In this document: piece after piece, positions 1-64,000 of the stretch | Numbering within the stretch: position 1 is the first letter of the stretch | Layout: every line of letters starts with the position of its first letter | IMG/VR virus record: IMGVR_UViG_3300045125_000101 | Span: 7,823 to 71,822 of that record | Source: a virus | Direction: 5' to 3' (one strand) | DNA: 64,000 nt | Translations under genes and position numbers: made by a program | Notes under the pieces: generated by a model | What the model was told of the DNA's origin: nothing | The model's database searches: none | Seen by the model: only the letters and a program-made list of their open reading frames with translations

Positions 1-91
1 TGCTCAACGTGCCAGTTTCAACGCCGATGATAAAATCGATGTGATTCATACCTAGTAGAATGGATACTTTTTTAAAAAAGCAAGCAGAAAA

Positions 92-329
92 TCACTTATT
101 ACTCACCGTGGCGATTTCTTCGCTGCGGACAAAGTAGCACTTGAGGGTGTCGCTGTTCCAGCCCGTGAACACAAACGCCTTGCCGTCGTATCGCAGCACC
201 TTCTTGGTCAGCTTGGCCACGTCGTCCCAGCCATTCGGCACGTCGAGCGTCAGATACTCACAGGTTGACCTCGGGGCGGTTGGAATAGACGACGCTGATT
301 TCGTTGGGCGAGATGGTGGCGGTTTCCAT
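92..329 (-). CDS. hypothetical protein (one frameshift)
   Basis: METATISPNE...YLTLDVPNGWDDVAKLTKKVLRYDGKAFVFTGWNSD, read on the minus strand; GC-rich codon usage like neighbouring genes. Confidence 0.55.
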
Positions 330-334
330 ACTGC

Positions 335-529
335 TTACTCTGACAGGTTTTTATGAAAAGTCAAGCTGCTTGTAGGTCTTTTTACAAGTCGTTGAATAGC
401 AAAGAAATGTCTACGAAGTTCAGGATCAATCGGTGTGCCATGCATTTCTTCAGCATTCCATTCAAGAATCGCACTCAAAGCACATACTTGATGATGCGAA
501 AGTTCAAGCTTGTACTTTTTATTTTTCAT
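335..529 (-). CDS. hypothetical protein
   Basis: ORF 335..562; likely start at MKNKKYKL (529). Confidence 0.55.
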   Translation of the reverse strand: MKNKKYKLELSHHQVCALSAILEWNAEEMHGTPIDPELRRHFFAIQRLVKRPTSSLTFHKNLSE

Positions 530-535
530 TGAAAT

Positions 536-580
536 ATATTGTGCGTGAGTTGGTGTGCGCACCCCACCGTGTGAAACTTA
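536..580 (-). repeat. 45-bp post-stop repeat element, copy 1 (putative pseudoknot)
   Basis: Identical to 913-957; degenerate copy at 11507-11547. Confidence 0.9.
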
Positions 581-872
581 GTCTACTCCGGCGTCCTTGA
601 AGTAACGACCCGCACGGTCATAGATGACAGTCCAGTCGTACTCCACGCTTTGCGGCACAGAGACCGCTGAAATGTGGAAAGTTCTCCGCTCGACCGATGG
701 CGATATTGAGTGCCGTTTCGGCATTGAACGAGTCGCCACGGCTAGTGGCGCACAGGCTATAGCCAAGTCCGACAGTATTGTCCTCGCGCTTAGTGGCGAC
801 GACCACGCCGACCTTTTCACGCCGCCGATTGCGGACATACTGAAAGATAGTGTTGTTAGGAGGATTGCTCAT
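578..872 (-). CDS. hypothetical protein (frameshift near 720)
   Basis: MSNPPNNTIFQYVRN... joined to ...VEYDWTVIYDRAGRYFKDAGVD; own upstream promoter. Confidence 0.6.
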
Positions 873-912
873 AGTATTAATGATGATGTTGGTTTTTATA
901 GAAAAGTCAAGA

Positions 913-957
913 ATATTGTGCGTGAGTTGGTGTGCGCACCCCACCGTGTGAAACTTA
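913..957 (-). repeat. 45-bp post-stop repeat element, copy 2
   Basis: Identical to 536-580. Confidence 0.9.
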
Positions 958-1317
958 CCGAAGGTAAGCGGGACCGTGCTCCGTGAACTTGTCGAGCACA
1001 TTCGGATCCTTCTTCACGTTGCCACGCACGCCATTGGCCACAGGAGCCTTCCACGTACCCTTGAGCAGGTCGCCGCTGGCAATGTCATAGAAGCAATAGA
1101 CCGAGTCAGCTTCGAGCTTATTGGTGAGGCGGCTGACCTGAAACGTCGCCAGCTTGGCATAACGCTTGCCGATGCTTTCCACCATCACGATGGGAGCCTC
1201 GGCGTGCGTGAAGTTCATACGGGTCCAGTAGTCGCTGATCTTCTTGTTGACGCCACGGATGAAATCCGTCAGCGGAATGTCGTTCTTCAGAGCTTGGATG
1301 GCGGTTTCTTTATTCAT
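955..1317 (-). CDS. hypothetical protein
   Basis: Intact ORF MNKETAIQ...PAYLR. Confidence 0.7.
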   Translation of the reverse strand: MNKETAIQALKNDIPLTDFIRGVNKKISDYWTRMNFTHAEAPIVMVESIGKRYAKLATFQVSRLTNKLEADSVYCFYDIASGDLLKGTWKAPVANGVRGNVKKDPNVLDKFTEHGPAYLR

Positions 1318-1507
1318 CGTCAATAAACCTTGTACAGATTTTGTGGGTCAATTTTCGCTGAGTGGTGCCCTGAACAGGATGCTGGTCACAGCTCGAGTTG
1401 TCTGTCCATCACCACACAGAAAAGACGGCACGCCGAAAAATAGTTCCGCCCGCGTGTTTGTTTTACCGTTCATATAGGTGATTTCCATAAAAATGTCAAG
1501 TACAGAG

Positions 1508-1890
1508 TTACCAGTCAAACATAACTGCCTTGCCATTATACCAGCCAATATTTCCAGTATGCAAGTCAGGGAAGATGCCATACTTAAGATACTTGTTGAG
1601 TTTGCGTCTAAGAACTTCCAAAGCAAACCTCAAGTTCTTCTTTCTACAAGTGGCTGAATAACATACTCCTTGCTGAAGAAAATATGTAGGAACGCTGAAA
1701 CTGCATTGGCGTGCGATGTTCAAGAATGAACGCAGGACGCTTGATGACAACGCCAAGTTTCTTGTTGTAGAAACCGTTGACCTTGCGGCTTTGCAGGCTA
1801 TGGGCTTCCACCCCTTGACCATGCTGCCCTTTCAGCAGCAGGTCAAGAACATCCTCGTAATACCAGCGGACACTGGCGTTCAGTTTTTCA
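1508..1890 (-). CDS. small kinase/phosphotransferase-fold protein (frameshifted)
   Basis: VVIKR (VAIK-like), DLHTGN catalytic loop and MFDW (DFG-like); pieces in ORFs 1644..1898 and 1508..1822. Confidence 0.5.
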
Positions 1891-1891
1891 T

Positions 1892-2197
1892 TTACCAATT
1901 GACCGTGGACGGAGCAGCCACTTCCAGAGTGGCCACAGGCGCATCCGCCACAGGCGTCTTGACCGTGGCATACACCAGTTCCTTGCGGCCTCGCCGACTC
2001 TTGGCAGGGTCACGCAGACCAGCCTGCACCACCTCGCCAGCCTCGATGGCCTTCTGAATTCGGCTGTAGATGGTGATGGGCTTGACCTTGTAGGACGTAG
2101 CCTTGCGCAGGTCACGCAAGGTGAAAGTGTCGGGGAAGGTCAGGTTGAAGCCATACTTGATGCGCTTGGCCTTGATGACGGTGCTGGTGTTGCTCAT
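1892..2197 (-). CDS. winged-helix-like DNA-binding protein
   Basis: FTLRDL...TIYSRIQKAIEAGEV...SRRGRKELVY, a wHTH-like pattern with a basic wing. Confidence 0.55.
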   Translation of the reverse strand: MSNTSTVIKAKRIKYGFNLTFPDTFTLRDLRKATSYKVKPITIYSRIQKAIEAGEVVQAGLRDPAKSRRGRKELVYATVKTPVADAPVATLEVAAPSTVNW

Positions 2198-2242
2198 ATG
2201 TTGTGTATGTTGGTTGAAGAAAATAAAAAGTCAAGTCCAGAC

Positions 2243-2434
2243 TTATCGGACCGACTGCTTGGCCTCAAAGGCAACCGCCGCCTCGTTGGCCTTGCGGATG
2301 ATTTCGTTGATGTACTTGGCGCGACCCTCGTAGTCATTCTTCTTGAAGTTCAAGAACGTGTGGTCATCGCCGAGGTTGCGAAGCTCAGAGGCGAGATAAC
2401 CAGCGAGGTAAGGATAGTTAGTGGTGTTGCTCAT
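2243..2434 (-). CDS. hypothetical protein
   Basis: ORF with own promoter and CACGATG start. Confidence 0.7.
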   Translation of the reverse strand: MSNTTNYPYLAGYLASELRNLGDDHTFLNFKKNDYEGRAKYINEIIRKANEAAVAFEAKQSVR

Positions 2435-2473
2435 CGTGCTGTTACTATGATTGATTTTTATAGAAAGTCAAGG

Positions 2474-2818
2474 TCAAACCGCCACCGCCGACTTGGCGGT
2501 GACGATGGCGTCCAGCTTGGCGGCGTCACTCATCTTGATGACCTGACCCGCGTACTTGGGCATCTTCTTGAACACGAAGCTCATCTGCTTGTCACTCAGG
2601 CGACCATACTTGAGTTGAGCCTGAGCCAACGAGGACAGGAACTGGGCATCCACGCCCGTGAAGCCGATGCCGTTGTCGTGGCTGGTGGTCTGGCTGACCT
2701 GCTCGTCCGCCGTCTGGTTCTCCTGATAGATGCGGACCAGCGCCTTCACCGCCCACACAGGATCGGTGGCGAGCTTGGTCTTGACGAAGCTGAGGGTGTC
2801 TTTCTTGGTGGCGTTCAT
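2474..2818 (-). CDS. hypothetical phage protein
   Basis: ORF with own promoter; start MNATKK. Confidence 0.7.
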   Translation of the reverse strand: MNATKKDTLSFVKTKLATDPVWAVKALVRIYQENQTADEQVSQTTSHDNGIGFTGVDAQFLSSLAQAQLKYGRLSDKQMSFVFKKMPKYAGQVIKMSDAAKLDAIVTAKSAVAV

Positions 2819-2862
2819 CGTGAGCATACTATGGCACACGATTTATAAAAAATCAAGAACTA

Positions 2863-3498
2863 TCAGCCATAGCTGTCTAACTTCTTGATAATCACTTCAT
2901 TGCGATTTTTTGAACCTTTCCAATCCTTTTCAGAACACTTGCTTGGAAAAGCACAGACATCATAAATTGAACAGCCTTTGCAAAGCTCTGATAAATAACG
3001 ATTTGGATAAATGCAGGTTGTCTTGCTTACTTCTGCTAGGTTGAATTCACCAGCGCCGCCGCCGAAATAATCGGGGTTGCCAGACCAAGGATACACTACC
3101 CGTGAAGGGTCAAGGCTGGTCTCGTCGGCTGCTGACCCTGACGCTGGCATCGCCGCTGATGCCCTTTCCTTTGGCTTACGCCCACGTTTCTTCTTGGGGG
3201 TATGGGTGGCCTTGCCTTTGACCTCAAGCCTCGGCAAATCGCCTCCATTGGCTTCTACCAGCGACCTTACGTCCTCTGCCGTGAAGCCGTTTTGTAGGTA
3301 CTTCTTGGCTTGTTGCGTAACATATTCTGCCACAAGCTTTTCTTCGCTGCCATATTTCTTTACTACGTCAGCAAACCTGGCCTTGTCTGCAAATGTCTCA
3401 TTACCAGTAAGGTTACAACGCCAATAGAAATAGTTTCCATTTGCGCTGGTTTCAATGCCAGACGGTAGTTTCTTGCGTGGTTGTGCTTTACGAGGCAT
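2863..3498 (-). CDS. hypothetical protein with Cys-rich C-terminus
   Basis: Intact 211-aa ORF; CxYP...CxGCxxxxxCxxxxxC. Confidence 0.75.
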   Translation of the reverse strand: MPRKAQPRKKLPSGIETSANGNYFYWRCNLTGNETFADKARFADVVKKYGSEEKLVAEYVTQQAKKYLQNGFTAEDVRSLVEANGGDLPRLEVKGKATHTPKKKRGRKPKERASAAMPASGSAADETSLDPSRVVYPWSGNPDYFGGGAGEFNLAEVSKTTCIYPNRYLSELCKGCSIYDVCAFPSKCSEKDWKGSKNRNEVIIKKLDSYG

Positions 3499-3535
3499 AA
3501 GCCAAATAAACCATACTATGACCTAAAGGTCAAGA

Positions 3536-4150
3536 TTAAACTTCAAACTCAGACCAATGCTTTTTTGACAAAGTATGACAAGCCCACTTACCGTGATAAT
3601 CATTTGGGCCAACATTTTCCATCATAACGGTTTCTGGCAAGAAACTAAATGGACGATTGCCTACTTTGCTGAAAAACTGTGCTTCGCGACCAAACTCACG
3701 CTTATTAAACTTTTCTACCTTTCCATAGCCTGGATAGCCAGAAATGCAATGATTTGTGCCGTGAAGTTCTGCAAACTGACCACCTAACGGAATAAACAAA
3801 ATACTATCTTGTTCAAACTCTTCACCTAAACGCTTCATTACTGAAAGCAAGTTTCCTTTATTTTCAACATCAGCAATGAAAAAGTATTTTCATCCACTTC
3901 TCTTGCTTCAGGAGTGCCAAAGTTTTCAATGTATGCTCCCTTGATTGCAGTTACGCTGTACCTACCTAAGCTATGAATCTTAGACAGCAACGATGCATTG
4001 CGTTGCATATTTTGGCGATAGGTGTATTTTTTCTCCCTTGCCACAGTCGGGGGCATACCTAAAAGCAGACATAGTGCCACAATCGTGCTTTTCCATGTAT
4101 TGCCAAAGCCTTGACAGTCCAGATTCATTTAAGATTTGAGTAAGCTTCAT
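3536..4150 (-). CDS. conserved large-phage hypothetical protein (frameshifted)
   Basis: MKLTQILNESGLSRL...SAFR...GAYIEN...V-E..F...LGEEFEQDSILF; three ORF fragments join. Confidence 0.65.
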
Positions 4151-4231
4151 ATGCAATAAATAGTTGATGGGTTGTGCTTTATTTGGCCCAATGATGTAGG
4201 TTTTGTCAAAATCGCACCTACGTGTCAAAAA

Positions 4232-4480
4232 TCAAGCCTCCCGCAGGATTTCGGAGGCGTAGGCGTAGAGGGTATTTTGCAGCACCGTGCGCTGCGTGGC
4301 GGTCCACTCGTTGATATGGCGAGTGGTCGTGGTGCTATGACCAGCGGTCTTGTAGACGCCCCACTTGTCGCCGATGGGCAGGTCAAACGAGACGGCAACA
4401 GGGGTCTCGTAGCTGAAGAGCACGGTGCCCTTGCGGGTCACAAGCTCGTGGCAGTTGCTGTTGATTTGGCGGAGTTTCAT
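4232..4480 (-). CDS. hypothetical protein
   Basis: MKLRQINSN...LFSYETPVA; own promoter. Confidence 0.7.
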   Translation of the reverse strand: MKLRQINSNCHELVTRKGTVLFSYETPVAVSFDLPIGDKWGVYKTAGHSTTTTRHINEWTATQRTVLQNTLYAYASEILREA

Positions 4481-5003
4481 CGTGCGTAATAGACTGACAG
4501 CTAAAATAAAAAAAGTCAAGGAAGAATTGGTACTTCGCGAAACAAGTGAAACTCACAGGTTCACCTTCAGAATCAGTCATTATGATCTTATGCCTTCACG
4601 CTCAACTTCAAGGTTTTGATCTCTAGGACTTGAAAGCCATACTCGTCACGATGTTCTTCCCAAGATACAGACATTACTTCATTGGTAGGTTCATTACCAC
4701 ACATGCTATGCTGATATGAGGCAAACATATCCATTATGCTGGATAAGTCTGACAACATCGGCGGAATTGATGAGATCAAGAGCCTCTTGGAGTTTGATTT
4801 TCATTAGTAGTATGTTGGACCATAATCAAGAAAATCAAGGTTTATTTGGCGAAAGTGATGCTAAACAAGCCAGAGCGAACAATCTTCCAGCCCTTGCGCT
4901 GATAGCTTTCAGCAAGCTTGATGCCAGCAATAGTGTCAGTACGAATAGTGATGTGTTTCATACGATGCTTAGACTACCTAAGAAATAAAATAAGTCAAGA
5001 AAA

Positions 5004-5081
5004 TTGTTTGCAATGGCGCGAGCTTTCACGCGCTATTATGGCACAGGGCCATCCTCTCCTTGTCTTTGAGTTCATTGCGAA
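5004..5081 (-). ncRNA. cloverleaf tRNA-like RNA with non-canonical loops
   Basis: Stems GCAATG/CATTGC, CTC/GAG, ATGGC/GCCAT and GCGCG/CGCGC in tRNA order and spacing. Confidence 0.55.
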
Positions 5082-5089
5082 AAAGAACT

Positions 5090-5145
5090 GTTGGTCAAGC
5101 GATGGCATTGAACCATCTTTAATAGACTATTCTATCTCAACCAAC
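5090..5145 (-). ncRNA. 56-nt mini tRNA-like RNA (closing stem, one hairpin, T-arm)
   Basis: GTTGGTTGAG/CTTGACCAAC, ATAGA/TCTAT, GATGG-TTCAATG-CCATC. Confidence 0.5.
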
Positions 5146-5186
5146 AAGAATGAGTATGACTTTTTTATCTAAAAGTCAAGAAAGTA

Positions 5187-5263
5187 TTTGCTCATCCGAT
5201 TCGAACGGATTTTTGTGCAATGCACTATGACCAATCGCCTTGGTACCTCAAGGTTTGAGCAAA
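5187..5263 (-). ncRNA. 77-nt tRNA-like RNA without a recognisable anticodon arm
   Basis: TTTGCTC/GAGCAAA acceptor stem, CCTTG/CAAGG hairpin, perfect T-arm ATCCG-TTCGAAT-CGGAT. Confidence 0.6.
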
Positions 5264-5267
5264 AAAT

Positions 5268-5347
5268 TGGAGCGATGTGAGCCGAACACGCGGCCCGCTT
5301 CTGACGGGAATGTCAGTATGCTTATCGTACATCTACATCAACACCGC
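5268..5347 (-). tRNA. atypical tRNA-Gly(TCC)-like
   Basis: GCGGTGT/ACATCGC, discriminator U, CCA; anticodon stem CTGAC/GTCAG with 6-nt loop ATTCCC; T-stem truncated. Confidence 0.55.
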
Positions 5348-5365
5348 ATAAAAAGAACAAAAATT

Positions 5366-5456
5366 GGTTCATCAAAGCGAGGGAGCCGATCCCTAATCAC
5401 GCTGACCTATGGTTAATTACTCCTTCGGTCACGAGTTCCGCACTAACTTTGATGAA
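5366..5456 (-). ncRNA. 91-nt RNA with a 10-bp terminal stem ending in CCA
   Basis: TTCATCAAAG/CTTTGATGAA+CCA; internal TGACC/GGTCA and AGGGA/TCCCT stems. Confidence 0.6.
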
Positions 5457-5494
5457 AAAGAGAATGACTATTTTTAATTAAAAGTCAAGAAAAT

Positions 5495-5568
5495 TGGTAC
5501 CACCACGGGGAATCGAACCCCGATTTTCGCCGTGAAAGGGCGCTTTCTAACCGTTAGAAGATGGCGGC
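5495..5568 (-). tRNA. tRNA-Glu(TTC)
   Basis: Full cloverleaf, loop CTTTCAC, TTCGATT T-loop, encoded CCA. Confidence 0.95.
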
Positions 5569-5579
5569 ATATCTGAAAA

Positions 5580-5654
5580 TGGAGCCGAGTATCGGACTTG
5601 AACCGATAACCTACTGTTTACAAAACAGTTGCACCGCCATTGTGCTAACTCGGC
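5580..5654 (-). tRNA. tRNA-Thr(TGT)
   Basis: Full cloverleaf, loop TTTGTAA, TTCAAGT T-loop, CCA. Confidence 0.95.
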
Positions 5655-5706
5655 ATCTTAAAAGAACAAGAAGTATGACTTAACTTAAAGAAGAGTCAAG
5701 AAAAAT

Positions 5707-5783
5707 TGGTGGGTCCGGTGGGGTACGATCCCACAGTATTTCGATTAAAAGTCGAAGGCTTTATCCGTTTAAGCTACAGACCC
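5707..5783 (-). tRNA. tRNA-Lys(TTT)
   Basis: Full cloverleaf, loop CTTTTAA, CCA; atypical T-loop ATCGTAC. Confidence 0.92.
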
Positions 5784-5826
5784 ATTAAAAAGAACAAGAA
5801 TAACTATGGACTAAAATTAAGAAATG

Positions 5827-6371
5827 TCAATACTTTTTTGAGTTTTGTGAACCTTTTGTAGTTTCCACCTTTTGGAGATAGACCGCATTTAATCAGAGCT
5901 TGTCTAATTGTTGGCTCGGATTTAATCGCATCAATAGCAGCGGCATCGTCCACTTTATTGCACGATTTTTATTTCTTCCTCTCCAAGTAGGAGTAATACT
6001 ATGGCAGTTCGGGCAAAGAGCAACTAAATTCTGTCGTGAATTATCTTGATGATTTCCGTTGATATGGTCAATCTCAAAAGTCAATAAAGTTCCAAACCAT
6101 TCACTAACTCCACATTTACCACATTTATTTTTTGGTCAAATATTATTTTTTCTCTACGAGCATCACCACCTAATTTTTCAAATGGAGTTTCAGTTAAATA
6201 CTTGACTCTGTTTTCTTCTTTATTTTGGTATCGTCTCGCCGTTCCCTCTGCTTGTTTTCTTCGATATTCATTCCAAGCAGTTGGGTCACTTTTAAGATTT
6301 TCAAGCCACTTTCTGGCGGCTTCTCTTTGCTTTTGTTTTGTTTCTTCTGTTTGTGGTCTTCCTGTTTTCAT
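5827..6371 (-). mobile_element. free-standing HNH homing endonuclease inside the tRNA cluster (frameshifted)
   Basis: EIDHINGNHQDNSRQNLVALCPNCHS HNH motif; NUMOD3-like N-terminus (QTEETKQKQRE). Confidence 0.85.
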
Positions 6372-6436
6372 ACTTGAACCTAGTTTTAAGTTTCAAGTAT
6401 AAATATAAACAATTTCAACAAAACATCAATATTTTT

Positions 6437-6622
6437 TCAAAACTGAATGCATTCTTGCCACTTGAAGTTTGGCATACCATCGCTGCCATAAACATACACA
6501 GCGTGACCATTAAGCAATGCTTCATTACGCATAGCTCTCTTGCCAAGCTCATATCCAATCACGACACAAAAGAACATATTTGCCAATATAACAAGAACGG
6601 TCAATAACTTGTCTGTTTTCAT
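6437..6622 (-). CDS. small membrane protein
   Basis: MKTDKLLTVLVILANMFFCVVIG hydrophobic segment. Confidence 0.6.
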   Translation of the reverse strand: MKTDKLLTVLVILANMFFCVVIGYELGKRAMRNEALLNGHAVYVYGSDGMPNFKWQECIQF

Positions 6623-6627
6623 AAAAA

Positions 6628-6703
6628 TGGTGGGCCGGAAGGGATTCGAACCCCTAACCAAAGGATTATGAGTCCTCTGCTCTGACCGTTGAGCTACCAG
6701 CCC
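6628..6703 (-). tRNA. tRNA-Ile2/Met(CAT)
   Basis: Full cloverleaf GGGCTGG...ACCA, loop CTCATAA; body resembles lysidine-type Ile2 tRNAs. Confidence 0.92.
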
Positions 6704-6861
6704 AATAAATTATTCGCCGTAGATGTATGACTTATAAACTTTATCGTCAAGTTCAAAAGTCATAATATCTGCGCCATTGAAGCCTTCTTCAATGTCAAGA
6801 AACTTAACCTTCTTGACGCTGATCTTGATGCCGTCAACAAGAACAAATCCAGTACGTTTCT

Positions 6862-7053
6862 TCACTTTGCTGGCCTCCACATAAAAATCTCATTCTTGTC
6901 AAATGACTTGCCAGCAAGCCAGTTTTCAAAACTGACTACACTATCCTCATCAATGCCCTTGAGATACTCTTTGAGAGTGTTCTCAGATAGAATCTGCTCA
7001 GAGTTGAGTTCAAGATTCTTGGGCACAATCGTGATGGTCTGATACGTCTTCAT
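6862..7053 (-). CDS. hypothetical protein
   Basis: MKTYQTIT...; own promoter. Confidence 0.6.
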   Translation of the reverse strand: MKTYQTITIVPKNLELNSEQILSENTLKEYLKGIDEDSVVSFENWLAGKSFDKNEIFMWRPAK

Positions 7054-7085
7054 TGTGCAATCAGTATGATGATGGAATAAAAAAG

Positions 7086-7283
7086 TCAAATAATATCGTC
7101 AATATCTGAGCCACGGCACTTTAGTTCAAACATAGCATCGTCAGCTTGATTGAAAATGCTGTTGATGCGATTAACAACATCGCTGGGAGAAATATATCTG
7201 TCAATGTTGTCCAACTCAACAAGATACTCTTGAATGCGAGCCTTGATGTCCAAAGCTTGCTTGATTTCTTCGTAGGTCTTCAT
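7086..7283 (-). CDS. hypothetical protein
   Basis: MKTYEEIKQ...; abuts the upstream gene. Confidence 0.6.
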   Translation of the reverse strand: MKTYEEIKQALDIKARIQEYLVELDNIDRYISPSDVVNRINSIFNQADDAMFELKCRGSDIDDII

Positions 7284-7284
7284 T

Positions 7285-7482
7285 TTAGTTGACGCAAACG
7301 GCGTTGACCTTGAAGTCATTACCGTCGTTTTCAAATGTCTTGCCATCGAAATAGCCATAGCAAGGCTCATACTTGACTTTGGAAAATCTATTGCCCTCAT
7401 CATCAGCGGCATAAATCATTTCCGCGTTGGGATACTTCTTCTGGATTTCCTGCAACTGGGCGATATAGTTACTGAGTTTCAT
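7285..7482 (-). CDS. hypothetical protein
   Basis: MKLSNYIAQLQ...YAADDEGN; own promoter. Confidence 0.7.
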   Translation of the reverse strand: MKLSNYIAQLQEIQKKYPNAEMIYAADDEGNRFSKVKYEPCYGYFDGKTFENDGNDFKVNAVCVN

Positions 7483-7546
7483 GGTGTATGAGTATGCTTA
7501 GATTCTATAGAAAGTCAAGCTGAAAGTGGCTTTTTTTCAATAAAAG

Positions 7547-7625
7547 TGGCGCTCTTGGCGGGACTCGAACCCACATTAATCCAGTTATGCGCGTTCTGTT
7601 TAGAAGACAGAGCCAATACAAGAGC
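7547..7625 (-). tRNA. D-armless tRNA-Arg(TCT) with long variable region
   Basis: GCTCTTG/CAAGAGC+G+CCA; TCTGT-CTTCTAA-ACAGA; GTGGG-TTCGAGT-CCCGC; only 7 nt between acceptor and anticodon stems. Confidence 0.75.
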
Positions 7626-7671
7626 GTGATGTTGAAAATAAGTATGCTGGATACTTAGATAAAGTCAAGCA

Positions 7672-8139
7672 TTACCAGCTTGACTGATAAGTAAAATCAA
7701 ACTTCTCAAACTTGGGCGACAGCACCTTATCAAGCACATTGATGGTATGCTCCAAGTCCTTTTTGTACCAACTGTCGATTTCTGTGCTGCCGAAGAAGAA
7801 CCCAGAAGTGGGCGTCAGAATGTCTGATGCACCGTCAGCGTCGCCAGCCTCCAGCTTGACCAAAGCAGCACGGCACTCGTTTCGCAGTTCAGCCAGCTTA
7901 TCACGGCTGACGTAATAGCGGGCGCAGTTGTCCTCGCCGCTCTGGACGTTCTGGACAAACCAGTTGTGGATGGCGTTGGCCTTGCGCCAGTAGCCCACCG
8001 TGACGTTGACCGTCATTGAACGTTCAGCGTCACTTTCGTCGAGGTTAAGAAGGCCAAGGATATTGCCAAAGTCCTTGTCCTTGTCGTGGTCGTAGCCCGA
8101 GACGAAACGCTCGGCGTTGAGAAACATGTCAAGTCCCAT
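7672..8139 (-). CDS. conserved phage hypothetical protein
   Basis: MGLDM...VGYWRKANAIHNWFVQNVQ pattern; intact ORF. Confidence 0.85.
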   Translation of the reverse strand: MGLDMFLNAERFVSGYDHDKDKDFGNILGLLNLDESDAERSMTVNVTVGYWRKANAIHNWFVQNVQSGEDNCARYYVSRDKLAELRNECRAALVKLEAGDADGASDILTPTSGFFFGSTEIDSWYKKDLEHTINVLDKVLSPKFEKFDFTYQSSW

Positions 8140-8558
8140 AATGCTTAAGAGAGTAGCAGATGATTAAATAAAGTCAAGGTTTTTTCACCCTTTTTTCTGT
8201 CACCAACTTTGGCGCAGGCATTGGCTGCGTTGGAGCAGGAGATGGCAGAACAGGATGATTTACCTTGAGCAAGTTGCCGTTGTAAATCTGGAGTTTCATA
8301 GGAAGAAAGAAGAACCAACACATAAATATTCTATCTTCCTACAAAGTCAATATTTTTGCAAAAAAATCTTAAAGATTTTTGATTTCTAAATCTTCTTGAT
8401 GTTGTCGTAATCGATCTCAAACGAATCTTCAAGATAAGAAGAGTCGCTTGGCGAGATCAGCATCGTGAGTGAGTTTAATGGCTTCTGCTTCGCTGTCTGC
8501 TTGTATCAGCACATAGCCATACTCACGCCAGGTGACAGGAACCTTATAAGTATTCATA

Positions 8559-8879
8559 TCAAGCAGAGATGTTGTCAATAGCCGTCTTGGCAAAAGAAAG
8601 CTTGGACTCATAATCGCCAGTAAACTTCTTGCCCTTATAAACATACAATGCAAAATGAGTAGCGTGCTTGAGCGGCAGATTGCAGGCATACTTGTGCTTG
8701 CAATACCTGCTTGTCTTGACATTCTTATAAAACTGCTTGCGATTACGGTTGCGACCAAACGGACGCACAATCAGTCCAGTTCCATTAAGCAGACGGCGAG
8801 CAAAACTCAGAAAGTTATTGCCCTGCTCGTCGTTGGAGATAAAGCCGACAAAGTTGTCGGAGTATGTGGTGTTATTCAT
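8559..8879 (-). CDS. hypothetical protein
   Basis: Intact ORF with own promoter. Confidence 0.65.
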   Translation of the reverse strand: MNNTTYSDNFVGFISNDEQGNNFLSFARRLLNGTGLIVRPFGRNRNRKQFYKNVKTSRYCKHKYACNLPLKHATHFALYVYKGKKFTGDYESKLSFAKTAIDNISA

Positions 8880-8921
8880 TATGATAGTAGTATGCTGAAG
8901 ATTTTATAGAAAGTCAAGCTC

Positions 8922-9305
8922 TCAGTTGAAAACGTCATCCATCGCATTGATTTGGATGTTGCCATCAGGGCTCGTCCAACTCAACTGCTCGCACTTGCGC
9001 TTGGCCTTGCCAACGCTGACCACATCGTCATAGATATAGTCCATAAAGCTACGTAGGATGCGACGCAGCGTGGCGTGGTTGGTGTTGGCGGGGATTTGCG
9101 TGCAATAGCTGCCGTCTTCAACCTCAACCCAGTCGTGCCCGTCGTGACGATACACATCAAACCGCAGCAGGTTCACGTCGTCAGGGTTTTCGGGGTCATA
9201 GTCCCCGTCAAAACCCTCGTGGAGGTTGACCCAGTCGATCCGCACATTGCCTCGGATGATCGTGGGCAGCTTATGTTCATTGATTGAGAAACTATCGTTC
9301 TTCAT
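8922..9305 (-). CDS. hypothetical protein
   Basis: Intact ORF, own promoter, CACGATG start. Confidence 0.75.
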   Translation of the reverse strand: MKNDSFSINEHKLPTIIRGNVRIDWVNLHEGFDGDYDPENPDDVNLLRFDVYRHDGHDWVEVEDGSYCTQIPANTNHATLRRILRSFMDYIYDDVVSVGKAKRKCEQLSWTSPDGNIQINAMDDVFN

Positions 9306-9343
9306 CGTGAATATACTCTACCAGGTTTCTATAAAAAGTCAAG

Positions 9344-9378
9344 AAAAAACCCCTTGGGGGGTTGTCCAAGGGGTTGAT
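9344..9378 (-). terminator. Rho-independent terminator after the tRNA
   Basis: AACCCCTTGG/CCAAGGGGTT hairpin followed by a T-run on the minus strand. Confidence 0.75.
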
Positions 9379-9452
9379 TGGGAGCAGGGAACCGAATTGA
9401 ACGATTGTCTCTTCATTATGAGCGAAGCGTGCTACCTTTACACCACCCTGCC
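9379..9452 (-). tRNA. tRNA with CAT anticodon (Met-like, atypical body)
   Basis: GGCAGGG/CCCTGCT, loop CTCATAA, TTCAATT T-loop, discriminator C, CCA. Confidence 0.85.
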
Positions 9453-9737
9453 GTAAAATTGTTTATTCCACTATCTATGATTTTCCATTCAACCACAGCC
9501 ATCGATTTTTGTCAAGCGGAATCTATTTTTTGTCGCTTGTTTTCTTACCCACCATTACTTTACCTGCTTCTGTTTTTATCTTTGTACCGTCGCTTGTATT
9601 ATTCTGGCGGCGCGAAAGTGCGCACCGATGGTTCATCAAAGGGTTGCTTTTCTATCCTATGTTATTTAAAGAACACTAACCACTATACCGATATATATTC
9701 AATAGTCAATAGAAAACTTCAAGATTTTTTACTTTTT

Positions 9738-10097
9738 TTAAGCGACCTTGAGTTCTACCTCGACGCTCTTCTTGCCCACAGACAGCATCCAGCGTTCTGG
9801 ATGCTTTGCCAGCGGCGTGAAATAATCCTTGGGCGTGGGAATGAACCCGCAGTCCTCTTGAACGTGCTGCTCGGCGATCATCTTGACGGGGATGCTCTGG
9901 CCCGCCGAGTTGGTCACGGCGTGCCCGAACTTCTCTACCGCCCATTGAATGCCTGCGCTGTGATGGCGCAAGGCACGATAGGTCCAATCGCCCGTATATG
10001 CCTTGGTTTCGTCGAACCAGTCGTGGATGGCGACATAATCCTGCCACTTGCCGCCCCACTTCTTGACCGTAGATTCAGCGTGCTTGAGAGGAGTCAT
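9738..10097 (-). CDS. DUF6915-like protein
   Basis: PLKHAES..KKWGG..DY.AIHDWFDETKA...RALRHH..GI...EQHV.EDCG. Confidence 0.7.
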   Translation of the reverse strand: MTPLKHAESTVKKWGGKWQDYVAIHDWFDETKAYTGDWTYRALRHHSAGIQWAVEKFGHAVTNSAGQSIPVKMIAEQHVQEDCGFIPTPKDYFTPLAKHPERWMLSVGKKSVEVELKVA

Positions 10098-10109
10098 ACA
10101 AGTAATGTA

Positions 10110-10442
10110 TCAGGACTTTTCGTTTTCGTCAATAACCAAATCATCGCTGTCATAGTCGCCATCAACGCGAGAAGTATACCATTCTTGCGACGACGCCTTC
10201 TTGTTCACCAGGTCGTAGGTGATTTCGTCGCCATATTCGCTGCCATCACCCGCGCCGCTATATTCATACACTTCCCACGCCCAACTTTCAACCTCGCCCG
10301 CAATGGCAGAATTATAATCGGGGTAAGTGCTGATATACAGACAGCCCTCGTCATTGCCGCCGCTGAAGTTCAGCATAATCTGCTTGATGCCAGCAGCAAC
10401 AGCCTTGTCGTAGATTTCCTTCTTGAGTGGTTGGATTTCCAT
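10110..10442 (-). CDS. DUF6878-like acidic protein
   Basis: GI..I...FSGGNDEG pattern; adjacent to the DUF6915-like gene. Confidence 0.5.
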   Translation of the reverse strand: MEIQPLKKEIYDKAVAAGIKQIMLNFSGGNDEGCLYISTYPDYNSAIAGEVESWAWEVYEYSGAGDGSEYGDEITYDLVNKKASSQEWYTSRVDGDYDSDDLVIDENEKS

Positions 10443-10500
10443 AGTTTTTTAAGTTAGAATAGTAGAGTAGCAGTTTTTATAAAAAAGTCAAGGTCTTTCT

Positions 10501-10740
10501 TCAATACCTGACCTTGGCAGTTTCAACGTTGATATTCTTCCAGCCGTATGAATCAACCTTGATAAGAATGTATTCAAGAGTATTATCATACCCAATAGAG
10601 TCTGTAATATACTCATATGCTCTTACATAATCTTTTTCAAGGTCTGTGATTGTCTTACTCTCATCATCGTGAGTATAAAAGAAGTTCATATCAAAACGCG
10701 AATCAGATTCGTCTTTGATGTTCAGATGATAAATCTTCAT
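10501..10740 (-). CDS. hypothetical protein
   Basis: Intact ORF overlapping the upstream stop. Confidence 0.6.
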   Translation of the reverse strand: MKIYHLNIKDESDSRFDMNFFYTHDDESKTITDLEKDYVRAYEYITDSIGYDNTLEYILIKVDSYGWKNINVETAKVRY

Positions 10741-11006
10741 ACCAGTTCCTTCATAAACGGATGATATTTTATCTTATGCCGATAATATGTAGTGCTGGCA
10801 ACTTTACCTTGTGCAGTATGATCAGCAGTCCAATATTCGTCCTTGTATTTGATAAGTGCGTGCGTTGCCTTGCCAAGTCGATTTAGAGATTCAAGAATAG
10901 TGTTCTTGATATTCTCAGCATCAGTTGAAGCAAACTCATACTTTTCTGTATGAATAGGCGTTTGAGCACTATCAATAATAAGGATTTTAACGGTGTTTTG
11001 TACCAT
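10737..11006 (-). CDS. hypothetical protein
   Basis: Intact ORF. Confidence 0.6.
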   Translation of the reverse strand: MVQNTVKILIIDSAQTPIHTEKYEFASTDAENIKNTILESLNRLGKATHALIKYKDEYWTADHTAQGKVASTTYYRHKIKYHPFMKELV

Positions 11007-11013
11007 ATTTTAA

Positions 11014-11202
11014 TCAGTTCTTCTTGAATAGGCGGAGACCTTGATCTCCATATCCCTTGAACGAGCCCTTGTTGTCGTATGTGCGATTGTCATTTACACG
11101 GCTTACAACATTGCCTTTGGCGTCGCTATAAACCTTGGTATTGCCCTGCTGTTGAGTAAACCCAACAACCTGTCCCTTTTCGTTTTTGATATAGTCTGGC
11201 AT
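11014..11202 (-). CDS. hypothetical protein with beta-hairpin repeats
   Basis: NEKGQVVG / DAKGNVVS / DNKGSFKG repeats. Confidence 0.65.
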   Translation of the reverse strand: MPDYIKNEKGQVVGFTQQQGNTKVYSDAKGNVVSRVNDNRTYDNKGSFKGYGDQGLRLFKKN

Positions 11203-11206
11203 AAAA

Positions 11207-11464
11207 TCAAATCACATCACAATACTTCCAAACGTCGTCGGGAATCTCGTCCCGCACTTCCGTATCAAGTTCGTAAATCTTCTTCATTGCGCCGATGCGG
11301 TCGCCAGCGTGTATGAGATTAGCAATCTTGAGAAGGTCAAGATAGTCACTTGTCTGAACCTTCATCATAGCCACATCGCCAAGCCACAGCTTGTGGCAGC
11401 GATTGAACCGATTGATGGCAACTTCGTAAACCTTGGCAGAGGCAGTTTCGTCAGTTAGTTTCAT
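11207..11464 (-). CDS. hypothetical protein
   Basis: Own promoter, CACGATG start. Confidence 0.7.
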   Translation of the reverse strand: MKLTDETASAKVYEVAINRFNRCHKLWLGDVAMMKVQTSDYLDLLKIANLIHAGDRIGAMKKIYELDTEVRDEIPDDVWKYCDVI

Positions 11465-11506
11465 CGTGGAATACTCTAAACGAGGTTAATAAAAAGTCCA
11501 GAAAAA

Positions 11507-11547
11507 GTGAGCGTGAACTGGTATGCGCTCCCCACCGTGTGAAATCA
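11507..11547 (-). repeat. post-stop repeat element, copy 3 (degenerate)
   Basis: TTTCACACGGTGGGGAGCGCATACCAGTTCACGCTCAC directly after a TGA stop. Confidence 0.8.
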
Positions 11548-11760
11548 AACCGCCGTCGCCAGACGCACGGGACGACCAACAGCGTCGTCGAAGACATAGT
11601 TGACAGGCTCGTCGGCTTGCGCCGCACGGCTGTCTGTCGGCACCCACCAGCGAGACAGCAACTCGCGCCCAGCCTTTTCTGCCTCGGTCTGAGTGGCGAA
11701 ACGCAGAGCATTCGTCGCCCACTTGCCATCGACGCAAACTTCAGTTTTCCAAGATTTCAT
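11545..11760 (-). CDS. hypothetical protein
   Basis: MKSWKTEVCVDGKWATNALRFAT...; own promoter. Confidence 0.7.
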   Translation of the reverse strand: MKSWKTEVCVDGKWATNALRFATQTEAEKAGRELLSRWWVPTDSRAAQADEPVNYVFDDAVGRPVRLATAV

Positions 11761-11790
11761 AATGGTATGTTGGCAGTTTTTATAGAAAAG

Positions 11791-12072
11791 TCAAGTCAAG
11801 AATGAATGCCCACCAGTGCCGAGCGACTCAGGAAACTCGTCGTCGTCATAGCTCTCGACGGTCGTAGGATACGACCCATTCTTCTTCTGATACGCTCTGA
11901 AGAAGGTGGACAAGTCGCAGTCCTCTTCAAGGAAGAGGCGAGTGCCGCGCTTGTTCTTGTAGGAATAGCCGCTGATGTCGTCAACAGTCAGACCAACATC
12001 CTTGAGGTCAGACGGAGTAACCTCCAGCCAACCGTGACCTGGATCATTGTGCTTAATAAACGTAGCGTTCAT
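11791..12072 (-). CDS. hypothetical phage protein
   Basis: DPGHGWL...SY......LFLEEDCD. Confidence 0.75.
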   Translation of the reverse strand: MNATFIKHNDPGHGWLEVTPSDLKDVGLTVDDISGYSYKNKRGTRLFLEEDCDLSTFFRAYQKKNGSYPTTVESYDDDEFPESLGTGGHSFLT

Positions 12073-12274
12073 TGAGTAGAAGTGTGTTGAAAAATTAAAG
12101 AAAGTCGAGATTATTCGGAGGCCAAAATGCTGATTATCTCTGTCCCCCGCTCAAACAAGTTTCGTTCAACAAGGTCAGGGTCAGCGCCATTTAGTTCCGA
12201 TGGAGTGAATATGACAATGGCATAGCCAGCGTCACGCAGTTCATCGATGCTGCATTCGTACATTGTTTTCATAA

Positions 12275-12520
12275 TTAGATTTTCTTCTCCCAACCAAATC
12301 CAGCACACACATAAGTTTCGCTGTCAATCGTCACTTCATCATCCACGCTCATGGAGCGCAGACGCTTGCCAGAAATCCATTCAGAGCCATCCACATGATT
12401 GCATTGACGAAACACAACCTCCAGCGCGTCCAGCACATCAGTACCAGAAGGAATGAGTTCCGAAGGAAACTCAAACGTGTCAGTCGAACGAAACGCCTTG
12501 TAAGCAACGTTGATCTTCAT
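12275..12520 (-). CDS. YodL-like hypothetical protein
   Basis: N......RSMSVDD.V......Y.CAGFGW pattern. Confidence 0.5.
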   Translation of the reverse strand: MKINVAYKAFRSTDTFEFPSELIPSGTDVLDALEVVFRQCNHVDGSEWISGKRLRSMSVDDEVTIDSETYVCAGFGWEKKI

Positions 12521-12612
12521 CGTGCAGATATCCTGAATTGAAAATTAAAGAAAGTCGAGAAGAAAAGCGGTGCAGGCCGGATACCACTCACAACCTGCAC
12601 CGCCCCAGTGAT

Positions 12613-14004
12613 TTACACCAAAGTCAGGCTTTCGGCAAGGTCACCATCGTTCAGCGTGTCGAGGCAGTTCAGCTTGTGCTGCACACGATGGCAGATGTTT
12701 TCCTCAATGCACTTGGCAGCATACACGATGCGTTGATAGCTCTTGGTCTTGCCTTCCAGTCGCCATACACGACCCAGCGCCTGGCGCATATTGTAAGCAG
12801 ACCAGTTCGGGCTGATGATGCTGGCACGAGGATACTTGCCGTTGAGGTCGTGCAAGCTGACGCCAGTTCCACCAGCAGCAATGTTTACAACCAGCACTCG
12901 CTTGTTGTCAGCTTGAAATGCATTGATGTCATCAACACGCTGCTTGTCAGTTTGACCGCCAACAATAAACCCAACATTGTTCTTGAACTTGCTGATTTTG
13001 TTCAGTCGCTTTACAATGGCATCCACCGTATCAGCAAAGTTGACAAACAGCACAATGCTCTTGCCTTCGTCGTAAAGATCTTCTGCCATCTCTACAAAAA
13101 GAGGAACCTTGCACAACTCAGCCTTGCGACGAGCTTCCATCATAACAGCAAAGATATGCTCAGAATAGTTTTCTGAACGTTCTTCAAGCTTGGCCAGTTC
13201 AGATTCCATATCGTCATACACGGCCTGGATCTTGCTTTCATTGGCTCCAAGATCATATGCCTCGGCGACAATATGAGATTCCGGAAACTGCTTGCCAAAG
13301 TCCTGTACCTTCATACGGCTGGCGCACTTGGTAGTATCAAACAGATACTCGTTCAAACGCAGCATAGCTTCGCGAGCTTCAGCAGTAGCAAGGTTGAAAG
13401 TCATAGCACCATAACGTGCCATAAGTTCAGCACCGTGCACACGGCAAAAATCGCGAAAGTTGTAGAGTGCGTGCAGATTGGTAAGAAAACCAAACGCCTT
13501 CATTTCAAGGGGCGAGGTCGCAACCGTAGCAGAAGAAACCAGCACCTTGTAGCCTTGAACCTTGAGTGCAACCATCATCCAGCTATTGCTAGTGTCGGTA
13601 CCCTTGCACTTGTGTCCTTCGTCTACCACAATCAGCGTGTTGGGTTCGAAGTTGAAATATGGCATTTCACGCTTGGCATTTTCATTGAACGGCTGAACAG
13701 GATCCTGAAGCTTCTTCCACTTCATGTATTTGGTATTGCCACGGCAAAGCTTCTCATAGTTGATGAGAGTAACCGCCTTGAGCTTGAAGCTGGCAAGGAT
13801 CTTTTGCCATTGATGAATAACACTCTTGGGACAGATAACAGCGAAGGGACGGTTCAGTTCGCGAATAACCGCAGCAGCGGCATATGTCTTGCCTGTGCCC
13901 GTCTCACTCATATCCACGGCGTGACCGTTGAGATAAAGTGAATCTACGAGACGCTGTACGTGCTTGAATTGAGGCTCAAGCAAACCTGTGGTATCGATTT
14001 GCAT
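12613..14004 (-). CDS. superfamily 2 DEXH helicase
   Basis: Walker A ETGTGKT, DEGH, SAT, GGTGVSL, QALGRVWR; intact 463 aa. Confidence 0.93.
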   Translation of the reverse strand: MQIDTTGLLEPQFKHVQRLVDSLYLNGHAVDMSETGTGKTYAAAAVIRELNRPFAVICPKSVIHQWQKILASFKLKAVTLINYEKLCRGNTKYMKWKKLQDPVQPFNENAKREMPYFNFEPNTLIVVDEGHKCKGTDTSNSWMMVALKVQGYKVLVSSATVATSPLEMKAFGFLTNLHALYNFRDFCRVHGAELMARYGAMTFNLATAEAREAMLRLNEYLFDTTKCASRMKVQDFGKQFPESHIVAEAYDLGANESKIQAVYDDMESELAKLEERSENYSEHIFAVMMEARRKAELCKVPLFVEMAEDLYDEGKSIVLFVNFADTVDAIVKRLNKISKFKNNVGFIVGGQTDKQRVDDINAFQADNKRVLVVNIAAGGTGVSLHDLNGKYPRASIISPNWSAYNMRQALGRVWRLEGKTKSYQRIVYAAKCIEENICHRVQHKLNCLDTLNDGDLAESLTLV

Positions 14005-14040
14005 ATTTGTACTATGCTACACTTTTTATCTAAAGTAAAG

Positions 14041-14295
14041 TCAATAAATCCAGATTTGCACAAAGTATTGATCATTATGGCTATATATCATATATTCGCC
14101 ATCATAACCATCCTCGTCATAAACAGGGCTGAAAAACAGAATCTTGCCAGTTTTGGCACTTTGAATAACAACGCCAGCCCAGCCTTTGACAGCAGATGTA
14201 TTGCCCACTTTGATGAGTTTGCTGTTTAGAGTAGAACCTTTGTTGCCCTTCCATTCAAACGAAGTAGAGCAGTAAACTGGAATATCTATCATCAT
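14041..14295 (-). CDS. hypothetical protein
   Basis: Intact ORF with own promoter. Confidence 0.6.
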   Translation of the reverse strand: MMIDIPVYCSTSFEWKGNKGSTLNSKLIKVGNTSAVKGWAGVVIQSAKTGKILFFSPVYDEDGYDGEYMIYSHNDQYFVQIWIY

Positions 14296-14352
14296 TGTGC
14301 AGTCAGTATTTCAGATTTTTATAGAAAGTCCAGCAAAAAGTGCGTGTATTTT

Positions 14353-14365
14353 TATCAAGCACTTA
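14353..14365. promoter_or_regulatory. IHF-consensus site
   Basis: TATCAAGCACTTA matches WATCAANNNNTTR. Confidence 0.55.
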
Positions 14366-14412
14366 CGAAAGTTTGACGGCTTGATTTTTTTAATAAGCCC
14401 GGTAGACTGATT

Positions 14413-14500
14413 GCATAGTCGAGAGTAGGAGAAAATTCCGAAGAGACTAGTTGCGGAGATGAGCCTCCTAGAATGTGGGACCGACGCCTACGCAGATGCA
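14413..14500 (+). ncRNA. putative structured ncRNA, copy 1
   Basis: Promoter TTGATT-N16-TAGACT (14381-14408); no ORF; shares motifs with 15190-15280. Confidence 0.5.
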
Positions 14501-14566
14501 TAAAAGTGTTGAGAATCATTCTCTAGTGCTTTGCTGCTTTACTTTTTATAAAAAATCATTCAGTAT

Positions 14567-15106
14567 ATGTCCATTATGGAGACCATCACCATCAAGCCCG
14601 ACCACTTGCGGGACTTCACGGGCTGCGTCCTGAGCACCCGTGAGTACAACGGGTACCACGACAGCGACTTTTATGCCACGGTCTGGGACGAGGAGGCGGG
14701 CTGCGTGCGTGAGATCGAAGACGGCACCACGCGGGCATATGCCCCGAGCAAGTATCACCGGGCCGACGCCAGCGACGAGGTTCGGGCCAAGGCTCGCGCC
14801 TGGTATGCCTCCAGTCCCGACATCCGCAAGGGTGCCAAGGTTCGTCTGGAACGTGCGTTCTCTGCCATCCGAGTGGGTGACACGGTCGAGGTCGTGGCTG
14901 GTCGCAAGATTGCCAAGGGAACGGTTGGCGAGGTTGTCTGGGTTGGTCGTGACAACTTCAACCCCAAGGCGTTTCGGGTTGGTCTGCGGCTCGCCTTTGG
15001 CGGTTTGCGGGTGTTTACGGCAATGGGCAACGTGGAGAAGCGCAACTACAACCCGCCGACCGAGGCGGAAATCGACGCCGAGGTTGCTCGCTGCAATCCT
15101 TATTGA
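14567..15106 (+). CDS. hypothetical protein with a KOW/SH3-like segment
   Basis: Intact 179 aa, GC-rich; GDTVEVVAGRKIAKGTVGEV; own promoter and terminator. Confidence 0.8.
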   Translation: MSIMETITIKPDHLRDFTGCVLSTREYNGYHDSDFYATVWDEEAGCVREIEDGTTRAYAPSKYHRADASDEVRAKARAWYASSPDIRKGAKVRLERAFSAIRVGDTVEVVAGRKIAKGTVGEVVWVGRDNFNPKAFRVGLRLAFGGLRVFTAMGNVEKRNYNPPTEAEIDAEVARCNPY

Positions 15107-15129
15107 GGTTCAACGAGTTATGAAAATCA

Positions 15130-15154
15130 AGCGAGGCCACAAACCTCGCTTTTT
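15130..15154 (+). terminator. Rho-independent terminator
   Basis: AGCGAGG-ccacaaa-CCTCGCT followed by a T-run. Confidence 0.8.
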
Positions 15155-15189
15155 GCTCGACTTTTTATAATAACCTGTCATTCTTTAGA

Positions 15190-15280
15190 CACTCAAGGGA
15201 CAGTGCCAGAAGTGCCCTCCCGAAGAAGTGACCGATCAAACGGAACGAATAGGGGACCGGAGGCTACGCGGATATATCCA
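15190..15280 (+). ncRNA. putative structured ncRNA, copy 2
   Basis: Promoter TCGACT-N16-CATTCT (15157-15184); no ORF; shares motifs with 14413-14500. Confidence 0.5.
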
Positions 15281-15359
15281 AAATTTTGACTACCCCTGAC
15301 TCAAATAGTATAGCATAGTTTTATAAAAAGTTCAAGGAAAAAATAAATCAAATAATCCT

Positions 15360-15517
15360 GTAAGGTATTGTAAATCAAATACCTTTGTGGTTATTAAAGT
15401 GTTGACTATCAAGCAGTTACTACTTTTGTAAGTACCTGATAATCAACAACTTATAACCATCTGATAACCAACCACTTACATTATCAACTACTTATGTAAT
15501 TGTGTAAGTGCTTGATA
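15360..15517. promoter_or_regulatory. cluster of IHF-consensus sites in both orientations
   Basis: Exact WATCAANNNNTTR at 15407, 15441, 15482 and (reverse) 15505; near-matches at 15373, 15429(rev) and 15466. Confidence 0.65.
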
Positions 15518-15518
15518 A

Positions 15519-15980
15519 TCAGAATTCTGCATCCTGTTGAGCAGCAACAGGTACCGCAGGCTTCTTGAGCTTTGCCATAGCTTTTGCCGCTGTAGCAGCA
15601 AAGTCAGCATCACTCATAACACTATCACTGGCAACATCTTCTGTAGATGTAGCAACAGCATTATCACTCTTTTTCTTGCTGCCAATAAAGTTGATGCGTT
15701 CGCATACAACGCTAAAAGCAGTGCGCTTGATATTATCACTACCAGTATATTCACGACTCTTTAGTCTTCCGACCACAGATAGTGAATTGCCCTTCTTAAC
15801 ATACTTGCTAACAAACTCACTTTGTTTGTCCCAAGTATCTACATCAATATATAGCACCTCTTCATCGTTCAGAGGATTATTGACGGCCAGTCTTACAGTG
15901 GTAATGTTCTTACCAGTTTGTGTTGTTCTAGTAACAGGGTCTGCTACAGCATTGCCTGCTAGGATGATTACGTTTAACAT
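15519..15980 (-). CDS. ssb: single-stranded DNA-binding protein
   Basis: Bacterial-type SSB OB-fold (N.VIL.GN...DP...LAVN...KG..L.V.GRL..R.Y); acidic tail DAEF. Confidence 0.93.
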   Translation of the reverse strand: MLNVIILAGNAVADPVTRTTQTGKNITTVRLAVNNPLNDEEVLYIDVDTWDKQSEFVSKYVKKGNSLSVVGRLKSREYTGSDNIKRTAFSVVCERINFIGSKKKSDNAVATSTEDVASDSVMSDADFAATAAKAMAKLKKPAVPVAAQQDAEF

Positions 15981-16319
15981 ATTAGTATAGAATTGATATA
16001 CCTTTATTGATATATCAGCTACTACTATACAGGTATTTACCTAAGTGTCAATATATAAGAAATAATAGTAGGGGGGGGGGTACCTAAATTTTTAAATCTT
16101 TATATATGATTTATCGCACGATAATCGTCTGATATATCTCCTATATCGTCCGAATTAATCTAGGTGGGGGTACCTAAAAATTGATATAATCGTCGTATAT
16201 CATTAGAGCTAAAAGCAATAGCGCCAAACCTGTAAACACAAAAATCATATAGGGGGGTACCTAAATTTATATATTAGATATATTAGCCAAAACATCATTG
16301 ATTTAGAATATACTAAAAC

Positions 16320-16352
16320 AAAAACCCCCACTGTGTTTAGTAGTGGGGGTAG
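16320..16352 (-). terminator. Rho-independent terminator
   Basis: ACCCCCACT/AGTGGGGGT hairpin with a T-run on the minus strand. Confidence 0.7.
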
Positions 16353-16377
16353 CTAAATTTATACTTCTATATATGTG

Positions 16378-16623
16378 TTATGTGCTGTGTTCTACTGGAG
16401 TTGTGCCGCCAGTACCACTGCTGCTATTATCATCACCATTGCCAAAAGATGGTGTTATATTTGTAGTTTGACCATTGTTGCTATTTGAATTGTTCTGCTT
16501 TTCTGCATTCTTCTTTTGAAAATACACAAAAGCAAAAACACCTGCTACTGCTAAACCGCCTAATATGAATGCTGCTGTCATATGATTGTTGTTTGTTGAT
16601 TGTTGAATAAGTTGTTGATACAT
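16378..16623 (-). CDS. small membrane protein with low-complexity tail
   Basis: TM segment AAFILGGLAVAGVFAFVYF. Confidence 0.6.
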   Translation of the reverse strand: MYQQLIQQSTNNNHMTAAFILGGLAVAGVFAFVYFQKKNAEKQNNSNSNNGQTTNITPSFGNGDDNSSSGTGGTTPVEHST

Positions 16624-16734
16624 TATATAAATATAATCTAACTTTTCTTATCGTTATTCAAAATCAACCTTACAACATAAATCATTAGAATAGTTGAGCA
16701 GGCAATGCTTGCTATTTCTACTAATGTTTTAGGC

Positions 16735-16968
16735 TCAAGATGCGCCAGAATTGTTGTCATATTCATTATTATCAATAGCAGGAATATCTTTAGTATTATT
16801 GCTCTTGGCTTCTGTAGATGCACCATCATATTTGCTCATTGGCGTCATGAAATAATGCACACTACGACGCAATGAAGATGGCAACTTAGGCTCAACACAC
16901 TTATGCACATACATTCTATATGTCTTGATTGCTCGTGCACTTCTAGCAACTAACTTTACATCTGCCAT
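16735..16968 (-). CDS. hypothetical protein
   Basis: Intact ORF. Confidence 0.5.
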   Translation of the reverse strand: MADVKLVARSARAIKTYRMYVHKCVEPKLPSSLRRSVHYFMTPMSKYDGASTEAKSNNTKDIPAIDNNEYDNNSGAS

Positions 16969-17615
16969 AGTGCGATGCTTATAATCACTGGATTATCAAT
17001 ATTGCCCTTTAGTTTGAACCGAATCAGCTTATCTTTGGGCATATTGCCAATAGGATTAGCATTGCTGCCGCGAGTATTATTGTTGTTGTTTTTGTCGATT
17101 TTTGCCATATAAAATATATAAGATTAATATATACAAGCGTTCTATTTTGTCAAGTCCATTCTATAGGCGGTTTATCGCATATAGATTTTTTCTTTATTAT
17201 AGCGTTCTTTATTTTAGTATATTTAGCCTTGACAAATGAAGCAAATGCTCCTAAGCCAACGCCAACTAATATTGTAAAAAGTATTGTTTCGTGCATAAAA
17301 AATATATATTATATAGTGGGGTACCTAAAATTATTGTTATTGACATATATATGGAATTCTGGTAAAATAAAGTGCTTTGTGCGTTGCGTGGGGGAATACA
17401 TTCTATCCCACATCGCCCCATTCTGCCCCACTTAATATAATCATCTTTAGTTTTTATACAGCATCTAATATCCATATATACCCATTGCTTTTCAATACTC
17501 TACCACCTAAACTTTATATCTTAGTATAAATAACCAGTTTTTATAATACCGCTATATATATCAAGATACGTTATTTATACTATTATAGCCTACTTTGTTA
17601 TACTCATATATCATA

Positions 17616-17840
17616 TTAGATTTTTCTTTTCATATACCATTCTGTTAGTGCATCCATATACTCTTTACGTTTTGAATATTCAGGCAAACTATTATATTCA
17701 TTTATCATAGCTGCCAGTCCATACTTGTTGAATGTAGTTGTAGCTGCTTTTTCAGCATATATATTTTTGTCGTTAGATGCTTCAGATATGTTATTATCTT
17801 TAGCTTCGTTATTATCTTTATTATTGTTATTTTGATTCAT
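17616..17840 (-). CDS. hypothetical protein
   Basis: Intact ORF, Asn-rich N-terminus. Confidence 0.5.
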   Translation of the reverse strand: MNQNNNNKDNNEAKDNNISEASNDKNIYAEKAATTTFNKYGLAAMINEYNSLPEYSKRKEYMDALTEWYMKRKI

Positions 17841-17874
17841 ATATATGCTGCTAGTTTTTATGTTTGCTTAACTT

Positions 17875-18123
17875 CTATATACTTTGGGTTTTTGCCGTCA
17901 TATACAACCGTTGTAATAGATCCATCTTTGTATATATATCTTCTATTAGGTGTATTAGCTTGTTATTGTTATTGTTTAATACATCCATATCAGATAAAGT
18001 TGGCTGCTCTATCTGTTCTTCTATATTAGTATTATCCACAAAACTATCTAAAGTAACATCTTTATCTTTAGATAGTTGTTTCTTGGATAGTTGTTGCTTG
18101 CTCTTTTTAGGCATATATAACAT
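17875..18123 (-). CDS. hypothetical protein
   Basis: Intact ORF. Confidence 0.5.
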   Translation of the reverse strand: MLYMPKKSKQQLSKKQLSKDKDVTLDSFVDNTNIEEQIEQPTLSDMDVLNNNNNKLIHLIEDIYTKMDLLQRLYMTAKTQSI

Positions 18124-18145
18124 TTAGTTGATATATATATATATA

Positions 18146-18570
18146 TCAACTTAATACCAATACCAGAAATGCTATTAACGCAAATGCTCCTGCGATTATA
18201 ATAACTGTATTTAGACCATCATTGTTTGCTTTTGGTACAACCGTGTTTGGATGATTAGATGCTTCTTCTATCTGTTCTGCTTCTGTATATTTTGAATATA
18301 GTTCTTCTTTGTTTGGCAGTGATGTTACTACTGTATTATCTGCGGCGTTTACTGTTGTTATATATGTAGTTGCTTCTGATACAGTGTATGTATCATTGCT
18401 TTTATTTATTTCATCTAATGTAAAAACCGCGCCGCCATTATAGTTTGAAGGTGGCAATACTGTTTCTTTTGTCTTTAGCTTTAGTTTTTTTGATTTAGAT
18501 TTGGATGGCAGTTGTATCTTGCGACCATTCTTTTTGGCTTTTTGTTGCTGTTATTGTTGTTGTTTTTCAT
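18146..18570 (-). CDS. C-terminally anchored membrane protein (frameshifted)
   Basis: Basic N-terminus; C-terminal TM segment VIIIAGAFALIAFLVLVLS. Confidence 0.5.
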
Positions 18571-18668
18571 AAGTTTTTGTATATATGGTTATTCAATCTT
18601 ATACATATTATATATATGAATATAGTATGGTATATATAATAAGTGTATATAGGGGTACCTAAATTTTT

Positions 18669-18875
18669 TTATTTGTTCAAATATTCTGCGCGTTTTTGCA
18701 GCATCTTTTCTGCTACTTCCCAACTATATTCAACAGCGTGGTCTATAGACAATCCTTTGCTCAAATATCCAACCAATGCTTGAGCAGCATAATAATCTGC
18801 AAGCGTCATGCCTGTGCTAATGATATTTTCCTTTTCTATATAAAAAGGAAGTGCAGGAATATTGCCATATTTCAT
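18669..18875 (-). CDS. phage hypothetical protein
   Basis: PALP...GMTL.DYYAAQAL.G...A..M pattern. Confidence 0.7.
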   Translation of the reverse strand: MKYGNIPALPFYIEKENIISTGMTLADYYAAQALVGYLSKGLSIDHAVEYSWEVAEKMLQKRAEYLNK

Positions 18876-18932
18876 AATCTAATGTGCCGTGATATTAAGC
18901 ATATTAGATGTTTTGGTCAAGTTATAATAAAC

Positions 18933-20325
18933 TTATAGACCAAAGCGGCCTTTTAGGGCGTTATAGTTTTGCAATACTTCGGATGCTGATAATGCTCTGT
19001 TGTATAACAATGTATTGGAAATATTTCCTTTAAAATATCTATGTGAACCATAAGCTGGGCTTCCAAGAGGAATGTTGAATTGGCGGTTGCTAAAAAAGTT
19101 CTATTTGCACTAACCTCCAATCTTCCGTCTAAATATATATATATGGTAGTGCCATCGTAAGAGCACGCTATATTTGAATAGTTGAATAACAATGCTTTCT
19201 GCACAACGCCTACCACTTCGCCTCCTCCCCATATATGCAATACAATAGAATATGTAACGAAGTTTGATCGTGATATTAATATTTCAAAAAGCTGATAAGT
19301 GGTACCGGCTCCTATTCTGCCAATCGAATAGTATCCATCGTTAATCATATCTGTTGGATAAACCCAAGTGCTTAAAGTTCTAGCACCTGTACCAGATATA
19401 CCGACATTATTTGTTCCAACGATAAAATCGTTTGTGCCGTCAAAAACTATACTACCTCCATTAGCACTACTGAATGTTGGCCCATTGGTTAATGTACCGT
19501 CGTATCCATTGCCGCTTAAATCAAAAATAGTATTACTTCCACTAACATAACTTTCTCTGTTTCCTGCATCAAGACACATTACTAATCCATTTGTAACCAA
19601 TCTTGGCGGAACAGAGTTTGTTGCTCGTATTGTATCAAATCTGCCTTTGGTTGCATTATAATTTTCTAATATTTCAGCGGCGGATAATGCTCGGTTGTAT
19701 ACTCGTGCAACTGGTATAACACCGTCTATAACGTTGCCAGATACGGCGGGGCTATCCCACCTTCTGGCTATTCGTATTGCTCCCCCAGAAGTGGCAGTGC
19801 CAGTATATGAAGTGGAGGAAAAAGATTTCCATCAACATATAATTTTATTGTGGCACCGTCATAAGTTCCGCAATAATGATACCATATCCCAGCAGAAGGG
19901 GCGTGTGGACCAGCCGCTCTCCAAGCACCATTGAAAAAAGCGGCGTAAATTCCTTTATTTGCAGTACCTTCTACGTGAGTAGTTAAAGAAAAATTTAAGT
20001 TAGAGCCATTAAATACATTGGTTATTAGTGCAGAGACGGTAAGATTTGCTCCGGGCACGGTTGTAAATTTTACCCAACACTCCGCTGTCCAATTTGATAT
20101 ACTGGATATAGTTTGAGTTTCACCGTATTGAACACTTGTCCGACTAAAGGTCAATGTTCCTTTGTTGTCTGTGCTATATGACGGAGCACCAACTAATGAC
20201 GCACTATTATTATTCCCGCTCAAATCAAACCAAGTATTGCTGCCACTAACAATACTTTTACTATTAGCAGCATCCAAATACAATACCAAACCATTTTTTA
20301 CAACATCGCCAATATATGCACTCAT
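18933..20325 (-). CDS. LamG/concanavalin A-like protein with two tandem domains (frameshifted)
   Basis: VKNGLVLYLDAAN..S....W.DLSGN, then ..EILENYNATKGRFD linker into VTNGLVMCLDAGN; ends QNYNALKGRFGL. Confidence 0.8.
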
Positions 20326-20999
20326 AGTCCAAATCTTCCTTTGGTTGCGTTGTAGTTTTGTAATACTTCGGATGCTGATAGTCCTTTACCAGAATATATT
20401 CTACACAACGGTATAAAACCATTAAAAGGTCCATTATTATATTGAGTATCGTAGCCAAAAACAACTTTATTATTAACACTAATGCTGGTTGTAAACGCCC
20501 TAGAGTCTCTCAATATAGTATTGTTATACAAATAACTAGTGCCCGATATTCTCGTCCAAACAATATGATACCATTGATTTGTTGAAATAGAAGCGGCTGA
20601 CTCAGTAAATAAAGAAGTTGTATAAACGCCAAGAGACCCGCCGATAGCAATATAAAGAATTGCACCCGAGTTCCCTGTAAAATACGACTGGGCCAAAAAT
20701 ATAGTAGGGTCTGCGGAGATCGAGCGTGGGTATATCCACGCTTCTACCGCAAAATCCCCAGTTCCAAAATCAAATACGTTGTTGTCTTGAACAACAATGT
20801 GGTCGTTTGAACCGTCAAACACAATACTTCCTCCAAAAGAAGATGTATATGTTGGACCATTAGTTAATGTTCCATTATTTGCATATCCACTAATATCAGC
20901 CCAAGTAGTTCCACTACCAGCATAACTCTTTCTATTAGCCGCATCAAGGCATAATACCATTCCATTCTTTACTACACTTGGTCCGTATGAATATCCCAT
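20322..20999 (-). CDS. LamG/concanavalin A-like protein
   Basis: Intact; VKNGMVLCLDAAN...FDGSND...WYHIV...LQNYNATKGRFGL. Confidence 0.88.
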   Translation of the reverse strand: MGYSYGPSVVKNGMVLCLDAANRKSYAGSGTTWADISGYANNGTLTNGPTYTSSFGGSIVFDGSNDHIVVQDNNVFDFGTGDFAVEAWIYPRSISADPTIFLAQSYFTGNSGAILYIAIGGSLGVYTTSLFTESAASISTNQWYHIVWTRISGTSYLYNNTILRDSRAFTTSISVNNKVVFGYDTQYNNGPFNGFIPLCRIYSGKGLSASEVLQNYNATKGRFGL

Positions 21000-21028
21000 A
21001 TACAAATAAGTATATGGTATATATACTT

Positions 21029-22263
21029 TCAACTTATTATATCAAGGTTGTTATATTTCTTGAACAATACAGGTTCTGGACGGCAGTTCATCCATTTATC
21101 AAGCAGTGTGCTATATACTTGTCTAAAATCTGTGCTAAACTCAACATCTTGATTTTTTTGCAGTTTTAGGCTTGGTGCATTGCCATATATTCCACCTTTT
21201 ATGTTTGAACCTAATACAAATAATGGAGCAGCAGTGCCGTGGTCTGTACCAGCACTATCATTTTCATTTGGTCTGCGGCCAAACTCGCTAAAAGTCATTG
21301 TAGTTACTTGATTATCAAGTTTATGACCTTCTAAATCTTTTTGAAAAGCAAATAGTGCTTCTGATAGTTGTTGCAATAAGTTGCCGTGATTTAGCAACTG
21401 ATTGCTGTGTGTATCAAAGCCGCCAATAGATACAAAATATACTCGCGTTGGTAATCCTGCTTGTATAAGAGCAGCAACATTGCGTAATGAAGATGCCAGA
21501 TTGCTGTTGGGATATTTATAGTAAGGCTTATAGGCATCCAGTTTTTGTTGTACTTTGCGTTCTGTTACTAATGTGTTCATTAGCGTTTGCTTTAGAAAAG
21601 TACCATTATCATCGCCGTTCATTGCTTCAGAGTATGAACTTTCAAGCAACTTTCTTGTATCATCATTATCACGACGATTTATTCTATTTACAAAACCAAA
21701 AGTAGAATGCGGCTTTTTTCCGCCGAATGATTGCGGCGTGTTGCCTGTCATATGTATAGCAACAGGGTCGTGATTATCAGATGGCATACCAGAGCAGGCA
21801 TTATCAAGAAAACGTCCTATCCAGCCTGTAGATGATGTTCTATCACTATCCATTGCTGTTTCCCATATTTCTGTGGAACGAAAATGACTGCGATTTGGAT
21901 TTGGATAGCCAACATTTTGAACAATGCCAAGTTTGCCGCCAAGATATAAATCATTCATCTTGGTCATTGATGGATGCAGTCCGTGAGTGCTGTTTAGTGC
22001 TATAACATCTTTTTTCTTGATGGCAATCTTTGGACGAAGATTATAATAGTTGCTGTCTTCATATGGCACCAATGTATTCAAACCATCATTACCACCCGCC
22101 AGTTGAACAAGCACAAGTATGCTTTTGTCTTTTTCTGGCTTTGGCTGAGATGCCATTGCTGAACGCACCAAAAACTCTGGAGCAAACTGACCAAAGAAAG
22201 CAGACCAATGCCTGCGGACGACAACTTGATAAACTCTTTGCGTGTATGGGGTAGATTTTTCAT
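21029..22263 (-). CDS. DUF1501 family protein with Tat-like signal (frameshift near 22190)
   Basis: TRKEFIK leader; LVLVQLAGGNDGLNT, NPNRSHFRS, GGFDTH, FSEFGR, GTDHG motifs. Confidence 0.9.
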
Positions 22264-22267
22264 AGTA

Positions 22268-23776
22268 TTAGCATAGTTGATATTCGGGTGATTGCAGTAT
22301 GGTTACTACTGCACGCTTTAGCCTAAAGGTAGGTATATTGCGTTCTTTTTCAGGGTGGGGTACCTCAAAATGTTTTTATGTTATTTACAAGTTGCTGCGA
22401 CGGCTTTGGCAAAAATCTATTGCATAATACATTTGCCGCAGTAGTGCTGTCTAACTTGGATAGTTCAGATAATGAACTTTCATTGAAAGTAAATGATATA
22501 TTGCCAATCTGCGTTGGCATCATTGAGCAATCTCTTTTCATCTGCGTTCAATACTTTTTCATCCAACACTGCAAACAAGTTTTCCACGGTCTGGCGACGT
22601 GCTTGTATAGTACTTGAGTTTATCCAGTTCTTGCCGCCAACCCATCCACGCACATTAGGTGGATAAAATGGCATCTGTCCCATACTTCTCAATGGCTGAG
22701 TAACCAATCTTTGTAGTGGTGATACTTTGATGCCAGTATCCTGAACAACGCCGCAATAAAACTGAATAGGACTCTTGATATAGTTATGCTTATACTGTTT
22801 GCTATAAAACATATTGCTGCCAAAGAATATGCCAAGCAATGCTCGCAAACTATAGTTCTTGCTGCTCCATTCTTTGGCAATAGCATCAAGATATTCAACG
22901 CCAACTTCATTGTCGGTAAGATAAAACTTTATCATTTCTTGCGGCAAAAATCTGCCTGCTGCTGGCTGACGATATGCTATATCAATAACATCATCGCCGC
23001 TAAATCTACCAGATGTTTCAAATATGCTCTTTATTCCAGCGTCGTGCTGTGGAGCACTTAGATAAAATCTTTGGTTCTTTGCTCTATATCCTGTAAATGC
23101 TTTGGCCGACTCTTTGATGTCTTTTTCGTTATAGTTGCCTTCGCCAAGCACAAATAGTTCAAATAGTTCTCTGGCAAAGTTTTCATTCGGAGCACGCTTT
23201 TCGTTTCTGTTCAAATCAAGATATTGTATCATTGCTGGTGAGCGTGATATAAACTTGGTAAGATTTGGTGCTGTATTATATGCGTGCCTTGCCAGTATAT
23301 CAAAATGTTGATGAACAGTTACTGGGTCTCTTACTTTGTCTGCTCCAATAACATATACATCACTCAAAAACAAGTTCCATTTATAAAACGCACTATTTTC
23401 TATATACTGATGCGTCTTGTATCCAACGTATAGCAAGGTCATTTATGCCATTGCGTTGTTTGTTTTGCAGTTCTCTGCGTAGTTTATTACGTTCTTCAAC
23501 ATCAGCACCACGCATAGATGCTTGCAGTTTTCTTTCTTCTTCTTCAAACTTGGCTACTGACTCTGGTTTGTTTATGCCACGGCTTGGTGCATCAAGCGGA
23601 AATAACTTGTTTAGTGTTCCGCCCAATCCGTCACTTACTGCCTGCTTTACTTTATCTTCTGTAGCAGACCAGCCAGCTCTATTCAGTAGATGCCTTGCGT
23701 TTTCTGCGTTCCATTCAGAAACTGGCAACGGCTTCCACGCATCTTCTATCTTTAGCCCGTTGATAATATTACTCAT
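22268..23776 (-). CDS. DUF1800 family protein (frameshifted)
   Basis: ARHLLNRAG, PAMIQYLD, APNENFARELFELF.LG.GNY.E.DIKE.A.AFTG, PPNVRGW; ends SPEYQLC. Confidence 0.9.
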
Positions 23777-23829
23777 ACAATATATAAGTATATATCAACG
23801 GAACCAAAGATAAATCATTTACAATACAT

Positions 23830-24009
23830 TTACGTTTTTGTATTATCTTCTTTGCTCTTGTCTTTCATCTTGCGAATATCAAGTGAAAGAACCAGCAGCA
23901 GCATAAAGTTGCCTGCTGTAATCTGCCACGCATTTCCGACCAAAACGCCAAGACCAGCAACGGTCAAGGCAAATAAACAAAGCAGGGCTTCAATAATAGT
24001 GTATCTCAT
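23830..24009 (-). CDS. small membrane protein
   Basis: Two hydrophobic segments. Confidence 0.5.
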   Translation of the reverse strand: MRYTIIEALLCLFALTVAGLGVLVGNAWQITAGNFMLLLVLSLDIRKMKDKSKEDNTKT

Positions 24010-24042
24010 AGTGTTTGTAATATACAATAGTATCTGAAAATG

Positions 24043-24766
24043 TCAAATATTTTCTGAAATATATGCATTTTCAAACTTATGATGCTTACAACCAATAACT
24101 TCCAACTCTTTTCTATACCCTTTATATTTAAACTTAACATCTCCGTTATCAGAATAATCCAAAATGTCCGAGAGAAATATAAAAGAAACATTATTTTCAA
24201 AAAAATGGTGTCCAATGTTCAAATCTGAAATTTTTTCGTATTTCAAATACTTACACATGCATCTATGCAACGCTTTCGGTCCTGTAAGATTGATAGTCGC
24301 TACAAACTCGTTTGATTTTATATATTCAGTTAGCTCTTTGCATATTTGTTTCTCAAAATCATAAAACAAAAAATTATTTGGGGCCGATGCCATTGTCATA
24401 AAACGTGGTTCGTTTGTTTTTCTGGTCACAAAGAATATTGTACCATGAGTTTTTATTATATCAAAGAAATTTGGAACTTTATTTACGATATCTATGGGAG
24501 GCAGGTCCGCATCAAACCACATTCCTCCTTCCAAGTATAATTTTCTTATTCTGTATAAGTCTGCTCTACCAGCGCCAGTATTCAAACGATTAAAAGCATT
24601 TTAGTGTTTCGTCGTCGGCATTGTCGATAATCCAATTTACCATGTCGGCATCGTCAAAATATTCAAACTCAAATAAAGGATTTGCATTTTTCCAAGCATT
24701 TATATTTGCTTTGAGCTTGGGAGGACAATTTTCCAACTTTGGTTTATGACTGGTAAATAATTTCAT
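24043..24766 (-). CDS. GT32/OCH1-like glycosyltransferase (DXD) (frameshifted)
   Basis: W...NP...F.YFDD; GA.RADLYR...LY.EGG..FDAD; TGP motif. Confidence 0.8.
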
Positions 24767-25615
24767 TTATTTTCTGAGATGCATAAGTCTATGGCATCCT
24801 TGACTTTATCAACGGATATTTCCTTACTGCACTCAAAGTTCTTGTTTCTTGGACAATATAACCAACCGCTTTTTATTCCTTTTACATTATCTATGCTTGG
24901 GTCATTCAAGCAACCGTGACAAACATCCTTGTTTATTACTCTATAACAATTTTTTACAAACTCGTTGTCTTCGTCTGTGCAGCCAGAAATCATTACCACT
25001 TTCTTGCTCAATGCCCAAGCAAGCCAAGACAGTCCGCTGCTTATGCCAACAAAGAATGAGCAGTTTCGCAGTTGTTCTATTCTATATTCTATAGGATAGT
25101 TTCCTGTTTCATTTCTTGCTCCAACGGGCATTCTGTTCCATCGCCCATGTATGCCAAACACTTCGTCCTTATCTATGCAATATACATCATAACCCTTGTC
25201 TTTGATATACTTTACAATCTTATCCCAGCCATTGCCGTTGTTCCAATACTTTAGTTGCGATGTTGATTGTATGGCAATGCATACATACTTCTTTTTCTTG
25301 TTGAAACTATACTTGTTGCTTTTGGTTATGCTGGGAATAATTTCAGTATATTCAAGTCCAAGTTGCTCGCACATTTGCTTTTGAATAGGTCCGCGTCTAA
25401 AAGTAAAATTGTATATCTTTTGTAGTTGTTGCATTTTCAACTTTGTGATTTATATCCACAAAATATACATTTGGGTTATTGCTTTGTAGTATAGCGTGCC
25501 ATTTGGTTCTAACATACACTGTTCCGCCGTGCTTTTTTTGATATACATCAGCATATGGCGAAAATGCTATATTATCCCCTAATGCCTGCGTTATAAAATT
25601 TATTATAGTAACCAT
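24763..25615 (-). CDS. AAH/TibC-like O-heptosyltransferase (GT9-related) (frameshifted)
   Basis: ALGDNIA; STSQLKYWN; FVGISSGLSWLAWAL; C-terminal CHGC...CP...FEC metal-binding motif. Confidence 0.82.
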
Positions 25616-25668
25616 ATATATTTGTATTGATATATATCTATTTTGTCAATGTTATAATATTTATAGAT

Positions 25669-26438
25669 ATGTCCAATTTTGAGCAAACATTCTTAAAGCA
25701 CAGAGCACTACTCAAAGAGCACTTTATGCTCAACGAAAATGCTGAGTATGAAGGCAAGTTAGACAAGATGATAGAGCATTTGAAAGACAAGAAGAAAGTG
25801 TTGTTCTTGACTACCAGCACTCGCTGGTCTGGTGACAAGCAAAAACCAAAAAGCACGGTGCTGGCTGAACATATTGCCGAAGAAGTTGGAAAAAATGTTG
25901 AACTGATTGATGTTGGTGCCTTGACAATATATTGCTGTGAAGGTAATGTTAGCAAGAATGAAGGAAATAACTGCGGGATAAAGGACTCTGCTCTAAAAGA
26001 TAAAGAAAAAATCCAACTGGCAACCATCGTTGCTGGGCTTCATACAACAACAAAAATGATGAACTATGGAAAATATCTAAGTCGCTCTTCGAGGCTGACA
26101 GTATTGTGTTTTTTGTTAGTGTTCGTTGGGGTCAAACTAATAGCGTATATCAAAAGCTCATAGAACGACTAACTTGGCTGGAAAACAGACACAGCACTTT
26201 GAATGAAGACAATATCATCAAAGACAAAGAAACTGGTCTTGTATTGATTGGTCAAAACTGGAATGGCGAGAATGTACTTGATACTCAAAAGCAAGTACTA
26301 AAATTTTTTGGCTTCAAAGTACCAGACGTTCTTAGCTTCAACTGGCAATATTTAAACAATCCAAAAGACGAATCACAAAGCAGCTACAAAAAAGCCCCTT
26401 CTGCATTTGAAGAGGCGTTTGATGTAAAACTAAAATAA
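25669..26438 (+). CDS. flavodoxin-fold NAD(P)H-dependent FMN reductase / iron-sulfur flavoprotein-like (frameshifted)
   Basis: LFLTTS.R..KS..LA; C.G......C; HRCW; EADSIVFF.S.RWG; LIERL. Confidence 0.7.
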
Positions 26439-26545
26439 TATATCAGGGAATACGATGTCTGATATATCCTATGCCACGTTCAATGGCATACAAGAACTTG
26501 TTGATTAAGCGGCGTATATATGCCCATACTTTGGTACGAAAGATA

Positions 26546-27004
26546 TTACTTGTTATACCATCTGTTTCTTTCTATTTCATCTTTACGTTGCCATTCAAGT
26601 GTTTGCTGCTTACGTTCTGCATTTGCTGTCTTATCCCACTTGAATAGTTCTATCTTATCCAACTTACCGTGAGTAAAATATGCAATATACTCAACCCAAT
26701 AATCATATTCTTCTCTTTCAAACCAAGTATAAAAATATACTTTGCCGTGTTGACCATCAAGTTCTTCTTTATATGGCTCTTGGCGGTCAATATATCCACC
26801 CATAAAAGATTCAGAGTCTTCTATCCATTCGGTCTTTCTATATTTTTCTACAAACAATCTGCCACCCTGAATATAATAATTGGCCATTACGTTGTCTAAA
26901 TCTTTTGTTTGAAAAGATTCAGCAGACATATCAATGCCAAGAGCATCAATCTCTGCGTTGGTTGGTAGCTTGTCTGCTACATTAATATAATCAAACATTC
27001 CCAT
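26546..27004 (-). CDS. phage hypothetical protein
   Basis: MGMFDYI...FQTKDL...Y pattern. Confidence 0.75.
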   Translation of the reverse strand: MGMFDYINVADKLPTNAEIDALGIDMSAESFQTKDLDNVMANYYIQGGRLFVEKYRKTEWIEDSESFMGGYIDRQEPYKEELDGQHGKVYFYTWFEREEYDYWVEYIAYFTHGKLDKIELFKWDKTANAERKQQTLEWQRKDEIERNRWYNK

Positions 27005-27205
27005 AAGTTTCCTTGTATTATTATTTATATATAACTATATGTCAAGTTAATATTTAAAGGTTGCATTGTGTCAACGGTCTGCCCGCAAAGTGAAAATGAG
27101 TAATGCCAATAGGCTCTAATGTGACATTTTTTAATGAACCATCATATATTTGATTTCTAACCACAAACTGGCAATAGTTTTCAAACTGAGAAAGGTGTAT
27201 ACAAA

Positions 27206-38137: not shown

Positions 38138-38547
38138 AACAGTTCTATATTCTGATGTATATTGCCAATCACTTCTACTCTGTATTTATTGCTCAAAATG
38201 TCTTCATCAAAGTCATCGCTGCGAATATGCTCATATGATACAGCAAATCTGCCATTCCAAAGATACACTACTTGACCAATCTCCTCATTGCCTTCTGTGA
38301 ATGAATAATCAATCTTGCCATCTTTGACAACAGGACGAGTAAAGCAGCGTTTTACTTTTACAATATCGCCTTCGTAGATGTCTTTGCCATTTTTGTCGTT
38401 TAGACCAGTATATTGCTCAACGACATAGTTGCCATCATAGCAAGGACGTAATATACCATCATCACCAAACACTTCCAAAATAGATGGTGAAGTCCATTCC
38501 TTGTGTGTGTTGTTCCAACATCTAAACTTTAGTTCGCGTCTATTCAT
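38134..38547 (-). CDS. YopX family protein
   Basis: KFRCW...EQYTGL.DKNG..IYEGDIV...EVIGNIH.N.ELL. Confidence 0.9.
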   Translation of the reverse strand: MNRRELKFRCWNNTHKEWTSPSILEVFGDDGILRPCYDGNYVVEQYTGLNDKNGKDIYEGDIVKVKRCFTRPVVKDGKIDYSFTEGNEEIGQVVYLWNGRFAVSYEHIRSDDFDEDILSNKYRVEVIGNIHQNIELL

Positions 38548-38956
38548 AAAATATTACCTATAAATCGGAGCATTATATGGATTGCCATTCTTCTCAAAAT
38601 ATTCAGCACGATAAATAGCATCCAGCCTGTTTATGACTGATTGGCTTGCCATTATGCTGATTGGCCAATGGACTGATTCTATTTTTATAGAAACCAGTTC
38701 TTTTTTCATCAGCATCAAGATTCAACTCGTTCTGCTGCCATTTTCCATTTTCATCATATTGGCCAGATTCAGAACCTATTTGAGAAGCATTACAGTTCTC
38801 ACAATGATATGGACCACATTGAACCATCGCCAACGCCAACATCAACCCAATCAGCTTCCATAGGAAACTGGCAATATGGACAAGGCATTGTAGAAGTATC
38901 GTATGGACTGCTCATAATGGTTCCATACTATGACTGGTTTATAGAATAGTCAATAA

Positions 38957-38983
38957 AAAGCCCCAACTTTTTTGTTGGGGTTT
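38957..38983 (-). terminator. Rho-independent terminator
   Basis: CCCCAAC/GTTGGGG hairpin with an A-run on the left. Confidence 0.7.
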
Positions 38984-39062
38984 CTGACCAAATAAGTTGT
39001 GATTATATATTTTTATAATTCCGCCGCAATAAGTTTGTCCAGCGATTTATTAGTTGGTATTC

Positions 39063-39269
39063 CTAATCCTTCTCATAATCGCTTTCTTCGTCGTTCCAAA
39101 TAAATGTAAGTAGAACATATTCAGCCAATCCTTCGTCAAAGTAAATGTGCATTTCACGGTCTTTGTCATTATACCATTCGTTGTCTTCACTTATCCAATG
39201 GAACCCAAGATTTTGCAACTTTTTGTATTTGTTCTGGGGTATAGCGTGATTTAGAAGATGTTTCTTCAA
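39063..39269 (-). CDS. hypothetical protein
   Basis: Intact ORF. Confidence 0.55.
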   Translation of the reverse strand: MKKHLLNHAIPQNKYKKLQNLGFHWISEDNEWYNDKDREMHIYFDEGLAEYVLLTFIWNDEESDYEKD

Positions 39270-39484
39270 ACTTCGTTAGGTCTTTGCTTTTGCCACAAAA
39301 GAAGTTGTTCGGTATCAAGGTCTTTCAGAAATACATCTCCATTTGATACAGTCAGCACTTCTGCTCGTCTTTTGGTCTTGAGAGCATCATTATCATTCCA
39401 CCTACACTTTATCTCCACGCTTGAATGATGTGTAGTTTCTTCAATAACTTCTCTTATCAATGCTTTTAGTTCTGATTTTTTCAT
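39266..39484 (-). CDS. hypothetical protein
   Basis: MKKSELKALIREVIEE start after a TATTTATA motif. Confidence 0.65.
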   Translation of the reverse strand: MKKSELKALIREVIEETTHHSSVEIKCRWNDNDALKTKRRAEVLTVSNGDVFLKDLDTEQLLLWQKQRPNEV

Positions 39485-39552
39485 ATTTGTTGTTTTCAGG
39501 ATTTTATATAAATATAAGCCAAGAACCGCTATTCTATCCAAAGGATGGATTT

Positions 39553-40449
39553 TTAGTCAGCACGAAAACAGTTTGAGGGGTCCAGTGCGAGGATAGTTAG
39601 GAACGCCAAGACCCGTTGTATTCATATACATAAAGGTAATGCTCTTTCCTTCCCAATCCTTCTTGTTCTTTAGACGCTCAACACCCTGTTCATATGTTCG
39701 AGTGAATGTAGCATCAAATACCTTGTCATTCCATTTGATTGCTTGGCGGTCTTGGCAGTATTAGCCCAGTTTTCCGCTGCCCTCAATAAGTTTGACAATG
39801 ACACCTTCATCCGAATTTTCAGGCTTGTATTTCAAAAGAAAACGGCTTCGCTTATTTTTCATATGGCGAATGAGGAATACAGAATAATAGCACCCTCTTC
39901 ACCATCATCAAGATATGTGTTATACACCTTGTCAAGTTCTTCCTGTGAATATACCATAGTATCATTCACTTTGCGATAATACTTGCTGTATTTGGGAAGA
40001 GGTTCATCAATCTGCTTCTTACGAACAGTATACTTGTTACACGGGTCTGTCGCAGGGCCAATATAGTACCCATCGTATACATAGAAACAAACCATCTCTT
40101 CGCTCTTCTTGAGGTCTTCGGAAGAAATGTTCTTTGTCTTGCGAACAAGTTTGACCAATTCATTCAGTTTCTGGCGATAATCATATGAATAGAGTTCTCC
40201 GTCCAAAACAGCCGAGGGGTAATCCTCAAAGAATTTTTCCAAGTCCTTGTTGATATGTGGGACCCTTCTCACATTCCTCTCCTTTTCTGGAAGTCAGTAT
40301 CACATCGCTTTACCATCATATGTAGCGACACAGCGACAGTTATGAACCAATATATTATTGGCGAAAAAGTTGTGATTATCTTCCACTTCCAAATCATATC
40401 TGTCTTCCGAACTGATTTTTGTGATTTTAGTTATTCTTGCAGTTTTCAT
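39553..40449 (-). CDS. lig: split-intein C-half (37 aa) fused to the ATP-dependent DNA ligase C-part (frameshifted)
   Basis: MKTARIT...YDLEVEDNHNFFANNILVHN|CRC; ligase LDGELY, EG.I., KRS..L.K.K motifs. Confidence 0.88.
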
Positions 40450-41339
40450 TTATGATTTTTTTATTTTTTCAAATTTTTTATTTATATCGCATTCCCACAA
40501 TACTACCACTTTATACCCAAAACTTTCAATCTGTTTTTTTCTTGCTTTGTCAAACTTTCTTATGTCCTTGGCCGACATCGGCCCCGAATATCTTTCAATA
40601 ATGTCTGTTGATTTATATATTTTTGGATTAGCGTGCCACTTATCACCATTTATTTCAAATACAAGTTTTTTGTCTTCTATTATGATGTCTGGGTATAGGA
40701 GAATATTCAGTTTGAGTTATTTTGTTGTATTTTTTGAACCTTTGGTCCGAGCATTCACTTTCGTATTTTACTCCTATTTCATCAAGGTATTTTTCTATTT
40801 TTATATGTATTTTACTTCGTCTGCCGGTTTTATTTTTTACATATGACTCAAGAAAACATACATTGGACACCCTATATTTCTAATCATCAGTATCCTTTGA
40901 TATTTTCTTTATCTCGTCAAGTTGAAAAACATTTTTTTACTCCATATTTCTTTTTTACTGTCCTATTTCTTTTTTTATACCAAGTTGAATTTTTACCATT
41001 ACATGATTGACGCCATATTTTTTAGAGTGGTCATTTTTCTTTTTTTCTTTCGATAGAAGATAATGCCGCCCTCTCTTTCAATCTCAACGTTGGTATATTG
41101 TATTCTTTACATAGTGAAAATATATGACTTGCGTCGGTTTTTATATTTTTTGGTTGAAAAATATTTGTACAAATATGATAAATGCTATGATTTTCTTTTA
41201 TAACCAACTCTTCTAGAAAATCTTTAGTCAGTATGCTCCGAATATATTTTCTACGAGTGTGGTTATTAGAATGAAGATTTAGTATATCGTCATTTAGTTT
41301 TGATTTATTGAATATTTCAAGTAGTTGTCCCATATCCAT
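40450..41339 (-). mobile_element. free-standing EDxHD/Vsr-like homing endonuclease between the split-intein halves (frameshifted)
   Basis: PDIII...EINGDKWHANP...GYKVVVLWE.D; stop TAA directly abuts the IntC ATG. Confidence 0.85.
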
Positions 41340-41370
41340 AAATATAAGACAGCCCAAGAAAAATGGAGAA

Positions 41371-42067
41371 TTATTGAATATTTTTTAGCATAACAACATC
41401 GTCGGGAGTCAACTCATCAACACGACGCCAGCACTGTAAACGAGGCAAATACACTTTATGACATCCAGTAAGTTTGATTTTATCTCCAGAAGAAGTTTCA
41501 ACTTCGTACCAAACGACATCGTTTGTTCCGTGATTTTTCATAAAATGAAGAACCTTTTTATATTCTTGTTTTTTGGTTTTGTGTTATAAGACAGCACTTC
41601 GCAGTCAATCTGTTTATTCACAATATCACCGATTGTGATAGGTCCAAGATTAGTTTGTATAATACAATCACTGGCCAAACAGCCATTATACTTGTTCTGA
41701 ACAAGAACTCCTTCATCCCAATCCATCTTGTCTCGGTAATCATCATAGTTCTTGGCAAGCATCAGGTTCAACATAACTGCAGTAGCAAGAGTCAATCTTG
41801 CTTGACGTCAGTTGTATAACCAAGTTTGACCTTCTTGTCCCATTTTGCTTTGTGCCTCACGAAACGGCCTGTTCTATCAGCAGTTGTGGCATTGGCTCGG
41901 CCAACATTCTTGGCCTCACACATAGTCGCGCTCGCTTTGAACTTTCTTGCCATCCTGTCTGGCCCGATATAACACGAAACTTGATTGCGTCAATCTGAAC
42001 AGTCCATTTGCCACGTTTGAACAGCACCAGTAGAAGTACGAGAGAACAATGTCGGGAGGTTTTTCAT
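41371..42067 (-). CDS. lig: ATP-dependent DNA ligase N-part fused to the split-intein N-half (frameshifted)
   Basis: KNVGRAN.TT.EQA, MLAK, QNKYNG|CLASD...LTGCH.V...; ends LKNIQ-stop. Confidence 0.88.
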
Positions 42068-43264
42068 ATTATGCTTATAGCGTGACTGCTTTTTATAGAA
42101 TGTCAAGACAATATCTTGAAGCTCTTAAACACACCATTTTCGTGAACAAGTTCATCCCAGTTACCCATACTATCACGATAGATGATGTAAGCGGTTTGGA
42201 TATCTGTTATTCACTTCCTCCACAACATTTTCGGCATCGTTTGTGACGCTAATGCCACCATCGTCAATATCAATGATATGAACAATCTCGTTAGAGACTT
42301 TATAGATTTCGTAACTCATAATGCTTATACTATGACTACTTTTTATAGAATGTCAATTCCACAACACGCGGATCTCTGCGGATTTTTTTATGAAATGCAA
42401 TACCTTTTACGAGATTTCCATTGTCTAATATTCGCAATTACAACCTCTTGTCCAGCAGGCACTTCTTCTTGTGTGATAATCCCTTTTTCCAAGGAGGTGA
42501 TTTATCCTAAAGGAATCTGGGCGGTAGTAGTAAAAGTTTTCATTTTTAGTTTTAATGTCACCACATTTATAGTGAAATCCATTTTTTTGGATGAATACAT
42601 CAGAATAATCAAACCCAAGTTGTTCAAAAATGATTTTCATAATTCAAGAAGTTTTTGCTATTGAACAATTCTGCACTCAACAGTTCCCATTCAGCATTTT
42701 CTTCAAAGATGAGTTTATCCGCTTCTTCTTCACTATCAACAATCTTGGCATATCTATGCATAAACTCGGTAGTAACAAGATAATTTACACCACGTAGATT
42801 GATATATGTATTCTTGCCATCATTCATAATGGTCGGAACAAAATCTGGATATTGCTTGGCCCAACGAAGGCGAGCTTCAAACATGTCTTTCTCCTACGAG
42901 AAAGCATAGATATTGCCAAAACCTTCTTGAAGGAAGTAGTGCAGTGGGTCTTTCATAATTTAGACGAACACTCTAGCAGTATTTTATAGAAAGTCAAGAA
43001 CTATTCCTTGGGAGAGATAGATAATCTCAAAAGTTCCGCTGACTTTTTCTTGTAACTCCATTTTGGTCAACAAATTGAATAGTGTTTGGACCACGCCAAG
43101 TAATTTTGCCTGTAGTATACATTTCTGGAAATACACCTACAGTTATAACGAACCATAAACTGATGATATCTTTCGTCGTTTGGCTTATCAAGATTGCAAC
43201 CAGACAATAGAATGATAGCAGACAATAGGAGTAATTTTTTCATTTTAAAACAAATCGGCGTTTT

Positions 43265-44087
43265 TTATTTTTAGCTCTTTGTCGGTTCTGGTTTTGGCCA
43301 AGATTGCATATTCTTCACTTATATCGATTCCAATATAATCTCTATTATTTTTTACTGCCATTTTGGTAGTAGTGCCGCTTCCAACGAACGGGTCGAGTAC
43401 AATATCTCCTTCATTAGACCAAGTAAGGATGTGGTCTTCAACAAGTTTTCTGGAAATATTGCAGGATGTGAATGCGCCTCTTTGTCTTTGGTCGCAAATC
43501 CTCCACCAACAACGTATTCCCAGATATTGTTTCTTGGAGAAAACTGAGGAACTGGTTTGATATCATTCACAATTTTAAGGTCATTATTCTTATCTCGTTT
43601 CGTATTTTTTCCCCAATTAGTAACGCCTGCCCATTTGTTTTCTTTGTCGCAAAGAAGCTTGGCGGTCTTGGGTTTTCCTTTTGATAACACAAACATATAC
43701 TCAAATATCTGAGTATATCTGTTACCATCCTTTCTTGCCGGAAAGGACGATGTATTTTCTTATATATCATGGTGTCGTGGAGAAGCAGTCCGCGTCCATA
43801 AACTTCAATGATTGCCTGAAACTATTTCCGGTTTCTCCGCCATCAATGACGGCATCTCCAACAACCCACACAAGTACGCCACCTTTTTTAGTACTCTTAC
43901 TACTTGCGGTACAAGATTGGCCGAAGTCGAACGAGTAACCATTGTATTCGTCTTTAATTCCTACATTTGATTTGTACGAACGAATATCGTCATATGGAGG
44001 AGTAACAATCAAGTCAATCAGCTCATCATCTATTTCCTTCAATATATCTACGTTGTTTCCACAAATAATGTTATTTTTATGTTTCAT
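43265..44087 (-). CDS. beta-class N4C/N6A DNA methyltransferase (frameshifted)
   Basis: PPY catalytic motif near the N-terminus; HPAIFPE; VLDPFVGSGTT SAM motif; YIGIDIS.EY. Confidence 0.9.
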
Positions 44088-44194
44088 TCGGCAAGTATGA
44101 ACCATTCGTTATTTTTGTAAAGTACTGGCTTATCTTGAGATATAAAATTTAATATAGTATCCGCCGACTATCAACTGTCGGCGTTTTTTTTTAA

Positions 44195-44833
44195 AACAAT
44201 ATCTAATGTAAACGCTTTTTCATTCAGTTACATAAGTCTTTTGTTTGTTTTATCACCATCAACGAATTCACCAACCAATCGCCTATCTTCTCTAATAAAG
44301 GTCTTTTATTAAGCGACGGTGCATAATATCCATTTGCATATTTGAATGCCAATTATCTTTTTTAGGAACATCACGCAAGAATATATACTTATATCATTTC
44401 CATTTGGCTCACAGGAAACGAGTAAATAGTGCTTTCACGCGAAAATTCCCCACCACGCCAGGTCGCGTTTTTGGCCACCCTTGACTTCAAGTTTTGTATT
44501 CTTCGTTTGTGGTCGTATTTGTAAACAGCAAATCCACATCGTTGTCGAATTTTCCGACTCTAACTTTTATAAAGTTCCAAGTTGGGGGTCCGTGTGTGAA
44601 ATAATTTCGCTATCATTGCACAGATTGCACTTGAAATAATTTCGCTTTTTTGTTTCTCCGATAAACGGAATTCAAATCTGGATTCTAAACTATTTACGAA
44701 TTCAGTAATTCTTTAAAAGAAATTTGTATTGCTGGAGAAAGCGACGCGAGAATTAATTCTCGAAACGAGTTTTTTGGGTCAATATCTTTGATATTTTTCC
44801 TACATATACGTAGTTGTTTTTTGATTTTGCCAT
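44195..44833 (-). CDS. PD-(D/E)XK nuclease, putative restriction endonuclease (heavily frameshifted)
   Basis: DNDVDLLF-(x9)-KLEVK-GGQNATWRGGEFS in the joined frames; directly upstream of the MTase. Confidence 0.5.
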
Positions 44834-45138
44834 TGTATTATTATGATAAATTTTTATAAAATGTCAAGACTTAATTCCTGCGACCAATTATCATTCTTTA
44901 ATTGTTCGTCCAGATATTCTTTTTAGTTCTTTGACGTTTTCTTTTTGCTAAGAATAACTTCATCACCATATGGTCTGCCAGTTTAATGACTTGCCAAATA
45001 CATTTTTGACGATAACGCCAAGATGTTTCTGCGATATATCCCCGCTGCCAAAATGAAAACATGCGAGATGTCTTCTTCGTGGTACTTTTTCAAAGTGAAG
45101 TTCGTGAGTATGACACTCGCTAGCAACATGTAGTCTCG

Positions 45139-45441
45139 TCATCTTTTTTCACGCAGTTGTTTCTTCCTCTTCACCCTTTTCTTCTCTGGATATAAAGCAG
45201 TAAATCCCTTCGCGCCTTTGATTTTATCAAAATAACTCCATTGACTCCAGAAGTTTTCAGTCAATGTGCCAAGTTCAGCATTATATGGCACAATCTCAAA
45301 TGCCATGTCTCCCTGCCCGTCTCGTGGATTTTCGTCAAAGTAATCCAGGAATTCGGCACTCAGGCTTGTTTGAGTTTTCCTTATACCCATTTTGCGAGCT
45401 TCTTCGCCACTTTTGCCTGCCAGTTCAGGGAACTTGCTCAA
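45139..45441 (-). CDS. hypothetical protein (may extend upstream)
   Basis: ORF track. Confidence 0.45.
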   Translation of the reverse strand: MSKFPELAGKSGEEARKMGIRKTQTSLSAEFLDYFDENPRDGQGDMAFEIVPYNAELGTLTENFWSQWSYFDKIKGAKGFTALYPEKKRVKRKKQLREKR

Positions 45442-46008
45442 GTCAATCGATTATAATCTTCACGGCCACAGTGCGCGACAAATGATCCACCATTATCATT
45501 AGTCGTAGTTTCACATAATGTCTTATATATCGGTCGTTATAGCAGTTAGTGTCAGATATATCAGACGTTAGTTTGAATCTTCGTCATCATTATCTCTCGT
45601 CCTCGTCCGCATCTTCATCCTCAGCGTCGGCATCGTCTTCAACCAAAGATATTCAAACCAGTTTTCATTGTCTATGGTCTCCTTTCACGCTGAATGCCAT
45701 TCTCAGCTAAACCATCTGCCAAAATAGAAAGTTTGCTGTCGTATGGAACAATCTCAAGTTGACCATCATTATCCTTCGCAGAAAGATTCTCTGTATTTTC
45801 AACAATCCATTGCGTCACATAATCTTTGTCCAAGTTTTCAAGTTCAGGAAAGTTGTCTGTATCAACGATATACTTGTCATAACTCAAAAAGTCTTGAAAG
45901 ACTCGCAGTTATTGGATTTTCATTTTCATAATATTTTGATGTATTCTGTATATACCATACACATTTTTTCATAGTTGTCAACCCACTATTTGTACTATTT
46001 ATAATATT

Positions 46009-46666
46009 ATGGAAAATGTATCTTGGATAATGGACTCTATCAAAACTGGTGCTCCTGCTCTTGTAGGATTTCTTGTAAAATACTTATGGGATTACTATAC
46101 TGCCAGAAAGCAGTTGAAGCAGGAAAGAATACGCAAACTTGAAGATTTGAAGGCTATGCTTGAAGAAAGCAAAAATCTGTTTGTGATGCAGAACAAACTA
46201 TTGCGTAGATTATGTAATGATGTATGCGAACGTACAAAATGTGAAGCAGAATATAACTCAAACGGCTATGAACATTTTCTTACTCAACTATGATGTTATG
46301 ACTGAAGATGAAAGGGACACTCACTCAGTCATACGTGGCACAACAATGAACAGCATCAATATTGTAAATCAAGAGTTGGAAAAATGGATACAAGAAGACA
46401 AAGAGTTCAAAATCAATAGCGTCAAAGAACTACGCACTATTGATTTTGGAACAAAGTTTGCCAAACAACTAAATCAACTTGAACTACATTTGAATTTGTG
46501 GCGAGACAAGTATAATGTATGGATGAACAACGAAAAGCATTGCGTTGTATATCTTGATGACGAAGAAAGACACGGTGTTGGATTTCCAACTGGCATAGAA
46601 GATATGGTAAATGAAGCTCTTGGACTATTAAGCAATAAACTAAAACAAATATACGTTAGGTGTTAG
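46009..46666 (+). CDS. membrane-anchored hypothetical protein (frameshifted)
   Basis: N-terminal TM, coiled coil, C-terminal LELHL.LW..KY...VYL.DEE.HGVGFP; TATTTATA upstream. Confidence 0.7.
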
Positions 46667-47588
46667 TAGTTATTCATTTCACTTTCGTTGATGGAAATAG
46701 TATCAACGTCTTTTAGATTTACGTGATGCATACTATCGTATATATTTACAGCACCATCTTCAACAACCAATATAATGATTGCTGTTTGTATCTAAAAGCA
46801 TAGTTTGTGCTACAGTGGGTTTTTGAACTTACGCTTATAGTAATCTGTGATTGGTATCCTTGATATATTCCGCCGCCTTTTTGCTTGCACAAGAATATGC
46901 GGCACCTTGTGCCTATGAATGACCAACGATTTGATTTATATTCTTGATAGGATGCAAAAGAGTCCCAATCAACCCAGTTTATTCCACCGTGGCGTTGATA
47001 GCCACCGTCCGTCAGCCTGCGGAAAATAGCATAGAACCTTCTCCTTTTTTGCCTCGTTCTATATCTTCGGCGACGGCTTCAGGCAGCCACTTCATCCAAC
47101 AAACTCAAGAGAGTTTTCTCGTTTAGGAATCAAATAGCATCTGCCCAAACATCCCAGATAGGTTTGGTCAAGCCAGCGTGCGCTAAGCAAAAATCCATCT
47201 GAAATATGATATATAACTTTGAACCTACTTTTATCTTCTTCAGAAAGTATCTTGTTTATTTGAATATTTTTACTATTGCTTTATATCCACTACAGCGAAA
47301 GTGCGAATATTGTCTTGATAAATGTATGAAGTGTCGTGATTGCCAGTTAATGCAACGATTTTTCATTGTATACTTTACCACGCAGCCATTCAGCAGTATC
47401 AATAGCCTCATAGTCGCCATCACCCCAAGCATCAAAATAGTCGCCCAATAAGATACACTTATCGTGAGGCACCTTATCTAATAGGTATTGTGCTCTACGA
47501 TATCTATGATGTATGTCGCTTAAGTACCAAATACGATTACTTTTTTCTCGCTCATAAAAATACTATAGGGGGGTACCTAAAATTTGTT

Positions 47589-47873
47589 TCAGAACGTTTC
47601 TTTTTTATATATTCGCTGTTGATAAAATCTTTCTGGCTTCATCGCCGCTTTCTTTTGATTGCAGCTATGACAGCATACGGCAAAGTTAGAATGGACTGTG
47701 TCGGGGTCACCTCCACCTGAAGAAGCTTGGGCATATAATGGTCTACCGTGGCTTGTTCTCCACGCTTGATAGATTTCATCTTTAGATTTGTTTTTACCGC
47801 AGTAAGAACAAATCAAACGGCCACTTGATTTTTTATTTCTTGTTTTAGAAAAGCGGCGCGGGCTCTGTTCCAT
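47589..47873 (-). CDS. HNH endonuclease (frameshifted)
   Basis: CSYCG...DH..P...GG....N...C..CNQKK. Confidence 0.75.
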   Translation of the reverse strand: MEQSPRRFSKTRNKKSSGRLICSYCGKNKSKDEIYQAWRTSHGRPLYAQASSGGGDPDTVHSNFAVCCHSCNQKKAAMKPERFYQQRIYKKETF

Positions 47874-47973
47874 CGCTTGCTCTCCATACTGGAATATACT
47901 TTGTTTAGTAGTACAAGATGCGCATAACTTTTTATATGCACATCCCTTCCATATGGAGAGTAGGCTTCATACT

Positions 47974-48234
47974 TTATTCAGTATGATATTCAGTGCCATC
48001 ATATTTGTCGTGTACATCACAAAGCAGTTGTTTCTTTTTTGGCGGCGGGGCTGGCGTGGTTGCCTCCCAAGCAATCTTGATGCTGTCCATATGCTTTTCA
48101 GGCATATAGACCATACGTATGCCATTTACAGCAAACATATGCACAAAATCTTCTATGCTCATTTTTTTATAACTCTCAATATCTCCATTACCACCCGCAT
48201 TGATAATGGCATTTCCCATCATCATAAAAGTCAT
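47974..48234 (-). CDS. hypothetical protein
   Basis: Intact ORF. Confidence 0.5.
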   Translation of the reverse strand: MTFMMMGNAIINAGGNGDIESYKKMSIEDFVHMFAVNGIRMVYMPEKHMDSIKIAWEATTPAPPPKKKQLLCDVHDKYDGTEYHTE

Positions 48235-48274
48235 CGCGGCATAGTTGTTTTCTAATATCGTTGTTCATAAGTTC

Positions 48275-48619
48275 TTAGCTCCAGAAAAATCCTCTGTTTT
48301 CTACAATCCAAACCAGCCACTTTGTATCAAGGTCTTCAAGTTCTTTTTCAAGACGATTTACTTCACCATACTTTTCTTCATATGTAGCAGCGTCCTTGAC
48401 TGATGTATGGTTGGTTGGGTATGCTTCTTCAATCTTCTTTTCAAGTTGCTTGCGGTCAAACTTGATATAATCATAGCATTTATTTAGTTCAACTTCAAAC
48501 TTGGCGTGGATTTCACTTGAGTTGGCAAAATCAACGTGCTCAAAGCACTTTTCCTGCTCTACAAAATGCAATACCATCGCAAAGTTTCGTGCGGAATAAG
48601 CCACACTTTGTCTGTCCAA
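48275..48619 (-). CDS. hypothetical protein (may extend upstream)
   Basis: NFAMVLHFVE...WIVENR..FWS. Confidence 0.6.
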   Translation of the reverse strand: MDRQSVAYSARNFAMVLHFVEQEKCFEHVDFANSSEIHAKFEVELNKCYDYIKFDRKQLEKKIEEAYPTNHTSVKDAATYEEKYGEVNRLEKELEDLDTKWLVWIVENRGFFWS

Positions 48620-49013
48620 GTGCGTGGAATATCCTTACTTCTACAATCTTGCTTTGACATACACGACATTCAACATTGTCATAAAACCAACGACCGTTGG
48701 TCATATGCGATACGTGGCAACACTTTGTTTCGGCTAGCAATATTGAACAGGATACTTCTTTTTGAGATATGTATTTACTTCACTATTTTCCAATAGAACT
48801 TCGTGATAATCGCCTGTGTGCGGAATATAATACCAGAAATAAAACATATGCCGCTTGGAATATGGCAATTTCTTATAATCTTCTAGTGTTTCGCAGTATA
48901 GATACTTATAAAGCAAACTATCCGCGCTTTCAAAAAATCTACAATCTTGTCTTTTAGTGTGGGCGTATATTTGCCTTCTGGCATTTTGATTGCCTGTGTT
49001 CGTTGTTCAAAGT

Positions 49014-49870
49014 TCATAAGTCATTTACTCTGTAAGGATTGATAAAGTTGATGTTGCGGTCTTTATTAGACTCTACAAGTTTGTTATAGTTGTATCGTCC
49101 AGATAAATGAGCAGCGTATATATTTTTAGCACGAATATCTTGACAAAAATTATATGCTTCGTCAAGTGTAAAATGTGTAGGGTCGTCTCTATCTTCTGCA
49201 TTCAAGAAGGTGCAATCCATTATAATATCTTTTACATCCATCAAATCCAGTAGTATCGTTGATTTGATAAGCATCAAGAGCAATACGCAAATAGATTAGC
49301 ACGATAACTTTCATTGAGGTCAGCACTCTTCATTCCTTTGCTAATAAGAAAAGGAATGTCTAATCCTTGATACTCTTTTCTCAAGCGAGTACGGTTTTCA
49401 TAAATCACATAACCAAGTGTGCTTTTGTTCTTTTGATGCTGCATATTGAATGCACGCAAAAATTGCTTGTTGCCAAGGTCAAGTTCAAAGCCAGCCTCAA
49501 TAGGCACAAACTTCAAGTCATAACGCAACCAGTTGCCAGCACGAAGCTTGCAGAACTGAATAAGGTCATTCATCAAGTAGTTGTCAGCAGGATAATATAC
49601 CGTAAGAGGTTTGTTATTATCCATTGTATCTGTATTGCAGCTCATACCTCTGCCTGCATTGCGACAGCCAATAATAGATGGCAAGCCAAGAGTATGATCG
49701 CCGTGGTCGTGAGAAATAAAGATTTTATCAATCCCAGCAAGATGATTGCCAATGCTTGTAGCAGCACCTTCGCCGCAATCAAACATTAGACTGCGTGTCT
49801 TATCATAGCACCAGTTGCTATAAAGTGCCTTGCTAAAGAGAAATGTTGAGACCGTTATTCACAATCTCAA
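49014..49870 (-). CDS. rnz: RNase Z-like metallo-beta-lactamase nuclease (frameshifted)
   Basis: FDCGEG, IFISHDHGDH, DCTFL...H......HLS.RY. Confidence 0.75.
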
Positions 49871-49916
49871 CATTGACTAGTTTTTATAGAATGTCAAGAA
49901 GTTATTGTATTAACTT

Positions 49917-50640
49917 ATTTTTAATGCCTGTATTGCTGCAATTCTTAATCTGTTATTATAAAGCGGAGAATATACAAAGAAACTATCCGGCCAATGGTAT
50001 TCCAGTAGTCCAACTTGCTGTGGAAGATGCTGGTGGATTTGTCCAACCAGTGTTATTAGTTGGAGAATTAAGGTCCGCAGAACTTGAGCCCGCAGAAGTA
50101 AGATATACTCTTCTATATTCCAATTGAACTTGTTGGTTTGCCGAGCCTGAATTTAATAATGTGAATTTTATTCCATAAAATCCATTATAGTTTGAGCCCG
50201 ATGCACTTGATGAAAATTCGGGAGAAATGGTTTGTATTTTCGTGAAAATATGCTCTATACATACTTGAACCAGAAAACGCAGTAAGATATAAACGATGAT
50301 ACGTGTTAAATGAGTCTCCGAATGAAACATAAGAAGAGTTGCTAGGGTCTCGACCTTGTTCCGGAACCAGTCACGCTTGCCATACCTATAAAATTAGTAC
50401 CAGACACACCAGGCATATTACTTCCGCTGTCTTTTAATCCTATATAAATTTTATCAGAGTCACTGTTTATGGATTTATACTTTCTGTTGCTATGGATGCA
50501 GAATCCGATGCAGTACTTACCAATCTAAACAACATACCAATACGCATCTCTGTCCACTGCCCAAAATTAAATGGTCTGTAAAATGCTTCTCTTGGTTCCA
50601 AGAGTAAATTATTCTCGCTTTGATACATTATTTTAGCCAT
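49917..50640 (-). CDS. probable virion structural/fibre protein (frameshifted)
   Basis: Ser/Thr/Gly-rich beta-type composition; co-oriented with the Pro/Thr-rich gene. Confidence 0.45.
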
Positions 50641-50661
50641 AAGATTTATTTTTGAGTGTTA

Positions 50662-51480
50662 TTAAGTATTTTCATCATCATACCATCCACTGCCGCTCAA
50701 AGTATTATATTACCGAGGGAATATCCTTCAAAATCGTCACTGCCCGTTTGATAAAATGAAGATGTTATATAATCCAAATCCTGCCCAGTTTGACCCAGAG
50801 TTAAGAATGGATACGTGTTACCAAGAGAATATGATTCAAAATCGTCAAATGAAGATGATGGCAATTCTACGGGAGTAGATGAGGGGGTGGGGGTTAGTGG
50901 GGGTGTTGGAGTAGTTGTACTGGTAACTGTTGGCGTTACGGTCGCAGTTGCCGTTGGGGTCGGAGATGGCGTGGCACTTATCGATGGAGTAATAGATGGC
51001 GTTACCGTTGGCGTCGGGGTCGCTGTTGAAGTTATGGTTGGTGTTATGGTCGCAGTTACTGTCGGGGTCGGAGATGGTGTTGTGCTTATCGACGGAGTAA
51101 TAGATGGTGTTATACTGGGGCTAAGGTGACGGTGTTGGAGTCGGAGAACGACCTATCAATTCCTCCGTTTTCAACGACTTGTATGCCAAAAACTTCCAAC
51201 CAGTTCCATTATTTCCAGTGCCCTGTTTTATCCATAGTTCATATGGTTGTGAAAATACTATTTCGTCATTTTTTATAGTAGGAAACCATACTTCGTTTTG
51301 ATATGCTAAAGTAAAGCTGCGTTTTCTAACGTCTATACGTTGATGTACACCATCTTTTATCAAATAAAATCTGTCATTGCCTTCACGATAAAAATATGCC
51401 AGAAAAGCAGAAATGACTTTTTCTGGATTAGCAAGCATCCAACTCAACTTTGTCGTGTCAAAGGCAGAAATCTCATACAT
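50662..51480 (-). CDS. Pro/Thr-rich linker protein (frameshifted)
   Basis: (TPSITPSIS.TPSPTPT.TAT)x2 linker; twin DDFE.YS.G repeats at the C-terminus. Confidence 0.7.
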
Positions 51481-53064
51481 ATAACAAATATTAGAGCACT
51501 TGACCTTTTGAGTTATTATATTATTGTCGGTGGTACGGTGGTGCCAAGTTTTCTATCTCTTTGATGACTTCATTCAATACTTTGCGAGCGGCTGTTGACG
51601 ATAGTATCATATTTCTTCATTTTCTTCACTTTGACGCCAAGCATCTTATCAAACTTTTCTTGCTTGTTTATATACCTGAAATATCTTGTCTTTTTCAACA
51701 TTATAATCAGATATTTCATTTTCTACCTTTTTCTTCCATTCATTCAGCAAATATATCTTTTGCTCTTGCGTACATTTTCACGATCATAAAGAGGTTGCTG
51801 TTCTGTATAACATTGTGCCTCTAAAGTTATTGGTTGTTTTCTTGATTTGACTGTTTTGTACCTGTATCTTGATGTCGTTTAGTTCTTCTTCAGATAGCGT
51901 TCTATTGTTTCCAGATGCAGCAGACTCTTCTGCTTCAGATATTTTGAATGTTTTCTTGCAAACTAAATGGATTATTGGGACATATAAAAGTAGCAGTTAT
52001 AGCACAATAGTTCCAAGTTTTCAAATAGTTTGTTTTTGCGATTGCCATCTATATAGTTCAGCAATAATGGCATTGCACTATCAGATATTCTTGCGTAACA
52101 AAAACTGCACTTATTGCATTTTTCTTGTATGCGATTTGAGCGAACCAGTCTTACTTTGAGCTCATTTGTGCTATAGTTTGGAAACTTGTTTTCTAATATA
52201 CCATTCAGTGGATATTTGCCACTATCTTCATTCTTGATTGGCTTGCTTAATGCCTTTTGTTCGCCATATTGGCAACTCTGCCATATAAGTTATACATCTT
52301 GGCATATTTTCTATATGTCATAAACGAAACGCCCAACTTGCGAGCGCATTCGGCTTCGTCTTTGATATACTTTGAGCCGCCAGAACTTCGCTTTCTAACA
52401 GCATTCTTTTGGTCGTCCTTTTAGTAGCATAAGTTATATAACCTTTTTATTGTTTGTTTTTGATACTATAGTGTCTGTTGGATTTAGCACCGCAACAAAG
52501 TCGCCAAGTTCCTGCTTTAGCAATGAAACTTTCTTTCTTTGTCCATACAAAACATATAGTTGTCTTGTCTGTGATAATAACATTCTTTGAATACTTTTGT
52601 GCCTATGCCCTTTTACGTTTACGTATATAGCGTTTGATTATAATCATTCGGCGAAAGATGCTTTCCCAATCTTCTGTAGTTGTAACGCTTGTTTTCTTGT
52701 CATTTTTACTGCTCTGAACACTGCGCATCTATGGCCAGATCCTGACCCGTCTGTGCTTTGAAGTTCTTTCTCTAAATCTTCCGCCAGTTCATATTGTGCG
52801 GCGTTATTTGAACAAACATATGCGTTGACTAGCTTTTCTCCCTTTACTTTACCTTTCTTCACAATCAGCAACGCGCCAATATTAAAGTCACTCCGTCTTT
52901 TTCATTTCTTGTCTCAATGGCTCTGTGTGCCTAGCCCAAGTAATTGAGCATTTTCAGTATCAAATGCGTCCGTGTCCAAGCTTACATTCTGGCTCCAGTC
53001 TCGGACCTTCGACGCAATAAGACACCTGTTTTTGTTTTTGAACTCATGTTATTCATATAAATAT

Positions 53065-54730
53065 TAGTTAAAGTCAGTCTCTCATTGATACATCTCACAT
53101 TTATTGTATCAAGGGCTTGTAGTTTCAGTTTTATTTTCTTCGCACACTTCTTCTTCGACCGTGTTGGCGACAAATACTATTTTGGTAAGGTTCTTGTTTA
53201 CCACCTTCGCGCCATACTCTATCAAGCGCCTGTCGCAAATCGACCGCAGATGGCGTTGGAGATAATAACGCTATGCGGGATAGTTTCCAGTCAAAGTCGT
53301 GTAAGAAAGTCCGGCACCACCGGCCTTGACGTTGATTATAATAATCCTCTTCTTGTCCGCTTGAAATGCTGCGATATTATTATCTCTTTCTTCGCCCTTG
53401 TTTTCTCCCCAACAACACAATTGGTATCAAGTCTTTGATAATGTCGCACAGTTTCACTGAAGTTTACAAACACAGTAACGCTCATACCGTTTTCAATGGC
53501 ATCCTCAGCCATCTTCCAACGAATAACGGAACTTTGATAAGTTCCGCCTGCTGTCTGGCGTCGTAACATAGGATTAGTCATTGCATTTAGTTTGTACTCT
53601 CTTGGTATTCTTACACACTGCCTTGAGGTATGCCAGCTCTTTATCCATCTCCTCGTATATCTTCTTTAGTTCCTTTCAGACTGCTCGTCTATGTTGTATG
53701 CTTCTAGCCAGCAACATCGCAGTCAGGAAAGCCTTTGATGTCTTCACGGCTGTATTCTAACACCTCGCTCCAAAAACAAATCGGCGTGCAGTTTTCGCAG
53801 ACATGTCCTTGTTGCGCTCAAACTCCCAACCAAATCTGTCCTTGTTTCGCGACCCGTGCTCACGCAAAAATGCCGTCCATTTGCCACTCTTGCATATTTT
53901 CTCCTCCCCGTGATAAGTCCTACAGTTTTTAGCTCCTATGGGATTTATGGCGTTGGTGGCACAGACAGCATAGTATCTTATATCCCTGCTTCTGGCAAAG
54001 CTATGATGGCGATTTCAGAGTTGATAGTGCCGTGTCCTTTAGTCTGTGGCTTTCTATCAAATATGATTAGGAGTGTATCTTTTTTGGCACGTTCCATTGG
54101 AAAGTATTCCACGGCTGTTGGTTTTGGCTGATCGGTGTCCAATGACACCAATCTTCTTTATACTTGCCAGTTTTTACAGACTCATAGTTGAGTATAAACT
54201 CTGCTTACCATTCCATAATGTTTGGTATGACTTTTTGCCACGATGATATAACCGCCTTTGGACATACCACCAGCAATCTTTCATACCAAGTTCTCTTGCC
54301 ACACCAACCGCAGCATATGTCTTACCTGCACCAGTATCACTGCCATCAGTGCTGCTCCGTGTGCCATTGATGTTGCACACACACTTGCTAATGAGGAACT
54401 CTGAAACTCTCTTAGCCCTGCTGTTTGCTTGACTTGATAATCTTCTGATTGCTCTTTGTAGGGAATGATCAATCTTTTTAGCAGGATTATCTTGCCCAAA
54501 ATCTTGCCTAAAATCAGATTTATGTTTGCCATTCATATAATGCCCATTGGACCAAGTTTATTTTTACCTATGCTATATCCTTGTGCCTTCAACTTTAGTT
54601 TGCTATTGTTCCAAAATACAAAAAATCCTTCAAGATAATCTTGAGGTATGACCCACCAGCGAACCCATTTGAACCAAACTTGGTATATGTCTTAGTGGGC
54701 TCTGACCAGTTTATGAATAGTTTTTTATCA
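53065..54730 (-). CDS. second SF2 DEXH helicase (heavily frameshifted)
   Basis: SDTGAGKTYAA...VVCPKAVI; QALGRV; paralog of 12613..14004. Confidence 0.8.
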
Positions 54731-55310
54731 GTTCCTATGAACGTCTTTGCTGCGAACAAATCTTTCCGCTTCAAAGATATTACACTTTACAGGAGTAGAG
54801 TCTTTGCTGATAACGCCACGTTGAAATATTGTTCCATCATTTCCATAAAATGCTCTACCAGTTGGTTCATCTGCGGAATGCCCCACGCTTTCTGCTCTGT
54901 TCATATATTCTGGCCTGCTCAACTTGAACTGACGTTCACACATGTTGTTCCATATACTTGATGGTATTTGGAATGCTTTCAAACAGCATTACGGGATTTT
55001 TTTCCGTTCTGGCATTGTACTATCTACGATATAATATTTTGCCATATAACCTTTATTGATTGTTTTTAACCTAACTTCAAATCGCCAGTAATCTTAATAA
55101 GATGACTAACGTCGTTCTTTAGCCAAATGTCGCCATTAGCATCAACGTCGATGAGATTTAAATCCACTGCCTGTTGAACAGTGATTGGATTCGCCTTGTA
55201 TACGATTTGTCCGGTATACATAATGTTTATATATTGTTGTATATATATAAGTAACCTTGATGCCATTATGATACTGCATAATGTCTTGTCAACATATATT
55301 TATATACAAG

Positions 55311-55709
55311 ATGAAGCTAAAGAAACTATTAGAACAACAAGGCGTTGATATAGAAAATAAAGTGGCGGCATTTGAACGCACCCTACAATCATTATATCCA
55401 GAGTTGGATAAAGTAGGTATGTATTATGACCGTAGTAATGGCAGCTTTGTTTTCTTAGTGATTTATATGTAAAAGAGAACATAGAGGAACTGGAGTAGGC
55501 ACAAAAGTAATGAATAGCATTACAAAGTTGTCACTGACACAAGTTGCCTATTGTGCTAATACCAGAACCAGATGACGAAGATGTTTCGCCAAAGAAGTTG
55601 ATGGATTTTTATAAGAAGTTCGGATTTATAATAAACAAAGGCAAGCGTATGGATTATACATTTAGATATGCCATTTGCACTAACAATGTATAGAACGCCA
55701 AGAAGTTGA
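55311..55709 (+). CDS. GNAT-fold acetyltransferase-like protein (frameshifted)
   Basis: RGTGVGTKVM acetyl-CoA loop; L..FYKKFGF. Confidence 0.65.
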
Positions 55710-55982
55710 TTACTTCTTTGTATTCAATCTACCATACTCGGCCAGTTTGCTGTTTATGTACTTCTCGATAGTCTTGTCTGCTACTTCAACAACTTCTCCA
55801 CTCTTGTTGGTCTTATATTTTGTATTCCATTCTTGCAGGCTCTTTTTGACGTGATTATATGTTTCGCCAGAAGTTTCTTTTATATCCTGTATAGCATTCA
55901 CCATATTATCATTACTTGTTTCAGCAATGTTATGTCTATATAACACATATCCAATAGCACGCAGCGGCACCAACCAATCCAA
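55710..55982 (-). CDS. hypothetical protein
   Basis: ORF track. Confidence 0.45.
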   Translation of the reverse strand: MDWLVPLRAIGYVLYRHNIAETSNDNMVNAIQDIKETSGETYNHVKKSLQEWNTKYKTNKSGEVVEVADKTIEKYINSKLAEYGRLNTKK

Positions 55983-56835
55983 CGGTCAATACCATCCAAG
56001 GTTGAATATACATTATTGCTATGGCTGCAAACGCCAATACAAATGATATAACTGCCAATCCACTTTTACCAACGGAGAATATACTGCACCGGCCATTGCT
56101 ATTGCTGCGTCCTATACCACACCATTATCATAATCTCACGTTTGGTCTTTTCAAGTTTTTCCGCACTTTCTGGTCTTTCTTTTTCGGCAGCTAATGCTGT
56201 TTGCAGATGTGTCAATGCGTCAGTGTTGGCTTGATCTAGTTTTTCTGTGCTATTGTTATTTCCTGTCTTGCACGCAGTTTCTCCTTGATGATCTTCTTCT
56301 TCTTGTTGCAATTTCATTTACTTTCTTTGGCCTCTTCTGTGTCTTTTACCAGTACTCCTCTTTCTGCCAGCAATTTCATTGTTTTCTTCTTGTAGTCGTT
56401 TAGATTTCATCCTTGTTTTGCAGTTCGAATGCATCAATATACTTCTTTCAACTTTTTGGGACCGTTCAATACTGTCATCCATTGTCGGCGGCTTGCCAAG
56501 TGCGGCCAGACCAAGTCCAGTTTGATTTTTTGAATATTCAAATGCTCCTGCTTTTGGAAAAAATGCGTATGCTTGATTGATAGAATACAACGAGTTTGCT
56601 GCACTCTGCATTTGATTATTTTGAGAAGTTATAACAGCATCTTTGGCTTTAGATATACGTTCTTCTAGCGATCAATCAAATCCTTGTCAAACTTTGCTTT
56701 TGCTTCATTTAGTTGTGCTTCTGCTTGTGCTTTTTGACATATTTATCTTCCAAATCTTTTTGTGTCATTGCCACATAAGACTGACAACCTGACAGCATCA
56801 CTAATATCGCAACCAATATAACATTTGCTTTCATA

Positions 56836-57021
56836 TTATTCTATAGTCAAGTCGCCTTGGAACTTTACGCCCAATACTTTTTCTACAAGTTTTAGCGCAG
56901 CATTTTGATTACCAGCACTTACAAGCTCATCAAACTGCTGCTTTTCAGCATCACTCGCCCGTTCAAAAAACTTGAATACTTCCATTATGCCAGCATTGTT
57001 GGCATATATAGCTTCTTTCAT
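56836..57021 (-). CDS. phage hypothetical protein
   Basis: EA.Y.NN.GIMEVFKF...LVEKVLGVK. Confidence 0.6.
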   Translation of the reverse strand: MKEAIYANNAGIMEVFKFFERASDAEKQQFDELVSAGNQNAALKLVEKVLGVKFQGDLTIE

Positions 57022-57029
57022 CTGCTGGT

Positions 57030-58023
57030 GTTTCTTTTATTACCGTGTACATCAGTATCAAATGCCTTTATTGTCCAGCGACCAGACATATCGCTAGTAA
57101 TACCGGCACGAGGTTCTTTTATCTTTGAACCTCCTTCGTTTATTGCTTCTTGTATAAGAACGCAATAATGGTCGATTGGGTCATAGTTTACCATTTTTCT
57201 TGTATGCCCGCTTGTATTTGGCTGGCGAAGTGATTGATTGGGTCTGCCATATTAGTAACCTGCGGAGTTTTACCATATGACACGGTATTCTTGTTGTTGA
57301 TTACTCTTGTTCTGGTGCAGCCATGCGTTGATGACAATGGCTTGGAACGCTAGCACCAAGGTCGGAACTCTTTAGCGGAGTCGTTGACCATCCAACTAGA
57401 TCGACTGGTGCAGCCAGTGTTAGCTACAGCAACCGTAGGAGCACCCATATCGCCGTAGCATTCTTCAAGACCAGCAGCCTTGAGTTTGCTATAATACTTT
57501 GGGTCTTCTGTAGATGGTCCATGGCAATCTTTTTTGCTAGTGCTTCATCTTGAGTATGTTCTTTTTCAACTGACATACCCATTTCTAGTTCTTTAGGGTC
57601 ATACGTTTTCCATAAGTTTTCCTTGTTTGTCTGATTTAAAATACATATCCAAGTCGCTATAATACTTTGGGATTGGTTTCTAAGTTTTTGATTACCATTG
57701 GACGAGCAACATCCTTTGCTTGGATATTCCATATGCTTCATCTCCCAACGCAATCCTGCCATAATCTCATCTGGGTCAAATCTGCATCTTTCAAATCATC
57801 TTTTGTAATAGTATCATATAATGAACTACCTATTACGGTATTGCCCTGCATATATATGTATATATCTGCGGCTGGCTGGATAATCATTTAAGACGGCGTG
57901 ATGTTTGGATTGCTTGAAAATGTACCAGCCCAGTTGGTTGGAGCAACACGCACCACCTGCCATTGCTCCGCCGCCATATCCCGCCGATTGTCCTACAAAA
58001 TATTCTTTGATGGATTCATTCAC
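57030..58023 (-). CDS. protein with two DUF5661-like units (frameshifted)
   Basis: ELEMGMSVEKEH...AKKIAMDHL.EDP.YYSKL and EIMAGLRWEMKH...NPKYYSDL. Confidence 0.6.
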
Positions 58024-59034
58024 AAAACTTGTCTATTTTTGGGTTATTCATCCTAGTAAAACTTTCTTGGTTGGCTGTTGCTTGTTCTTTATAACCCATT
58101 TTTCCTTTGAGCATATTCAATGCTGCTCTTGGGTCTCATTTCCACAAAGTTTGACGCCAAGTATGCCGTGTTCATTACAGAACTTTCTTCTGAAGCGCCT
58201 TGTACATCATTCAGGATCATAATCCGATAATGGCTGGCTCTTCTGATGAGCGATTTCTTCAGCAGATTGTGTGATGTCATGATAATGATACTTCATCCTT
58301 TGCCTTGCCAGTTGGGCGAAGCATTGATGTATTTAGCATTGGCCAACATTCAAATTACATATATATGGTCTTATATAAATATAAGCCAAAACACTATTTG
58401 CGTGTTTTTATATCAAAACAGTACGTCTAATAATACAATAACCAGCAGTATCAAAAACATAAACGCCGCAACATTTTGGATTGCGTGTTTTAGTTTTTTT
58501 ATCATTTATAGCCGCCAAGCCCCAACTTCTGTTTTTCTGGTGTAAGTATATTTTTTATAAAATGTTTGGTGATTCTACCAGACATCATATTTGCCTCATC
58601 CTCAATATCCGCCATCTCCTGATATGGTTCATTTAGTTCGCCATTTATATCCTGCTTCATATGCGTTAGTTCGTGAGCTATAGTTCTGCAAAAATCTACA
58701 AGATGTCTGCCGCCAGCAATACTTAGTTACTGTCTTGTCTGTTGGACTATATGCTCCTGTAGTAATAGGTTCATTTGGATTTGCTCCAAGTAATCTAATA
58801 GTAATAGGTGTATTGCCCAAGCCAAGTTGCTCAACAGCATACTTTACATACTTGGCAATAAGAACCTGATTGTCTTTGTCTATTGCCGGACATCCTTTAC
58901 TAATACTAATTTGGCGTTCATATATACAATATAAGTATAATAAAGGTACATACAGATTATATACATATTGACACTTTTTTAGGTGCCCCTAAAATAGGTG
59001 ACCTAAATCAAATTATGCAAAAAACACAATATCT

Positions 59035-60060
59035 ATCATATCAGGACGTTTTTCTAAAGCCCCAACATTCAAAATATCATTCTCGCTCAGAAGCAGATGT
59101 ATCTGTTGAGTTTGGTCCAAAAAAGTTCAAGCTGCCAGTTACGCTCTAGCTAATATGAAATGCACCATTGATGCCAAGATGGCAAAATGATAGAGTGAAA
59201 ATGATTACTTTTATGTGATGCATCGCTTCAACGCAAGCCACAACGACACTCCTAATACTGGATAATATCAACTTTATTGAGAAGGCTAACGAGGAAAACT
59301 GGAAGAATATCAGCATCAGCCTTTGGCGTTAAGGCAAGAAGATGGTGGACCTTGTTGAATATTGCATCAAGAAGAATCTTCGCATTGATTATATCACCAT
59401 CGATATTGCTCACGCACATAGCATACGTGAATGAGAGAAATGCTAGCGTATATCATACGAATGTATCGTAGTGATATTTGTGCCCTTGAAAAGCTGTTTA
59501 TTATCGCGGGCAATGTTGCCACTCCTGCTGCTGTTGTTGATTTGGAAAACTGGGGAGCAGACAGCGTCAAGGTCGGCATTGCGGCGGGAAAAGCGTGTCG
59601 GACTTTTAACGAAACCGGCTTTGGGATTCCTATGTTTTCTGCCATAATGGAATGTGCTACATCTGCAAGAAAACCTATTATAGCGGATGGCGGGATTTCT
59701 GAGTGTGGTGATTTTGCCAAGGCCATTCGAGCCGGTGCAACCATAGTTATGGCGGGTGGAATGTTTGTGTGTAGTTCTGACTCACCCGCGGAGACAGTAT
59801 ATAAATATTTTAATACGGGCGAAGTCAAGGATGATTTAGTCACTCCTATAATAAAAAAGAAGGTATATAAAAAATATTTTGGGTCGGCGTCTCAGTTTAA
59901 CAAAAATAGCGATAAACACGTAGAAGGAACGTTGATTGAAATGGAATGCGACGGAGTGAGTTACGAAAAATAAACTGCGTTATATACAAGGACACTTGCA
60001 GAGTTCCGTTTCTTATGCCGGTGGAGACCTACGCACTGCCAGTTGGGGAGTGAAAAATAA
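59035..60060 (+). CDS. guaC: GMP reductase, GuaC type (frameshifted)
   Basis: Y.DVFL.P, NMKC, MHRF, IDIAHAH, AGNV.TP, KVGI..G.AC.T...TGFG, IIADGGI, YFGSAS, HVEG. Confidence 0.9.
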
Positions 60061-60106
60061 TAAAAAACTTTAATGTTTTCTATGCGACTCCTATATTTAT
60101 AGGAAT

Positions 60107-61135
60107 ATGGGAGTTTCATATGAAAAATATAATAATTATAAATAATAAGATTTTTGCTTGAGTATTGTCGAGGAAAATCTAAAAATGCACCATCGTATAT
60201 ATTTATTGGACGACGGTGAAAAAAATAATTAAAGCCGATATTGCACAATGCGATATAAAAATAAAATGCAATGGAGACGGAAGTTTATATCCAATAAAAT
60301 CAATCACTTCTGCACATTTGAATAAAGAGTATTTTGGATTCAAATGGAGAGGAATTCTACAAAAATCCCTTTAAAGGAAAATCTCACAAAAAATCTTTTA
60401 AAGAAAATCTTAGTTTACAAAGAAAAGGTATATGGGGAATTGGAGAAAAAACCCAAACTTTGGAAAATCAAACTATCAACGTTGGTTAGAAAAATATGGA
60501 AAAAGAAAAAGCCGATGAACTAGAAGCCCAACGAGCATCAAAAATGTCTATCGCAATGTCCGGTAAAAATAATCCATTTTTTGGAAAGACCCACAACGTT
60601 GACACGCAAAACATAATCACGAAAAAAATAAAAAACTGGAGAAATACCCTGTCGGAAGAATATTTGAAATCTCAATCAGAAAAAATATCAAAGTCGCAGA
60701 AAAAATTACAACAAAGTAATCCCGAAGAATATAAAAAAACAAGGCTAGAGGTGGTAAAGCATCAATGTTGGCACAAATGAAAACTTGAAACCCAACAAAA
60801 TAGAGTCTATTGTACAAACCGAACTAAACAAACGAGGACTATCATTCAAATTCGGAATTATATTAGGAAATAAGCAGTTTGATTTTGGAAATAAAAAACA
60901 TAAAATATTAATAGAAGTTCAAGGGGATTATTGGCACGCAAATCCAAAATTATTTGGAAATGGAGAAAATAAACGTCCAATAAATGAAATACAATCCATA
61001 AAAATAGAAAAAGACAAAGAAAAAGTTATTTTCTGTAAAAAGCACGGGTTTATTCTATACGAGATTTGGGAATCTGATATTCTGAACGGAAATTTTGCTG
61101 TGTTAGACGAAATACAGAGTAGCATCAAACACTAA
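60107..61135 (+). mobile_element. NUMOD3 + EDxHD/Vsr-like homing endonuclease (frameshifted)
   Basis: GKNNPFFGKTH repeats; IEVQGDYWHANP...EIWE.D. Confidence 0.85.
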
Positions 61136-61193
61136 AGCAACTTACGAAGAAAATCCAAGTGATTTGTTCCTTCGTACTTACTCAAATAATAAC

Positions 61194-61220
61194 AAAACGC
61201 CGCTATTACAGCGGCGTTTT
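61194..61220. terminator. bidirectional terminator between convergent genes
   Basis: AAAACGCCGCT-attac-AGCGGCGTTTT. Confidence 0.8.
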
Positions 61221-61509
61221 CTTTTTCAGTACTTCAGATAGTTCCAGATATTTTCCATCGCGGAACAATTCTAAATAATCTATACACTTGTCATCAACGC
61301 TCATCGTCTTCTACATAGAGCGTCTTTTTGCTTGGGTTTATTCTTACCTTTTTTCTTGGGACGAAATTTTTCAAACTTTTCAGTTTCAATCTCGTCTAAT
61401 TCTTCTATATCAACGTTTGAGTAATCTTCTTTGTATCTATAATTATTTTTGCTCATATTAGTGTGCAATAAACTTTACAAGTATAAATATATAGAAAAAA
61501 ACAAAAACG

Positions 61510-61896
61510 TTATGCCTTTGATAATGTTATTTTAGAAGCGGGATACATGTTTCCATTTCTATCAATGACACATAATCCTTTTGTACCGTTTTCTGTATAT
61601 TCGCGCACCTCTCCAACAAACTGGCTTAGGTGAATTTTTACAAATTCAATCTTCAATACGGGGCTAATATCATTTTCACCATAAAACTTGTCAATTGTAG
61701 TTGGCTGCTTCAGCGTAAACTTTAGTGAAGAACTATCCACATTATCTACTTTGGTGGCAGATTTTACAAGCAATGTCTTTGATGTTGGATGAACGGTACC
61801 AGAGTCATCAACGACGCATATTCCTTTCATACCACTTTCTTCAAACTCATATACTTCACCGTGAAAGTTTCCCATATAAACTTCAACTGGTTCCAT
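61510..61896 (-). CDS. hypothetical protein with an internal duplication
   Basis: GEVYE..E.G.KG.CVVD..G..P.SK motif occurs twice. Confidence 0.7.
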   Translation of the reverse strand: MEPVEVYMGNFHGEVYEFEESGMKGICVVDDSGTVHPTSKTLLVKSATKVDNVDSSSLKFTLKQPTTIDKFYGENDISPVLKIEFVKIHLSQFVGEVREYTENGTKGLCVIDRNGNMYPASKITLSKA

Positions 61897-61969
61897 TTTT
61901 ACATTTCCAACATTATTGTCGGCAAAAACTTTTTGACGGTAGTTGCTTTTCTTAGTGTAAATCTTTGGT

Positions 61970-62423
61970 GTGCGGGATTGATTGCTTCAGTCACTTTTTT
62001 ATCGGTAGAACCAAATCCACCTTCTCCTCGTTGCTGTATTATCCAATCCATTACTTTCAACAAAATCTACAGTATTATAAAACTCAAATATAATCTGAGC
62101 AATCTTATCGCCAATAATAACATTATAATCTTCTTGACCAAGATTAATAAGAATAACTCCTATCTCTCCACGATAATCTTCGTCAATGACACCGGCCATA
62201 ACATCTATGCCTTTTTTGTAGGCCAATCCACTGCGTGGAGCAATTCTGCCATACATTCCAGAAGGAATAGAACATGAGATAGTCCAGTTTTGAACAACTT
62301 TCTTTCACCTGGCTTCAGTACATGAAACTCTGTGGTATACAGGTCATATCCTGCCGCACCTGTGCTACCGCGTGTTGGTACAACGGCTTTATTGTCTAAT
62401 TTTGTAATAGATACTTTTTTCAT
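61970..62423 (-). CDS. dut: trimeric dUTPase (frameshifted)
   Basis: [32 protein letters not shown]. Confidence 0.93.
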
Positions 62424-62777
62424 AAGATTTTAATATACACTAACTACCAAATCTGTGTGTGTCAACCCGTAATCACCTTTCCATCCTTCTTCACTCAATC
62501 CAAATATTATATGCTCTTCATGTGCCCTCTACACGATACACAATCATATTCGGATGTTCTTCTGAAGTTACTTTCTTGTATTTAACAAACTTAGCTATGT
62601 CTGGTTCCAATAAAATTCATCAAACATCTTGGTTATTTGTTCTAGCGGAGTTTTTCGCACAATAACCACTCCACGACCATTGCCGCCCATGCCGCGCACA
62701 TAATCAATAACAAATATAAATAAGTTTCTAGGATTCATAGTTAAATTTATCAAACATATACTTTTCAGTCTTATATA

Positions 62778-63335
62778 TTATTTCTTTAGACTTATCAGAT
62801 ATAACACGATTATATTCTTGTTGGTTTTTACTTTTACCATTCTTATATCTGTGTCTATGATAGACAGCAAATGTTGAAATCTTTTTTCTGTGAATTCTTC
62901 TTCCGCATTTATCAATGCCGTATGCAAATCATCAAAAAGATTTTCTGTTTTTCCAATAAAATTCATCTTTATATTTGAGCTATATATCGGGTCGTCTCCT
63001 ATATATCGTGCTACAAGTTTAGAATAATGCCCCATCCAAAACGGACCATAATCTTGTATCCAAGTATCAAAGTCTGGGCATTCTCTTTCCATAAAACTAA
63101 ATCTATCTTTTTGCTCCATTGCCAAAAAGATGGCCACCAAGTGTATGGGTGCCTTACAAAGCAAAAATTATATGTATTTTCACTTTCAGTCATTTGATGT
63201 AGAAACAAATGTCCATTTTGTGGAGATTTATACCGGCTTTTACTAATTTTAAACGATGAAGTATGGCTTGAACCATAGAACCTCCACATTTTGGAATATG
63301 AATAAAACTGGATTTATTTAGAAGAATATTGCTCA
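62778..63335 (-). CDS. sulfotransferase family 2-like protein (frameshifted)
   Basis: FIHIPKCGGS (5'-PSB loop), FVRHP, FIGKTENL..D. Confidence 0.7.
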
Positions 63336-63552
63336 TAATGTAATAAGAGACGGTGTAACGTCTCGCAATTCTCCATTCGTCTTCAATCTAAAAATACCAA
63401 GCATCATTTCTGTATTTGGTTCATATCCATCGGTTATGATATTACCAAGATTTTGTATAATGTTCATATTTTCCATAGGATTATTAGCAAAAAAGTCCTT
63501 TTGCGAGAAATACAACAGCATATTATTATTGTTTTGTTCTATATAGCTGTGG

Positions 63553-64000
63553 TTATAAATACGAGTGTAAATCTATGTTTGTATTTGGCTGTTCTTTGGC
63601 AATATATCTTTCTGCCAATACCCAGTTGTCAATATAAACGTGCGTGGCAAATGGTTCAATATGGTATAAATAGTTTTCGTCTGTGACATCTGTCATCACA
63701 AATCCTATATCCAACTTCTTTGGCATAATAGGATGTTGATATTCATTATTCTGAATCCAACTTTGCCACTTTCTCATATAATATCTGGCAGAACGATTTC
63801 GTATAGCGTGAAACTTGGGGTCTTCTGTTTTCTTTTCTACACCATCTTGAAACTGACCGCCTCTGCAAGTAAAATGATATACAAGAGCATCCCAAGATTG
63901 AATCATATCGCAGCCATTTAATATCATACGCTGAAATATATCAGAATCTTCATAGTATGAGTGCAATGCTTCATCGTGCATTCCTATGTCTGTAAGATTC
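63553..64000 (-). CDS. GT2 glycosyltransferase, C-terminal part (runs off the window)
   Basis: IG.HDE....YEDSD...R....G........VYH. Confidence 0.7.
   Translation of the reverse strand, partial: NLTDIGMHDEALHSYYEDSDIFQRMILNGCDMIQSWDALVYHFTCRGGQFQDGVEKKTEDPKFHAIRNRSARYYMRKWQSWIQNNEYQHPIMPKKLDIGFVMTDVTDENYLYHIEPFATHVYIDNWVLAERYIAKEQPNTNIDLHSYL

What the first reader, a model, noticed from the sequence alone, without database searches (positions are those of the whole stretch)
536..957. Post-stop 3' element that folds as an H-type pseudoknot, three copies with covariation
A 45-bp element is identical at 536-580 and 913-957 and degenerate at 11507-11547. Each copy starts at the stop codon of a minus-strand early gene. 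After an 8-9 nt spacer the RNA reads GGUG-GG-GWGCG-CA-YACC-6nt-CGCWC. GGUG pairs with YACC and GWGCG with CGCWC in a-b-a'-b' order, which is a pseudoknot. Copy 3 swaps U-A for A-U in stem 2 and G-C for G-U in stem 1, so the structure is kept while the sequence changes. Stop plus 8 nt plus pseudoknot is the geometry of retroviral readthrough signals, but readthrough is in frame with the next gene only for copy 1. A 3' exonuclease block or terminator role is at least as likely (inference).
Basis: partly seen in the sequence, partly recalled or inferred. Interest (0 to 1): 0.72.

Follow-up and report, generated by a model that had tools for sequence, protein, structure and literature searches.

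The report
Phage RNA pseudoknot at gene boundaries
The three repeats are real copies of an apparently undescribed 35-nt RNA pseudoknot that sits just after stop codons in many phages, including cultured Mycobacterium, Gordonia and Corynebacterium phages; its fold is well supported, its job is unknown, and it is not a stop-codon readthrough signal.

Summary
Observation confirmed. Two identical 45-bp copies (536-580, 913-957) and one diverged copy (11504-11548) lie on the minus (sense) strand, each directly after a stop codon.

The H-type pseudoknot reading is strongly supported. Pattern and covariance-model searches found about 60 distinct family members in about 120 viral and metagenomic loci, and in cultured actinophages (Gaia, Faith1, Onyinye, Indlulamithi, Imvubu, BFK20, HippoPololi). 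On an unbiased MAFFT alignment of 54 sequences, 99.2% of cells pair. Five of nine pairs show compensatory double changes, in both stems. The helical junction is invariant: loop 1 GG, inner stem 2 GCG/CGC, CA, and A before stem 2's 3' strand.

Readthrough is rejected. The stop-to-stem spacer varies from 3 to 22 nt, and only 3 of 41 downstream ORFs are in frame and open.

There is no Rfam match and no paper. No true copy was found in bacterial genomes, so the element looks phage-restricted.

In this phage the element occupies the terminator slot just upstream of early promoters. It also marks gene-cassette breakpoints, as PeSLs do in T4-like phages.

My best guess (about 0.4) is a transcript-boundary or 3'-end element. 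A factor- or ligand-binding regulatory RNA is the main rival. Earlier scan notes describe analogous stop-anchored pseudoknots in other phages; identity with this family was not shown.

The parts
536..580 (-). Pseudoknot copy 1, including the stop codon TAA (580-578). S1 5' strand 568-565 (GGUG). L1 564-563 (GG). S2 5' strand 562-558 (GUGCG). L2 557-556 (CA). S1 3' strand 555-552 (CACC). L3 551-546. S2 3' strand 545-541 (CGCAC).
   Evidence: CM hit 539-573, 55 bits. Pairing scheme supported.
913..957 (-). Pseudoknot copy 2, identical to copy 1, including the stop TAA (957-955) of gene A. S1 is 945-942 with 932-929. S2 is 939-935 with 922-918.
   Evidence: CM hit 916-950, 55 bits.
11504..11548 (-). 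Pseudoknot copy 3, diverged, after stop TGA (11547-11545). S1 is 11536-11533 (GGUG) with 11523-11520 (UACC). S2 is 11530-11526 (GAGCG) with 11513-11509 (CGCUC). It is followed by ACUUUUUC.
   Evidence: CM hit 11507-11541, 56.3 bits.
883..910 (-). Sigma-70-type early promoter 7 nt downstream of copy 2 (TTGACT, 16 nt, CATCAT). It drives gene B.
11473..11500 (-). Degenerate early promoter after copy 3 (TGGACT, 16 nt, TAGAGT). It drives the gene at 11207-11464.
   Evidence: Read from the sequence. Same layout as the promoter family.
955..1317 (-). Gene A (120 aa, unknown function), whose stop abuts copy 2. Its homologues in relatives L004-L009 are followed directly by the promoter, with no pseudoknot.
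578..872 (-). Gene B, flanked by the two identical copies. It is frameshifted in this record relative to its homologues. The site after gene B carries a pseudoknot in all relatives examined.
335..529 (-). Gene C (64 aa). It starts 11 nt after copy 1 with no promoter or Shine-Dalgarno sequence. It is a cassette that is present or absent among close relatives, lying exactly between the pseudoknot and the next promoter.
11545..11760 (-). Gene upstream of copy 3 (71 aa, unknown function).

Best explanation
Shown. The element is a cis-acting RNA on the sense (minus) strand. It is transcribed as the first ~45 nt after a stop codon and folds into a compact H-type pseudoknot. Stem 1 has 4 bp, extendable to 7-8 bp. 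Loop 1 is GG. Stem 2 has 5 bp. The junction is CA. Loop 3 is 4 to about 38 nt and ends in A. It belongs to a widespread family that so far appears only in phages.

Inferred. It works as a transcript-boundary (3'-end) element. Once the terminating ribosome has left, the knot forms and acts as a barrier. It either defines and protects the 3' end of the upstream message against 3'-to-5' decay, or it stops or insulates read-through transcription before the next promoter or ribosome-binding site. The invariant junction nucleotides are read as tertiary contacts (base triples) that make the knot mechanically robust, or as a site for a conserved host factor.

DNA-level by-product (comparison shown, mechanism inferred). 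The conserved element plus the neighbouring early promoter serves as a homology junction at which small gene cassettes are gained and lost, as with PeSLs of T4-like phages.
For: Fold.
- 54 distinct sequences aligned by MAFFT: 99.2% of cells paired, 5 of 9 pairs with double compensatory changes, 0-1 of 500 shuffles as good, and slid controls at 14-73%.
- New stem variants were found by CM search, not by the pattern. Stem 1: GAUG/UAUC, UGUG/CACA, GGAG/UUCC, AGUG/UACU. Stem 2: UCGCG/CGCGA, CCGCG/CGCGG.
- Stem 1 extensions covary: CCACGGU/ACCGUGG, CCCUAGGU/ACCUAGGG, UUGAGGU/ACCUCAA.
- 42 G-U pairs at one position favour the sense strand.

Position.
- The upstream co-directional ORF ends 3-22 nt before stem 1 in 41 of 41 scorable cases.
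- In 29 of 59 distinct members a promoter lies between the knot and the next gene, so those knots can only belong to the upstream transcript.
- A canonical hairpin-plus-U terminator occupies the same slot at 9375-9348, directly before TTTTC-TTGAC.

Cassette junction.
- Homology with relatives L103, L151, L125 and L023 ends at the 3' edge of copy 1 (about 538-540). In L103 and L023 it resumes at the promoter (365), so gene C is an indel exactly there.
- Gene A is followed by the knot here but not in L004-L009.
- The two copies in one genome are more alike than orthologous copies between genomes.
Against:
- Any stable hairpin would do for a plain 3' barrier. An invariant junction shared by 35% GC jumbo phages and 65% GC actinophages, and absent from bacterial genomes, points to a more specific partner.
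- In 20 of 59 members the knot lies 0-6 nt, or up to about 35 nt, upstream of a Shine-Dalgarno sequence, which is the layout of a 5' regulatory element.
- There is no U-tract in that class (mean 1.35 T in the 10 nt after stem 2). The terminator scan does not flag the window copies.
- Only 3 of about 40 early genes in this region carry the element. Cultured actinophages carry one strong copy per genome. It is therefore not general punctuation.
- Closeness to the stop codon may simply reflect very short intergenic spacers. Junctions without the knot read TAAGTTC-TTGACT.
Confidence: 0.4

Rival explanations
1. A regulatory aptamer-like pseudoknot. The conserved junction binds a small molecule or a conserved host or phage factor (RNA polymerase as with HK022 put RNA, a ribonuclease, the ribosome, or a repressor). 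Through that binding it controls termination or translation of the downstream gene.
For: - The architecture is typical of pseudoknot riboswitches. The junction core is invariant, the stems covary freely, and loop 3 varies in length, including a 34-nt insert in HippoPololi.
- In 20 of 59 members the 3' strand of stem 2 abuts or overlaps the Shine-Dalgarno sequence, e.g. CGCGC-AGGAGG and CGCGGGGAGG.
- In the AT-rich class a U-rich run follows.
- Distribution is phage-restricted, with one copy per cultured actinophage genome, within or beside replication-gene clusters in Gaia and Imvubu.
Against: - The flanking genes are heterogeneous and of unknown function, so there is no gene association of the kind that identifies riboswitch ligands.
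- In 29 of 59 members a promoter separates the knot from the next gene.
- No known riboswitch or other Rfam family matches, even at E up to 10.
- No partner protein was identified.
Confidence: 0.25
2. An RNA processing element. It would be either a new small self-cleaving ribozyme or a recognition site for a host endoribonuclease that cuts early transcripts at gene boundaries.
For: - It is small, with conserved core nucleotides in a pseudoknot, and lies between genes in phage early regions, where hammerhead, twister and pistol ribozymes are also found (background knowledge).
- Several members are followed directly by a start codon with no promoter and no Shine-Dalgarno sequence (copy 1, L021, L083, L084). 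In a phage that otherwise uses near-leaderless messages, these would benefit from a new 5' end.
Against: - No match to any ribozyme family in Rfam.
- The distance from knot to start codon varies (1-20 nt).
- No cleavage data.
Confidence: 0.1
3. An expressed decoy RNA directed against a host defence or toxin (an anti-defence RNA, in the manner of pseudo-ToxI or RNA anti-CRISPRs).
For: - It is phage-restricted, conserved across unrelated phages of one host phylum, located in early regions, and has the size and fold class of type III antitoxin RNAs (background knowledge).
- A host CRISPR array carries a spacer against it. This shows only that it is a conserved phage target.
Against: - No host-encoded counterpart was found in the exact-pattern scan of one genome per 185,579 species, nor by CM in 155 actinobacterial genomes.
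- Copies are single, not tandem.
Confidence: 0.07
4. A purely DNA-level element with no RNA function: a recombination or mobility junction, or a protein-binding site next to promoters.
For: - Presence is sporadic at otherwise syntenic junctions. Two identical 45-bp direct repeats flank gene B. Homology repeatedly breaks at the edge of the element.
- It lies 7-10 bp upstream of the -35 box in the promoter class.
Against: - Compensatory changes in two interleaved helices, with loop 3 varying from 4 to about 38 nt, do not fit a duplex DNA protein site.
- G-U pairs are strand-specific.
- The orientation is always that of the flanking genes.
Confidence: 0.06
5. A translational recoding signal: stop-codon readthrough or frameshifting stimulated by a pseudoknot 8-9 nt after the stop.
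For: - In the window the geometry matches known stimulators: spacer 8-9 nt and a compact H-type knot.
- Copy 1 is in frame with gene C.
Against: - The spacer is 3-22 nt across the family, and about 60 nt in Faith1.
- TAA, TGA and TAG are all used.
- Readthrough runs into a stop after 1-65 codons. Only 3 of 41 are in frame and open into the next ORF.
- Promoters often lie in the path.
- Gene A homologues end at the same residue without the element.
- No slippery heptamer upstream (reading).
Confidence: 0.02

Closest known systems
PeSLs (promoter-early stem-loops) of T4-like myoviruses (Arbiol et al. 2010, PMC2839356; Comeau et al. 2014, PMC4122927)
   Same: - A composite of a conserved structured element followed directly by a sigma-70-type early promoter.
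- Several near-identical copies lie among small ORFan genes.
- Copies coincide with insertion, deletion and replacement breakpoints between close relatives.
   Different: - The structured part here is a pseudoknot with an invariant core, not a simple GC stem-loop with a U-run.
- The same knot recurs in unrelated phages, without the promoter and with Shine-Dalgarno sequences instead. PeSL sequences are lineage-specific.
- This phage was not shown to be T4-like; its helicase is only 21-33% identical to that of any catalogued phage.
Recoding pseudoknots (MuLV gag-pol readthrough; luteovirus and retrovirus -1 frameshift knots)
   Same: - A compact H-type knot with short loop 1.
- An A-ending loop 3.
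- An 8-9 nt spacer after the stop codon in the window copies.
   Different: - No in-frame or shifted ORF to express.
- The spacer is not conserved.
- A promoter is often in the path.
- It is a bacterial virus with separate genes.
Small H-type pseudoknot riboswitches (preQ1-I, SAM-II/V, guanidine-III)
   Same: - About 35 nt in size.
- The conserved nucleotides are concentrated at the helical junction, and the stems covary.
- In one class the 3' strand of stem 2 abuts the Shine-Dalgarno sequence.
   Different: - No Rfam match.
- The conserved nucleotides differ. Any resemblance to guanidine-III rests on my memory of its sequence, and the ACGR motif would lie in a different place.
- No consistent downstream gene family.
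REP elements and other 3' stem-loops that stabilise upstream cistrons in bacterial operons (background knowledge)
   Same: - About 35-45 nt, dispersed and repeated.
- Located just after stop codons inside co-directional gene arrays.
- The proposed role is as a barrier to 3' exonucleases.
   Different: - REPs are imperfect palindromic hairpins, chromosomal and mobilised by RAYT transposases.
- This element is a pseudoknot. It was not found in bacterial chromosomes searched.
Phage T4 gene 32 mRNA leader pseudoknot, and HK022 put RNAs
   Same: They are phage-encoded cis-acting structured RNAs that bind a protein (gp32; host RNA polymerase) to control expression.
   Different: - No sequence similarity.
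- The gene 32 knot is tied to one gene.
- The put RNAs are two stem-loops downstream of the early promoters.
- No partner was identified here.

Membership tests
H-type RNA pseudoknot (structural class) | Two helices in a-b-a'-b' order, each supported by compensatory base changes. | tested here: met
   Stem 1 has 3 of 4 pairs with double changes plus G-C/G-U at the fourth. Stem 2 has 2 of 5 pairs with double changes. 99.2% of cells pair. The alignment was made by MAFFT and was not fitted to the structure.
H-type RNA pseudoknot (structural class) | Loop lengths sterically compatible with the stems. | tested here: met
   Loop 1 is 2 nt over a 5-bp stem 2. Loop 3 is at least 4 nt over a 4-bp stem 1. 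This was judged against general pseudoknot geometry, not modelled in 3D.
Readthrough / frameshift stimulator | A fixed short spacer (about 5-9 nt) between the recoding site and the knot. | tested here: not met
   Spacer is 3-22 nt, with modes at 7-9 and 15-16. It is about 60 nt in Faith1.
Readthrough / frameshift stimulator | A downstream coding sequence in the frame reached by recoding. | tested here: not met
   Only 3 of 41 are in frame and open. Promoters intervene.
Intrinsic (rho-independent) terminator | A GC-rich stem followed immediately by a U-tract. | tested here: not met
   The window copies are not flagged by the terminator scan. Mean T in the 10 nt after stem 2 is 1.35 in the Shine-Dalgarno class and 5.3 in the AT-rich class, usually after a 2-5 nt gap. 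Only copy 3 and a few relatives (CGCUC-AC-U5-7) come close.
PeSL (T4-like promoter-early stem-loop) | A structured element directly upstream of a conserved early promoter, repeated within one genome. | tested here: met
   Copies 2 and 3 lie 7-9 nt before the -35 box. There are 3 copies in this record, 4 in G002 and 5 in G011.
PeSL (T4-like promoter-early stem-loop) | Association with indels or replacements between close relatives. | tested here: met
PeSL (T4-like promoter-early stem-loop) | A simple stem-loop terminator, lineage-specific in sequence, in T4-like phages. | tested here: not met
   The element is a pseudoknot, not a hairpin. The same core occurs in unrelated phages, including siphovirus-type actinophages.
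Any Rfam 15 family (riboswitches, ribozymes, phage RNAs) | A covariance-model match. | tested here: not met
   No hit at gathering thresholds on the window. No hit at E up to 10 on 480-1010. No hit at E up to 1 at the element in six related loci.
Riboswitch (functional class) | Consistent association with genes of one pathway, and ligand binding. | tested here: inconclusive
   The 20 flanking proteins scanned (Pfam or PHROGs) gave no functional annotation and no shared family. Annotated records name some neighbours: small terminase, DNA polymerase/primase, oxidoreductase, lipoprotein. Ligand binding cannot be tested with these tools.

The most novel reading that the evidence does not exclude
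The knot is a new class of phage-only functional RNA whose invariant junction binds a specific partner. That partner could be a host enzyme such as RNA polymerase or a ribonuclease, or a small molecule. The knot could also be a new minimal ribozyme. Phages of Actinobacteria, and AT-rich freshwater giant phages whose host is unknown, would use it to control or process their early messages. It would then be a new riboswitch, ribozyme or host-hijacking RNA class, not a passive structural barrier.
Probability: 0.3. Interest if true: 0.85.

Novelty: new variant of a known kind. Interest (0 to 1): 0.62.

Why it matters
Very few conserved RNA structures specific to phages have been described. This one has unusually clean support: both stems covary and the junction is invariant across genomes from about 35% to about 70% GC. 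It is absent from Rfam and from the searchable literature.

It is also easy to test. It occurs as a single copy in plaque-forming phages of Mycobacterium smegmatis (Gaia, the Faith1 group, Onyinye, Indlulamithi, Imvubu), Gordonia and Corynebacterium. For mycobacteriophages, engineering and RNA-seq methods are well established (background knowledge).

If it is a boundary element, it extends the PeSL concept (regulatory cassettes that drive gene shuffling) beyond T4-like phages and beyond hairpins. It would also offer a compact, portable insulator part. If it binds a host factor or ligand, it would be a new regulatory RNA class.

For annotation, it marks real gene ends and cassette junctions in ORFan-rich early regions.

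Tried and rejected
- Megablast of 12 kb and blastn of the 45-mer against catalogued phages found nothing. Close relatives exist only in metagenomes. The cultured-phage members surfaced only with GC-rich family members as query.
- The first collection pattern (TTCACACGGTGGGGNGCGC) was too specific and gave 0 hits.
- A pattern with stem 2 left free gave 27 extra hits, all chance matches in coding DNA with no downstream complement. This serves as a background estimate of about 0.4 chance hits for the 18-base pattern.
- The genome-contig scan gave 15 hits and none is a family member. Most fall in a conserved actinobacterial coding sequence, with the variable bases at third codon positions.
- A CM search of 155 actinobacterial genomes gave two weak hits, both lacking the stem 1 partner.
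- Nested-structure folding gave no signal above shuffles. This is expected for a pseudoknot and is not evidence against it.
- MAFFT misaligned members with long loop 3. They were left out of the counted alignment. One misaligned row (L197) remains in A5 and accounts for the non-paired cells in stem 2.
- Resemblance of GGUGCGCAUA to the XerC arm of E. coli dif (from memory) was rejected. There is no XerD arm, and the variable base covaries with a distant partner.
- An alternative 5' hairpin (UUCAC-ACG-GUGGG) is possible only in this phage's class and is not conserved across the family.
- Pfam and PHROGs scans of 20 flanking proteins gave no functional annotation and no shared family.
- Paper searches by sequence and by topic found nothing on this motif.
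- The search for a partner protein shared by knot-bearing phages was not completed, although whole contigs were fetched.

Full report
**1. The observation**

The 45-mer occurs exactly twice in the window, at 536-580 and 913-957 (+ coordinates), with none expected in shuffles. A third copy at 11504-11548 differs at 10 of 45 positions. The whole 138-kb viral record that holds the window has no further copies.

The genes here run on the minus strand. Read on that strand, each copy begins with a stop codon: TAA 580-578, TAA 957-955 and TGA 11547-11545. A spacer of 8-9 nt follows, then GGUG-GG-GWGCG-CA-YACC-6 nt-CGCWC.

The copies are not an assembly duplication. Their flanks differ, and four related metagenomic contigs keep the same two-copy layout about 376 nt apart.

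Within the window alone the case for a fold is thin. There are only two distinct sequences, and nested folding scores no better than shuffles.

**2. The setting**

The window is an early-type region of an uncultured large phage. The IMG/VR record is estimated at 64% complete. Its helicase is only 21-33% identical to anything in catalogued phages.

The region is packed with small minus-strand genes. Many have their own near-identical promoter, TTGACTTTTCTATAAAAAC followed by a -10 box a few nt before the ATG.
- Copy 2 lies between the stop of gene A (955-1317) and such a promoter (910-883).
- Copy 3 lies between the stop of a 71-aa gene and a degenerate promoter.
- Copy 1 lies between the stop of gene B and the ATG (529) of gene C, with no promoter between.

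Where no element is present, the stop codon abuts the promoter (TAAGTTC-TTGACT). At 9375-9348 a canonical hairpin-plus-U terminator sits in the same slot, directly before TTTTC-TTGAC.

**3. A large family**

Homologues of gene A in related viral contigs are followed directly by the promoter, so copy 2 is a gain specific to this lineage.

A collection scan with the 18 specified bases CACGGTGGGGNGCGCANACC gave these results:
- 18 viral loci;
- 110 metagenomic stretches;
- 15 bacterial-genome stretches.

A control pattern with stem 2 left free gave 27 further viral hits. None had a downstream complement. The background for the 18-base pattern is therefore below one hit.

The pattern did not constrain the region downstream of the match. 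In 68 of the 74 distinct sequences that carry a downstream CGCNC, the N base pairs with the variable base of the pattern: C-G 28, U-A 25, A-U 15.

All bacterial-genome hits were non-members, mostly one conserved actinobacterial coding sequence.

**4. Covariation in both stems**

I built a covariance model from 32 members and ran it on whole related records and on all fetched loci. It found diverged copies that the pattern could not.
- Stem 1 variants: GAUG/UAUC, GAUG/CAUC, UGUG/CACA, GGAG/UUCC, AGUG/UACU.
- Stem 2 variants: UCGCG/CGCGA, CCGCG/CGCGG, AAGGCG/CGCCUU.

I aligned 54 distinct sequences with MAFFT, which was not fitted to any structure, and counted pairs on that alignment.

| Measure | Result |
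|---|---|
| Cells that pair | 99.2% |
| Pairs with changes on both sides | 5 of 9 (3 in stem 1, 2 in stem 2) |
| Sixth pair | alternates G-U (42) and G-C (12) |
| Shuffles reaching the observed values | 0-1 of 500 |
| Partners slid by 1-3 columns | 14-73% paired |

The many G-U pairs place the structure on the sense strand.

In some lineages stem 1 is extended to 6-8 bp with different sequences: CCACGGU/ACCGUGG, CCCUAGGU/ACCUAGGG, UUGAGGU/ACCUCAA.

The invariant positions are loop 1 GG, the three inner pairs of stem 2 (GCG/CGC), the junction CA (UA in two members), and the A before the 3' strand of stem 2. Loop 3 ranges from 4 to about 38 nt.

The H-type pseudoknot is therefore well established. 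Its conserved nucleotides cluster at the helical junction.

**5. Distribution**

A strict structural pattern finds 59 distinct knots in 120 fetched loci. They fall into three layouts.
- Followed by a promoter 7-10 nt downstream: 29 members. These are AT-rich giant-phage contigs like this one, plus a GC-rich group with TTGACA.
- Followed by a Shine-Dalgarno sequence 0-35 nt downstream: 20 members.
- Other layouts, including a direct start codon with neither promoter nor Shine-Dalgarno sequence: 10 members.

Giant-phage contigs carry 3-5 copies.

The family also occurs in cultured actinophages:
- Mycobacterium phages Gaia, the Faith1 group (about 25 genomes), Onyinye/Leopard/Aikoy, Indlulamithi and Imvubu;
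- Corynebacterium phage BFK20;
- Gordonia phage HippoPololi and relatives.

Of the five cultured-phage genomes scanned whole with the model, three had a single copy. Gaia and HippoPololi had one best copy plus weaker matches that I did not inspect.

No true copy turned up in 155 actinobacterial genomes, nor in the exact-pattern scan of one genome per 185,579 species. One metagenomic contig (L121) is a CRISPR array of seven 32-nt repeats whose second spacer is the knot itself.

There is no Rfam match, and no paper was found by sequence or by topic.

**6. What it is not**

*Readthrough or frameshifting.* The stop-to-stem spacer is 3-22 nt, and about 60 nt in Faith1. All three stop codons occur. 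Readthrough ends after 1-65 codons. Only 3 of 41 downstream ORFs are in frame and open. Promoters lie in the path. Gene A homologues end at the same residue without the element.

*A classical intrinsic terminator.* There is no U-tract in the Shine-Dalgarno class, and the window copies are not flagged by the scan.

*A duplex-DNA protein site.* Two interleaved covarying helices with a variable loop do not fit one.

*A riboswitch with a recognisable regulon.* The 20 flanking proteins I scanned gave no functional annotation and no shared family. Where annotated records do name a neighbouring gene, the functions differ from phage to phage.

**7. What it most likely does**

The one constant is position: a few nucleotides after the end of a co-directional gene. 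In half the members a promoter separates the knot from the next gene. There the knot can only belong to the upstream transcript, and it occupies the slot that a normal terminator occupies elsewhere in this genome.

I therefore favour a transcript-boundary role (confidence about 0.4). The knot would be a robust barrier that defines or protects the upstream 3' end, or insulates the next promoter or ribosome-binding site.

The invariant junction, the restriction to phages and the low copy number argue for a specific partner. I give substantial weight to the rivals:
- a factor- or ligand-binding regulatory RNA (0.25);
- a processing site or ribozyme (0.1);
- a decoy RNA (0.07).

None of these could be tested without RNA data.

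**8. DNA-level consequence**

Comparison with close relatives shows that homology ends at the 3' edge of copy 1 (about 538-540). In L103 and L023 it resumes at the next promoter (365). Gene C is therefore a cassette lying exactly between knot and promoter. It is present in the window, L021 and L152, absent in L103 and L023, and replaced in L151 and L125.

The two copies within one genome resemble each other more than orthologous copies resemble each other between genomes. This matches the behaviour described for PeSLs in T4-like phages (PMC2839356, PMC4122927), with a pseudoknot in place of the stem-loop.

**9. Earlier scan notes**

Notes from this scan describe stop-anchored or RBS-adjacent pseudoknot linkers in other phages (e1-3410594, e1-3284592, e1-3287705). 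Sequence look-ups found no overlap with this family. They are analogues, not shown to be the same element.

**10. Verdict**

The fold is confirmed and generalised to a new, widespread, phage-restricted RNA family. Readthrough is rejected. The function is open, with a boundary or 3'-end role most likely.

Noticed in passing
window 578-872 and 92-329 (minus strand): Gene B and gene D are each split over two reading frames relative to intact homologues in L023. Gene B residues 1-69 lie in one frame (872-666) and residues 67-93 in another (676-596). Gene D residues 1-18 lie at 329-276 and residues 16-74 at 277-101. These are either assembly indels or two adjacent pseudogenes next to the repeats.
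   Followed up: partly
L121 (metagenome contig MTKY01024687.1), minus strand: This is a CRISPR array of seven 32-nt repeats (GTCGCCCCCCGCGCGGGGGCGTGGATTGAAAC, which from memory looks like a type I-C repeat). Its second spacer is the 34-nt pseudoknot sequence. The array is a possible handle on the host of the GC-rich family members.
   Followed up: partly
window 335-529 and relatives L103, L023, L021, L152: Gene C (64 aa, AT-rich, no promoter, no Shine-Dalgarno sequence) is a presence/absence cassette. In L021 and L095 its TTG start coincides with the position of the -35 TTGAC box, as if the cassette had been inserted at the promoter.
   Followed up: partly
G000 about 4,000-19,600 (window 346-11,776 and upstream): There are at least 11 copies of a strongly conserved early promoter, TTGACTTTTCTATAAAAAC(TGCCATAGT). 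The start codon follows about 9-12 nt after the -10 box, so the messages are near-leaderless. The first 16 kb of the window is also 41-49% GC, against 32-40% for the rest.
   Followed up: partly
window 9348-9375 (minus strand): A canonical terminator (10-bp stem AACCCCTTGG/CCAAGGGGTT plus a T-run) runs straight into TTGAC of the next promoter. This is a classical terminator-promoter composite in the same genome.
   Followed up: no
G011 (IMGVR_UViG_3300027754_000067) 13.0-43.4 kb; loci L210, L211: Another giant-phage contig carries five diverged knots. Four are followed by a conserved GCGGCAAACA motif (TTTTGCGGCAAACAC in three) ahead of a TTGACTC box. This looks like a lineage-specific control sequence paired with the knot.
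   Followed up: no
L113 1223-1300 and 1732-1800; L213 (Gordonia phage HippoPololi) 362-445: In some GC-rich members the knot is followed by a second small hairpin, CCCC-N4-7-GGGG, before the Shine-Dalgarno sequence. In HippoPololi loop 3 holds a 34-nt insert.
   Followed up: no
L079, L087, L096, L115, L117, L120, L131, L136, L157, L177, L063 (Acidimicrobiales MAG): A separate conserved ~65-nt sequence (GGAGTGTCAGGACACGGTGGGGAGCGCATACCGGGTGGGTGAGGCCTGAC...) shares the 20-nt core but lacks the stem 2 partner. ORF cover is ambiguous (80-306 aa). Its nature is unknown.
   Followed up: partly
window, whole: Only 4 ORFs of 250 aa or more occur in 64 kb under the standard code. Reading a stop codon as sense opens more frames of 100 aa or more (134 under the standard code; 287 with TGA read through, 209 with TAG, 242 with TAA), but I did not test whether any of these is real. 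The region appears to be an exceptionally long run of small genes plus tRNAs.
   Followed up: partly

Follow-up and report, generated by a model that had tools for sequence, protein, structure and literature searches.

Five tRNA-shaped, non-decoding RNA elements beside the tRNA genes of an uncultured freshwater jumbo phage

What are the structured segments that lie directly behind a small group of tRNA genes in a phage genome, and that look like tRNAs without being recognizable as such? The window, the whole 64,000-nt stretch of DNA analysed here (positions 7,823 to 71,822 of the record IMGVR_UViG_3300045125_000101), has a minus-strand stretch, 5004-5456, with five elements, each closed by a stem and 56-92 nt long, just downstream of tRNA-Lys, tRNA-Thr and tRNA-Glu. 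We call them A to E in the order of the minus strand. The original prediction had placed five structured elements at this site, and all five are present. It had also held that they are functional RNAs and not products of decay, with candidate roles as decoys, as T-box or synthetase ligands, or as aminoacyl donors; roles of this kind are ones that we can only infer. We find that A to E lack what decoding requires and, as we read the locus, form part of an early expression island that contains RNA genes only, in an uncultured freshwater jumbo phage. On balance we favor, with modest confidence, the reading that they are functional non-decoding tRNA-shaped RNAs, with mimicry of tRNA as the preferred mechanism.

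The source record in IMG/VR is linear and 138,067 bp long, with a CheckV completeness estimate of 64%. This phage has its relatives among uncultured phages of lakes and other freshwater habitats, and because one related record that is rated complete measures 297 kb, we take the clade to be one of jumbo phages. As judged by a single 505-aa protein, Flavobacterium phage immuto is the closest cultured phage (46% identity), followed by Microcystis phage Mel-JY01 (43.5%). The window is poor in long open reading frames, yet no single stop-codon reassignment opens its frames, and an alternative genetic code was rejected. Genes around 5004-5456 run on the minus strand. Near letter-for-letter copies of the region are found on independent lake-metagenome contigs, and Illumina contigs of relatives show the same odd loops, which excludes an assembly artefact; the thought that polishing would turn the elements into ordinary tRNAs fails on the same recurrence of odd loops in independent assemblies.

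Folding, and for A the comparative alignment, recovers what had been described for every element, a closing acceptor-like stem and a hairpin in the position of the T arm, with aberrant arms in the middle. Element A (5365-5456, minus strand) has a closing helix of 8-10 bp, a hairpin AGU-GCGGA-ACU, a long central arm and the end ACCA; its T-position hairpin carries a 5-nt loop, UCGGC, and is not a canonical T arm. Element B (5268-5347, minus strand) comes with a 7-bp acceptor, a 4-bp D-like arm with a 4-nt loop, a 9-nt connector, a 5-bp arm with the 6-nt loop AUUCCC, a 6-bp T-position arm whose 6-nt loop CGUGUU again departs from the canonical T arm, and a U followed by CCA at the end. Canonical T arms are present in element C (5187-5263, minus strand; AUCCG UUCGAAU CGGAU), which has a 7-bp closing helix and an ambiguous middle, and in element D (5090-5145, minus strand; GAUGG UUCAAUG CCAUC), where a 10-bp closing helix with two G-U pairs also encloses the hairpin AUAGA-AUAG-UCUAU; neither has a CCA. 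Element E (5004-5079, minus strand), likewise without CCA, is a four-helix cloverleaf in which a 6-bp closing helix surrounds three hairpins: a 3-bp D-like arm with the invariant D-position loop AAAGAYAAGGA, a 5-bp middle arm whose loop varies in length and sequence, and a 5-bp T-position arm whose invariant 8-nt loop, UGAAAGCU, is not that of a canonical T arm.

Folded at minimum energy, B, C and E resemble a cloverleaf and D forms a three-way junction. The corresponding fold of A is a single long irregular helix, and its four-way shape emerges only from the comparative alignment. Folding z-scores range from -1.0 to -4.2 for the five elements (D has -4.2), and from -1.9 to -3.1 for the three neighboring real tRNAs. 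No element has a 7-nt anticodon loop with U33 and a readable anticodon, the fold of C being ambiguous. The anticodon position holds a 4-nt loop in D, a long irregular arm in A, and a loop of 5 or 6 nt in C depending on which alternative fold is taken; the loops of B and E are too short or too variable, and A to E are non-decoding.

As had been anticipated, tRNA searches miss the elements. ARAGORN with default settings makes no tRNA call and no tmRNA call in 5004-5456, and its relaxed calls (A as Leu(AAG), B as Met(CAU), C as Tyr(AUA)) were rejected because their stems are mismatched and conflict with better helices. The Rfam tRNA model RF00005 has a gathering cut-off of 29 bits. Neither the scan of 5.6 kb (E<=10) nor that of 481 nt placed a match to it over 5004-5456, and searching the entire 138-kb record for this one family, again at E<=10, returned nothing at genome positions 12826-13278, which correspond to 5004-5456 of the window. 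With the same model the three neighboring tRNAs score 52-68 bits, and odd tRNAs elsewhere in the genome score 19-45 bits in the whole-record scan. A permissive scan of 4990-5470 against Rfam gave four chance-level matches only, with no tmRNA, YrlA, mascRNA, viral tRNA-like structure (TLS) or ribozyme among them, and the families of A to E are absent from Rfam 15. Nor is the region protein-coding: the longest minus-strand open reading frame has 37 aa, and the overlapping frames, those of the plus strand included, match no PHROG family. A small frame in E behind AAGGAG was considered and rejected, as relatives do not conserve it. Within the same genome, blastn and the covariance models of E and B found no paralogues of the elements.

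The expression signals of the island are those of its real tRNAs. A phage-wide promoter type, TTGAC(T/A)-N15-17-CAT(A/T)(C/G)T, starts at 5830, 5699, 5488, 5179 and 4998, and these five promoters inside 4970-5830 (about 850 bp) define five units: Lys; Thr-Glu; A-B-C; D-E; and a protein gene. On the minus strand, the promoter at 5803-5830 (TTGACA-16-CATAGT) drives tRNA-Lys(UUU) at 5707-5783 (61.7 bits with the Rfam tRNA model), and the one at 5672-5699 (TTGACT-16-CATACT) drives tRNA-Thr(UGU) at 5580-5654 (67.5 bits) together with tRNA-Glu(UUC) at 5495-5568 (51.6 bits), all three being ARAGORN calls. Element A begins about 7 nt past the -10 box of the promoter at 5461-5488 (TTGACT-16-CATTCT), and D lies at about the same distance from the -10 box of that at 5153-5179 (TTGACT-15-CATACT). 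The last promoter, at 4970-4998, drives a small protein gene with its ATG at 4960. Across the record, about 59 minus-strand sites fit the broader pattern TTGAC(T/A)-N14-19-(CAT(A/T)(C/G)T or TANNNT), and in the early region the majority of promoter sites precede small genes. No terminators were found between the units of the island.

A leader motif accompanies these promoters. It stands ahead of tRNA-Lys as GUUCUUUUUAAU (aaaagaac on the plus strand, 5788-5795), in front of tRNA-Thr as GUUCUUUU, and as GUUCUUUUU both between A and B (5350-5358, minus strand) and between D and E (5080-5089, minus strand), in the last two places without a promoter before it. The plus-strand copies of aaaagaac are at 5081, 5351, 5660 and 5788; of the positions first given, 5081 and 5351 are right, and 5661 and 5791 become 5660 and 5788. 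The promoters and leader are indeed shared with the real tRNAs, as had been claimed, but among the five elements the GUUCUUU leader precedes only B and E, while A and D start directly after a promoter and C comes after B via AUUUU. On the minus strand GTTCTTT is present in 23 copies where about 9.5 would be expected. Seven of them are followed 10-21 nt downstream by a tRNA, B or E, and an eighth, at 18 nt, by an unusual tRNA of 104 nt. Besides tRNA-Lys and tRNA-Thr, tRNAs of the genome's second cluster also have this motif in front of them. At the other end, (A)UUU(U) trails most tRNAs and also A and B.

If the shapes of these elements matter to the phage, one might expect their helices to be kept while their letters change. 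We gathered relatives through the helicase gene (12613-14004), which yielded nine related IMG/VR loci with helicases 63-87% identical, and a gapped sequence pattern for E retrieved 32 metagenome contigs, for which the library type (RNA or DNA) is uncertain. For 14 distinct E sequences, RNAalifold returns the four-helix cloverleaf with two-sided change in 6 of 19 pairs. With the E covariance model, 39 true copies were recovered, among them a divergent paralogue in which both loop motifs are retained. One row of the alignment was spurious, being tRNA-Lys read in antisense; without it, 16 distinct rows remained, with 99.3% of cells paired and two-sided change in 13 of 19 pairs, a count that leans towards structure because this alignment was fitted to the model. 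Members of the main E family have 4-7 nt in the anticodon-position loop, the divergent paralogue has 11 nt there, and the sequence of this loop varies. The conserved loop of E was also considered as a Shine-Dalgarno mimic and rejected, since one clade reads AAGGCG instead of AAGGAG. E often lies directly upstream of the next promoter and gene. E and B are each single-copy in related records, and both are missing from the cultured relatives Mel-JY01 and immuto.

Five distinct sequences of B, from three lineages, have 96.4% of cells paired and two-sided change in 4 of 22 pairs, and none of 500 shuffles reached the covariation score. All three lineages keep the 7-bp acceptor, the discriminator U, the encoded CCA and a 6-nt anticodon-position loop, with the central UCC of that loop and the UCCA end invariant. 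In one lineage the D-like arm is enlarged by an insertion of 62 nt. The B model gives weak scores to two tRNAs of the phage itself, tRNA-Thr (20 bits) and tRNA-Cys (23.5 bits), so B is measurably related to tRNA in build and perhaps by descent. For A, three sequences from two lineages have 100% of cells paired and two-sided change in 6 of 23 pairs, namely five of the nine closing-helix pairs and one T-position pair; the ACCA end occurs only in the copy of this phage, relatives reading GAAAUC. With three lineages for B and two for A, these covariation counts rest on few events. G-U pairs in the alignments of A, B and E fit only an RNA made from the minus strand.

The two remaining elements behave differently. 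D has one other copy, 98% identical, in a related locus and likewise behind a promoter, with a single change that turns a G-C pair into G-U; apart from this copy, an exact-pattern scan of IMG/VR for D returned only unrelated coding matches. Neither the related loci nor an exact-pattern scan of IMG/VR yielded a homologue of C. On the contig of a near-identical strain, C has 4 substitutions in 95 nt, the neighboring pieces 0-2 changes, and two of the four break helices predicted in one or both of its alternative folds. Because two-sided compensatory changes keep the helices of A, B and E in related phages, these three appear to be maintained, and the substitution pattern indicates selection for shape and not for decoding. 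C may be a decaying member, and D, whose one other copy is 98% identical, may or may not be maintained. Conserved homologues were to be looked for in related phages; E, B and A have them, D has one near-identical copy, and C has none. The case for function over decay stands for A, B and E, is doubtful for C and is possible for D. Related phages carry the modules in differing orders and subsets, a shuffling typical of fast-evolving accessory genes.

Could all five be functionless, decaying tRNA pseudogenes, remnants of duplication and shuffling in a fast-evolving tRNA cluster? The canonical T arms of C and D do point to descent from tRNAs, C lacks a homologue and has the most substitutions in the near-identical strain, and the range of odd tRNAs in the same genome suggests rapid turnover. 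But A, B and E keep all their helices by two-sided substitutions across phages whose helicases are 63-87% identical, E recurs with invariant loops in more than 30 contigs, and B and E have leaders of their own as A and D have promoters of their own. We regard decay as distinctly unlikely for the set, and less so for C. A different possibility is that the elements act in cis, as processing or stability modules that recruit RNase P or RNase E to dense early transcripts and have no role in trans, or that protect RNA ends or insulate neighboring promoters. Every module is bracketed by a leader, trailer or promoter, the absence of detected terminators between units makes read-through into downstream genes likely, and the next promoter and gene frequently come directly after E, all of which such modules would explain. 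The strictly invariant loops of E and A, however, exceed the needs of a cutting signal, promoters devoted to RNA-only units (5488 for A-B-C, 5179 for D-E) suggest that the RNAs are the product, and the promoter between E and the next gene makes punctuation of that mRNA unnecessary. Taken together, the cis account and its variant strike us as unlikely.

Two further alternatives would, like the preferred reading, give the elements a role in trans. At least B might be charged, and then either donate its amino acid outside decoding or keep a synthetase or elongation factor occupied as its ligand. Its 7-bp acceptor with G1-C72 and C2-G71, its discriminator U and a CCA encoded in all lineages are what one might expect of a charged RNA; the central UCC of its loop is invariant, and its model resembles the phage tRNA-Thr and tRNA-Cys, with which it shares a GC.G.GU acceptor and the UCCA end. 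Set against this are an identity set that is not unambiguous and mixes Gly, Thr and Cys features, a 6-nt loop and a 13-bp acceptor-plus-T stack that a synthetase may or may not accept, and the lack of a conserved CCA in A, C, D and E, and we think charging quite improbable. The elements could also be base-pairing regulators of host or phage mRNAs built on a tRNA-like scaffold, since the conserved single-stranded, purine-rich loop AAAGAYAAGGA of E could pair with a target. Such a role is very improbable, as AAGGAG becomes AAGGCG in one clade and the most exposed loop of E is its least conserved. The reading that we favor, functional non-decoding RNAs acting by mimicry, has points against it too: a CCA-adding enzyme was looked for in the phage record (64% complete) and was not found, and the CCA of A is not conserved.

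How might such mimics be made and act? The five promoters within about 850 bp (4970-5830) would give high-level early transcription of A to E. Host tRNA-maturation enzymes would then excise them, with RNase P acting at the leader and RNase E or exonucleases at the CCA-AUUUU trailer, which fits the preference of RNase E for RN/WUU. Excision by tRNA-maturation enzymes would be the simplest route to stable products because the elements combine an acceptor-like/T-position stack with leaders and trailers of tRNA type. Processing by RNase P is not assured, because the stacked closing and T-position helices of the elements span 11-16 bp (13 bp in B) instead of the 12 bp of tRNA. Once excised, the RNAs would pile up as stable molecules and, as tRNA mimics, occupy or divert a factor that binds tRNA. 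Contigs assembled from two metatranscriptome runs cover only tRNA-Glu and tRNA-Thr in this island, and they provide no RNA evidence for A to E.

The likeliest target of the mimics would be a tRNA-targeting defence nuclease of the host, or an enzyme that processes or charges tRNA. A role in trans as mimics fits the invariant loops outside the anticodon position, the dedicated strong early promoters, the shuffling distribution and the neighborhood of tRNA-Lys, tRNA-Thr and tRNA-Glu. Nucleases that target tRNAs cut tRNA-Glu, among others. Such nucleases also cut tRNA-Lys, and phage-encoded tRNAs can counteract defences that target tRNAs (PMC10264068, PMC11464382, PMC11555353). We find it tempting to speculate that A to E are diversified, fast-shuffling mimics, abundant early in infection, that neutralize immunity which senses or cuts tRNAs by serving as decoys for anticodon nucleases or for other effectors aimed at tRNA, complementing tRNA-Lys, tRNA-Thr and tRNA-Glu, or else that B, given its conserved UCCA end and 13-bp stack, is a chargeable, non-ribosomal aminoacyl carrier. 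This bolder proposal is a doubtful one, but either version, if true, would give the extra RNAs of the T4 and T5 type their first function.

It is about fifty years since small RNAs other than tRNAs became known from the T4 and T5 tRNA clusters, and to our knowledge none has a function. In T5 (GenBank AY692264), six misc_RNA features that are not tRNAs (RNAI, RNAIII, RNAIV, RNA1, rna2 and RNA2H) sit among tRNAs, internal promoters, small open reading frames and HNH endonuclease genes. Like A to E, they lie inside a phage tRNA cluster and share its transcription signals, and when folded they are multi-branched with a terminal closing helix; a canonical T-arm hairpin stands beside the 3' strand in rna2 and RNA1, and RNAI ends in GCCA. 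The T5 RNAs differ in being longer (103-172 nt against 56-92 nt), and both host and phage lineage are unrelated to the freshwater jumbo clade, whose distant cultured relatives infect Flavobacterium and Microcystis. The covariance models of E and B had no match in the T5 tRNA region, and A to E are homologous to the T5 RNAs neither in sequence nor in structure. In T4, RNAC and RNAD are small RNAs from the phage tRNA region with unknown biological roles (PMC3014915, PMC9697503). They are classed as late RNAs (PMC9697503), so that two late RNAs stand against five elements behind early-type promoters, and the likeness is by description, with no Rfam match. By analogy, A to E are thus of the same kind as the extra RNAs of T4 and T5, without belonging to the T5 family.

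Two other comparisons help to place them. With canonical tRNA (RF00005) the elements share the cloverleaf order of helices, an acceptor-like helix stacked on the T-position hairpin, the CCA end of B, the canonical T loops of C and D, and the leader, trailer and promoters; they differ in the foreign D- and T-position loops of A, B and E. The TLS of plant RNA viruses are viral mimics of tRNA shape that do not decode, some of them aminoacylated (PMC4810235), but those are 3'-terminal parts of genomes built on pseudoknots, whereas A to E are free-standing genes of a DNA phage and non-homologous to them. Covariation-supported tRNA-like candidates without an assigned function have been reported from uncultivated IMG/VR phage contigs by Fremin et al. 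2023 (PMC10690425), a survey of 10,006 models that names only five candidates overlapping ARAGORN tRNA calls. Measured against Rfam 15 and, for B and E, against the T5 tRNA region, A, B and E are new RNA families.

The locus thus adds three covariation-supported families (A, B and E) from an unrelated clade of uncultured freshwater jumbo phages, and with them clear rules of construction: fixed helices, two fixed loops, a decoding loop that is shortened or free to vary, and expression signals in common with real tRNAs. At 56-92 nt, these compact RNAs are suited to assays of processing, charging, binding and anti-defence activity. They also indicate that tRNA finders and Rfam overlook a class of phage RNA genes in intergenic DNA that appears empty, and they suggest that tRNA look-alikes which do not decode have evolved more than once and are a general feature of large phages.

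Both the E family, defined by its conserved four-helix cloverleaf, and the B family, with its 6-nt loop and UCCA end, have further members in related uncultured phages. A divergent second E-family member (34.6 bits) lies at L134:163-239 on the minus strand and at L140:5122-5198 on the plus strand, in phages that carry a standard E as well; it has the same four helices as E, and its loops are nearly unchanged (AAAGUAUGGA, UGAAAACU). In one lineage, a B homologue (L009:18917-19058; L140:2834-2975) has its D-like arm enlarged by a 62-nt insertion and retains the acceptor, the 6-nt loop arm, the T-position arm and the UCCA end.

Unusual tRNA-like genes are also found elsewhere in the 138-kb virus record, G000. 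On the minus strand of the window, a tRNA-Arg(UCU)-like gene at 7547-7625 scores 36.4 bits against the Rfam tRNA model and was not called by ARAGORN; it lacks a normal D arm, and 17-20 nt separate its anticodon arm from its T arm. Likewise passed over by ARAGORN was a 104-nt tRNA on the minus strand at G000:C1:104253-104356 (L173:3754-3857), which scores 43 bits with the tRNA model, has the anticodon-loop sequence UUUAUAC (UAU, Ile), carries an insertion of about 33 nt ahead of the T arm, and follows a GUUCUUU leader. The record's second tRNA cluster contains, on the minus strand at G000:C1:118639-118713 (L173:18140-18214) and 118883-118974 (L173:18384-18475), two acceptor-closed RNAs with CCA ends that escape both ARAGORN and the tRNA model. 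The first of these features, an anticodon UGU within a loop of 7 nt, CUUGUAA, is found in one of the two, whose T loop, UGCAUGU, is nevertheless foreign; its companion measures 92 nt.

In relatives, the corresponding region holds other elements. In L002, a contig of a related phage whose helicase is 65% identical, a GOLLD RNA (15900-16288, plus strand; Rfam 161 bits, cut-off 150) lies about 1.4 kb upstream of tRNA-Lys, in a region syntenic with the A-E RNA island. Two related phages share, within the same tRNA island, two conserved ORF-free blocks of about 90-100 nt (L001:18781-18880 and 19934-20022; L009:18637-18740 and 18805-18905), and L001:19200-19400 contains additional structured segments with CCA-AUUUU ends; the window has neither these blocks nor these segments.

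Across G000, just 8 stop-to-stop frames reach at least 350 aa, the longest being 505 aa, and no single stop-codon reassignment, tested within the window, restores long frames, which suggests either that small or fractured genes are numerous or that indel errors occur beyond the region studied. Immediately upstream of the tRNA-Lys promoter are two adjacent small ORFs (window 5893-6371, minus strand). Because the downstream one, of 63 aa, matches an HNH endonuclease (Pfam, 23 bits), the pair may represent a split or frameshifted homing endonuclease; such a putative HNH ORF would be a point of likeness to the T5 tRNA cluster, which has HNH genes.

Follow-up and report, generated by a model that had tools for sequence, protein, structure and literature searches.

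Among described systems, the non-decoding tRNA mimics mascRNA, YrlA, and the small RNAs of phage T4 appear, by analogy, to be most like the phage-encoded, tRNA-shaped RNA that we describe here. The vertebrate mascRNA and menRNA (RF01684) are tRNA shaped, have an unconserved anticodon loop and no encoded CCA, are uncharged, and mark the 3′ end of a precursor; they also possess a canonical T-loop and a D-loop GG/C elbow pair, and they lack linkers at the junction (PMC11693755). The phage RNA resembles them in shape, in its free anticodon-position loop, and in its unencoded CCA, but it keeps the linkers, bears a UGAAA loop, and is without the canonical G-C elbow pair. YrlA and the bacterial Y RNAs are also tRNA-mimicking noncoding RNAs, some of which occur in phages, and they are distinguished by a stem that binds Ro60, an acceptor arm that is either closed or permuted, and adjoining Ro60 genes (PMC4201824). 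We found no TROVE gene (PF05731) in five records, of which one is rated complete. The RNAC and RNAD of T4 lie in the T4 tRNA region and are longer than the RNA described here. They too are non-decoding small phage RNAs with an unexplained function, but they are classed as late (PMC9697503), whereas our RNA lies in what is probably an early-type region.

Decoding tRNAs (RF00005) share with the phage RNA four stems, the cloverleaf order of those stems, and overall dimensions. The phage RNA is, however, without the 7-nucleotide (nt) anticodon loop, U33, and a conserved anticodon, and it also does without U8, the canonical G18-G19, and T54-psi55-C56. Allo-tRNAs and irregular tRNA polycistrons are similar in that they comprise odd tRNA-like genes in arrays, some of which are probably non-translational; these have anticodons and 8/4 or 9/3 branches (PMC5389517), whereas the phage RNA has a 7/5 (or 6/5) branch and no anticodon.

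We analyzed a 64,000-nt stretch of DNA (the window), which is part of a 138-kb virus record. The tRNA-shaped RNA is encoded on the minus strand from 5079 to 5008, at the end of a phage tRNA and small-RNA cluster, downstream of and co-oriented with Lys, Thr, and Glu tRNA genes; its assignment is based on folding, covariation, and a covariance model score of 90 to 95 bits. The 5′ strand of the acceptor-like stem (5073 to 5079) contributes to six firm pairs and starts with a variable position 1, and it is followed by an A-A linker (5071 to 5072) that is invariant in all aligned members. The D-like arm (5054 to 5070) has a 3-bp stem and an 11-nt loop, for which the family consensus is AAAR-N(1-3)-AWGGM. 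The anticodon-position arm (5038 to 5052) consists here of a 5-bp stem and a 5-nt loop, and in the family the stem covaries and ranges from 4 to 6 bp. Next come a 4-nt variable region with a conserved A-N-U-A in the alignment (5034 to 5037) and a T-like arm with a 5-bp stem and the 8-nt loop UGAAARCU (5016 to 5033). The 3′ strand of the acceptor-like stem (5015 to 5009) and a tail without CCA complete the RNA (together 5005 to 5015). Every segment quoted in the initial annotation (the acceptor, the linker, the D-like arm, the two 5-bp arms, and the variable region) is thus present, on the minus strand.

In the window copy, no alternative fold dominates, as evidenced by the cloverleaf being both the minimum-energy and the centroid fold. 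This fold is only modestly more stable than those of shuffled sequences (z-score of -1.75 to -1.83), with 10 to 12 of 200 shuffles folding equally well, and the plus strand also folds into a mirror cloverleaf. Because the stability of the lone fold is not far past chance, the case that the cloverleaf exceeds chance is made by covariation in homologs. The minus strand, in turn, is fixed by the promoters, by the co-oriented tRNAs, and by homologs whose G-U pairs would turn into mismatches if the opposite strand were read. ARAGORN made no tRNA call at the element, and Rfam returned no match at its position at E values up to 10.

Homologs were sought with the exact T-arm, with gapped patterns in viral and metagenome contigs, with two covariance models, and in related records. 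The exact T-arm search recovered three true homologs, and altogether the 70 fetched loci, many of which are repeats of the same contigs or phages, yielded 22 distinct cores (25 when tails are considered), every one in a phage-like contig. The cores fall into two subtypes, neither of which matches an Rfam family. Type I, to which the window copy belongs, combines a D-stem of 3 bp with G as the sixth T-loop base. In type II, the D-stem is 2 bp, the middle loop is 11 nt long, and the sixth T-loop base is A; this subtype scores 35 to 38 bits against the type I covariance model. Both types are represented in a jumbo-phage group and also in another phage group, which has no canonical tRNAs nearby (L003 and L323), and one copy was found in a further, different contig (L117); in L003, L323, and L117, the copies sit in tRNA-free RNA arrays. 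Another carrier is a 297-kb record rated complete. A contig may have two copies, either one of each type (L089) or both of type I (L096), while a relative, L348, has a tRNA cluster and no copy at all. Such paired copies, tRNA-free arrays, and absence from a relative are as expected of an accessory gene.

Searches beyond this set returned nothing further. Among 185,579 prokaryotic genomes, a pattern for type I only gave 72 matches, all of which were chance by the covariance model, and a loose first look at a sample of 151 genomes of Verrucomicrobiota, the likely host phylum, run without a positive control, found none. The 50,697 GenBank phage records held no sequence match to the element. Relaxed scans for a third subtype gave chance matches only, and no properly paired top half lacking the D-loop consensus emerged when the D-arm was left unconstrained.

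Comparative analysis bears out all four stems and indicates that they are under selection. In a model-fitted alignment of 21 sequences, 98.7% of stem cells pair, as opposed to 31 to 54% when the partners are slid, and double changes occur in 13 of 19 pairs, spread over all four stems; these counts overstate independent events because the alignment leans to the model and the sequences are related, the RNA family being small with two main clades. RNAalifold recovered the cloverleaf unaided from a MAFFT alignment of 15 type I sequences, with double changes in 9 of 19 pairs, and such changes are present in each stem within type I alone. Acceptor pairs 2 to 7 are paired in 99% of cases, three of them with double changes, and G2-C71 and G7-C66 are nearly invariant. 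The initial annotation had named stem keeping and covariation in homologs as a check, and it is on this point that its four-stem proposal gains most. Also, type I copies are 78 to 92% identical to the window copy, against 57 to 100% for the flanking Lys, Thr, and Glu tRNAs; such conservation, on par with that of the neighboring tRNAs, indicates purifying selection and not decay into a pseudogene.

Conservation extends well past the helices. Nearly invariant are U6, G7, the A-A linker, the D-loop AAAR..AWGGM, ANUA, the first G of the T-stem, and UGAAARCU, while the anticodon-position loop, position 1, and the tail are not conserved. The anticodon-position loop ranges from about 4 to 11 nt, with no conserved sequence and no shared triplet. 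The invariance of ANUA is partly hit selection, because ANUA was a search constraint in several pattern scans. Likewise, most searches required part of the T-loop; in one scan that left loop positions 3 and 6 unconstrained, position 3 did not vary, and neither the scans freeing D-arm or T-loop positions nor model searches of whole records disclosed other loop forms. In L338 and L096, the T-loop is 9 nt, with an extra 5′ U. The suggestion that selection acts on shape only was wrong, since both subtypes have a near-invariant linker, variable region, and T-loop and a D-loop that is near-invariant at either end, and only the anticodon-position loop is free. A near-invariant core and elbow next to a free anticodon-position loop and tail point to selection on the core and elbow rather than on the two business ends of a tRNA.

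Type II warrants separate comment. In three of four type II sequences, a competing long-hairpin fold has a similar or lower energy (by 2 to 4 kcal/mol), and we retain the cloverleaf as the probable fold because of covariation with type I. The type II D-loop is complementary to the 11-nt middle loop in L089, L318, and L321. A pairing between the D-loop and middle loop was considered for the family and rejected, with cognate pairs no better than permuted ones (P = 0.67; 0.11 for type I alone).

The likeness to initiator tRNAs that was initially read into the 1:72 mismatch does not hold up. Across 25 copies, the 1:72 combination is C:A in 14, U:A in 7, A:A in 2, and something else in 2; C, U, or A occupies position 1 and faces A or U, with a U-A pair in seven copies. 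The RNA departs from tRNA-fMet not only at 1:72 but also at A73 (base 73 is mostly C or U), at the CAU anticodon (absent), and at the three anticodon-stem G-C pairs (in some copies only). Neither the Met tRNAs of this phage nor any of its other tRNAs is closer to the RNA than shuffled sequence, and descent from an initiator tRNA was rejected for want of signal above shuffles. The first base may not belong to the RNA at all: in L097, two true tRNAs are separated by the spacer CCA-ATTTC, after which comes G1, and the same letters precede the first G of the element in several loci, so "C1" may be part of the leader, leaving a stem of 6 bp. The RNA is 72 nt if it starts at the C and 71 nt if the C is leader. 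In type II and L003, the seventh pair is U-A.

Every copy begins its T-loop with UGAAA, a sequence that fits both YGNRA and UGNNA and that has A as its third base throughout. As the initial annotation held, the tRNA identity loops are absent: no anticodon triplet is shared, A stands at tRNA position 8, and U-G-A occupies positions 54 to 56; GG lies a single base ahead of the D-stem. Among the T-loops of FMN and cobalamin riboswitches, in which a receptor adenosine intercalates, UGAAA predominates (bioRxiv 10.1101/2022.12.26.521914). The UGNNA/YGNRA fit is shared with these riboswitches and with the double T-loops of RNase P, the T-box, and the L1 stalk, but the phage loop is 8 nt rather than 7 nt and sits in a cloverleaf, and, unlike riboswitches, the RNA lies outside a 5′ leader and has no expression platform. 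A tRNA with a comparable T-loop is tRNA-Pyl from D. hafniense, whose U54 G55 A56 A57 A58 C59 U60 likewise starts with U-G-A-A-A and ends with C-U, and which is without G18-G19 and T-psi-C yet keeps U54-A58 (PMC1851642). Of the two RNAs, only tRNA-Pyl has a 7-nt T-loop, a 1-nt linker, a 5-nt D-loop, a 6-bp anticodon stem, a 3-nt variable loop, the CUA anticodon, and G73 (PMC1851642).

Judged by its letters, the UGAAA loop is a T-loop of the riboswitch and tRNA-Pyl type. A D-loop purine probably docks in it, replacing the contact between G18-G19 and T-psi-C, which would give an L-like body with a different elbow. Alternatively, a GAAA tetraloop closed by U-G or U-A, with a CU bulge, would fit the sequence equally. 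Without C56 and the canonical G18-G19, the elbow may not be read as that of a tRNA by RNase P or other elbow readers.

The record has a close relative with conserved gene order, G001, which carries genes for a T4-type capsid, portal, and terminase. Most of the named cellular matches to the G001 DnaK come from Opitutaceae, at about 75% identity, which makes a Verrucomicrobiota host likely. Most long genes of the record are broken by frameshift-like indels relative to G001 (e.g., 4527 to 4830, minus strand), and no open reading frame (ORF) exceeds about 500 codons. These breaks are probably sequencing errors and not signs of a changed genetic code; stop-codon recoding was unsupported as a cause of the short ORFs, which the breaks explain. 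Single bases of the window copy, such as those of its A-A-C-A tail, are possibly sequencing errors too. Elsewhere in the window are a DUF1501 gene (21029 to 22171, minus strand) and an ORF that by eye is heme oxygenase-like (31968 to 32477, minus strand).

A promoter-like motif, TTGACW-N16/17-CATWST, precedes many genes of this genome, and its function as a promoter is presumed from that repetition. One instance (TTGACT-16 nt-CATACT; 5152 to 5179, minus strand) heads a unit composed of a 56-nt structured RNA (5090 to 5145, minus strand; fold z-score of -4.15) and then the tRNA-shaped RNA. The 56-nt RNA forms a three-way structure that is closed by a 10-bp stem and includes a T-arm-like hairpin, and near-identical copies occur in L007, there downstream of the tRNA-shaped RNA, and in L097. 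Between the two RNAs of the unit is a leader motif, GTTCTTT (5082 to 5088, minus strand), which is also found before the Lys and Thr tRNAs and precedes 5 of the 25 tRNAs of the genome. Its minus-strand sites at 5088, 5358, 5667, and 5795 stand directly before tRNA or small-RNA genes, here and in relatives; genome-wide, it is not enriched on the minus strand (23 versus 38). GTTCTTT resembles a boxA antitermination site. More broadly, the spacers in front of the tRNA-shaped RNA are the U-rich or CCA-ATTT ones that also precede true tRNAs, which makes release of the RNA by host processing plausible.

The surrounding clusters are rich in other structured RNAs. Three more units without an ARAGORN call lie on the minus strand at 5190 to 5263, 5268 to 5347, and 5370 to 5458; one has a canonical T-loop, one is Gly-like with CCA, and one has a 10-bp stem and CCA, and a longer relative of the Gly-like unit lies downstream of tRNA-Glu in L232. 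At 7547 to 7625 (minus strand) is a tRNA-Arg(UCU) that was called by Rfam and not by ARAGORN, with no D-arm at the usual place and a long insert in its variable region. Arrays of further conserved, unannotated structured RNAs, 60 to 150 nt long, separated by U-rich spacers and shuffled in order across contigs, are found in L096, L101, L124, L321, L323, L097, and L009 (12080 to 12700), and one arrayed family follows tRNA-Lys in L096, L101, L088, and L123. Upstream of tRNA-Lys in L124, about 700 to 900 nt before the element, a Met-type tRNA is apparently interrupted in its anticodon loop by an insert of about 200 nt that is group I intron-like.

No gene accompanies all copies of the RNA. A 63- to 65-amino-acid ORF (L009, 11841 to 12035, and its kin) often lies 100 to 700 nt downstream of type I in both phage groups; it was rejected as a partner, since it is missing from five RNA-carrying records, this genome included.

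We propose that the RNA is a tRNA look-alike that probably has a job other than making protein and that its gene is a putative stand-alone small noncoding RNA gene of jumbo and other large (aquatic) phages, patchily distributed over several phage groups. Its transcription would occur early, from the phage promoter and within a tRNA and small-RNA precursor, from which host processing enzymes would cut it out like a tRNA. The product would have a tRNA-like, presumably L-shaped body that is neither read by the ribosome nor charged, with the core and elbow as its working surface and a D-loop purine docked in the UGAAA T-loop. In trans, such an uncharged mimic would serve as a decoy or ligand whose rebuilt elbow is recognized by a host tRNA-binding protein, such as a tRNA-targeting defense enzyme. 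This is the best reading of a look-alike that is uncharged, anticodon-less, accessory, and mobile and that lies in an early host-takeover region, and we regard the decoy or ligand role with middling confidence. Phage tRNA-rich regions are known to counter tRNA-targeting defenses, but the published cases involve the resupply of real tRNAs and not decoys (PMC11555353). A narrower version, in which the RNA is an RNA-only anti-defense factor that binds and neutralizes a host tRNA-targeting toxin or sensor as one of a set of decoys in the arrays, seems unlikely. Against a decoy, 14 of 18 type I loci have the RNA in last position in its unit, a placement for which an RNA acting purely in trans has no need.

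That position suggests a cis-acting role, in which the tRNA shape draws RNase P and RNase Z, or caps or ends the precursor, and the released piece is minor. A new promoter-like motif begins no more than 7 to 9 nt past type I in those 14 loci, compared with 11 of 61 canonical tRNAs (Fisher P of 5e-6, with relatedness ignored), and it does so though the upstream neighbor changes; in the window, the next motif (4971 to 4998, minus strand) is 9 nt past the 3′ end. Also, in the loci examined, the RNA is never the first item after a recognizable promoter, and mascRNA too is without a conserved anticodon loop, an encoded CCA, or charging (PMC11693755). However, no promoter motif directly follows type II (0 of 4) or the copies in L101, L124, and L117, several copies lie inside arrays, and the upstream neighbors are often tRNAs with their own processing signals. 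Moreover, mascRNA has the G-C elbow pair that RNase P reads (PMC11693755), while the phage RNA has an A at that T-loop position, and the shuffling of units at repeated promoters could yield the same 3′ bias. A cis-acting processing or 3′-end element is the main rival to the decoy or ligand reading, at fairly low confidence.

The ends of the RNA bear on whether it might instead carry an amino acid outside the ribosome, with CCA added by the host, charging by an anticodon-blind synthetase, and delivery to a transferase. The staphylococcal non-proteogenic tRNA-Gly is a model for such a carrier. The 7+5 pairs of the acceptor and T branch in type II and L003 would suit this role, as would the near-invariant G2-C71 and G7-C66 and the A-CCA that follows the sixth acceptor pair in two copies. 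Further, tRNA-Pyl, with its similar T-loop, is charged without anticodon recognition (PMC1851642). On the other hand, CCA is encoded at the tRNA position in none of the 25 copies, including the window copy, for which its absence was initially noted, and one base earlier in 2 of the 25, whereas canonical tRNAs of the same loci keep it in 59 of 61, and the tails of four near-identical cores are all different. Pairs 3 to 5 and the base after the stem vary, leaving no visible identity set; no partner gene is common to the copies; and five records yielded no phage CCA-adding enzyme. Taken together, these observations make a carrier improbable.

The T-loop could also take part in an interdigitated double T-loop that binds tRNA, a motif described as AGNNA ... 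UGNNA and called highly invariant (PMC3664808). The UGNNA half is matched by UGAAA in all copies, and AGNNA is present in the D-loop of the window copy and of 13 of the 25 overall, but its lack in the other 12, including all of type II, renders this structure decidedly improbable. Finally, the RNA is located among tRNAs, with tRNA length and geometry and some tails like CCA relics, but its origin as a decaying tRNA pseudogene is barely credible and appears already largely refuted by stem covariation, given the compensated stems, the near-invariant non-tRNA loops, conservation equal to that of real tRNAs, and no tRNA parent detectable above shuffled controls.

This phage family of tRNA mimics with a rebuilt elbow has apparently not been described before. 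Our literature search found no paper with the T-arm strings, although a nameless entry is possible in the catalogue of Fremin et al. 2023, which lists 8,495 candidate RNAs drawn from IMG/VR (PMC10690425). The family indicates that phage tRNA regions keep, under selection, tRNA-shaped, non-decoding RNAs that are missed by tRNA finders and Rfam, and it is a naturally occurring case of a tRNA body whose elbow differs. The RNA is small and easy to synthesize, and so it may serve as a test bed for studying phage tRNA look-alikes as decoys or processing signals.

Follow-up and report, generated by a model that had tools for sequence, protein, structure and literature searches.

RNAC and RNAD of bacteriophage T4 are located in the tRNA cluster of that phage. 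The small RNAs of T4 are of unknown function (PMC9697503). A precedent for a tRNA mimic devoid of CCA is YrlA (RF02553; 10.1101/312249): it is permuted, its ends form a Ro60-binding stem at the position of the anticodon stem, its acceptor stem is closed by a loop, and it adjoins the Rsr gene. Among larger RNAs, GOLLD and ROOL are found near phage tRNA islands, and OLE and GOLLD possess covarying loop palindromes which form symmetric kissing bridges; the intermolecular kissing pairs of both were seen by cryo-EM, and Kretsch et al. took the change of the OLE L9.3 loop palindrome from GGCC to GAUC or AGCU as evidence for such pairs (PMC12286853). Lastly, phage tRNA-rich regions are used to counter tRNA-targeting defences (PMC11555353, PMC11464382).

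The locus described here, E1, is a structured non-coding gene in a phage tRNA region, and by context it belongs with phage small RNAs of the RNAC/RNAD kind, being like them small, structured, next to tRNA genes, accessory and without assigned function. What sets it apart from them is a distinct fold, one that includes a covarying palindromic loop, and its presence in uncultured freshwater phages. By analogy, E1 might in principle work most like a CCA-less mimic of the YrlA sort: both are tRNA-shaped, with D/T elements (the D element of E1 being putative), a long terminal stem and no free conserved CCA, but E1 has the normal D-then-T order and lacks a conserved Ro-binding strand, an Rfam match and, in five genomes, a TROVE gene. 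GOLLD, ROOL and OLE are large ornate RNAs with at least five contacts, whereas E1 is about 90 nt long, has one candidate bridge and has no Rfam match.

The E1 locus and its homologs

The window, i.e. the whole stretch of 64,000 nt that was analysed, belongs to a phage record of 138 kb that is 64% complete and has 25 tRNA genes. E1 extends from 5456 to 5365 on the minus strand, where all the elements given below with window coordinates also lie. It comes after tRNA-Lys, tRNA-Thr and tRNA-Glu and is the first of five structured modules (E1 to E5, 5456-5008), all missed by Rfam and separated by U-rich linkers of the same kind as those flanking the tRNAs. The original prediction was of a 91-nt RNA at 5366-5456; the element is real, but that end drops the final A, and the RNA with its CCA is 92 nt long. 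Contigs from run X2 span 5359-5488 with 2 differences, which shows that E1 is not an assembly artefact, and run X3 contains a variant with a different central arm; the runs with the E1 stretch are from lake and freshwater samples. The contigs of RNA run X19 covered tRNA-Thr only, not E1.

No close relative of the source phage was found among 50,697 GenBank phages, where the top blastn matches were the neighbouring tRNAs only. The window contains a DUF1800 + DUF1501 gene pair (21029-23442), the closest named cellular relatives of which are from Opitutaceae; for the DUF1800 protein, they are from Opitutaceae/Verrucomicrobia, at about 60% identity. This suggests, but does not prove, that the host of the E1-carrying phages is probably a member of the Opitutaceae. 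The source genome record bears several signs of frameshift errors, such as the length of the DUF1800 frame: 320 aa in the window, compared with about 502 aa in a relative that is 95% identical. Two other features of the region are an HNH endonuclease gene (5893-6371), apparently split, immediately upstream of tRNA-Lys, and a tRNA-Arg(UCU)-like gene (7550-7625) with a reduced D arm and a long variable region, scored at 36 bits by Rfam and missed by ARAGORN; relatives carry a normal tRNA-Arg(UCU) in that region.

The window copy of E1 by itself was weak evidence for an RNA. The fold of E1 alone had a z of -1.67, and 9 of 200 shuffled sequences folded equally well. Of inverted repeats with 10 perfect pairs and a distance of 50-100 nt between the arms, the window has 12 for 11.1 expected; for those followed by CCA, the expectation is 0.15. 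It is the homologs which establish that E1 is a real small-RNA family. The first one, L005, found through a nearby helicase gene, shares the whole 21-base core with the window copy, but differs in the terminal helix and lacks CCA. Scanning metagenomes with this core added 20 full-length loci, which makes 21 homologous loci, or 22 with the window, some of which are probably the same phage in different samples; together they present 12 distinct cores, including that of the window. The alignment used below contains 14 distinct rows with flanks, 53-98% identical, and most of the homologs in it were found by a pattern fixing part of the core. In every locus, the element is part of a tRNA/small-RNA cassette region of a related large phage, with neighbours that vary from locus to locus. 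Four parts of E1 (terminal helix, central arm, T-like arm and tail) are found in varying combinations among the loci. In G004, a complete 297-kb relative, only the 3' third is kept, fused to the start of another module, which indicates that E1 is dispensable, hence accessory.

Members of the family scored 93-117 bits with model R1, and the best non-member 22. The searches run revealed no distant or cellular member: the GTDB genome scan gave 5 matches (best 22 bits), all attributable to chance, so that there is no cellular homolog at the sensitivity of that scan. In viral contigs, relaxed core patterns had the L005 contig as sole real match, and model R1 was blank in 47 other loci. A pattern combining terminal helix and CCA was discarded, its 4 matches in viral contigs all being chance occurrences in coding DNA; a T-arm plus helix pattern gave no matches. 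As for known families, the comparison with Rfam, which the original prediction had called for, gave no match to E1 in the window or in the homologs, even at E ≤ 10. ARAGORN made no call on E1, and a 12-letter core word was absent from the literature searched. The family is thus apparently undescribed, with a possible overlap with candidates of PMC10690425, a large survey of viral structured RNAs which reports 10,006 of them.

The modules downstream of E1 are of several kinds. E3 (5187-5263) has a 7-bp acceptor-like stem and a perfect T-arm, without CCA or anticodon arm; nhmmer found no homologs in the fetched loci, run X2 contigs contain it with 4 differences, and there is a weak match in G003. 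E4 (5089-5146), an RNA of about 58 nt conserved in at least 7 loci, combines a terminal stem of 11 bp with one hairpin and a canonical T-arm; its stem strands, UGGUUGAG and CUUGACCA, resemble the Ro60-binding helix of Y RNA, but without the bulged C. E5 (5008-5081) is a conserved multi-hairpin RNA with a covarying terminal stem and a UGAAAGCU loop; related loci, G004 among them, contain at least 14 copies of it, and it has no Rfam match. Another RNA of about 215 nt with a 13-bp terminal helix is encoded at 19444-19660 of L005, and also in L067, L090 and L097. By eye, it contains words like those of the conserved regions of RNase P RNA, AAAAGUCGC near the 5' end and CAGAAUUCCGCUA near the 3' end; it had no Rfam match at E ≤ 5 and could be a minimal phage RNase P-like RNA.

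Fold of E1 and its covariation

The perfect 10-bp helix of the original prediction is present: UUCAUCAAAG (5456-5447) forms 10 Watson-Crick pairs with CUUUGAUGAA (5377-5368), extended by a junction U·G. Across the family, the conserved part of this terminal helix, P1 (5' strand 5446-5456, 3' strand 5368-5378), consists of 8 bp (5454-5447) plus the invariant U5446·G5378, and its 3' strand is preceded by an unpaired invariant C (5379). Columns 5-12 are paired in 14 of 14 rows, with two-sided changes for 6 of the 8 pairs; column 4 is unpaired in three rows and column 3 in one. The two outer U-A pairs of the window copy are not a family trait, and neither is the predicted length of 10 bp, as only 8 pairs hold in all 14 rows.

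P1 leads into a junction strand, UUAGUGCGGAACUCG (5432-5446), invariant in 14 of 14 rows. This invariance is partly built in by the search pattern; the strand was already identical in L005, found without it. It may form a 3-bp D-like hairpin, AGU-GCGGA-ACU (5444-5434), with GG at 5439-5438; being invariant, this hairpin gives no covariation signal and is unproven. In the position of the anticodon arm is a central arm, P2 (5400-5433), made of a lower helix, a variable internal loop and a 2-bp inner helix. Pair 30-57 is AU, GC or GU, pair 39-49 is UA, AU or GC, and pair 38-50 is GC or AU. The predicted UGACC/GGUCA stem is there (5431-5427/5407-5403), but the large loop it was thought to enclose, 19 nt in the window, holds the covarying inner helix and a 9-nt apical loop. 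Next comes a variable-loop-like linker of 5 nt, UGAUY (5395-5399), conserved in 14 of 14 rows with U or C as last base. The 5-nt variable loop of class I tRNAs likewise has a pyrimidine as its last base, next to the T stem.

The AGGGA/UCCCU hairpin noticed in the T-arm position (5394-5380) is also present, either as a 4-bp stem with the 7-nt loop AUCGGCU or as 5 bp with a 5-nt loop. Two-sided changes affect three of the four pairs, and the loops are AUCGGCU, GUCGGCU and UUCAAAA, the closing bases of which (A-U, G-U, U-A) could make a fifth Watson-Crick pair. In L059 the whole arm is replaced by AAUC-UUCAAAA-GAUU, with a textbook T-loop, which also occurs in the G004 remnant; the T-loop letters U-C-R-R are retained in all rows, including that with the swap, which supports the T-arm assignment of the original prediction. 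The neighbouring module E2 has UUCGGCU/AUCGGCU too, but these cannot serve as proof that AUCGGCU is a T-loop since in E2 the letters sit in a covarying stem (GGGCCG/CGGCUC, GGGUCG/CGACUC, GGGCAG/CUGCUC).

Over the four helices, 98.6% of the cells are paired and 14 of 20 pairs show a two-sided change; none of 500 shuffles scored as high, and slid controls were paired at 30-50%. The homolog covariation proposed as a check thus points to a conserved, discrete and tRNA-shaped RNA. The two-sided changes amount to a handful of events, because there are just 12 distinct cores, closely related and mosaic. Constrained folding gave a cloverleaf composed of P1, one U, the D-like hairpin, a long arm, the 5-nt linker, the 4-bp arm and the bulged C, whereas minimum-energy folds of single sequences often preferred other inner structures. 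The RNAalifold consensus, in which a 5' hairpin is formed and the apical hexamer pairs intramolecularly with UGAUYA, was rejected as main fold: apart from P1 and the T-like stem, none of the inner pairs shows a two-sided change, and the cloverleaf is the more stable of the two in 12 of 14 rows. We conclude that the covariation supports a distorted cloverleaf, with the D-like hairpin as a possible element.

A pairing that extends P2 into the junction fits the alignment equally well. This is the basis for another reading, in which E1 would be a three-way-junction RNA, closed by C-G/G-C pairs with P2 continued through the core; its invariant core would bind a phage or host protein, or a metabolite, and the likeness to tRNA would be incidental. 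The invariant strands can indeed pair (G21-Y67, A22-U66, C24-G64), with a G-U/G-C change at 67, and the fold is preferred when position 67 is C (L059, L067, L071); the D-like loop, moreover, has just 5 nt and lacks the usual A14. We nevertheless hold this reading to be quite unlikely, given that U-C-R-R persists in the swapped hairpin, itself a textbook T-loop, that the variable loop has 5 nt and that the elements come in cloverleaf order. Visual likenesses to 5S rRNA loop C, the sarcin-ricin loop and SRP helix 8, as well as to SAM-I P1, box C/D and CsrA sites, were dropped as they had no Rfam support and the required pairings or bases were not conserved.

The fold differs from that of each tRNA class it was compared with. 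Canonical tRNAs (RF00005) have a 7/5 branch and a 5-bp/7-nt anticodon arm; E1 has 8-9 bp and 4 bp with a bulged C, and a central arm about 11 pairs long. For the elbow, it has the invariant GG and the conserved U-C-R-R loop, but the D-like stem never varies. With allo-tRNAs, SelC* tRNA-Cys and polycistronic irregular tRNAs (PMC5389517), it shares a longer acceptor, a 4-bp T stem and an irregular tRNA-like run. The comparison with allo-tRNA and SelC* models, also part of the original prediction, failed on the branch, V-arm, D stem and discriminator. The allo-tRNA branch is of 12 bp (8/4 or 9/3), whereas that of E1 is 9/4 with a bulge when U·G is counted, i.e. 13 pairs (up to 15 in the window copy), and is 8/4 solely with two unpaired bases between the stems. 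In place of a long V-arm, a long D stem with tetraloop and G73/U73, E1 has a 5-nt variable loop, a 3-bp stem with a 5-nt loop and A, G or U after the stem; it also lacks a standard anticodon arm and a conserved CCA. tRNA-Sec and SelC* tRNA-Cys have a UCA or GCA anticodon, a long V-arm and a fixed discriminator (U73 for SelC*), whereas the loop centre of E1 is GAU or AAU and there is no V-arm. No match to the Rfam tRNA clan was obtained at E ≤ 10.

Neither the Ro60-binding 5' strand nor the permuted topology of YrlA/Y RNA is found in E1, whose terminal stem varies freely in sequence, and RF02553 matched none of its copies. A TROVE gene (PF05731, Rsr/Ro60) is absent from the phage genomes G000-G004, one of which is complete, a host Rsr being possible; a bS21 gene is absent as well. 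The tRNA-like domain of tmRNA resembles E1 in having a long interrupted helix in place of the anticodon arm, but E1 has no G3·U70 acceptor pair, conserved CCA or tag reading frame, and ARAGORN at default settings found no tmRNA.

Transcript ends and the encoded CCA

Directly upstream of E1 is a phage-type promoter motif, TTGACT-16 nt-CATTCT (5461-5488), which scores below the threshold of a generic sigma-70 scan, recurs in front of many genes and tRNAs of the phage, and is presumed active. Its -10 box ends 13 nt before the E1 core, with the same spacing in 6 loci. From usual promoter spacing, the probable 5' end is at about 5454/5453, which coincides with the conserved boundary of the terminal helix and suggests that the first two U's of the window helix are not transcribed; the 3' end given here is nominal. 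In L043, L047, L059, L065, L067 and L071, a further small module is located 60-75 bases upstream of E1, often between promoter and E1; its closing pairs are GUUC/GAAC and its inner hairpin is variable. It is absent in the window.

The position of E1, first or second module after the promoter in nearly all loci, could be that of a mere processing or stability element, either punctuation recruiting RNase P or a shield for the 5' end of the cassette transcript, or else of a functionless decayed tRNA. Its loss from G004 and a 13-pair branch near the size of an RNase P substrate would agree with this. We find it very improbable: the modules that follow E1 differ from one locus to the next and possess closing stems of their own, punctuation has no need of a long invariant core or a palindromic loop, and the compensatory changes exclude simple decay.

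The original prediction took the encoded CCA as a sign that the RNA is meant to look chargeable. The CCA is present directly after the helix (5367-5365), but only in the window and in L043, i.e. in 2 of 22 loci; in the true tRNAs of the E1-carrying phages, counted loosely as CCA within the last 10 bases, the figure is 75 of 77. L056 and L105 have the same core as L043 and a different tail. The identity elements read by synthetases include the outer acceptor pairs and the discriminator base. In E1 both vary freely, the outer P1 pairs being C-G, A-U or G-U and the base that follows the stem A, G or U. A start at 5454 would give AACCA as overhang, which puts the CCA one base out of register with the conserved stem.

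That E1 is a chargeable mimic or an unusual 9/4-type tRNA, its CCA encoded here and added elsewhere by a host enzyme, might still be argued from the CCA of the two loci, from the location among tRNAs, from a conserved 9 + 4 = 13-pair acceptor/T branch like that of eukaryal and archaeal tRNA-Sec, and from the irregular tRNAs of Mukai et al. (PMC5389517), charged yet not used in translation. The freely drifting acceptor end, the tails differing between identical cores, the register of the CCA relative to stem and predicted start, the bulged C between T and acceptor stems and the missing 5-bp/7-nt anticodon arm leave this reading with very little credence. Nothing in the E1 sequence appears to be selected for charging, and the encoded CCA on a 10-bp acceptor looks like a peculiarity of the window copy. 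E1 is thus a case where a CCA beside a stem was no evidence of charging until homologs were checked.

The 13-mer which ends E1 recurs at 9641-9629, for 0.01 expected per genome, and copying from there could explain the CC of E1 without selection for CCA. Co-evolution of the two was rejected since the motif at 9641-9629 is fixed while the E1 stem changes. That motif is part of E9 (9450-9720), an RNA of about 230 nt, promoter-driven and upstream of tRNA-Met, present in 8 related loci and without Rfam match; one of its stems, CCUACG/CGUAGG, is CCAUCG/CGAUGG in the window.

E2 (5268-5347), often directly downstream of E1, is tRNA-like too, with a covarying 7-bp acceptor stem, a U discriminator and a CCA in nearly all its homologs. 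Its arm in the T position is of 6 bp and 6 nt, and its central arm differs widely in length, with a long insertion in L013 and L059. On its sequence, E2 is a better candidate than E1 for a chargeable mimic.

The apical loop and the proposed function

The apical loop of P2 (5413-5421) contains a palindromic hexamer, UAAUUA (5419-5414) in the window. A palindrome is found in 14 of 14 rows (UGAUCA in 11, UAAUUA in 3), in a region free of search-pattern constraint, and the two forms are related by one double substitution that keeps self-complementarity. Predicted self-pairing is very weak for UAAUUA (-0.4 kcal/mol), compared with -5.0 for UGAUCA and -7.9 for GUGCAC; for a mixed pair of the two natural hexamers, the prediction is +1.0 kcal/mol. 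Retroviral dimer-initiation loops have a 2+6+1 layout, as does the 9-nt loop of the window. The palindrome may be a signal for kissing-loop dimers. The commonest apical loop, CUGAUCA in 6 of 14 rows, is also one base from CUGAUAA, the anticodon loop of the phage's own tRNA-Ile(GAU); mimicry of an anticodon loop would be a second reading, compatible with the first.

If dimerisation were the main function, E1 would be a self-associating RNA in which a symmetric kissing-loop bridge makes a homodimer, acting as a two-headed scaffold or ligand; pairing between the loop of one copy and the UGAUYA segment of a second would lead to a higher assembly. The unconstrained conservation of the palindrome and the loop layout are consistent with this, as is the pairing of hexamer and UGAUYA by RNAalifold, which has zero mismatches in any row; the double substitution is of the sort seen for the OLE L9.3 switch (PMC12286853). 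We rate this reading, which is compatible with that of a decoy, as unlikely though not negligible, in view of a single substitution event, of the weak UAAUUA pairing and of two other readings of the same letters, namely mimicry of an Ile-type anticodon loop (U33, RAU, A38) and an intramolecular closing pair.

The best explanation overall, and one we hold tentatively, is that E1 is an uncharged, tRNA-shaped accessory phage RNA acting as decoy or ligand; function as a decoy, taken on its own, is somewhat more doubtful. E1 would be transcribed from its own phage-type promoter, or cut from a longer cassette transcript at the U-rich linkers. It would fold into about 9 terminal pairs, the bulged C, the 4-bp T-like arm and an over-long arm replacing the anticodon arm, with a probable elbow contact between the D-loop GG and the T-loop. 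It would be neither aminoacylated nor used in decoding, and the invariant junction core would bind a host tRNA-handling protein, e.g. a tRNA-cutting or tRNA-modifying defence enzyme.

Several observations favour the decoy reading. The homologs are confined to tRNA/small-RNA cassette regions, and the helices covary; stems free in sequence around a fixed junction are what is expected for a shape with a binding core. The U-C-R-R signature survives the swap to a canonical UUCAAAA loop, the variable loop ends as in class I tRNAs, and in 6 of 14 rows the apical loop is one base from the anticodon loop of the phage tRNA-Ile(GAU). CCA, discriminator and first pairs are all unconserved, and G004 has just a 3' remnant of E1. 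Against it, the invariant D-like hairpin has an equally fitting rival in P2 extended into the junction, single-sequence folds often favour other inner structures, and the 12 cores are closely related, mosaic and mostly found by a core-fixing pattern. In addition, the phage countermeasure of PMC11555353 and PMC11464382 is a working tRNA, not a decoy. A combination of the two functions, in which uncharged E1 dimerises through the loop at the anticodon position and, as a two-headed tRNA mimic, traps or blocks a host tRNA-targeting defence enzyme, seems improbable to us; if true, it would be an anti-defence factor made of RNA only, for which the literature searched describes no counterpart.

Many of the small RNAs in phage tRNA regions are overlooked by annotation tools, and even those of T4, known for a long time, lack an assigned function. 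At about 90 nt, the E1 family is a compact test case, because its natural variants already include exchanged terminal stems, an exchanged T-arm, either of two loop palindromes, and tails with or without CCA; with them, elbow mimicry, charging and dimerisation can be tested directly. Should E1 prove to act as a decoy towards tRNA-targeting defences, the means of phage counter-defence would comprise non-coding mimics in addition to replacement tRNAs.

What the first reader, a model, noticed from the sequence alone, without database searches (positions are those of the whole stretch)
7547..7625. tRNA-Arg(UCU) lacking the D-arm, with a D-loop-like sequence moved into the variable region
Acceptor, G73, CCA, anticodon arm and T-arm are canonical. 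Only UAUUGGC (7 nt) lies where the D-arm belongs, while 20 nt (ACGCGCAUAACUGGAUUAAU) lie between the anticodon and T arms. That insert contains AACUGGAUUA, closely resembling the Arg D-loop with its G18-G19. It looks like an internally permuted cloverleaf in which the GG could still dock on the T-loop. D-armless tRNAs are known mainly from mitochondria. The rearrangement is too large to be an indel artefact.
Basis: partly seen in the sequence, partly recalled or inferred. Interest (0 to 1): 0.78.

Follow-up and report, generated by a model that had tools for sequence, protein, structure and literature searches.

The report
Phage arginine tRNA with permuted core
This is a real, strongly conserved phage gene for an arginine tRNA (anticodon UCU) whose D-arm pieces come in a different order from the textbook cloverleaf; it belongs to a family of hundreds of phage tRNAs that gene finders mostly miss and that I could not find described in any paper.

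Summary
On the minus strand, 7625 to 7547, lies a 79-nt tRNA-like gene. It has a 7-bp acceptor stem, G73, an encoded CCA, a canonical UCU anticodon arm and a canonical T arm. Only 7 nt sit where the D arm belongs, and 20 nt precede the T arm.

It is not an artefact or a decaying gene. Two independent metagenome contigs carry it with 0 changes, while one flank differs by about 9%. Pattern scans of IMG/VR gave more than 200 distinct relatives with the same layout, nearly all with Arg anticodons (UCU, ACG, UCG, CCU).

The D arm is rewired rather than absent. Nucleotides 11-12 pair with the two bases just before a UAA-N(1-2)-GGA "D-loop" (98-100% Watson-Crick, all four pair types). This short helix encloses the anticodon arm, and the loop carrying G18-G19-A20 follows it. 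The D/anticodon domain is in effect circularly permuted.

The most likely function is a host-charged tRNA-Arg that reads AGA, the phage's commonest Arg codon. Expression and charging are not shown.

This scan has reported the same family before on many other genomes. I found no paper that describes it.

The parts
7547..7625 (-). whole tRNA-Arg(UCU) gene with permuted core, 76 nt plus encoded CCA
   Evidence: Rfam tRNA 36.4 bits; family model R1 85.8 bits, the only hit in the 138-kb record
7619..7625 (-). acceptor stem, 5' strand (nt 1-7), pairs with 7551-7557
   Evidence: 7/7 pairs in the window; 100% paired with 2-5 pair types per position in alignment A1
7617..7618 (-). U8 A9, invariant in the family
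   Evidence: UA follows the acceptor stem in 204 of 214 parsed relatives although most search patterns did not fix it; invariant in A1
7612..7615 (-). 5' strand of the split D-stem-like helix X (nt 11-14, UGGC)
   Evidence: U11-A38 and G12-C37. The equivalent pairs are 98% Watson-Crick in 180 relatives with four pair types and 100% in A1 and A2; RNAalifold predicts them unprompted. G13-C35 and C14-G34 across a bulged G36 are inferred from the window's subclass only.
7595..7611 (-). anticodon arm (5 bp, 7-nt loop CUUCUAA; anticodon UCU at 7602-7604)
   Evidence: stem 96% paired with covariation at all five pairs
7588..7592 (-). 3' strand of helix X (nt 34-38, GCGCA, G36 probably bulged)
   Evidence: as for the 5' strand; the subclass pattern G-Y-G-C-A recurs in about 30 relatives
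7580..7587 (-). relocated D-loop-like segment UAACUGGA (A14/A15-, G18/G19- and A20-like positions)
   Evidence: in a scan that did not constrain this region, 97 of 97 D-hairpin-less tRNA-Arg(UCU) genes carry UAA-N(1-2)-GGA or a one-base variant here
7575..7579 (-). connector UUAAU; its last two bases, AU, are near-invariant
   Evidence: AU immediately before the T stem in 174-175 of 175 and 93 of 97; no pattern fixed these bases
7558..7574 (-). T arm (5 bp, loop UUCGAGU)
   Evidence: 100% paired in A1
7547..7557 (-). acceptor stem 3' strand (7551-7557), discriminator G73 (7550), encoded CCA (7547-7549)
   Evidence: CCA is encoded in 147 of 214 relatives; discriminator G 95, A 71, U 47, C 1
7641..7668 (-). 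sigma-70-like promoter TTGACT-16 nt-CATACT; its -10 element ends 15 nt before tRNA position 1
   Evidence: a second copy of the same promoter lies at 7491-7518 for the next gene; the motif is enriched in the first 15 kb of the window

Best explanation
The gene encodes a working phage tRNA-Arg(UCU) with a non-cloverleaf core. It is transcribed from its own early sigma-70-type promoter and trimmed to a 76-nt body plus CCA. The acceptor, anticodon and T arms are canonical. In place of a D hairpin, nt 11-12 (probably 11-14) pair with nt 37-38 (probably 34-38, with G36 bulged). This short helix stacks on and encloses the anticodon arm and takes the place of the D stem with its strands swapped. The D-loop-like UAACUGGA leaves the 3' strand of that helix. 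It presents the G18-G19 equivalents to the T loop and the A20 equivalent to ArgRS, then runs through a short connector ending in AU into the T stem. In canonical numbering the chain order is 8-9, 22-25, 26, anticodon arm, linker, 10-13, 14-21, 48, which is a circular permutation of the D/anticodon domain. The phage record has no ArgRS of its own, so host ArgRS would charge the tRNA with arginine. It would read AGA, the phage's most used Arg codon. Shown here: the sequence anatomy, the conservation, the base-pair covariation, the restriction to Arg anticodons and the genomic context. Inferred: transcription, processing, the tertiary contacts, charging and decoding.
For: (1) Purifying selection. 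Independent metagenome contigs carry 7547-7625 with 0 differences, while one of them shows 24 differences in the next 269 nt. L006 differs at two positions, one of which turns a U-G pair in the T stem into U-A.
(2) Family size. These gave 214 parsed unique members.
(3) Structure. In the gapless alignment A1, 95% of cells are paired. The covariation score is 0.843 against 0.228 when shuffled (0 of 500 shuffles as high) and at most 0.163 when partners are slid. The independent set A2 gives 98.2% paired and 0.926.
(4) Helix X passed a prospective test. The base before UAAY was fixed in turn to G, A, C and T by the scans, and nt 11 followed it: C-G 76, G-C 44, U-A 33, A-U 24, 98% Watson-Crick.
(5) Arg identity. 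The anticodons are UCU 95, ACG 72, UCG 23 and CCU 10 of 214. The A20 equivalent is always present, C35 and U/G36 are present, and the discriminator is G, A or U. This matches the bacterial Arg identity set A/G/U73, A20, C35, U/G36 (PMC9976931).
(6) Complementarity. Where a canonical tRNA-Arg lies in the same locus, it has a different anticodon in 78 cases and the same one in 7. In this phage the only other Arg tRNA is ACG.
(7) Codon demand. AGA is the top Arg codon at 17.1 per 1000, and 19.7 in the AT-rich part.
(8) Context. The gene has its own promoter, and relatives sit in tRNA clusters with a median of 7 tRNAs per locus.
Against: There is no RNA evidence: none of the public runs that hold the locus is on record as RNA, and only contigs could be laid on it. 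Charging and decoding are untested. For this one sequence the nearest-neighbour energy model prefers another fold (-24.9 kcal/mol) over the family fold (-21.0), and gives the T stem and helix X almost no probability. That fold is not conserved, however: its own helices are 40% and 52% paired across the family. In the window the third pair of helix X is G opposite G, so only two pairs are firmly supported and the 2+2 bp helix with a bulged G is inference. A two-pair helix is weak on its own and would need tertiary contacts. An earlier check of the same claim on other DNA reports that 'part of it fell', without saying which part.
Confidence: 0.78

Rival explanations
1. A tRNA-shaped RNA that is not used for decoding. 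It could be a decoy or sponge for a host nuclease or enzyme that targets tRNA-Arg, or a regulatory or primer RNA that only mimics tRNA-Arg.
For: The rewiring removes the normal D hairpin that many tRNA-binding proteins contact. Phage tRNAs are known to counter tRNA-targeting defences (established knowledge, not tested here). The record encodes an RNA ligase family protein (PF09414) beside its main tRNA island, a hint of tRNA damage and repair. No expression or charging data exist.
Against: All features needed for charging and ribosome use are kept across hundreds of members. These are a 7-bp acceptor stem, a G/A/U discriminator, CCA, the A20 equivalent, a canonical 7-nt anticodon loop with U33 and a canonical T loop. 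The anticodon moves among four Arg anticodons and complements the canonical Arg tRNAs of the same cluster (78 different, 7 the same). That is what a decoder would do, not a decoy. In this phage it is the only tRNA that matches the commonest Arg codon.
Confidence: 0.12
2. A canonical tRNA in disguise. Either it is a class II tRNA with a long variable arm (the Alishewanella phage homologue is annotated tRNA-Ser), or the transcript is cut and rejoined into a normal cloverleaf, as happens with permuted or intron-bearing tRNA genes.
For: GenBank annotates the homologue in Alishewanella phage Slicko01 as tRNA-Ser. The total length is normal. The phage encodes an RNA ligase family protein.
Against: RNAalifold predicts no variable-arm hairpin. 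The only hairpin this sequence can form there competes with the T stem and is 52% paired across the family. Class II tRNAs keep a D arm and this RNA has none. UCU reads Arg, not Ser, and the genome reads well in code 11. In permuted tRNA genes the 3' half lies upstream of the 5' half with bulge-helix-bulge sites (PMC3978253). Here the acceptor halves are in normal order, and restoring a cloverleaf would need an excision plus a re-insertion.
Confidence: 0.04
3. A decaying tRNA pseudogene or a product of misassembly.
For: ARAGORN rejects it, the Rfam score is low, and the source is a metagenome-assembled record.
Against: Independent assemblies give zero substitutions in the gene against about 9% in the flank. 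More than 200 diverged relatives keep the same layout with compensatory changes in all helices. The family model scores it 85.8 bits. It has its own promoter.
Confidence: 0.02

Closest known systems
Canonical bacterial and phage tRNA-Arg(UCU) (E. coli argU type; Rfam RF00005)
   Same: 7-bp acceptor stem, G73, CCA, the anticodon loop CUUCUAA, the T arm with UUCGAGU, U8, the G18-G19 and A20 equivalents, and an overall length of 76 nt. The presumed job is also the same: charging by ArgRS and reading of AGA.
   Different: There is no D hairpin between nt 9 and the anticodon arm. The D-stem equivalent is formed by strands that lie on either side of the anticodon arm, and the D-loop equivalent lies 3' of the anticodon arm. 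There is no ordinary 4-5-nt variable loop. Standard finders fail on it: ARAGORN called 9 of 197 family members.
D-armless mitochondrial tRNAs, such as mt-tRNA-Ser(AGY/UCU) of mammals and nematodes (reviewed in PMC7609411, PMC4013460)
   Same: No D hairpin at the usual place, and a short connector between the acceptor and anticodon stems.
   Different: The mitochondrial tRNAs are shortened, lack the G18-G19/T-loop contact, often have reduced T arms and rely on adapted mitochondrial factors (PMC7609411). This RNA is full length, keeps a canonical T loop and a conserved GG-A motif, and would have to work with ordinary bacterial ArgRS, EF-Tu and ribosomes.
Circularly permuted tRNA genes of Cyanidioschyzon and some archaea (PMC3978253, PMC3218864)
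   Same: The order of the tRNA segments in the gene differs from the cloverleaf order.
   Different: In those genes the whole gene is permuted, with the 3' half before the 5' half. It is restored to a canonical mature tRNA by bulge-helix-bulge splicing and circularisation. Here only the inner D/anticodon domain is permuted, the ends are normal, no such sites or enzymes are expected in a phage of bacteria, and the mature RNA is presumably itself non-canonical.
Homologues in cultured phages: Alishewanella phages vB_AspM_Slicko01 and Slickus01, and Felixounaviruses (Escherichia phages heid, bumzen, warpig, tootiki; Salmonella phage Meda)
   Same: They have the same rewired layout and score 73 and 57 bits with the family model. 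The Alishewanella copy shares the window's subclass signature (UAUUGGC ... GCA-UAAYUGGA).
   Different: Identity to the window is only about 78%. The gene is annotated tRNA-Ser in Slicko01. In the Felixounaviruses it is unannotated and overlapped by an HNH endonuclease CDS call. The window's phage itself has no close cultured relative.

Membership tests
Canonical cloverleaf tRNA (Rfam RF00005) | 7-bp acceptor stem, discriminator base and a 3' CCA (encoded or added) | tested here: met
   100% paired in A1
Canonical cloverleaf tRNA (Rfam RF00005) | Anticodon arm of 5 bp with a 7-nt loop and U33; T arm of 5 bp with a UUCRANU loop | tested here: met
Canonical cloverleaf tRNA (Rfam RF00005) | D-arm hairpin (3-4 bp stem, 7-11-nt loop) between nt 9 and nt 26 | tested here: not met
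   Only 5 nt lie between U8-A9 and the anticodon stem; Rfam aligns the gene by deleting the D arm
Canonical cloverleaf tRNA (Rfam RF00005) | Variable region of 4-5 nt, or a class II variable-arm hairpin | tested here: not met
   The region is 20 nt; no conserved hairpin is predicted, and the candidate hairpin is 52% paired across the family
Rewired (permuted-core) phage tRNA-Arg family, as defined here | Helix of at least 2 Watson-Crick pairs between nt 11-12 and the two bases just 5' of the D-loop-like motif, enclosing the anticodon arm | tested here: met
   U11-A38 and G12-C37 in the window; 98-100% paired with four pair types in the family
Rewired (permuted-core) phage tRNA-Arg family, as defined here | UAA-N(1-2)-GGA motif between the anticodon and T arms; U8-A9 after the acceptor stem; AU just before the T stem | tested here: met
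   The window has UAACUGGA, UA and AU; family frequencies are
Rewired (permuted-core) phage tRNA-Arg family, as defined here | Arg anticodon, and a high score with the family covariance model | tested here: met
   UCU; R1 scores 85.8 bits against at most 26 bits for canonical tRNAs
Rewired (permuted-core) phage tRNA-Arg family, as defined here | Expressed, arginylated and used in translation | not testable with these tools
   No run that holds the locus is on record as RNA; bench work is needed
D-armless mitochondrial tRNA | D arm replaced by a short connector with loss of the G18-G19/T-loop contact; reduced size; organellar translation system | tested here: not met
   The GG-A motif is conserved in 97 of 97, the T loop is canonical and the length is 76 nt; the gene lies in a phage genome with 28 tRNA-model matches
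Class II tRNA-Ser (the GenBank label of the Slicko01 homologue) | Ser anticodon, long variable-arm hairpin, D arm present | tested here: not met
   The anticodon is UCU (Arg in code 11), there is no variable-arm hairpin and no D arm
Circularly permuted tRNA gene | 3' half encoded upstream of the 5' half, with bulge-helix-bulge processing sites | tested here: not met
   The acceptor 5' and 3' strands are in normal order at the two ends of the gene; the definition is from PMC3978253

The most novel reading that the evidence does not exclude
A large, phage-borne lineage of arginine tRNAs works on ordinary bacterial ribosomes with a circularly permuted D/anticodon domain. That would make it a natural non-cloverleaf tRNA outside organelles. 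The rewiring would be kept because it lets the phage's Arg decoder escape host factors that recognise the normal D arm or elbow of tRNA-Arg (tRNA-targeting defence nucleases or modification enzymes), while ArgRS still reads A20 and the anticodon.
Probability: 0.2. Interest if true: 0.92.

Novelty: new variant of a known kind. Interest (0 to 1): 0.8.

Why it matters
The cloverleaf is regarded as universal for tRNAs used by bacterial ribosomes. The known exceptions are organellar, or they change arm lengths rather than chain order. A conserved and widespread tRNA whose core segments are permuted would have several consequences. First, the L-shape can be built from a different topology that bacterial ArgRS, RNase P, EF-Tu and the ribosome accept. 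Second, it is a natural test of which tRNA features each of these partners really reads. Third, tRNA gene finders systematically under-count phage tRNAs: ARAGORN called 9 of 197 members, and GenBank labels range from none to 'tRNA-Ser'. Fourth, it would provide an orthogonal-looking scaffold for tRNA engineering. Fifth, it raises the question of why phages maintain it, with evasion of tRNA-targeting defence as an obvious and testable idea. Carriers that infect E. coli K-12 exist (Felixounaviruses), so all of this can be tested directly.

Tried and rejected
- ARAGORN on the window does not call the gene.
- blastn of a 361-nt stretch against cultured phages found nothing. Only the 76-nt gene alone found distant homologues.
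- Alternative genetic codes: stop-to-stop coverage is already 0.89 under code 11, so there is no reason to invoke recoding.
- The minimum-free-energy fold of the window's RNA (hairpin 35-39/50-54 and helix 12-16/60-64, which break the T arm) is rejected at family level: 52% and 40% paired.
- A second helix between nt 9-10 and the connector after GGA shows no covariation in the 7-nt class to which the window belongs. It is clear only in the separate 8-nt class.
- The third pair of helix X (13:36) is not a conserved Watson-Crick pair: 42% overall, and G opposite G in the window.
- Pfam and PHROGs on the neighbouring small ORFs gave nothing informative, and there is no HNH endonuclease next to this copy.
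- No ArgRS (PF00750) and no CCA-adding enzyme (PF01743) were found in the record, which is about 64% complete.
- RNA evidence: none of the runs that hold the locus is on record as RNA, and the one read-laying run could use only assembled contigs.
- Bacterial genomes: of the first 120 matches to the motif pattern, only 8 were rewired tRNAs. Six of those 8 lie inside dense, phage-like tRNA arrays (13-25 tRNAs per 8 kb; the other two loci hold 2 and 0). The rest were Ser, Leu or Met tRNAs or chance matches.
- Literature: five full-text searches and two reviews turned up no description of this architecture.
- I could not learn which part of the earlier scan claim 'fell'.

Full report
**What is in the sequence.** The feature lies on the minus strand. 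Read from 7625 down to 7547, it is a 79-nt tRNA-like gene made of these parts:

- acceptor strand GCUCUUG
- UAUUGGC (7 nt)
- an anticodon arm, UCUGU / CUUCUAA / ACAGA, with anticodon UCU
- 20 nt that include UAACUGGA
- a T arm, GUGGG / UUCGAGU / CCCGC
- the complementary acceptor strand, then G73 and an encoded CCA

Rfam's tRNA model reaches 36.4 bits (gathering score 29), but only by deleting the D arm and inserting 17 nt. ARAGORN finds five ordinary tRNAs in the window but not this one.

**The setting.** The window is part of a 138-kb IMG/VR phage record, estimated about 64% complete, with 28 matches to the tRNA model. All the tRNAs lie on the same strand. The only other arginine tRNA has anticodon ACG. 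The phage has no close cultured relative: its helicase is at most 33% identical to any cultured phage's. Its DNA turns up in freshwater and lake metagenomes.

A sigma-70-like promoter, TTGACT-16 nt-CATACT, ends 15 nt before tRNA position 1. An identical one follows the gene and serves the next ORF. The motif cTTGACTTT occurs 31 times against 6.3 expected, mostly on the minus strand in the first 15 kb, so this looks like an early region driven by the host polymerase.

**Not an artefact and not decaying.** Logan contigs from independent lake metagenomes were laid on 7300-7900. One 508-nt contig covers 7540-7899 with 24 differences, all at or beyond 7631. Another covers 7541-7673 with 3 differences, again all outside the gene. 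The 79 nt are therefore identical in diverged relatives whose flank differs by about 9%. A 72-kb IMG/VR contig (L006) has the same gene with two substitutions, one of which turns a U-G pair in the T stem into U-A.

**A large family.**
- A first scan fixed only the anticodon loop, the 3' anticodon stem and the T loop, and required a long spacer. It found diverged copies with quite different acceptor stems but the same layout.
- My parser extracted 214 distinct genes with the layout. Their anticodons are UCU 95, ACG 72, UCG 23 and CCU 10, plus a handful of others such as GAU. The discriminator is G 95, A 71, U 47, C 1. CCA is encoded in 147.
- A further scan did not constrain the D-loop-like region at all (G7-U8-A9-U10, nine free bases, CUUCUAA, then the T loop). 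It gave 97 distinct genes with all three stems intact. Ninety-five carry UAA-N(1-2)-GGA and the other two a one-base variant of it. Ninety-three have AU immediately before the T stem.

The relocated "D-loop" is therefore under selection and is not a by-product of my search patterns.

**The D arm is rewired, not missing.** In the family, the two bases just before UAA pair with nt 11 and 12. The four scans fixed the last of these bases in turn, so this was a prospective test. Nucleotide 11 followed it in 98% of 180 genes (C-G 76, G-C 44, U-A 33, A-U 24). The next pair is also 98% Watson-Crick, with four pair types.

| Set | Cells paired | Covariation score | Controls |
|---|---|---|---|
| A1: gapless, 44 sequences | 95% | 0.843 | 0.228 shuffled (0 of 500 as high); at most 0.163 with partners slid |
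| A2: 68 distinct sequences from the motif-free scan, aligned by the model | 98.2% | 0.926 | helix X 100% paired |

RNAalifold predicts 11:38 and 12:37 without being told. The third position (13:36) is Watson-Crick in only 42% of genes; C opposite A and G opposite G are common.

The window has U11-A38, G12-C37 and G13 opposite G36. Its subclass (UA-N-UGGC ... G-Y-G-C-A-UAAY, about 30 members) allows G13-Y35 and C14-G34 if G36 bulges out. This fits the C/U variation at position 35, but it is inference only.

**How the chain maps onto a normal tRNA (inference from the anatomy).** Helix X is continuous with the anticodon stem. Its 5' strand runs straight into the anticodon stem, as residues 22-25 and 26 do in a normal tRNA. 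Its 3' strand is followed by A-A-Y-N-G-G-A, as residues 10-13 are followed by A14, R15, G18, G19 and N20. The last base before the T stem is U, where Y48 sits, and it could form the Levitt pair with the A15 equivalent.

In canonical numbering the order is 8-9, 22-25, 26, anticodon arm, a 2-5-nt linker, 10-13, 14-21, 48, T arm. This is a circular permutation of the D/anticodon domain. The old ends (44-47 and 10) are joined, and new ends are opened between 21 and 22. In the known L-shape, residue 43/44 stacks next to residue 10, and residues 8 and 21 lie next to 22. Both new connections are therefore sterically plausible. I have no tool to model this in three dimensions.

**Why I think it decodes.**
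- Bacterial arginine identity rests on A20, C35, U/G36 and A/G/U73 (PMC9976931). All of these are kept in the family, and the family is confined to Arg anticodons while switching freely among four of them.
- The genes sit in tRNA clusters, with a median of 7 ARAGORN tRNAs per locus of at most 15 kb.
- When a canonical tRNA-Arg is present in the same locus, it has a different anticodon in 78 cases and the same one in 7.
- In this phage the rewired gene is the only match for AGA. AGA is the commonest Arg codon at 17.1 per 1000, rising to 19.7 in the AT-rich bulk of the genome (my gene calling was crude).
- The record has no ArgRS or CCA-adding enzyme. Host enzymes would have to accept the RNA.

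**What speaks against, and what is not shown.** There are no RNA data. For this one sequence the energy model prefers a different fold, -24.9 against -21.0 kcal/mol. The helices peculiar to that fold are only 40% and 52% paired across the family. Energy models also ignore tertiary contacts and modifications. Only two pairs of helix X are firmly supported in the window. Why phages keep this design is unknown. Evasion of host factors that target tRNA-Arg is an attractive guess with no direct support here. The record does encode an RNA ligase family protein next to its main tRNA island.

**Comparison with what is known.**
- The RNA works like a tRNA-Arg but fails two defining features of the cloverleaf: the D hairpin and the ordinary variable region.
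- It is not like the D-armless mitochondrial tRNAs, which are shortened and have lost the D-loop/T-loop contact (PMC7609411).
- It is not a class II tRNA, because it has no variable-arm hairpin.
- It is not a permuted tRNA gene of the algal or archaeal kind, where whole halves are swapped and spliced back (PMC3978253).
- Homologues exist in cultured phages. Alishewanella phages Slicko01 and Slickus01 carry the window's subclass, annotated there as tRNA-Ser. Felix O1-like coliphages carry an unannotated copy that an HNH endonuclease CDS call partly overlaps.
- In bacterial assemblies, only 8 of the first 120 pattern matches were rewired tRNAs. Six of the 8 lie inside dense, phage-like tRNA arrays.

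**Novelty.** Five full-text searches and two reviews gave no description of this architecture. The library lacks most subscription journals, so this is not proof. The notes of this scan show that other agents reached the same reading on many other genomes, with 79 notes matching my query. One note says that a check of the same claim on other DNA found that "part of it fell", without saying which part. I therefore re-derived every claim made here from my own calls. I claim nothing about pseudoknots, about exclusivity to phages, or about priority beyond "not found in the searchable literature".

**Verdict.** The best explanation is a functional tRNA-Arg(UCU) with a permuted core that reads AGA, at about 0.78. 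It is a new variant of a known kind and of high interest.

Noticed in passing
window 1-16000 versus 16001-64000: There are two composition regimes: GC 0.42-0.49 in the first 16 kb and 0.34-0.39 after that. GC3 is 0.52 against 0.34, and AGA usage is 9.5 against 19.7 per 1000. The promoter-like motif cTTGACTTT (31 matches, 6.3 expected) is concentrated on the minus strand of the first 15 kb, as expected for an early region read by the host polymerase.
   Followed up: partly
G000 (outside the window): C1:104256-104356, 103196-103280, 114857-114930, 118001-118071, 118724-118794: The phage's main tRNA island holds further odd tRNA-model matches. They include a 101-nt match, an 85-nt 'tRNA-Met', and several that Infernal finds but ARAGORN does not. 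None matches the rewired-Arg model R1.
   Followed up: no
G000:C1:122252-122761 (outside the window): An RNA ligase family gene (PF09414, 98 bits) lies just beyond the main tRNA island. It may be a tRNA-repair function.
   Followed up: no
L012, L014, L016, L054, L058, L079, L082, L093, L094, L099, L117 and others (IMG/VR loci): A sister class has 8 nt instead of 7 before the anticodon stem (UA-R-Y-CGAG type). It shows an extra covarying 3-bp helix between nt 9-11 and the three bases right after UGGA (AAC/GUU, AGC/GCU, AGU/ACU, AAA/UUU, AAU/AUU). There the D-loop-like segment is a bulge in one continuous helix, followed by a GAAAAU connector.
   Followed up: partly
L659:1178-1539, L617:8183-8420, L634, L636: Some phage contigs carry two to four rewired tRNA genes side by side, presumably different Arg isoacceptors.
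   Followed up: no
L003:6598-6639 region: A different oddity: a tRNA-Arg(UCU)-like gene with an ordinary D arm plus a long, hairpin-forming variable arm (GCCAGAAAUGGC). This is a class II-style arginine tRNA.
   Followed up: no
L597:2996-3074 (Alishewanella phage vB_AspM_Slicko01, OQ508956.1 17417-17495): The GenBank feature 'tRNA-Ser' is a rewired tRNA with anticodon UCU and all the Arg-type features, so the label is probably wrong.
   Followed up: partly
L598:1487-1565 (Escherichia phage heid, MN850577.1): The rewired tRNA is unannotated. The annotated HNH endonuclease CDS starts inside it (locus 1532), and an in-frame ATG right after the tRNA (about 1583) looks like the true start.
   Followed up: no
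L524 (Bradyrhizobium sp. C9), L483, L506, L519, L558, L574: Bacterial assemblies that hold a rewired tRNA-Arg carry it inside arrays of 13-25 tRNA genes within 8 kb. This is typical of phage-like or mobile tRNA arrays. ARAGORN also reports unusually long Arg calls there (80-81 nt) that may be further members.
   Followed up: partly
L031 (IMG/VR locus): One gene with the full rewired layout carries anticodon GAU (Ile) instead of an Arg anticodon.
   Followed up: no

What the first reader, a model, noticed from the sequence alone, without database searches (positions are those of the whole stretch)
14413..15280. Two homologous promoter-driven ncRNA candidates flanking the lone + strand early gene
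14413-14500 and 15190-15280 each follow an early-type promoter on the + strand and contain no ORF. They share ordered motifs: P1-AGAA...P2-GAAGA..GA-P3-GAAU-P2'(GGGA)-CCG-P1'-GCRGAU. The stems differ in sequence but still pair (P1 GUAGG/CCUAC vs GUGCC/GGC(U)AC; P2 UUCC/GGGA vs UCCC/GGGA; P3 CUAG/CUAG vs CCG/CGG). Conserved purine-rich junctions with variable stems are typical of ribozymes, riboswitches or protein-binding RNAs. I do not recognise the family. It resembles but does not satisfy the hammerhead core.
Basis: partly seen in the sequence, partly recalled or inferred. Interest (0 to 1): 0.78.

Follow-up and report, generated by a model that had tools for sequence, protein, structure and literature searches.

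The report
New phage structured small-RNA family
The two non-coding stretches are real, diverged copies of a previously undescribed family of promoter-driven, folded small RNAs found only beside the replication genes of a group of uncultured freshwater phages; what they do is still unknown.

Summary
14413-14500 and 15190-15280 are homologous ORF-free elements, each behind a sigma-70-type promoter, flanking a GC-rich 179-aa gene. Their shared 27-nt 3' block occurs only twice in the 138-kb record and in none of 100 shuffles.

Helicase-anchored fetching of related viral and metagenome contigs gave 76 distinct members in seven architectures. All carry the block AGGGUAGGGGACC-N5-CURCNCARAUU. 68 of 76 have a TG-extended -10 at a type-specific distance.

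Covariation supports an RNA on the + strand:
- A 5' hairpin has P1 and Pa paired in 28/28 sequences with AU/GC swaps.
- P1 and Pa enclose an invariant AGUA/GAA sarcin-ricin (loop E) signature.
- A variable middle hairpin follows.
- Predicted pairs contain 98 G.U cells against 6 A.C cells.

No Rfam family matches, including hammerhead and glnA. No cellular genome carries the block, and no antisense ORF is conserved.

Genomes hold one to three copies, always beside the helicase/SSB genes. The window's pair is a tandem array with the foreign gene inserted between the copies.

Function is not shown. A protein-binding early RNA tied to the replication module is my best guess. One low-depth metatranscriptome showed no transcripts over the elements. 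This RNA was not noted on other DNA by the scan.

The parts
14381..14408 (+). Promoter of copy A: -35 TTGATT (14381-86), 16-nt spacer, -10 TAGACT (14403-08). The start site is expected near 14413-14416.
   Evidence: Read from the sequence. The same position holds TGnTAGACT or TAGAAT in L007, L008 and metagenome relatives.
14413..14500 (+). Copy A, a type-1 long-form RNA.
   Evidence: R1 covariance-model hit of 88.9 bits. There are 11 distinct type-1 relatives.
14416..14449 (+). 5' domain of copy A, in order: P1 (14416-20 pairs with 14445-49), AGUA (14424-27), Pa (14428-31 pairs with 14436-39), GAA (14440-42). This is a hairpin carrying a sarcin-ricin/loop E signature.
   Evidence: Four P1 positions and all Pa positions pair in 28/28 distinct sequences, with CG/AU/GC, GC/UA and AU/GC swaps. 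Slid-partner controls pair at 8-54%. AGUA/GAA is listed as a sarcin-ricin sequence in PMC1865062.
14455..14468 (+). Middle hairpin Pb of copy A: GGAG, loop AUGAGC, CUCC.
   Evidence: Every member has a hairpin at this position, varying in length and sequence. Compensatory changes occur in types 2 and 4.
14471..14497 (+). Conserved 3' block of copy A.
   Evidence: R2 model hit of 34.5 bits. It can form a GUAG/CUAC-type hairpin, but no covariation supports it.
14511..14523 (+). Small hairpin GAGAA-UCA-UUCUC after copy A, followed by a U-rich stretch. It may be a weak 3' end signal.
   Evidence: Read from the sequence. A GAGA..UCUC hairpin recurs after the gene-proximal copies in relatives. The terminator scan did not call it.
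14538..14566 (+). The gene's own early-type promoter: TTTACT, 17 nt, CAGTAT. It abuts the start codon, so the mRNA would be near-leaderless.
Evidence: Read from the sequence. The motif family TGCTnnACTTTTTAT was found.
14567..15106 (+). GC-rich gene X (179 aa). The likely real start is the second ATG at 14576, giving METITIK.
   Evidence: ORF list. GC is 0.60-0.66 against about 0.40 around it. Homologs lie between the two RNA copies in 13 relatives. The model has pLDDT 85 and gives only weak SH3/KOW-like fold matches.
15129..15157 (.). Stem-loop with a T run that ends gene X. It is also terminator-like on the minus strand.
15157..15185 (+). Promoter of copy B: TCGACT, 17 nt, ATTCTT. This is a weak -10.
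   Evidence: Read from the sequence. The same TCGACT-TTTTATAA upstream context occurs in L020.
15190..15280 (+). Copy B, a type-7 RNA. It consists of hairpin GGGA (15197-200) with UCCC (15218-21), Pb CCG (15232-34) with CGG (15241-43), and the block at 15247-73.
   Evidence: R2 hit of 34.7 bits. R1 gives only 22 bits. Two type-7 relatives show the stem changing from GGGA/UCCC to GGGGA/UCCCC.
15307..15335 (-). Convergent minus-strand promoter P_rev: TTGAAC, 17 nt, TG-TATACT. It fires back through copy B.
   Evidence: Promoter scan. A near-invariant element follows 14 of 15 type-2 copies and two of three type-7 copies in the near clade. It is absent from the distant clade.

Best explanation
What it is. 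The two stretches are diverged paralogues of a phage-specific family of small structured RNA genes. Each is transcribed early by host sigma-70 RNA polymerase from its own promoter.

The fold of the long form (copy A) has three parts:
1. A 5' hairpin in which two short helices (P1, Pa) enclose a sarcin-ricin/loop E motif (AGUA opposite GAA).
2. A middle hairpin of free length and sequence.
3. A nearly invariant 3' block, AGGGUAGGGGACC-N5-CURCNCARAUU, which can present GGGGACC in a hairpin loop.

Other family members swap the 5' part for different hairpins but keep the block. Copy B is one of these.

Genomic setting. Genomes carry one to three copies, always beside the helicase/SSB replication genes and on the opposite strand. 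In this phage and its close kin, a foreign GC-rich gene sits between two copies of what is otherwise a tandem or single RNA locus.

How it works (inferred, not shown). The loop E motif and the invariant block look like protein-recognition surfaces. I therefore read the RNA as the RNA half of an early ribonucleoprotein.

The likeliest role, at about one chance in three, is in control of the adjacent replication region. The RNA would act as a transcript that activates or primes the AT-rich repeat region it is aimed at, or as a regulator of that process. A trans-acting role elsewhere is about as likely.
For: Shown:
- Homology of the two copies and rarity of the block.
- The same promoter-RNA-gene-promoter-RNA layout in two related viral contigs.
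- 76 distinct members in seven architectures from helicase-anchored loci, so they were not selected by RNA sequence.
- Promoters with a TG-extended -10 in 68 of 76 members, at a fixed distance per type.
- Covariation: P1 and Pa pair in 28/28 with double changes. There are 3, 3 and 5 compensatory pairs within types 1, 2 and 4.
- Strand: 98 G.U cells against 6 A.C cells.
- AGUA and GAA flank Pa in all 28 long forms, the published sarcin-ricin sequence (PMC1865062).
- No conserved ORF on either strand.
- No Rfam family matches.
- No cellular genome carries the block beyond chance.
- Whole-record scans give 2, 2, 2, 1 and 1 copies, all at this locus.
- The complete 297-kb relative has one copy and no gene X. 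That copy is followed by about 400 nt of AT-rich direct repeats before ssb.
- Gene X is always the same family when present.
- One relative (L066) has a chimeric copy, with a type-1 5' part and a type-2 block.

Inferred:
- Protein binding.
- The link to replication control.
Against: - No transcript evidence. The one RNA run that holds this phage has contigs on gene X and ssb but none on the elements. Depth was about 2 and the run is held as contigs only.
- Single-sequence folding energies are not better than shuffles, with z from -1.0 to +0.7.
- No clear terminator defines a 3' end.
- The invariant block shows no covariation, so its hairpin is unproven. Its conservation could equally reflect a DNA-level site.
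- Cumulative GC skew shows no origin-type extremum at the locus, either in this record or in the complete relative.
- Some distant-clade copies sit between genes and point antisense into them, with no AT-rich region downstream.
- Sequences within a type are closely related, so independent compensatory events are few.
Confidence: 0.6

Rival explanations
1. Cis-antisense or convergent-transcription switch. The structured + strand RNA is the antisense partner of a minus-strand transcript from the strong convergent promoter P_rev just downstream. Pairing or polymerase collision would tune expression of the helicase-side operon. This is the logic of ColE1 RNA I/RNA II, R1 CopA/CopT and phage 186 pR/pL.
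For: P_rev (TTGACT, 17 nt, TG-TATACT; scores 10.5-13.5) lies 32-112 nt beyond the block. It follows 14 of 15 type-2 copies, two of three type-7 copies, and the type-1 copies not followed directly by gene X. It is among the most conserved sequences of the region. A multi-hairpin RNA of about 100 nt is typical of antisense regulators (my knowledge).
Against: Types 3-5 in the distant clade have no convergent promoter, with scores at the shuffled background, yet they keep the block. In this window, gene X and its terminator separate P_rev from any minus-strand gene, so its transcript would be a short non-coding RNA. Antisense pairing does not explain an invariant sequence block.
Confidence: 0.15
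2. DNA-level regulatory and recombination cassettes of the PeSL type. The conserved promoter plus stem-loop repeats would serve mainly as portable promoters, insulators and homology patches that shuffle genes such as gene X. Any RNA would be a by-product.
For: Gene X is foreign by composition. It is flanked by two direct, homologous, promoter-bearing repeats. Sister phages have a single repeat and no gene, and one has a chimeric repeat. This is the topology described for PeSL-mediated excision and insertion in RB49 and phi1 (PMC2839356).
Against: PeSLs number about 50 per genome. They sit directly upstream of an SD and ATG, and their stem-loop is a terminator. Here there are 1-3 copies per genome and 50-110 nt of multi-hairpin sequence with strand-specific G.U pairs and compensatory changes. 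Most copies are followed by no gene. Recombination between copies can be true as well without being the function.
Confidence: 0.1
3. Promoter-proximal cis-acting element on the nascent transcript, such as a put-like antiterminator or a processing or stability signal. It would modify the polymerase or the 5' end of the early RNA that carries it.
For: Every copy begins within a few nucleotides of a promoter. HK022 putL and putR are likewise two diverged copies, each behind an early promoter (my knowledge; the library search gave no primary paper).
Against: Most copies have no same-strand gene downstream. Copy B and the type-2 copies face AT-rich DNA and the 3' end of ssb. Type-3 copies run antisense into genes. 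Gene X has its own promoter abutting its start codon.
Confidence: 0.07
4. Self-cleaving ribozyme or ligand-sensing riboswitch.
For: There are purine-rich conserved junctions. GGAAGUAGG...CCGAA recalls the E-loop of the glutamine (glnA) aptamer (memory only).
Against: No hammerhead, twister, pistol, hatchet or glnA/Downstream-peptide match at E<=10, even on a 116-nt slice. The 5' domain is replaced wholesale in other types while only the 3' block stays. No expression platform or regulated gene lies downstream.
Confidence: 0.04

Closest known systems
Sarcin-ricin / loop E (bulged-G) motif, as in the 23S rRNA sarcin-ricin loop and 5S rRNA loop E
   Same: AGUA lies on the 5' strand and GAA on the 3' strand, directly flanking a short distal helix. 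Both are invariant in 28 of 28 long forms. The sequence pair is listed as a valid motif in PMC1865062. Such motifs are typical protein-docking sites.
   Different: This is a motif, not a family. The distal helix here is 3-5 bp with a 4-9-nt loop rather than a GAGA tetraloop. Types 3-7 lack it. The 3D fold was not tested.
PeSL cassettes of T4-type phages (PMC2839356, PMC4122927)
   Same: Both are sigma-70-like early promoters fused to conserved stem-loop sequence. Both occur as direct repeats flanking a non-essential foreign gene that is present in some relatives and absent in others, with a chimeric repeat left behind.
   Different: There are 1-3 copies per genome rather than about 50. The copies are confined to the replication module. 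The structured part lies downstream of the promoter, is 50-110 nt long, and shows RNA-type covariation. No SD or ATG follows directly, and there is no evidence of terminator activity.
ColE1 RNA I / RNA II and T4 or T7 origin transcripts
   Same: A promoter-driven, multi-hairpin transcript of about 100 nt lies next to replication genes and is aimed at an AT-rich repeat region. In the near clade a convergent promoter about 100-150 bp away gives a fully overlapping antisense partner. The block contains a G run, as in persistent-hybrid primers.
   Different: No origin has been mapped and GC skew is uninformative. Distant-clade copies lack the convergent promoter, and some lack the AT-rich target. 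There is no sequence similarity.
HK022 putL/putR antiterminator RNAs
   Same: Both are two diverged copies in one phage, each just behind an early sigma-70 promoter, and both are small multi-stem RNAs.
   Different: put acts in cis on transcription of downstream genes. Most copies here have no downstream same-strand gene. No model was available to test similarity.
Glutamine riboswitch (glnA RNA, RF01739) and Downstream-peptide motif
   Same: By my recollection, both have an E-loop built from GGAAGUAGG and CGAAGG-like strands.
   Different: Rfam models give no match at E<=10. No regulated gene is present, and the rest of the architecture is unrelated.

Membership tests
Hammerhead ribozyme (Rfam clan CL00010) | Conserved core CUGAUGA ... 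GAAA around three helices, detectable by the Rfam models. | tested here: not met
   No hammerhead hit at E<=10 on window 14250-15450 or on the L007 copy. The same search did find sub-threshold Hammerhead_II hits elsewhere, in L009. No CUGAUGA is present in the sequence.
glnA RNA / Downstream-peptide (glutamine riboswitches) | A match to RF01739 or RF01704 (three-helix junction with E-loop and pseudoknot) upstream of nitrogen-related genes. | tested here: not met
   No hit at E<=10 in three permissive scans. No such gene lies downstream.
Sarcin-ricin / loop E motif | AGUA (or GGUA) on one strand and GAA (or AAA) on the other, flanking a helix. | tested here: met
   AGUA at 14424-27 and GAA at 14440-42 flank Pa. 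Both are invariant in 28 of 28 long forms. Sequence rule from PMC1865062.
Sarcin-ricin / loop E motif | The non-Watson-Crick 3D geometry: bulged G, trans Hoogsteen U.A, sheared A.G. | not testable with these tools
   This needs chemical probing or a solved structure.
PeSL cassette | A strong sigma-70-like early promoter within the repeat. | tested here: met
   68 of 76 members have a TG-extended -10. The -35 is TTGAGG, TTGTGG or TTGACY.
PeSL cassette | A stem-loop acting as terminator, with the repeat ending in the SD and ATG of the next gene. | tested here: not met
   No terminator-like site was called on the + strand. The elements are followed by another promoter, AT-rich DNA or an antisense gene, not an SD and ATG.
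PeSL cassette | Tens of copies per genome, concentrated in hyperplastic regions. | tested here: not met
   1-2 confident copies per record in five records of 68-297 kb, and up to three per helicase-anchored locus in the distant clade, all beside the helicase/SSB genes.
PeSL cassette | Flanks genes that come and go between close relatives. | tested here: met
   Gene X is present between the copies in 13 relatives. It is absent in L020, L067, L068 and L054. L066 has a chimeric copy.
Antisense-RNA control pair (ColE1 RNA I/II type) | Convergent promoters giving fully overlapping transcripts across the structured region. | tested here: inconclusive
   Present by sequence at 14 of 15 type-2 copies and at copy B. 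Absent at types 3-5. There are no RNA data.
Independent bacterial-type sRNA gene | Its own promoter and a defined 3' end (intrinsic terminator). | tested here: inconclusive
   The promoter criterion is met. No canonical terminator was found, only small hairpins with nearby U-rich runs.

The most novel reading that the evidence does not exclude
The family is a new kind of replication-control RNA for large phages. It would be an early, sigma-70-made ribonucleoprotein RNA whose invariant 3' block is the tag read by a phage replication or transcription protein. Its swappable 5' hairpins, including a sarcin-ricin-like module, would tune that interaction. It would mark or prime the adjacent iteron-like AT-rich origin, with the convergent promoter supplying a ColE1-like antisense brake.
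Probability: 0.2. Interest if true: 0.8.

Novelty: new variant of a known kind. Interest (0 to 1): 0.6.

Why it matters
- Few non-coding RNAs of large uncultured phages are known, and this adds a well-populated family with covariation support, a defined promoter and a fixed genomic address beside the replication genes. It is ready for Rfam-style curation and for bench work.
- The modular design, with exchangeable 5' hairpins on one invariant 3' block, is unusual. It suggests a protein tag or a shared processing or recognition signal.
- If the link to the neighbouring AT-rich repeats holds, it would give the first handle on how this clade of freshwater phages starts or times replication.
- The locus also shows how a foreign gene can be captured between repeated RNA genes.

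Tried and rejected
The three hits are in-frame coding matches in GC-rich phages. They are chance, not homologs.
- **The conserved downstream promoter, and a stricter block pattern, as markers in viral contigs.** Only the already known contigs came back.
- **Block pattern in 185,579 cellular genomes.** There were 12 hits, about the chance number, all scoring 17-24 bits against 33-48 for true members. The best one lies in a coding region. No host copy or CRISPR-repeat mimicry was found.
- **Rfam at gathering and permissive thresholds.** Nothing was found.
- **Nearest cultured phage by helicase.** The best identities over most of the protein are 21-24%; short pieces reach 33%.
- **Antisense coding.** The open frames come from C/U-rich composition. 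They lie in three different frames among homologs and give no conserved peptide.
Both are compatible by sequence but are excluded by the covarying Pa helix.
- **Covariation of the 3' hairpin Pc and a mutual-information scan for partners of the variable N5.** Neither found anything beyond the split between types.
- **Metatranscriptome lay-down.** It gave no support for the RNAs, at low depth and with contigs only.
- **GC skew of this record and of the complete 297-kb relative.** The curve is monotonic with a plateau over the early region and shows no origin signal.
- **Gene X.** Pfam gives nothing significant and PHROGs only unnamed families. PDB sequence and atlas searches give nothing either. 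Fold search gives only weak SH3/KOW/Tudor-like barrels at E about 1e-3 and TM about 0.3. No link to the RNA could be tested.
- **Long closing helix of one type-3 subgroup, CAAGAUCG with CGAUCUUG.** It is not conserved in the other type-3 copies.

Full report
**1. The observation**

The region 14296-15519 is an island between two blocks of minus-strand genes. A helicase operon starts at 14295 and ssb ends at 15519. The island holds one + strand ORF (14567-15106) with GC of 0.60-0.66 in a genome of about 0.40.

A gap-free 27-nt block at 14471-14497 and 15247-15273 is identical at 21 of 27 positions. Allowing three mismatches, it occurs twice in the window and in none of 100 shuffles. It also occurs only twice in the whole 138-kb virus record.

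**2. Relatives**

An exact-pattern scan of viral contigs found only chance coding matches. Searching with the protein of the enclosed gene found two viral contigs (62-65% identity) with the same layout: promoter, RNA-like element, gene, terminator, promoter, RNA-like element.

A covariance model of five copies (R1) then found further copies next to helicase homologs of more distant phages. Some were much shorter. All share the 3' block, so I built a 34-nt model of it (R2).

Fetching metagenome loci by the neighbouring helicase is blind to the RNA sequence. It gave 80 loci from freshwater, lake and some marine samples, and R2 found about 95 copies in them. After removing duplicates and three coding false positives, 76 distinct members remain, in seven architectures:
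- Types 1 and 2 are the long forms. Copy A is type 1.
- Types 3 to 6 have other hairpins in front of the same block.
- Copy B is type 7.

No cultured phage is close by helicase; best identities over most of the protein are 21-24%. No cellular genome carries the block beyond chance. No Rfam family matches, even on a 116-nt slice.

**3. Promoters**

- In all types a sigma-70-like promoter precedes the element.
- 68 of 76 members have a TG-extended -10 (TGnTAnnnT).
- The -35 is TTGAGG, TTGTGG or TTGACY in the distant clade.
- The -10 lies at a distance from the block that is fixed within each type: 23-27 nt for type 3, 62-66 for type 4, and mostly 67-73 for type 2.
- Scores average 9.8 against 7.8 +/- 1.05 for shuffled flanks.
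- Copy A has TTGATT, 16 nt, TAGACT. Copy B has the weaker TCGACT, 17 nt, ATTCTT. The strict consensus scan called neither.

**4. Fold**

On 28 distinct long forms aligned to R1, after moving one gap, helix P1 pairs at four positions in 28 of 28 sequences. In copy A, P1 is 14416-20 with 14445-49. Pair types are CG/AU/GC, GC only, GC/UA and UG/CG/UA.

Helix Pa (14428-31 with 14436-39) pairs in 83 of 84 cells and switches AU to GC 18:10, in both types. Sliding the partner drops pairing to 8-54%.

Between the helices, AGUA (14424-27) and GAA (14440-42) are invariant. They lie directly on either side of Pa. This is the published sequence signature of the sarcin-ricin/loop E motif (PMC1865062).

A second hairpin, Pb (14455-68), is present in every member but is free in length and sequence. 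It shows compensatory changes in types 2 and 4, as do two further hairpins of type 4.

Across types 1 to 4 the predicted pairs contain 98 G.U cells against 6 A.C cells. The structure is therefore on the + strand of the window, the strand opposite the helicase.

The 3' block can form a GUAG/CURC hairpin that presents GGGGACC in its loop. Both arms are conserved, however, and no compensatory change supports it.

P2 also mismatches in 9 of 28 sequences at one position. Single-sequence energies are unremarkable.

Stop-free antisense frames exist but fall in different frames in different homologs, and indels are not multiples of three. Coding is therefore rejected.

**5. Genomic logic**

Whole-record searches give two copies in this record and in two relatives, one in a complete 297-kb genome, and one weak copy in a fifth. 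All are at the helicase/ssb locus.

The complete genome has a single type-2 copy and no gene X. That copy is followed by a convergent promoter, about 400 nt of AT-rich direct repeats, a terminator and ssb.

Where two copies occur in the near clade, the gene between them is nearly always the same family (13 relatives). Three of these relatives add a minus-strand ORF, and one further relative (L052) has only such an ORF between its copies. One relative carries a chimeric copy, with a type-1 5' part and a type-2 block, downstream of the gene.

In the distant clade two or three copies stand in tandem, or on either side of the helicase operon. One sits between genes and points antisense into them.

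I therefore read the window's pair as a tandem RNA array into which a foreign gene was inserted. The repeats give that gene a way in and out, as described for PeSL cassettes of T4-type phages (PMC2839356). The elements fail the other PeSL criteria on copy number, terminator stem-loop and an SD/ATG at the end.

**6. Extra features**

In the near clade a very conserved element follows the gene-distal copies. On the minus strand it is a strong promoter (TTGACT, 17 nt, TG-TATACT; window 15335 to 15307) that fires back through the RNA element. This gives a ColE1-like sense/antisense layout. It is missing in the distant clade, so it cannot be the core function.

The gene's own promoter abuts its start codon. 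The likely start is the second ATG at 14576. The protein model is confident (pLDDT 85) but matches only SH3/KOW-like barrels weakly.

**7. Function**

Nothing tested here shows function. One metatranscriptome holds this phage at a word depth of about 2. Its contigs lie on gene X and ssb, and none lie on the elements. GC skew gives no origin signal in this record or in the complete relative.

The following all fit an early, protein-binding small RNA linked to the replication module:
- the fixed address beside the replication genes;
- the orientation toward AT-rich repeats;
- early sigma-70 promoters;
- a protein-docking motif;
- an invariant sequence tag.

I give that reading 0.6 as to what the thing is, and about one in three for a direct role at a replication origin. 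The rivals are an antisense switch, PeSL-like DNA cassettes, a put-like cis element, and a ribozyme or riboswitch. They are scored in their own section.

**8. Verdict**

This is a real and previously undescribed structured RNA family. Interest is 0.6.

Noticed in passing
window 16077-16357, 17318, 18652, 22357, 47570, 58978: GGGGTACCTAAA occurs nine times with at most one mismatch, against 0.14 expected. Four copies lie at about 90-bp spacing just upstream of ssb. Its UACCUAAAUU part resembles the 3' half of the RNA block (CUACCCAAAUU). A type-3 variant in L075, L076 and L086 carries GGGGUACUCUAAAA inside its block. A shared protein-recognition motif is possible.
   Followed up: partly
window 15287-15335 (minus strand); L007 3745-3775; L008 3700-3730: A near-invariant element, TGACTMCCCCTGACTCAAATAGTATAGCA. 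On the minus strand it is a strong TTGACT, 17 nt, TG-TATACT promoter pointing back through the downstream RNA copy. It is often present in two tandem copies in relatives (L035, L036, L042, L046, L052, L064).
   Followed up: partly
window 15400-15526 and 14352-14366: Direct and inverted repeats of about 18-25 nt (GTAAGTGCTTGATAATCA and variants) between copy B and ssb, with one more copy upstream of copy A. In the complete relative the same position holds different AT-rich direct repeats (L020 1300-1560). They look like iterons or regulator sites.
   Followed up: no
L009 468-558, 825-912, 1452-1539, 1729-1814, 2100-2178: A GC-rich 210-kb phage contig encoding a distant gene X homolog. It carries five sub-threshold Hammerhead_II matches (19-28 bits against a gathering score of 37) in a 2-kb stretch, all on one strand. 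It may be an array of type II hammerheads.
   Followed up: no
window 14567-15106: Gene X has 81-82% nucleotide identity over 74-80 nt to hypothetical genes of Caulobacter jumbo phages (Bertelyvirus). It also has a 42%-identity homolog in a GC-rich jumbo phage. Its GC of 0.60-0.66 marks it as acquired. Its own promoter abuts the ATG, so the mRNA is probably leaderless from the second ATG at 14576.
   Followed up: partly
L018 1170-1200 and 960-990; most type 3-5 copies: In the distant clade the block is directly followed by GTTAACGNTAACG-like repeats (GTTATAACGTTAGCGTTAC, TTTATCGCTAACGC). This motif is absent from the near clade.
   Followed up: no
L035 1700-2250, L036 4940-5490, L052 710-1270: In three relatives the interval after the type-1 copy holds an extra minus-strand ORF of 136-146 aa with its own bidirectional terminator and P_rev unit. 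In L052 this ORF replaces gene X.
   Followed up: no
G000 about 22-24 kb (window about 15 kb): The cumulative GC-skew slope changes here from flat to steadily negative, and GC drops from about 0.45 to about 0.35. The RNA locus therefore sits on the boundary between two composition regimes of the genome.
   Followed up: partly
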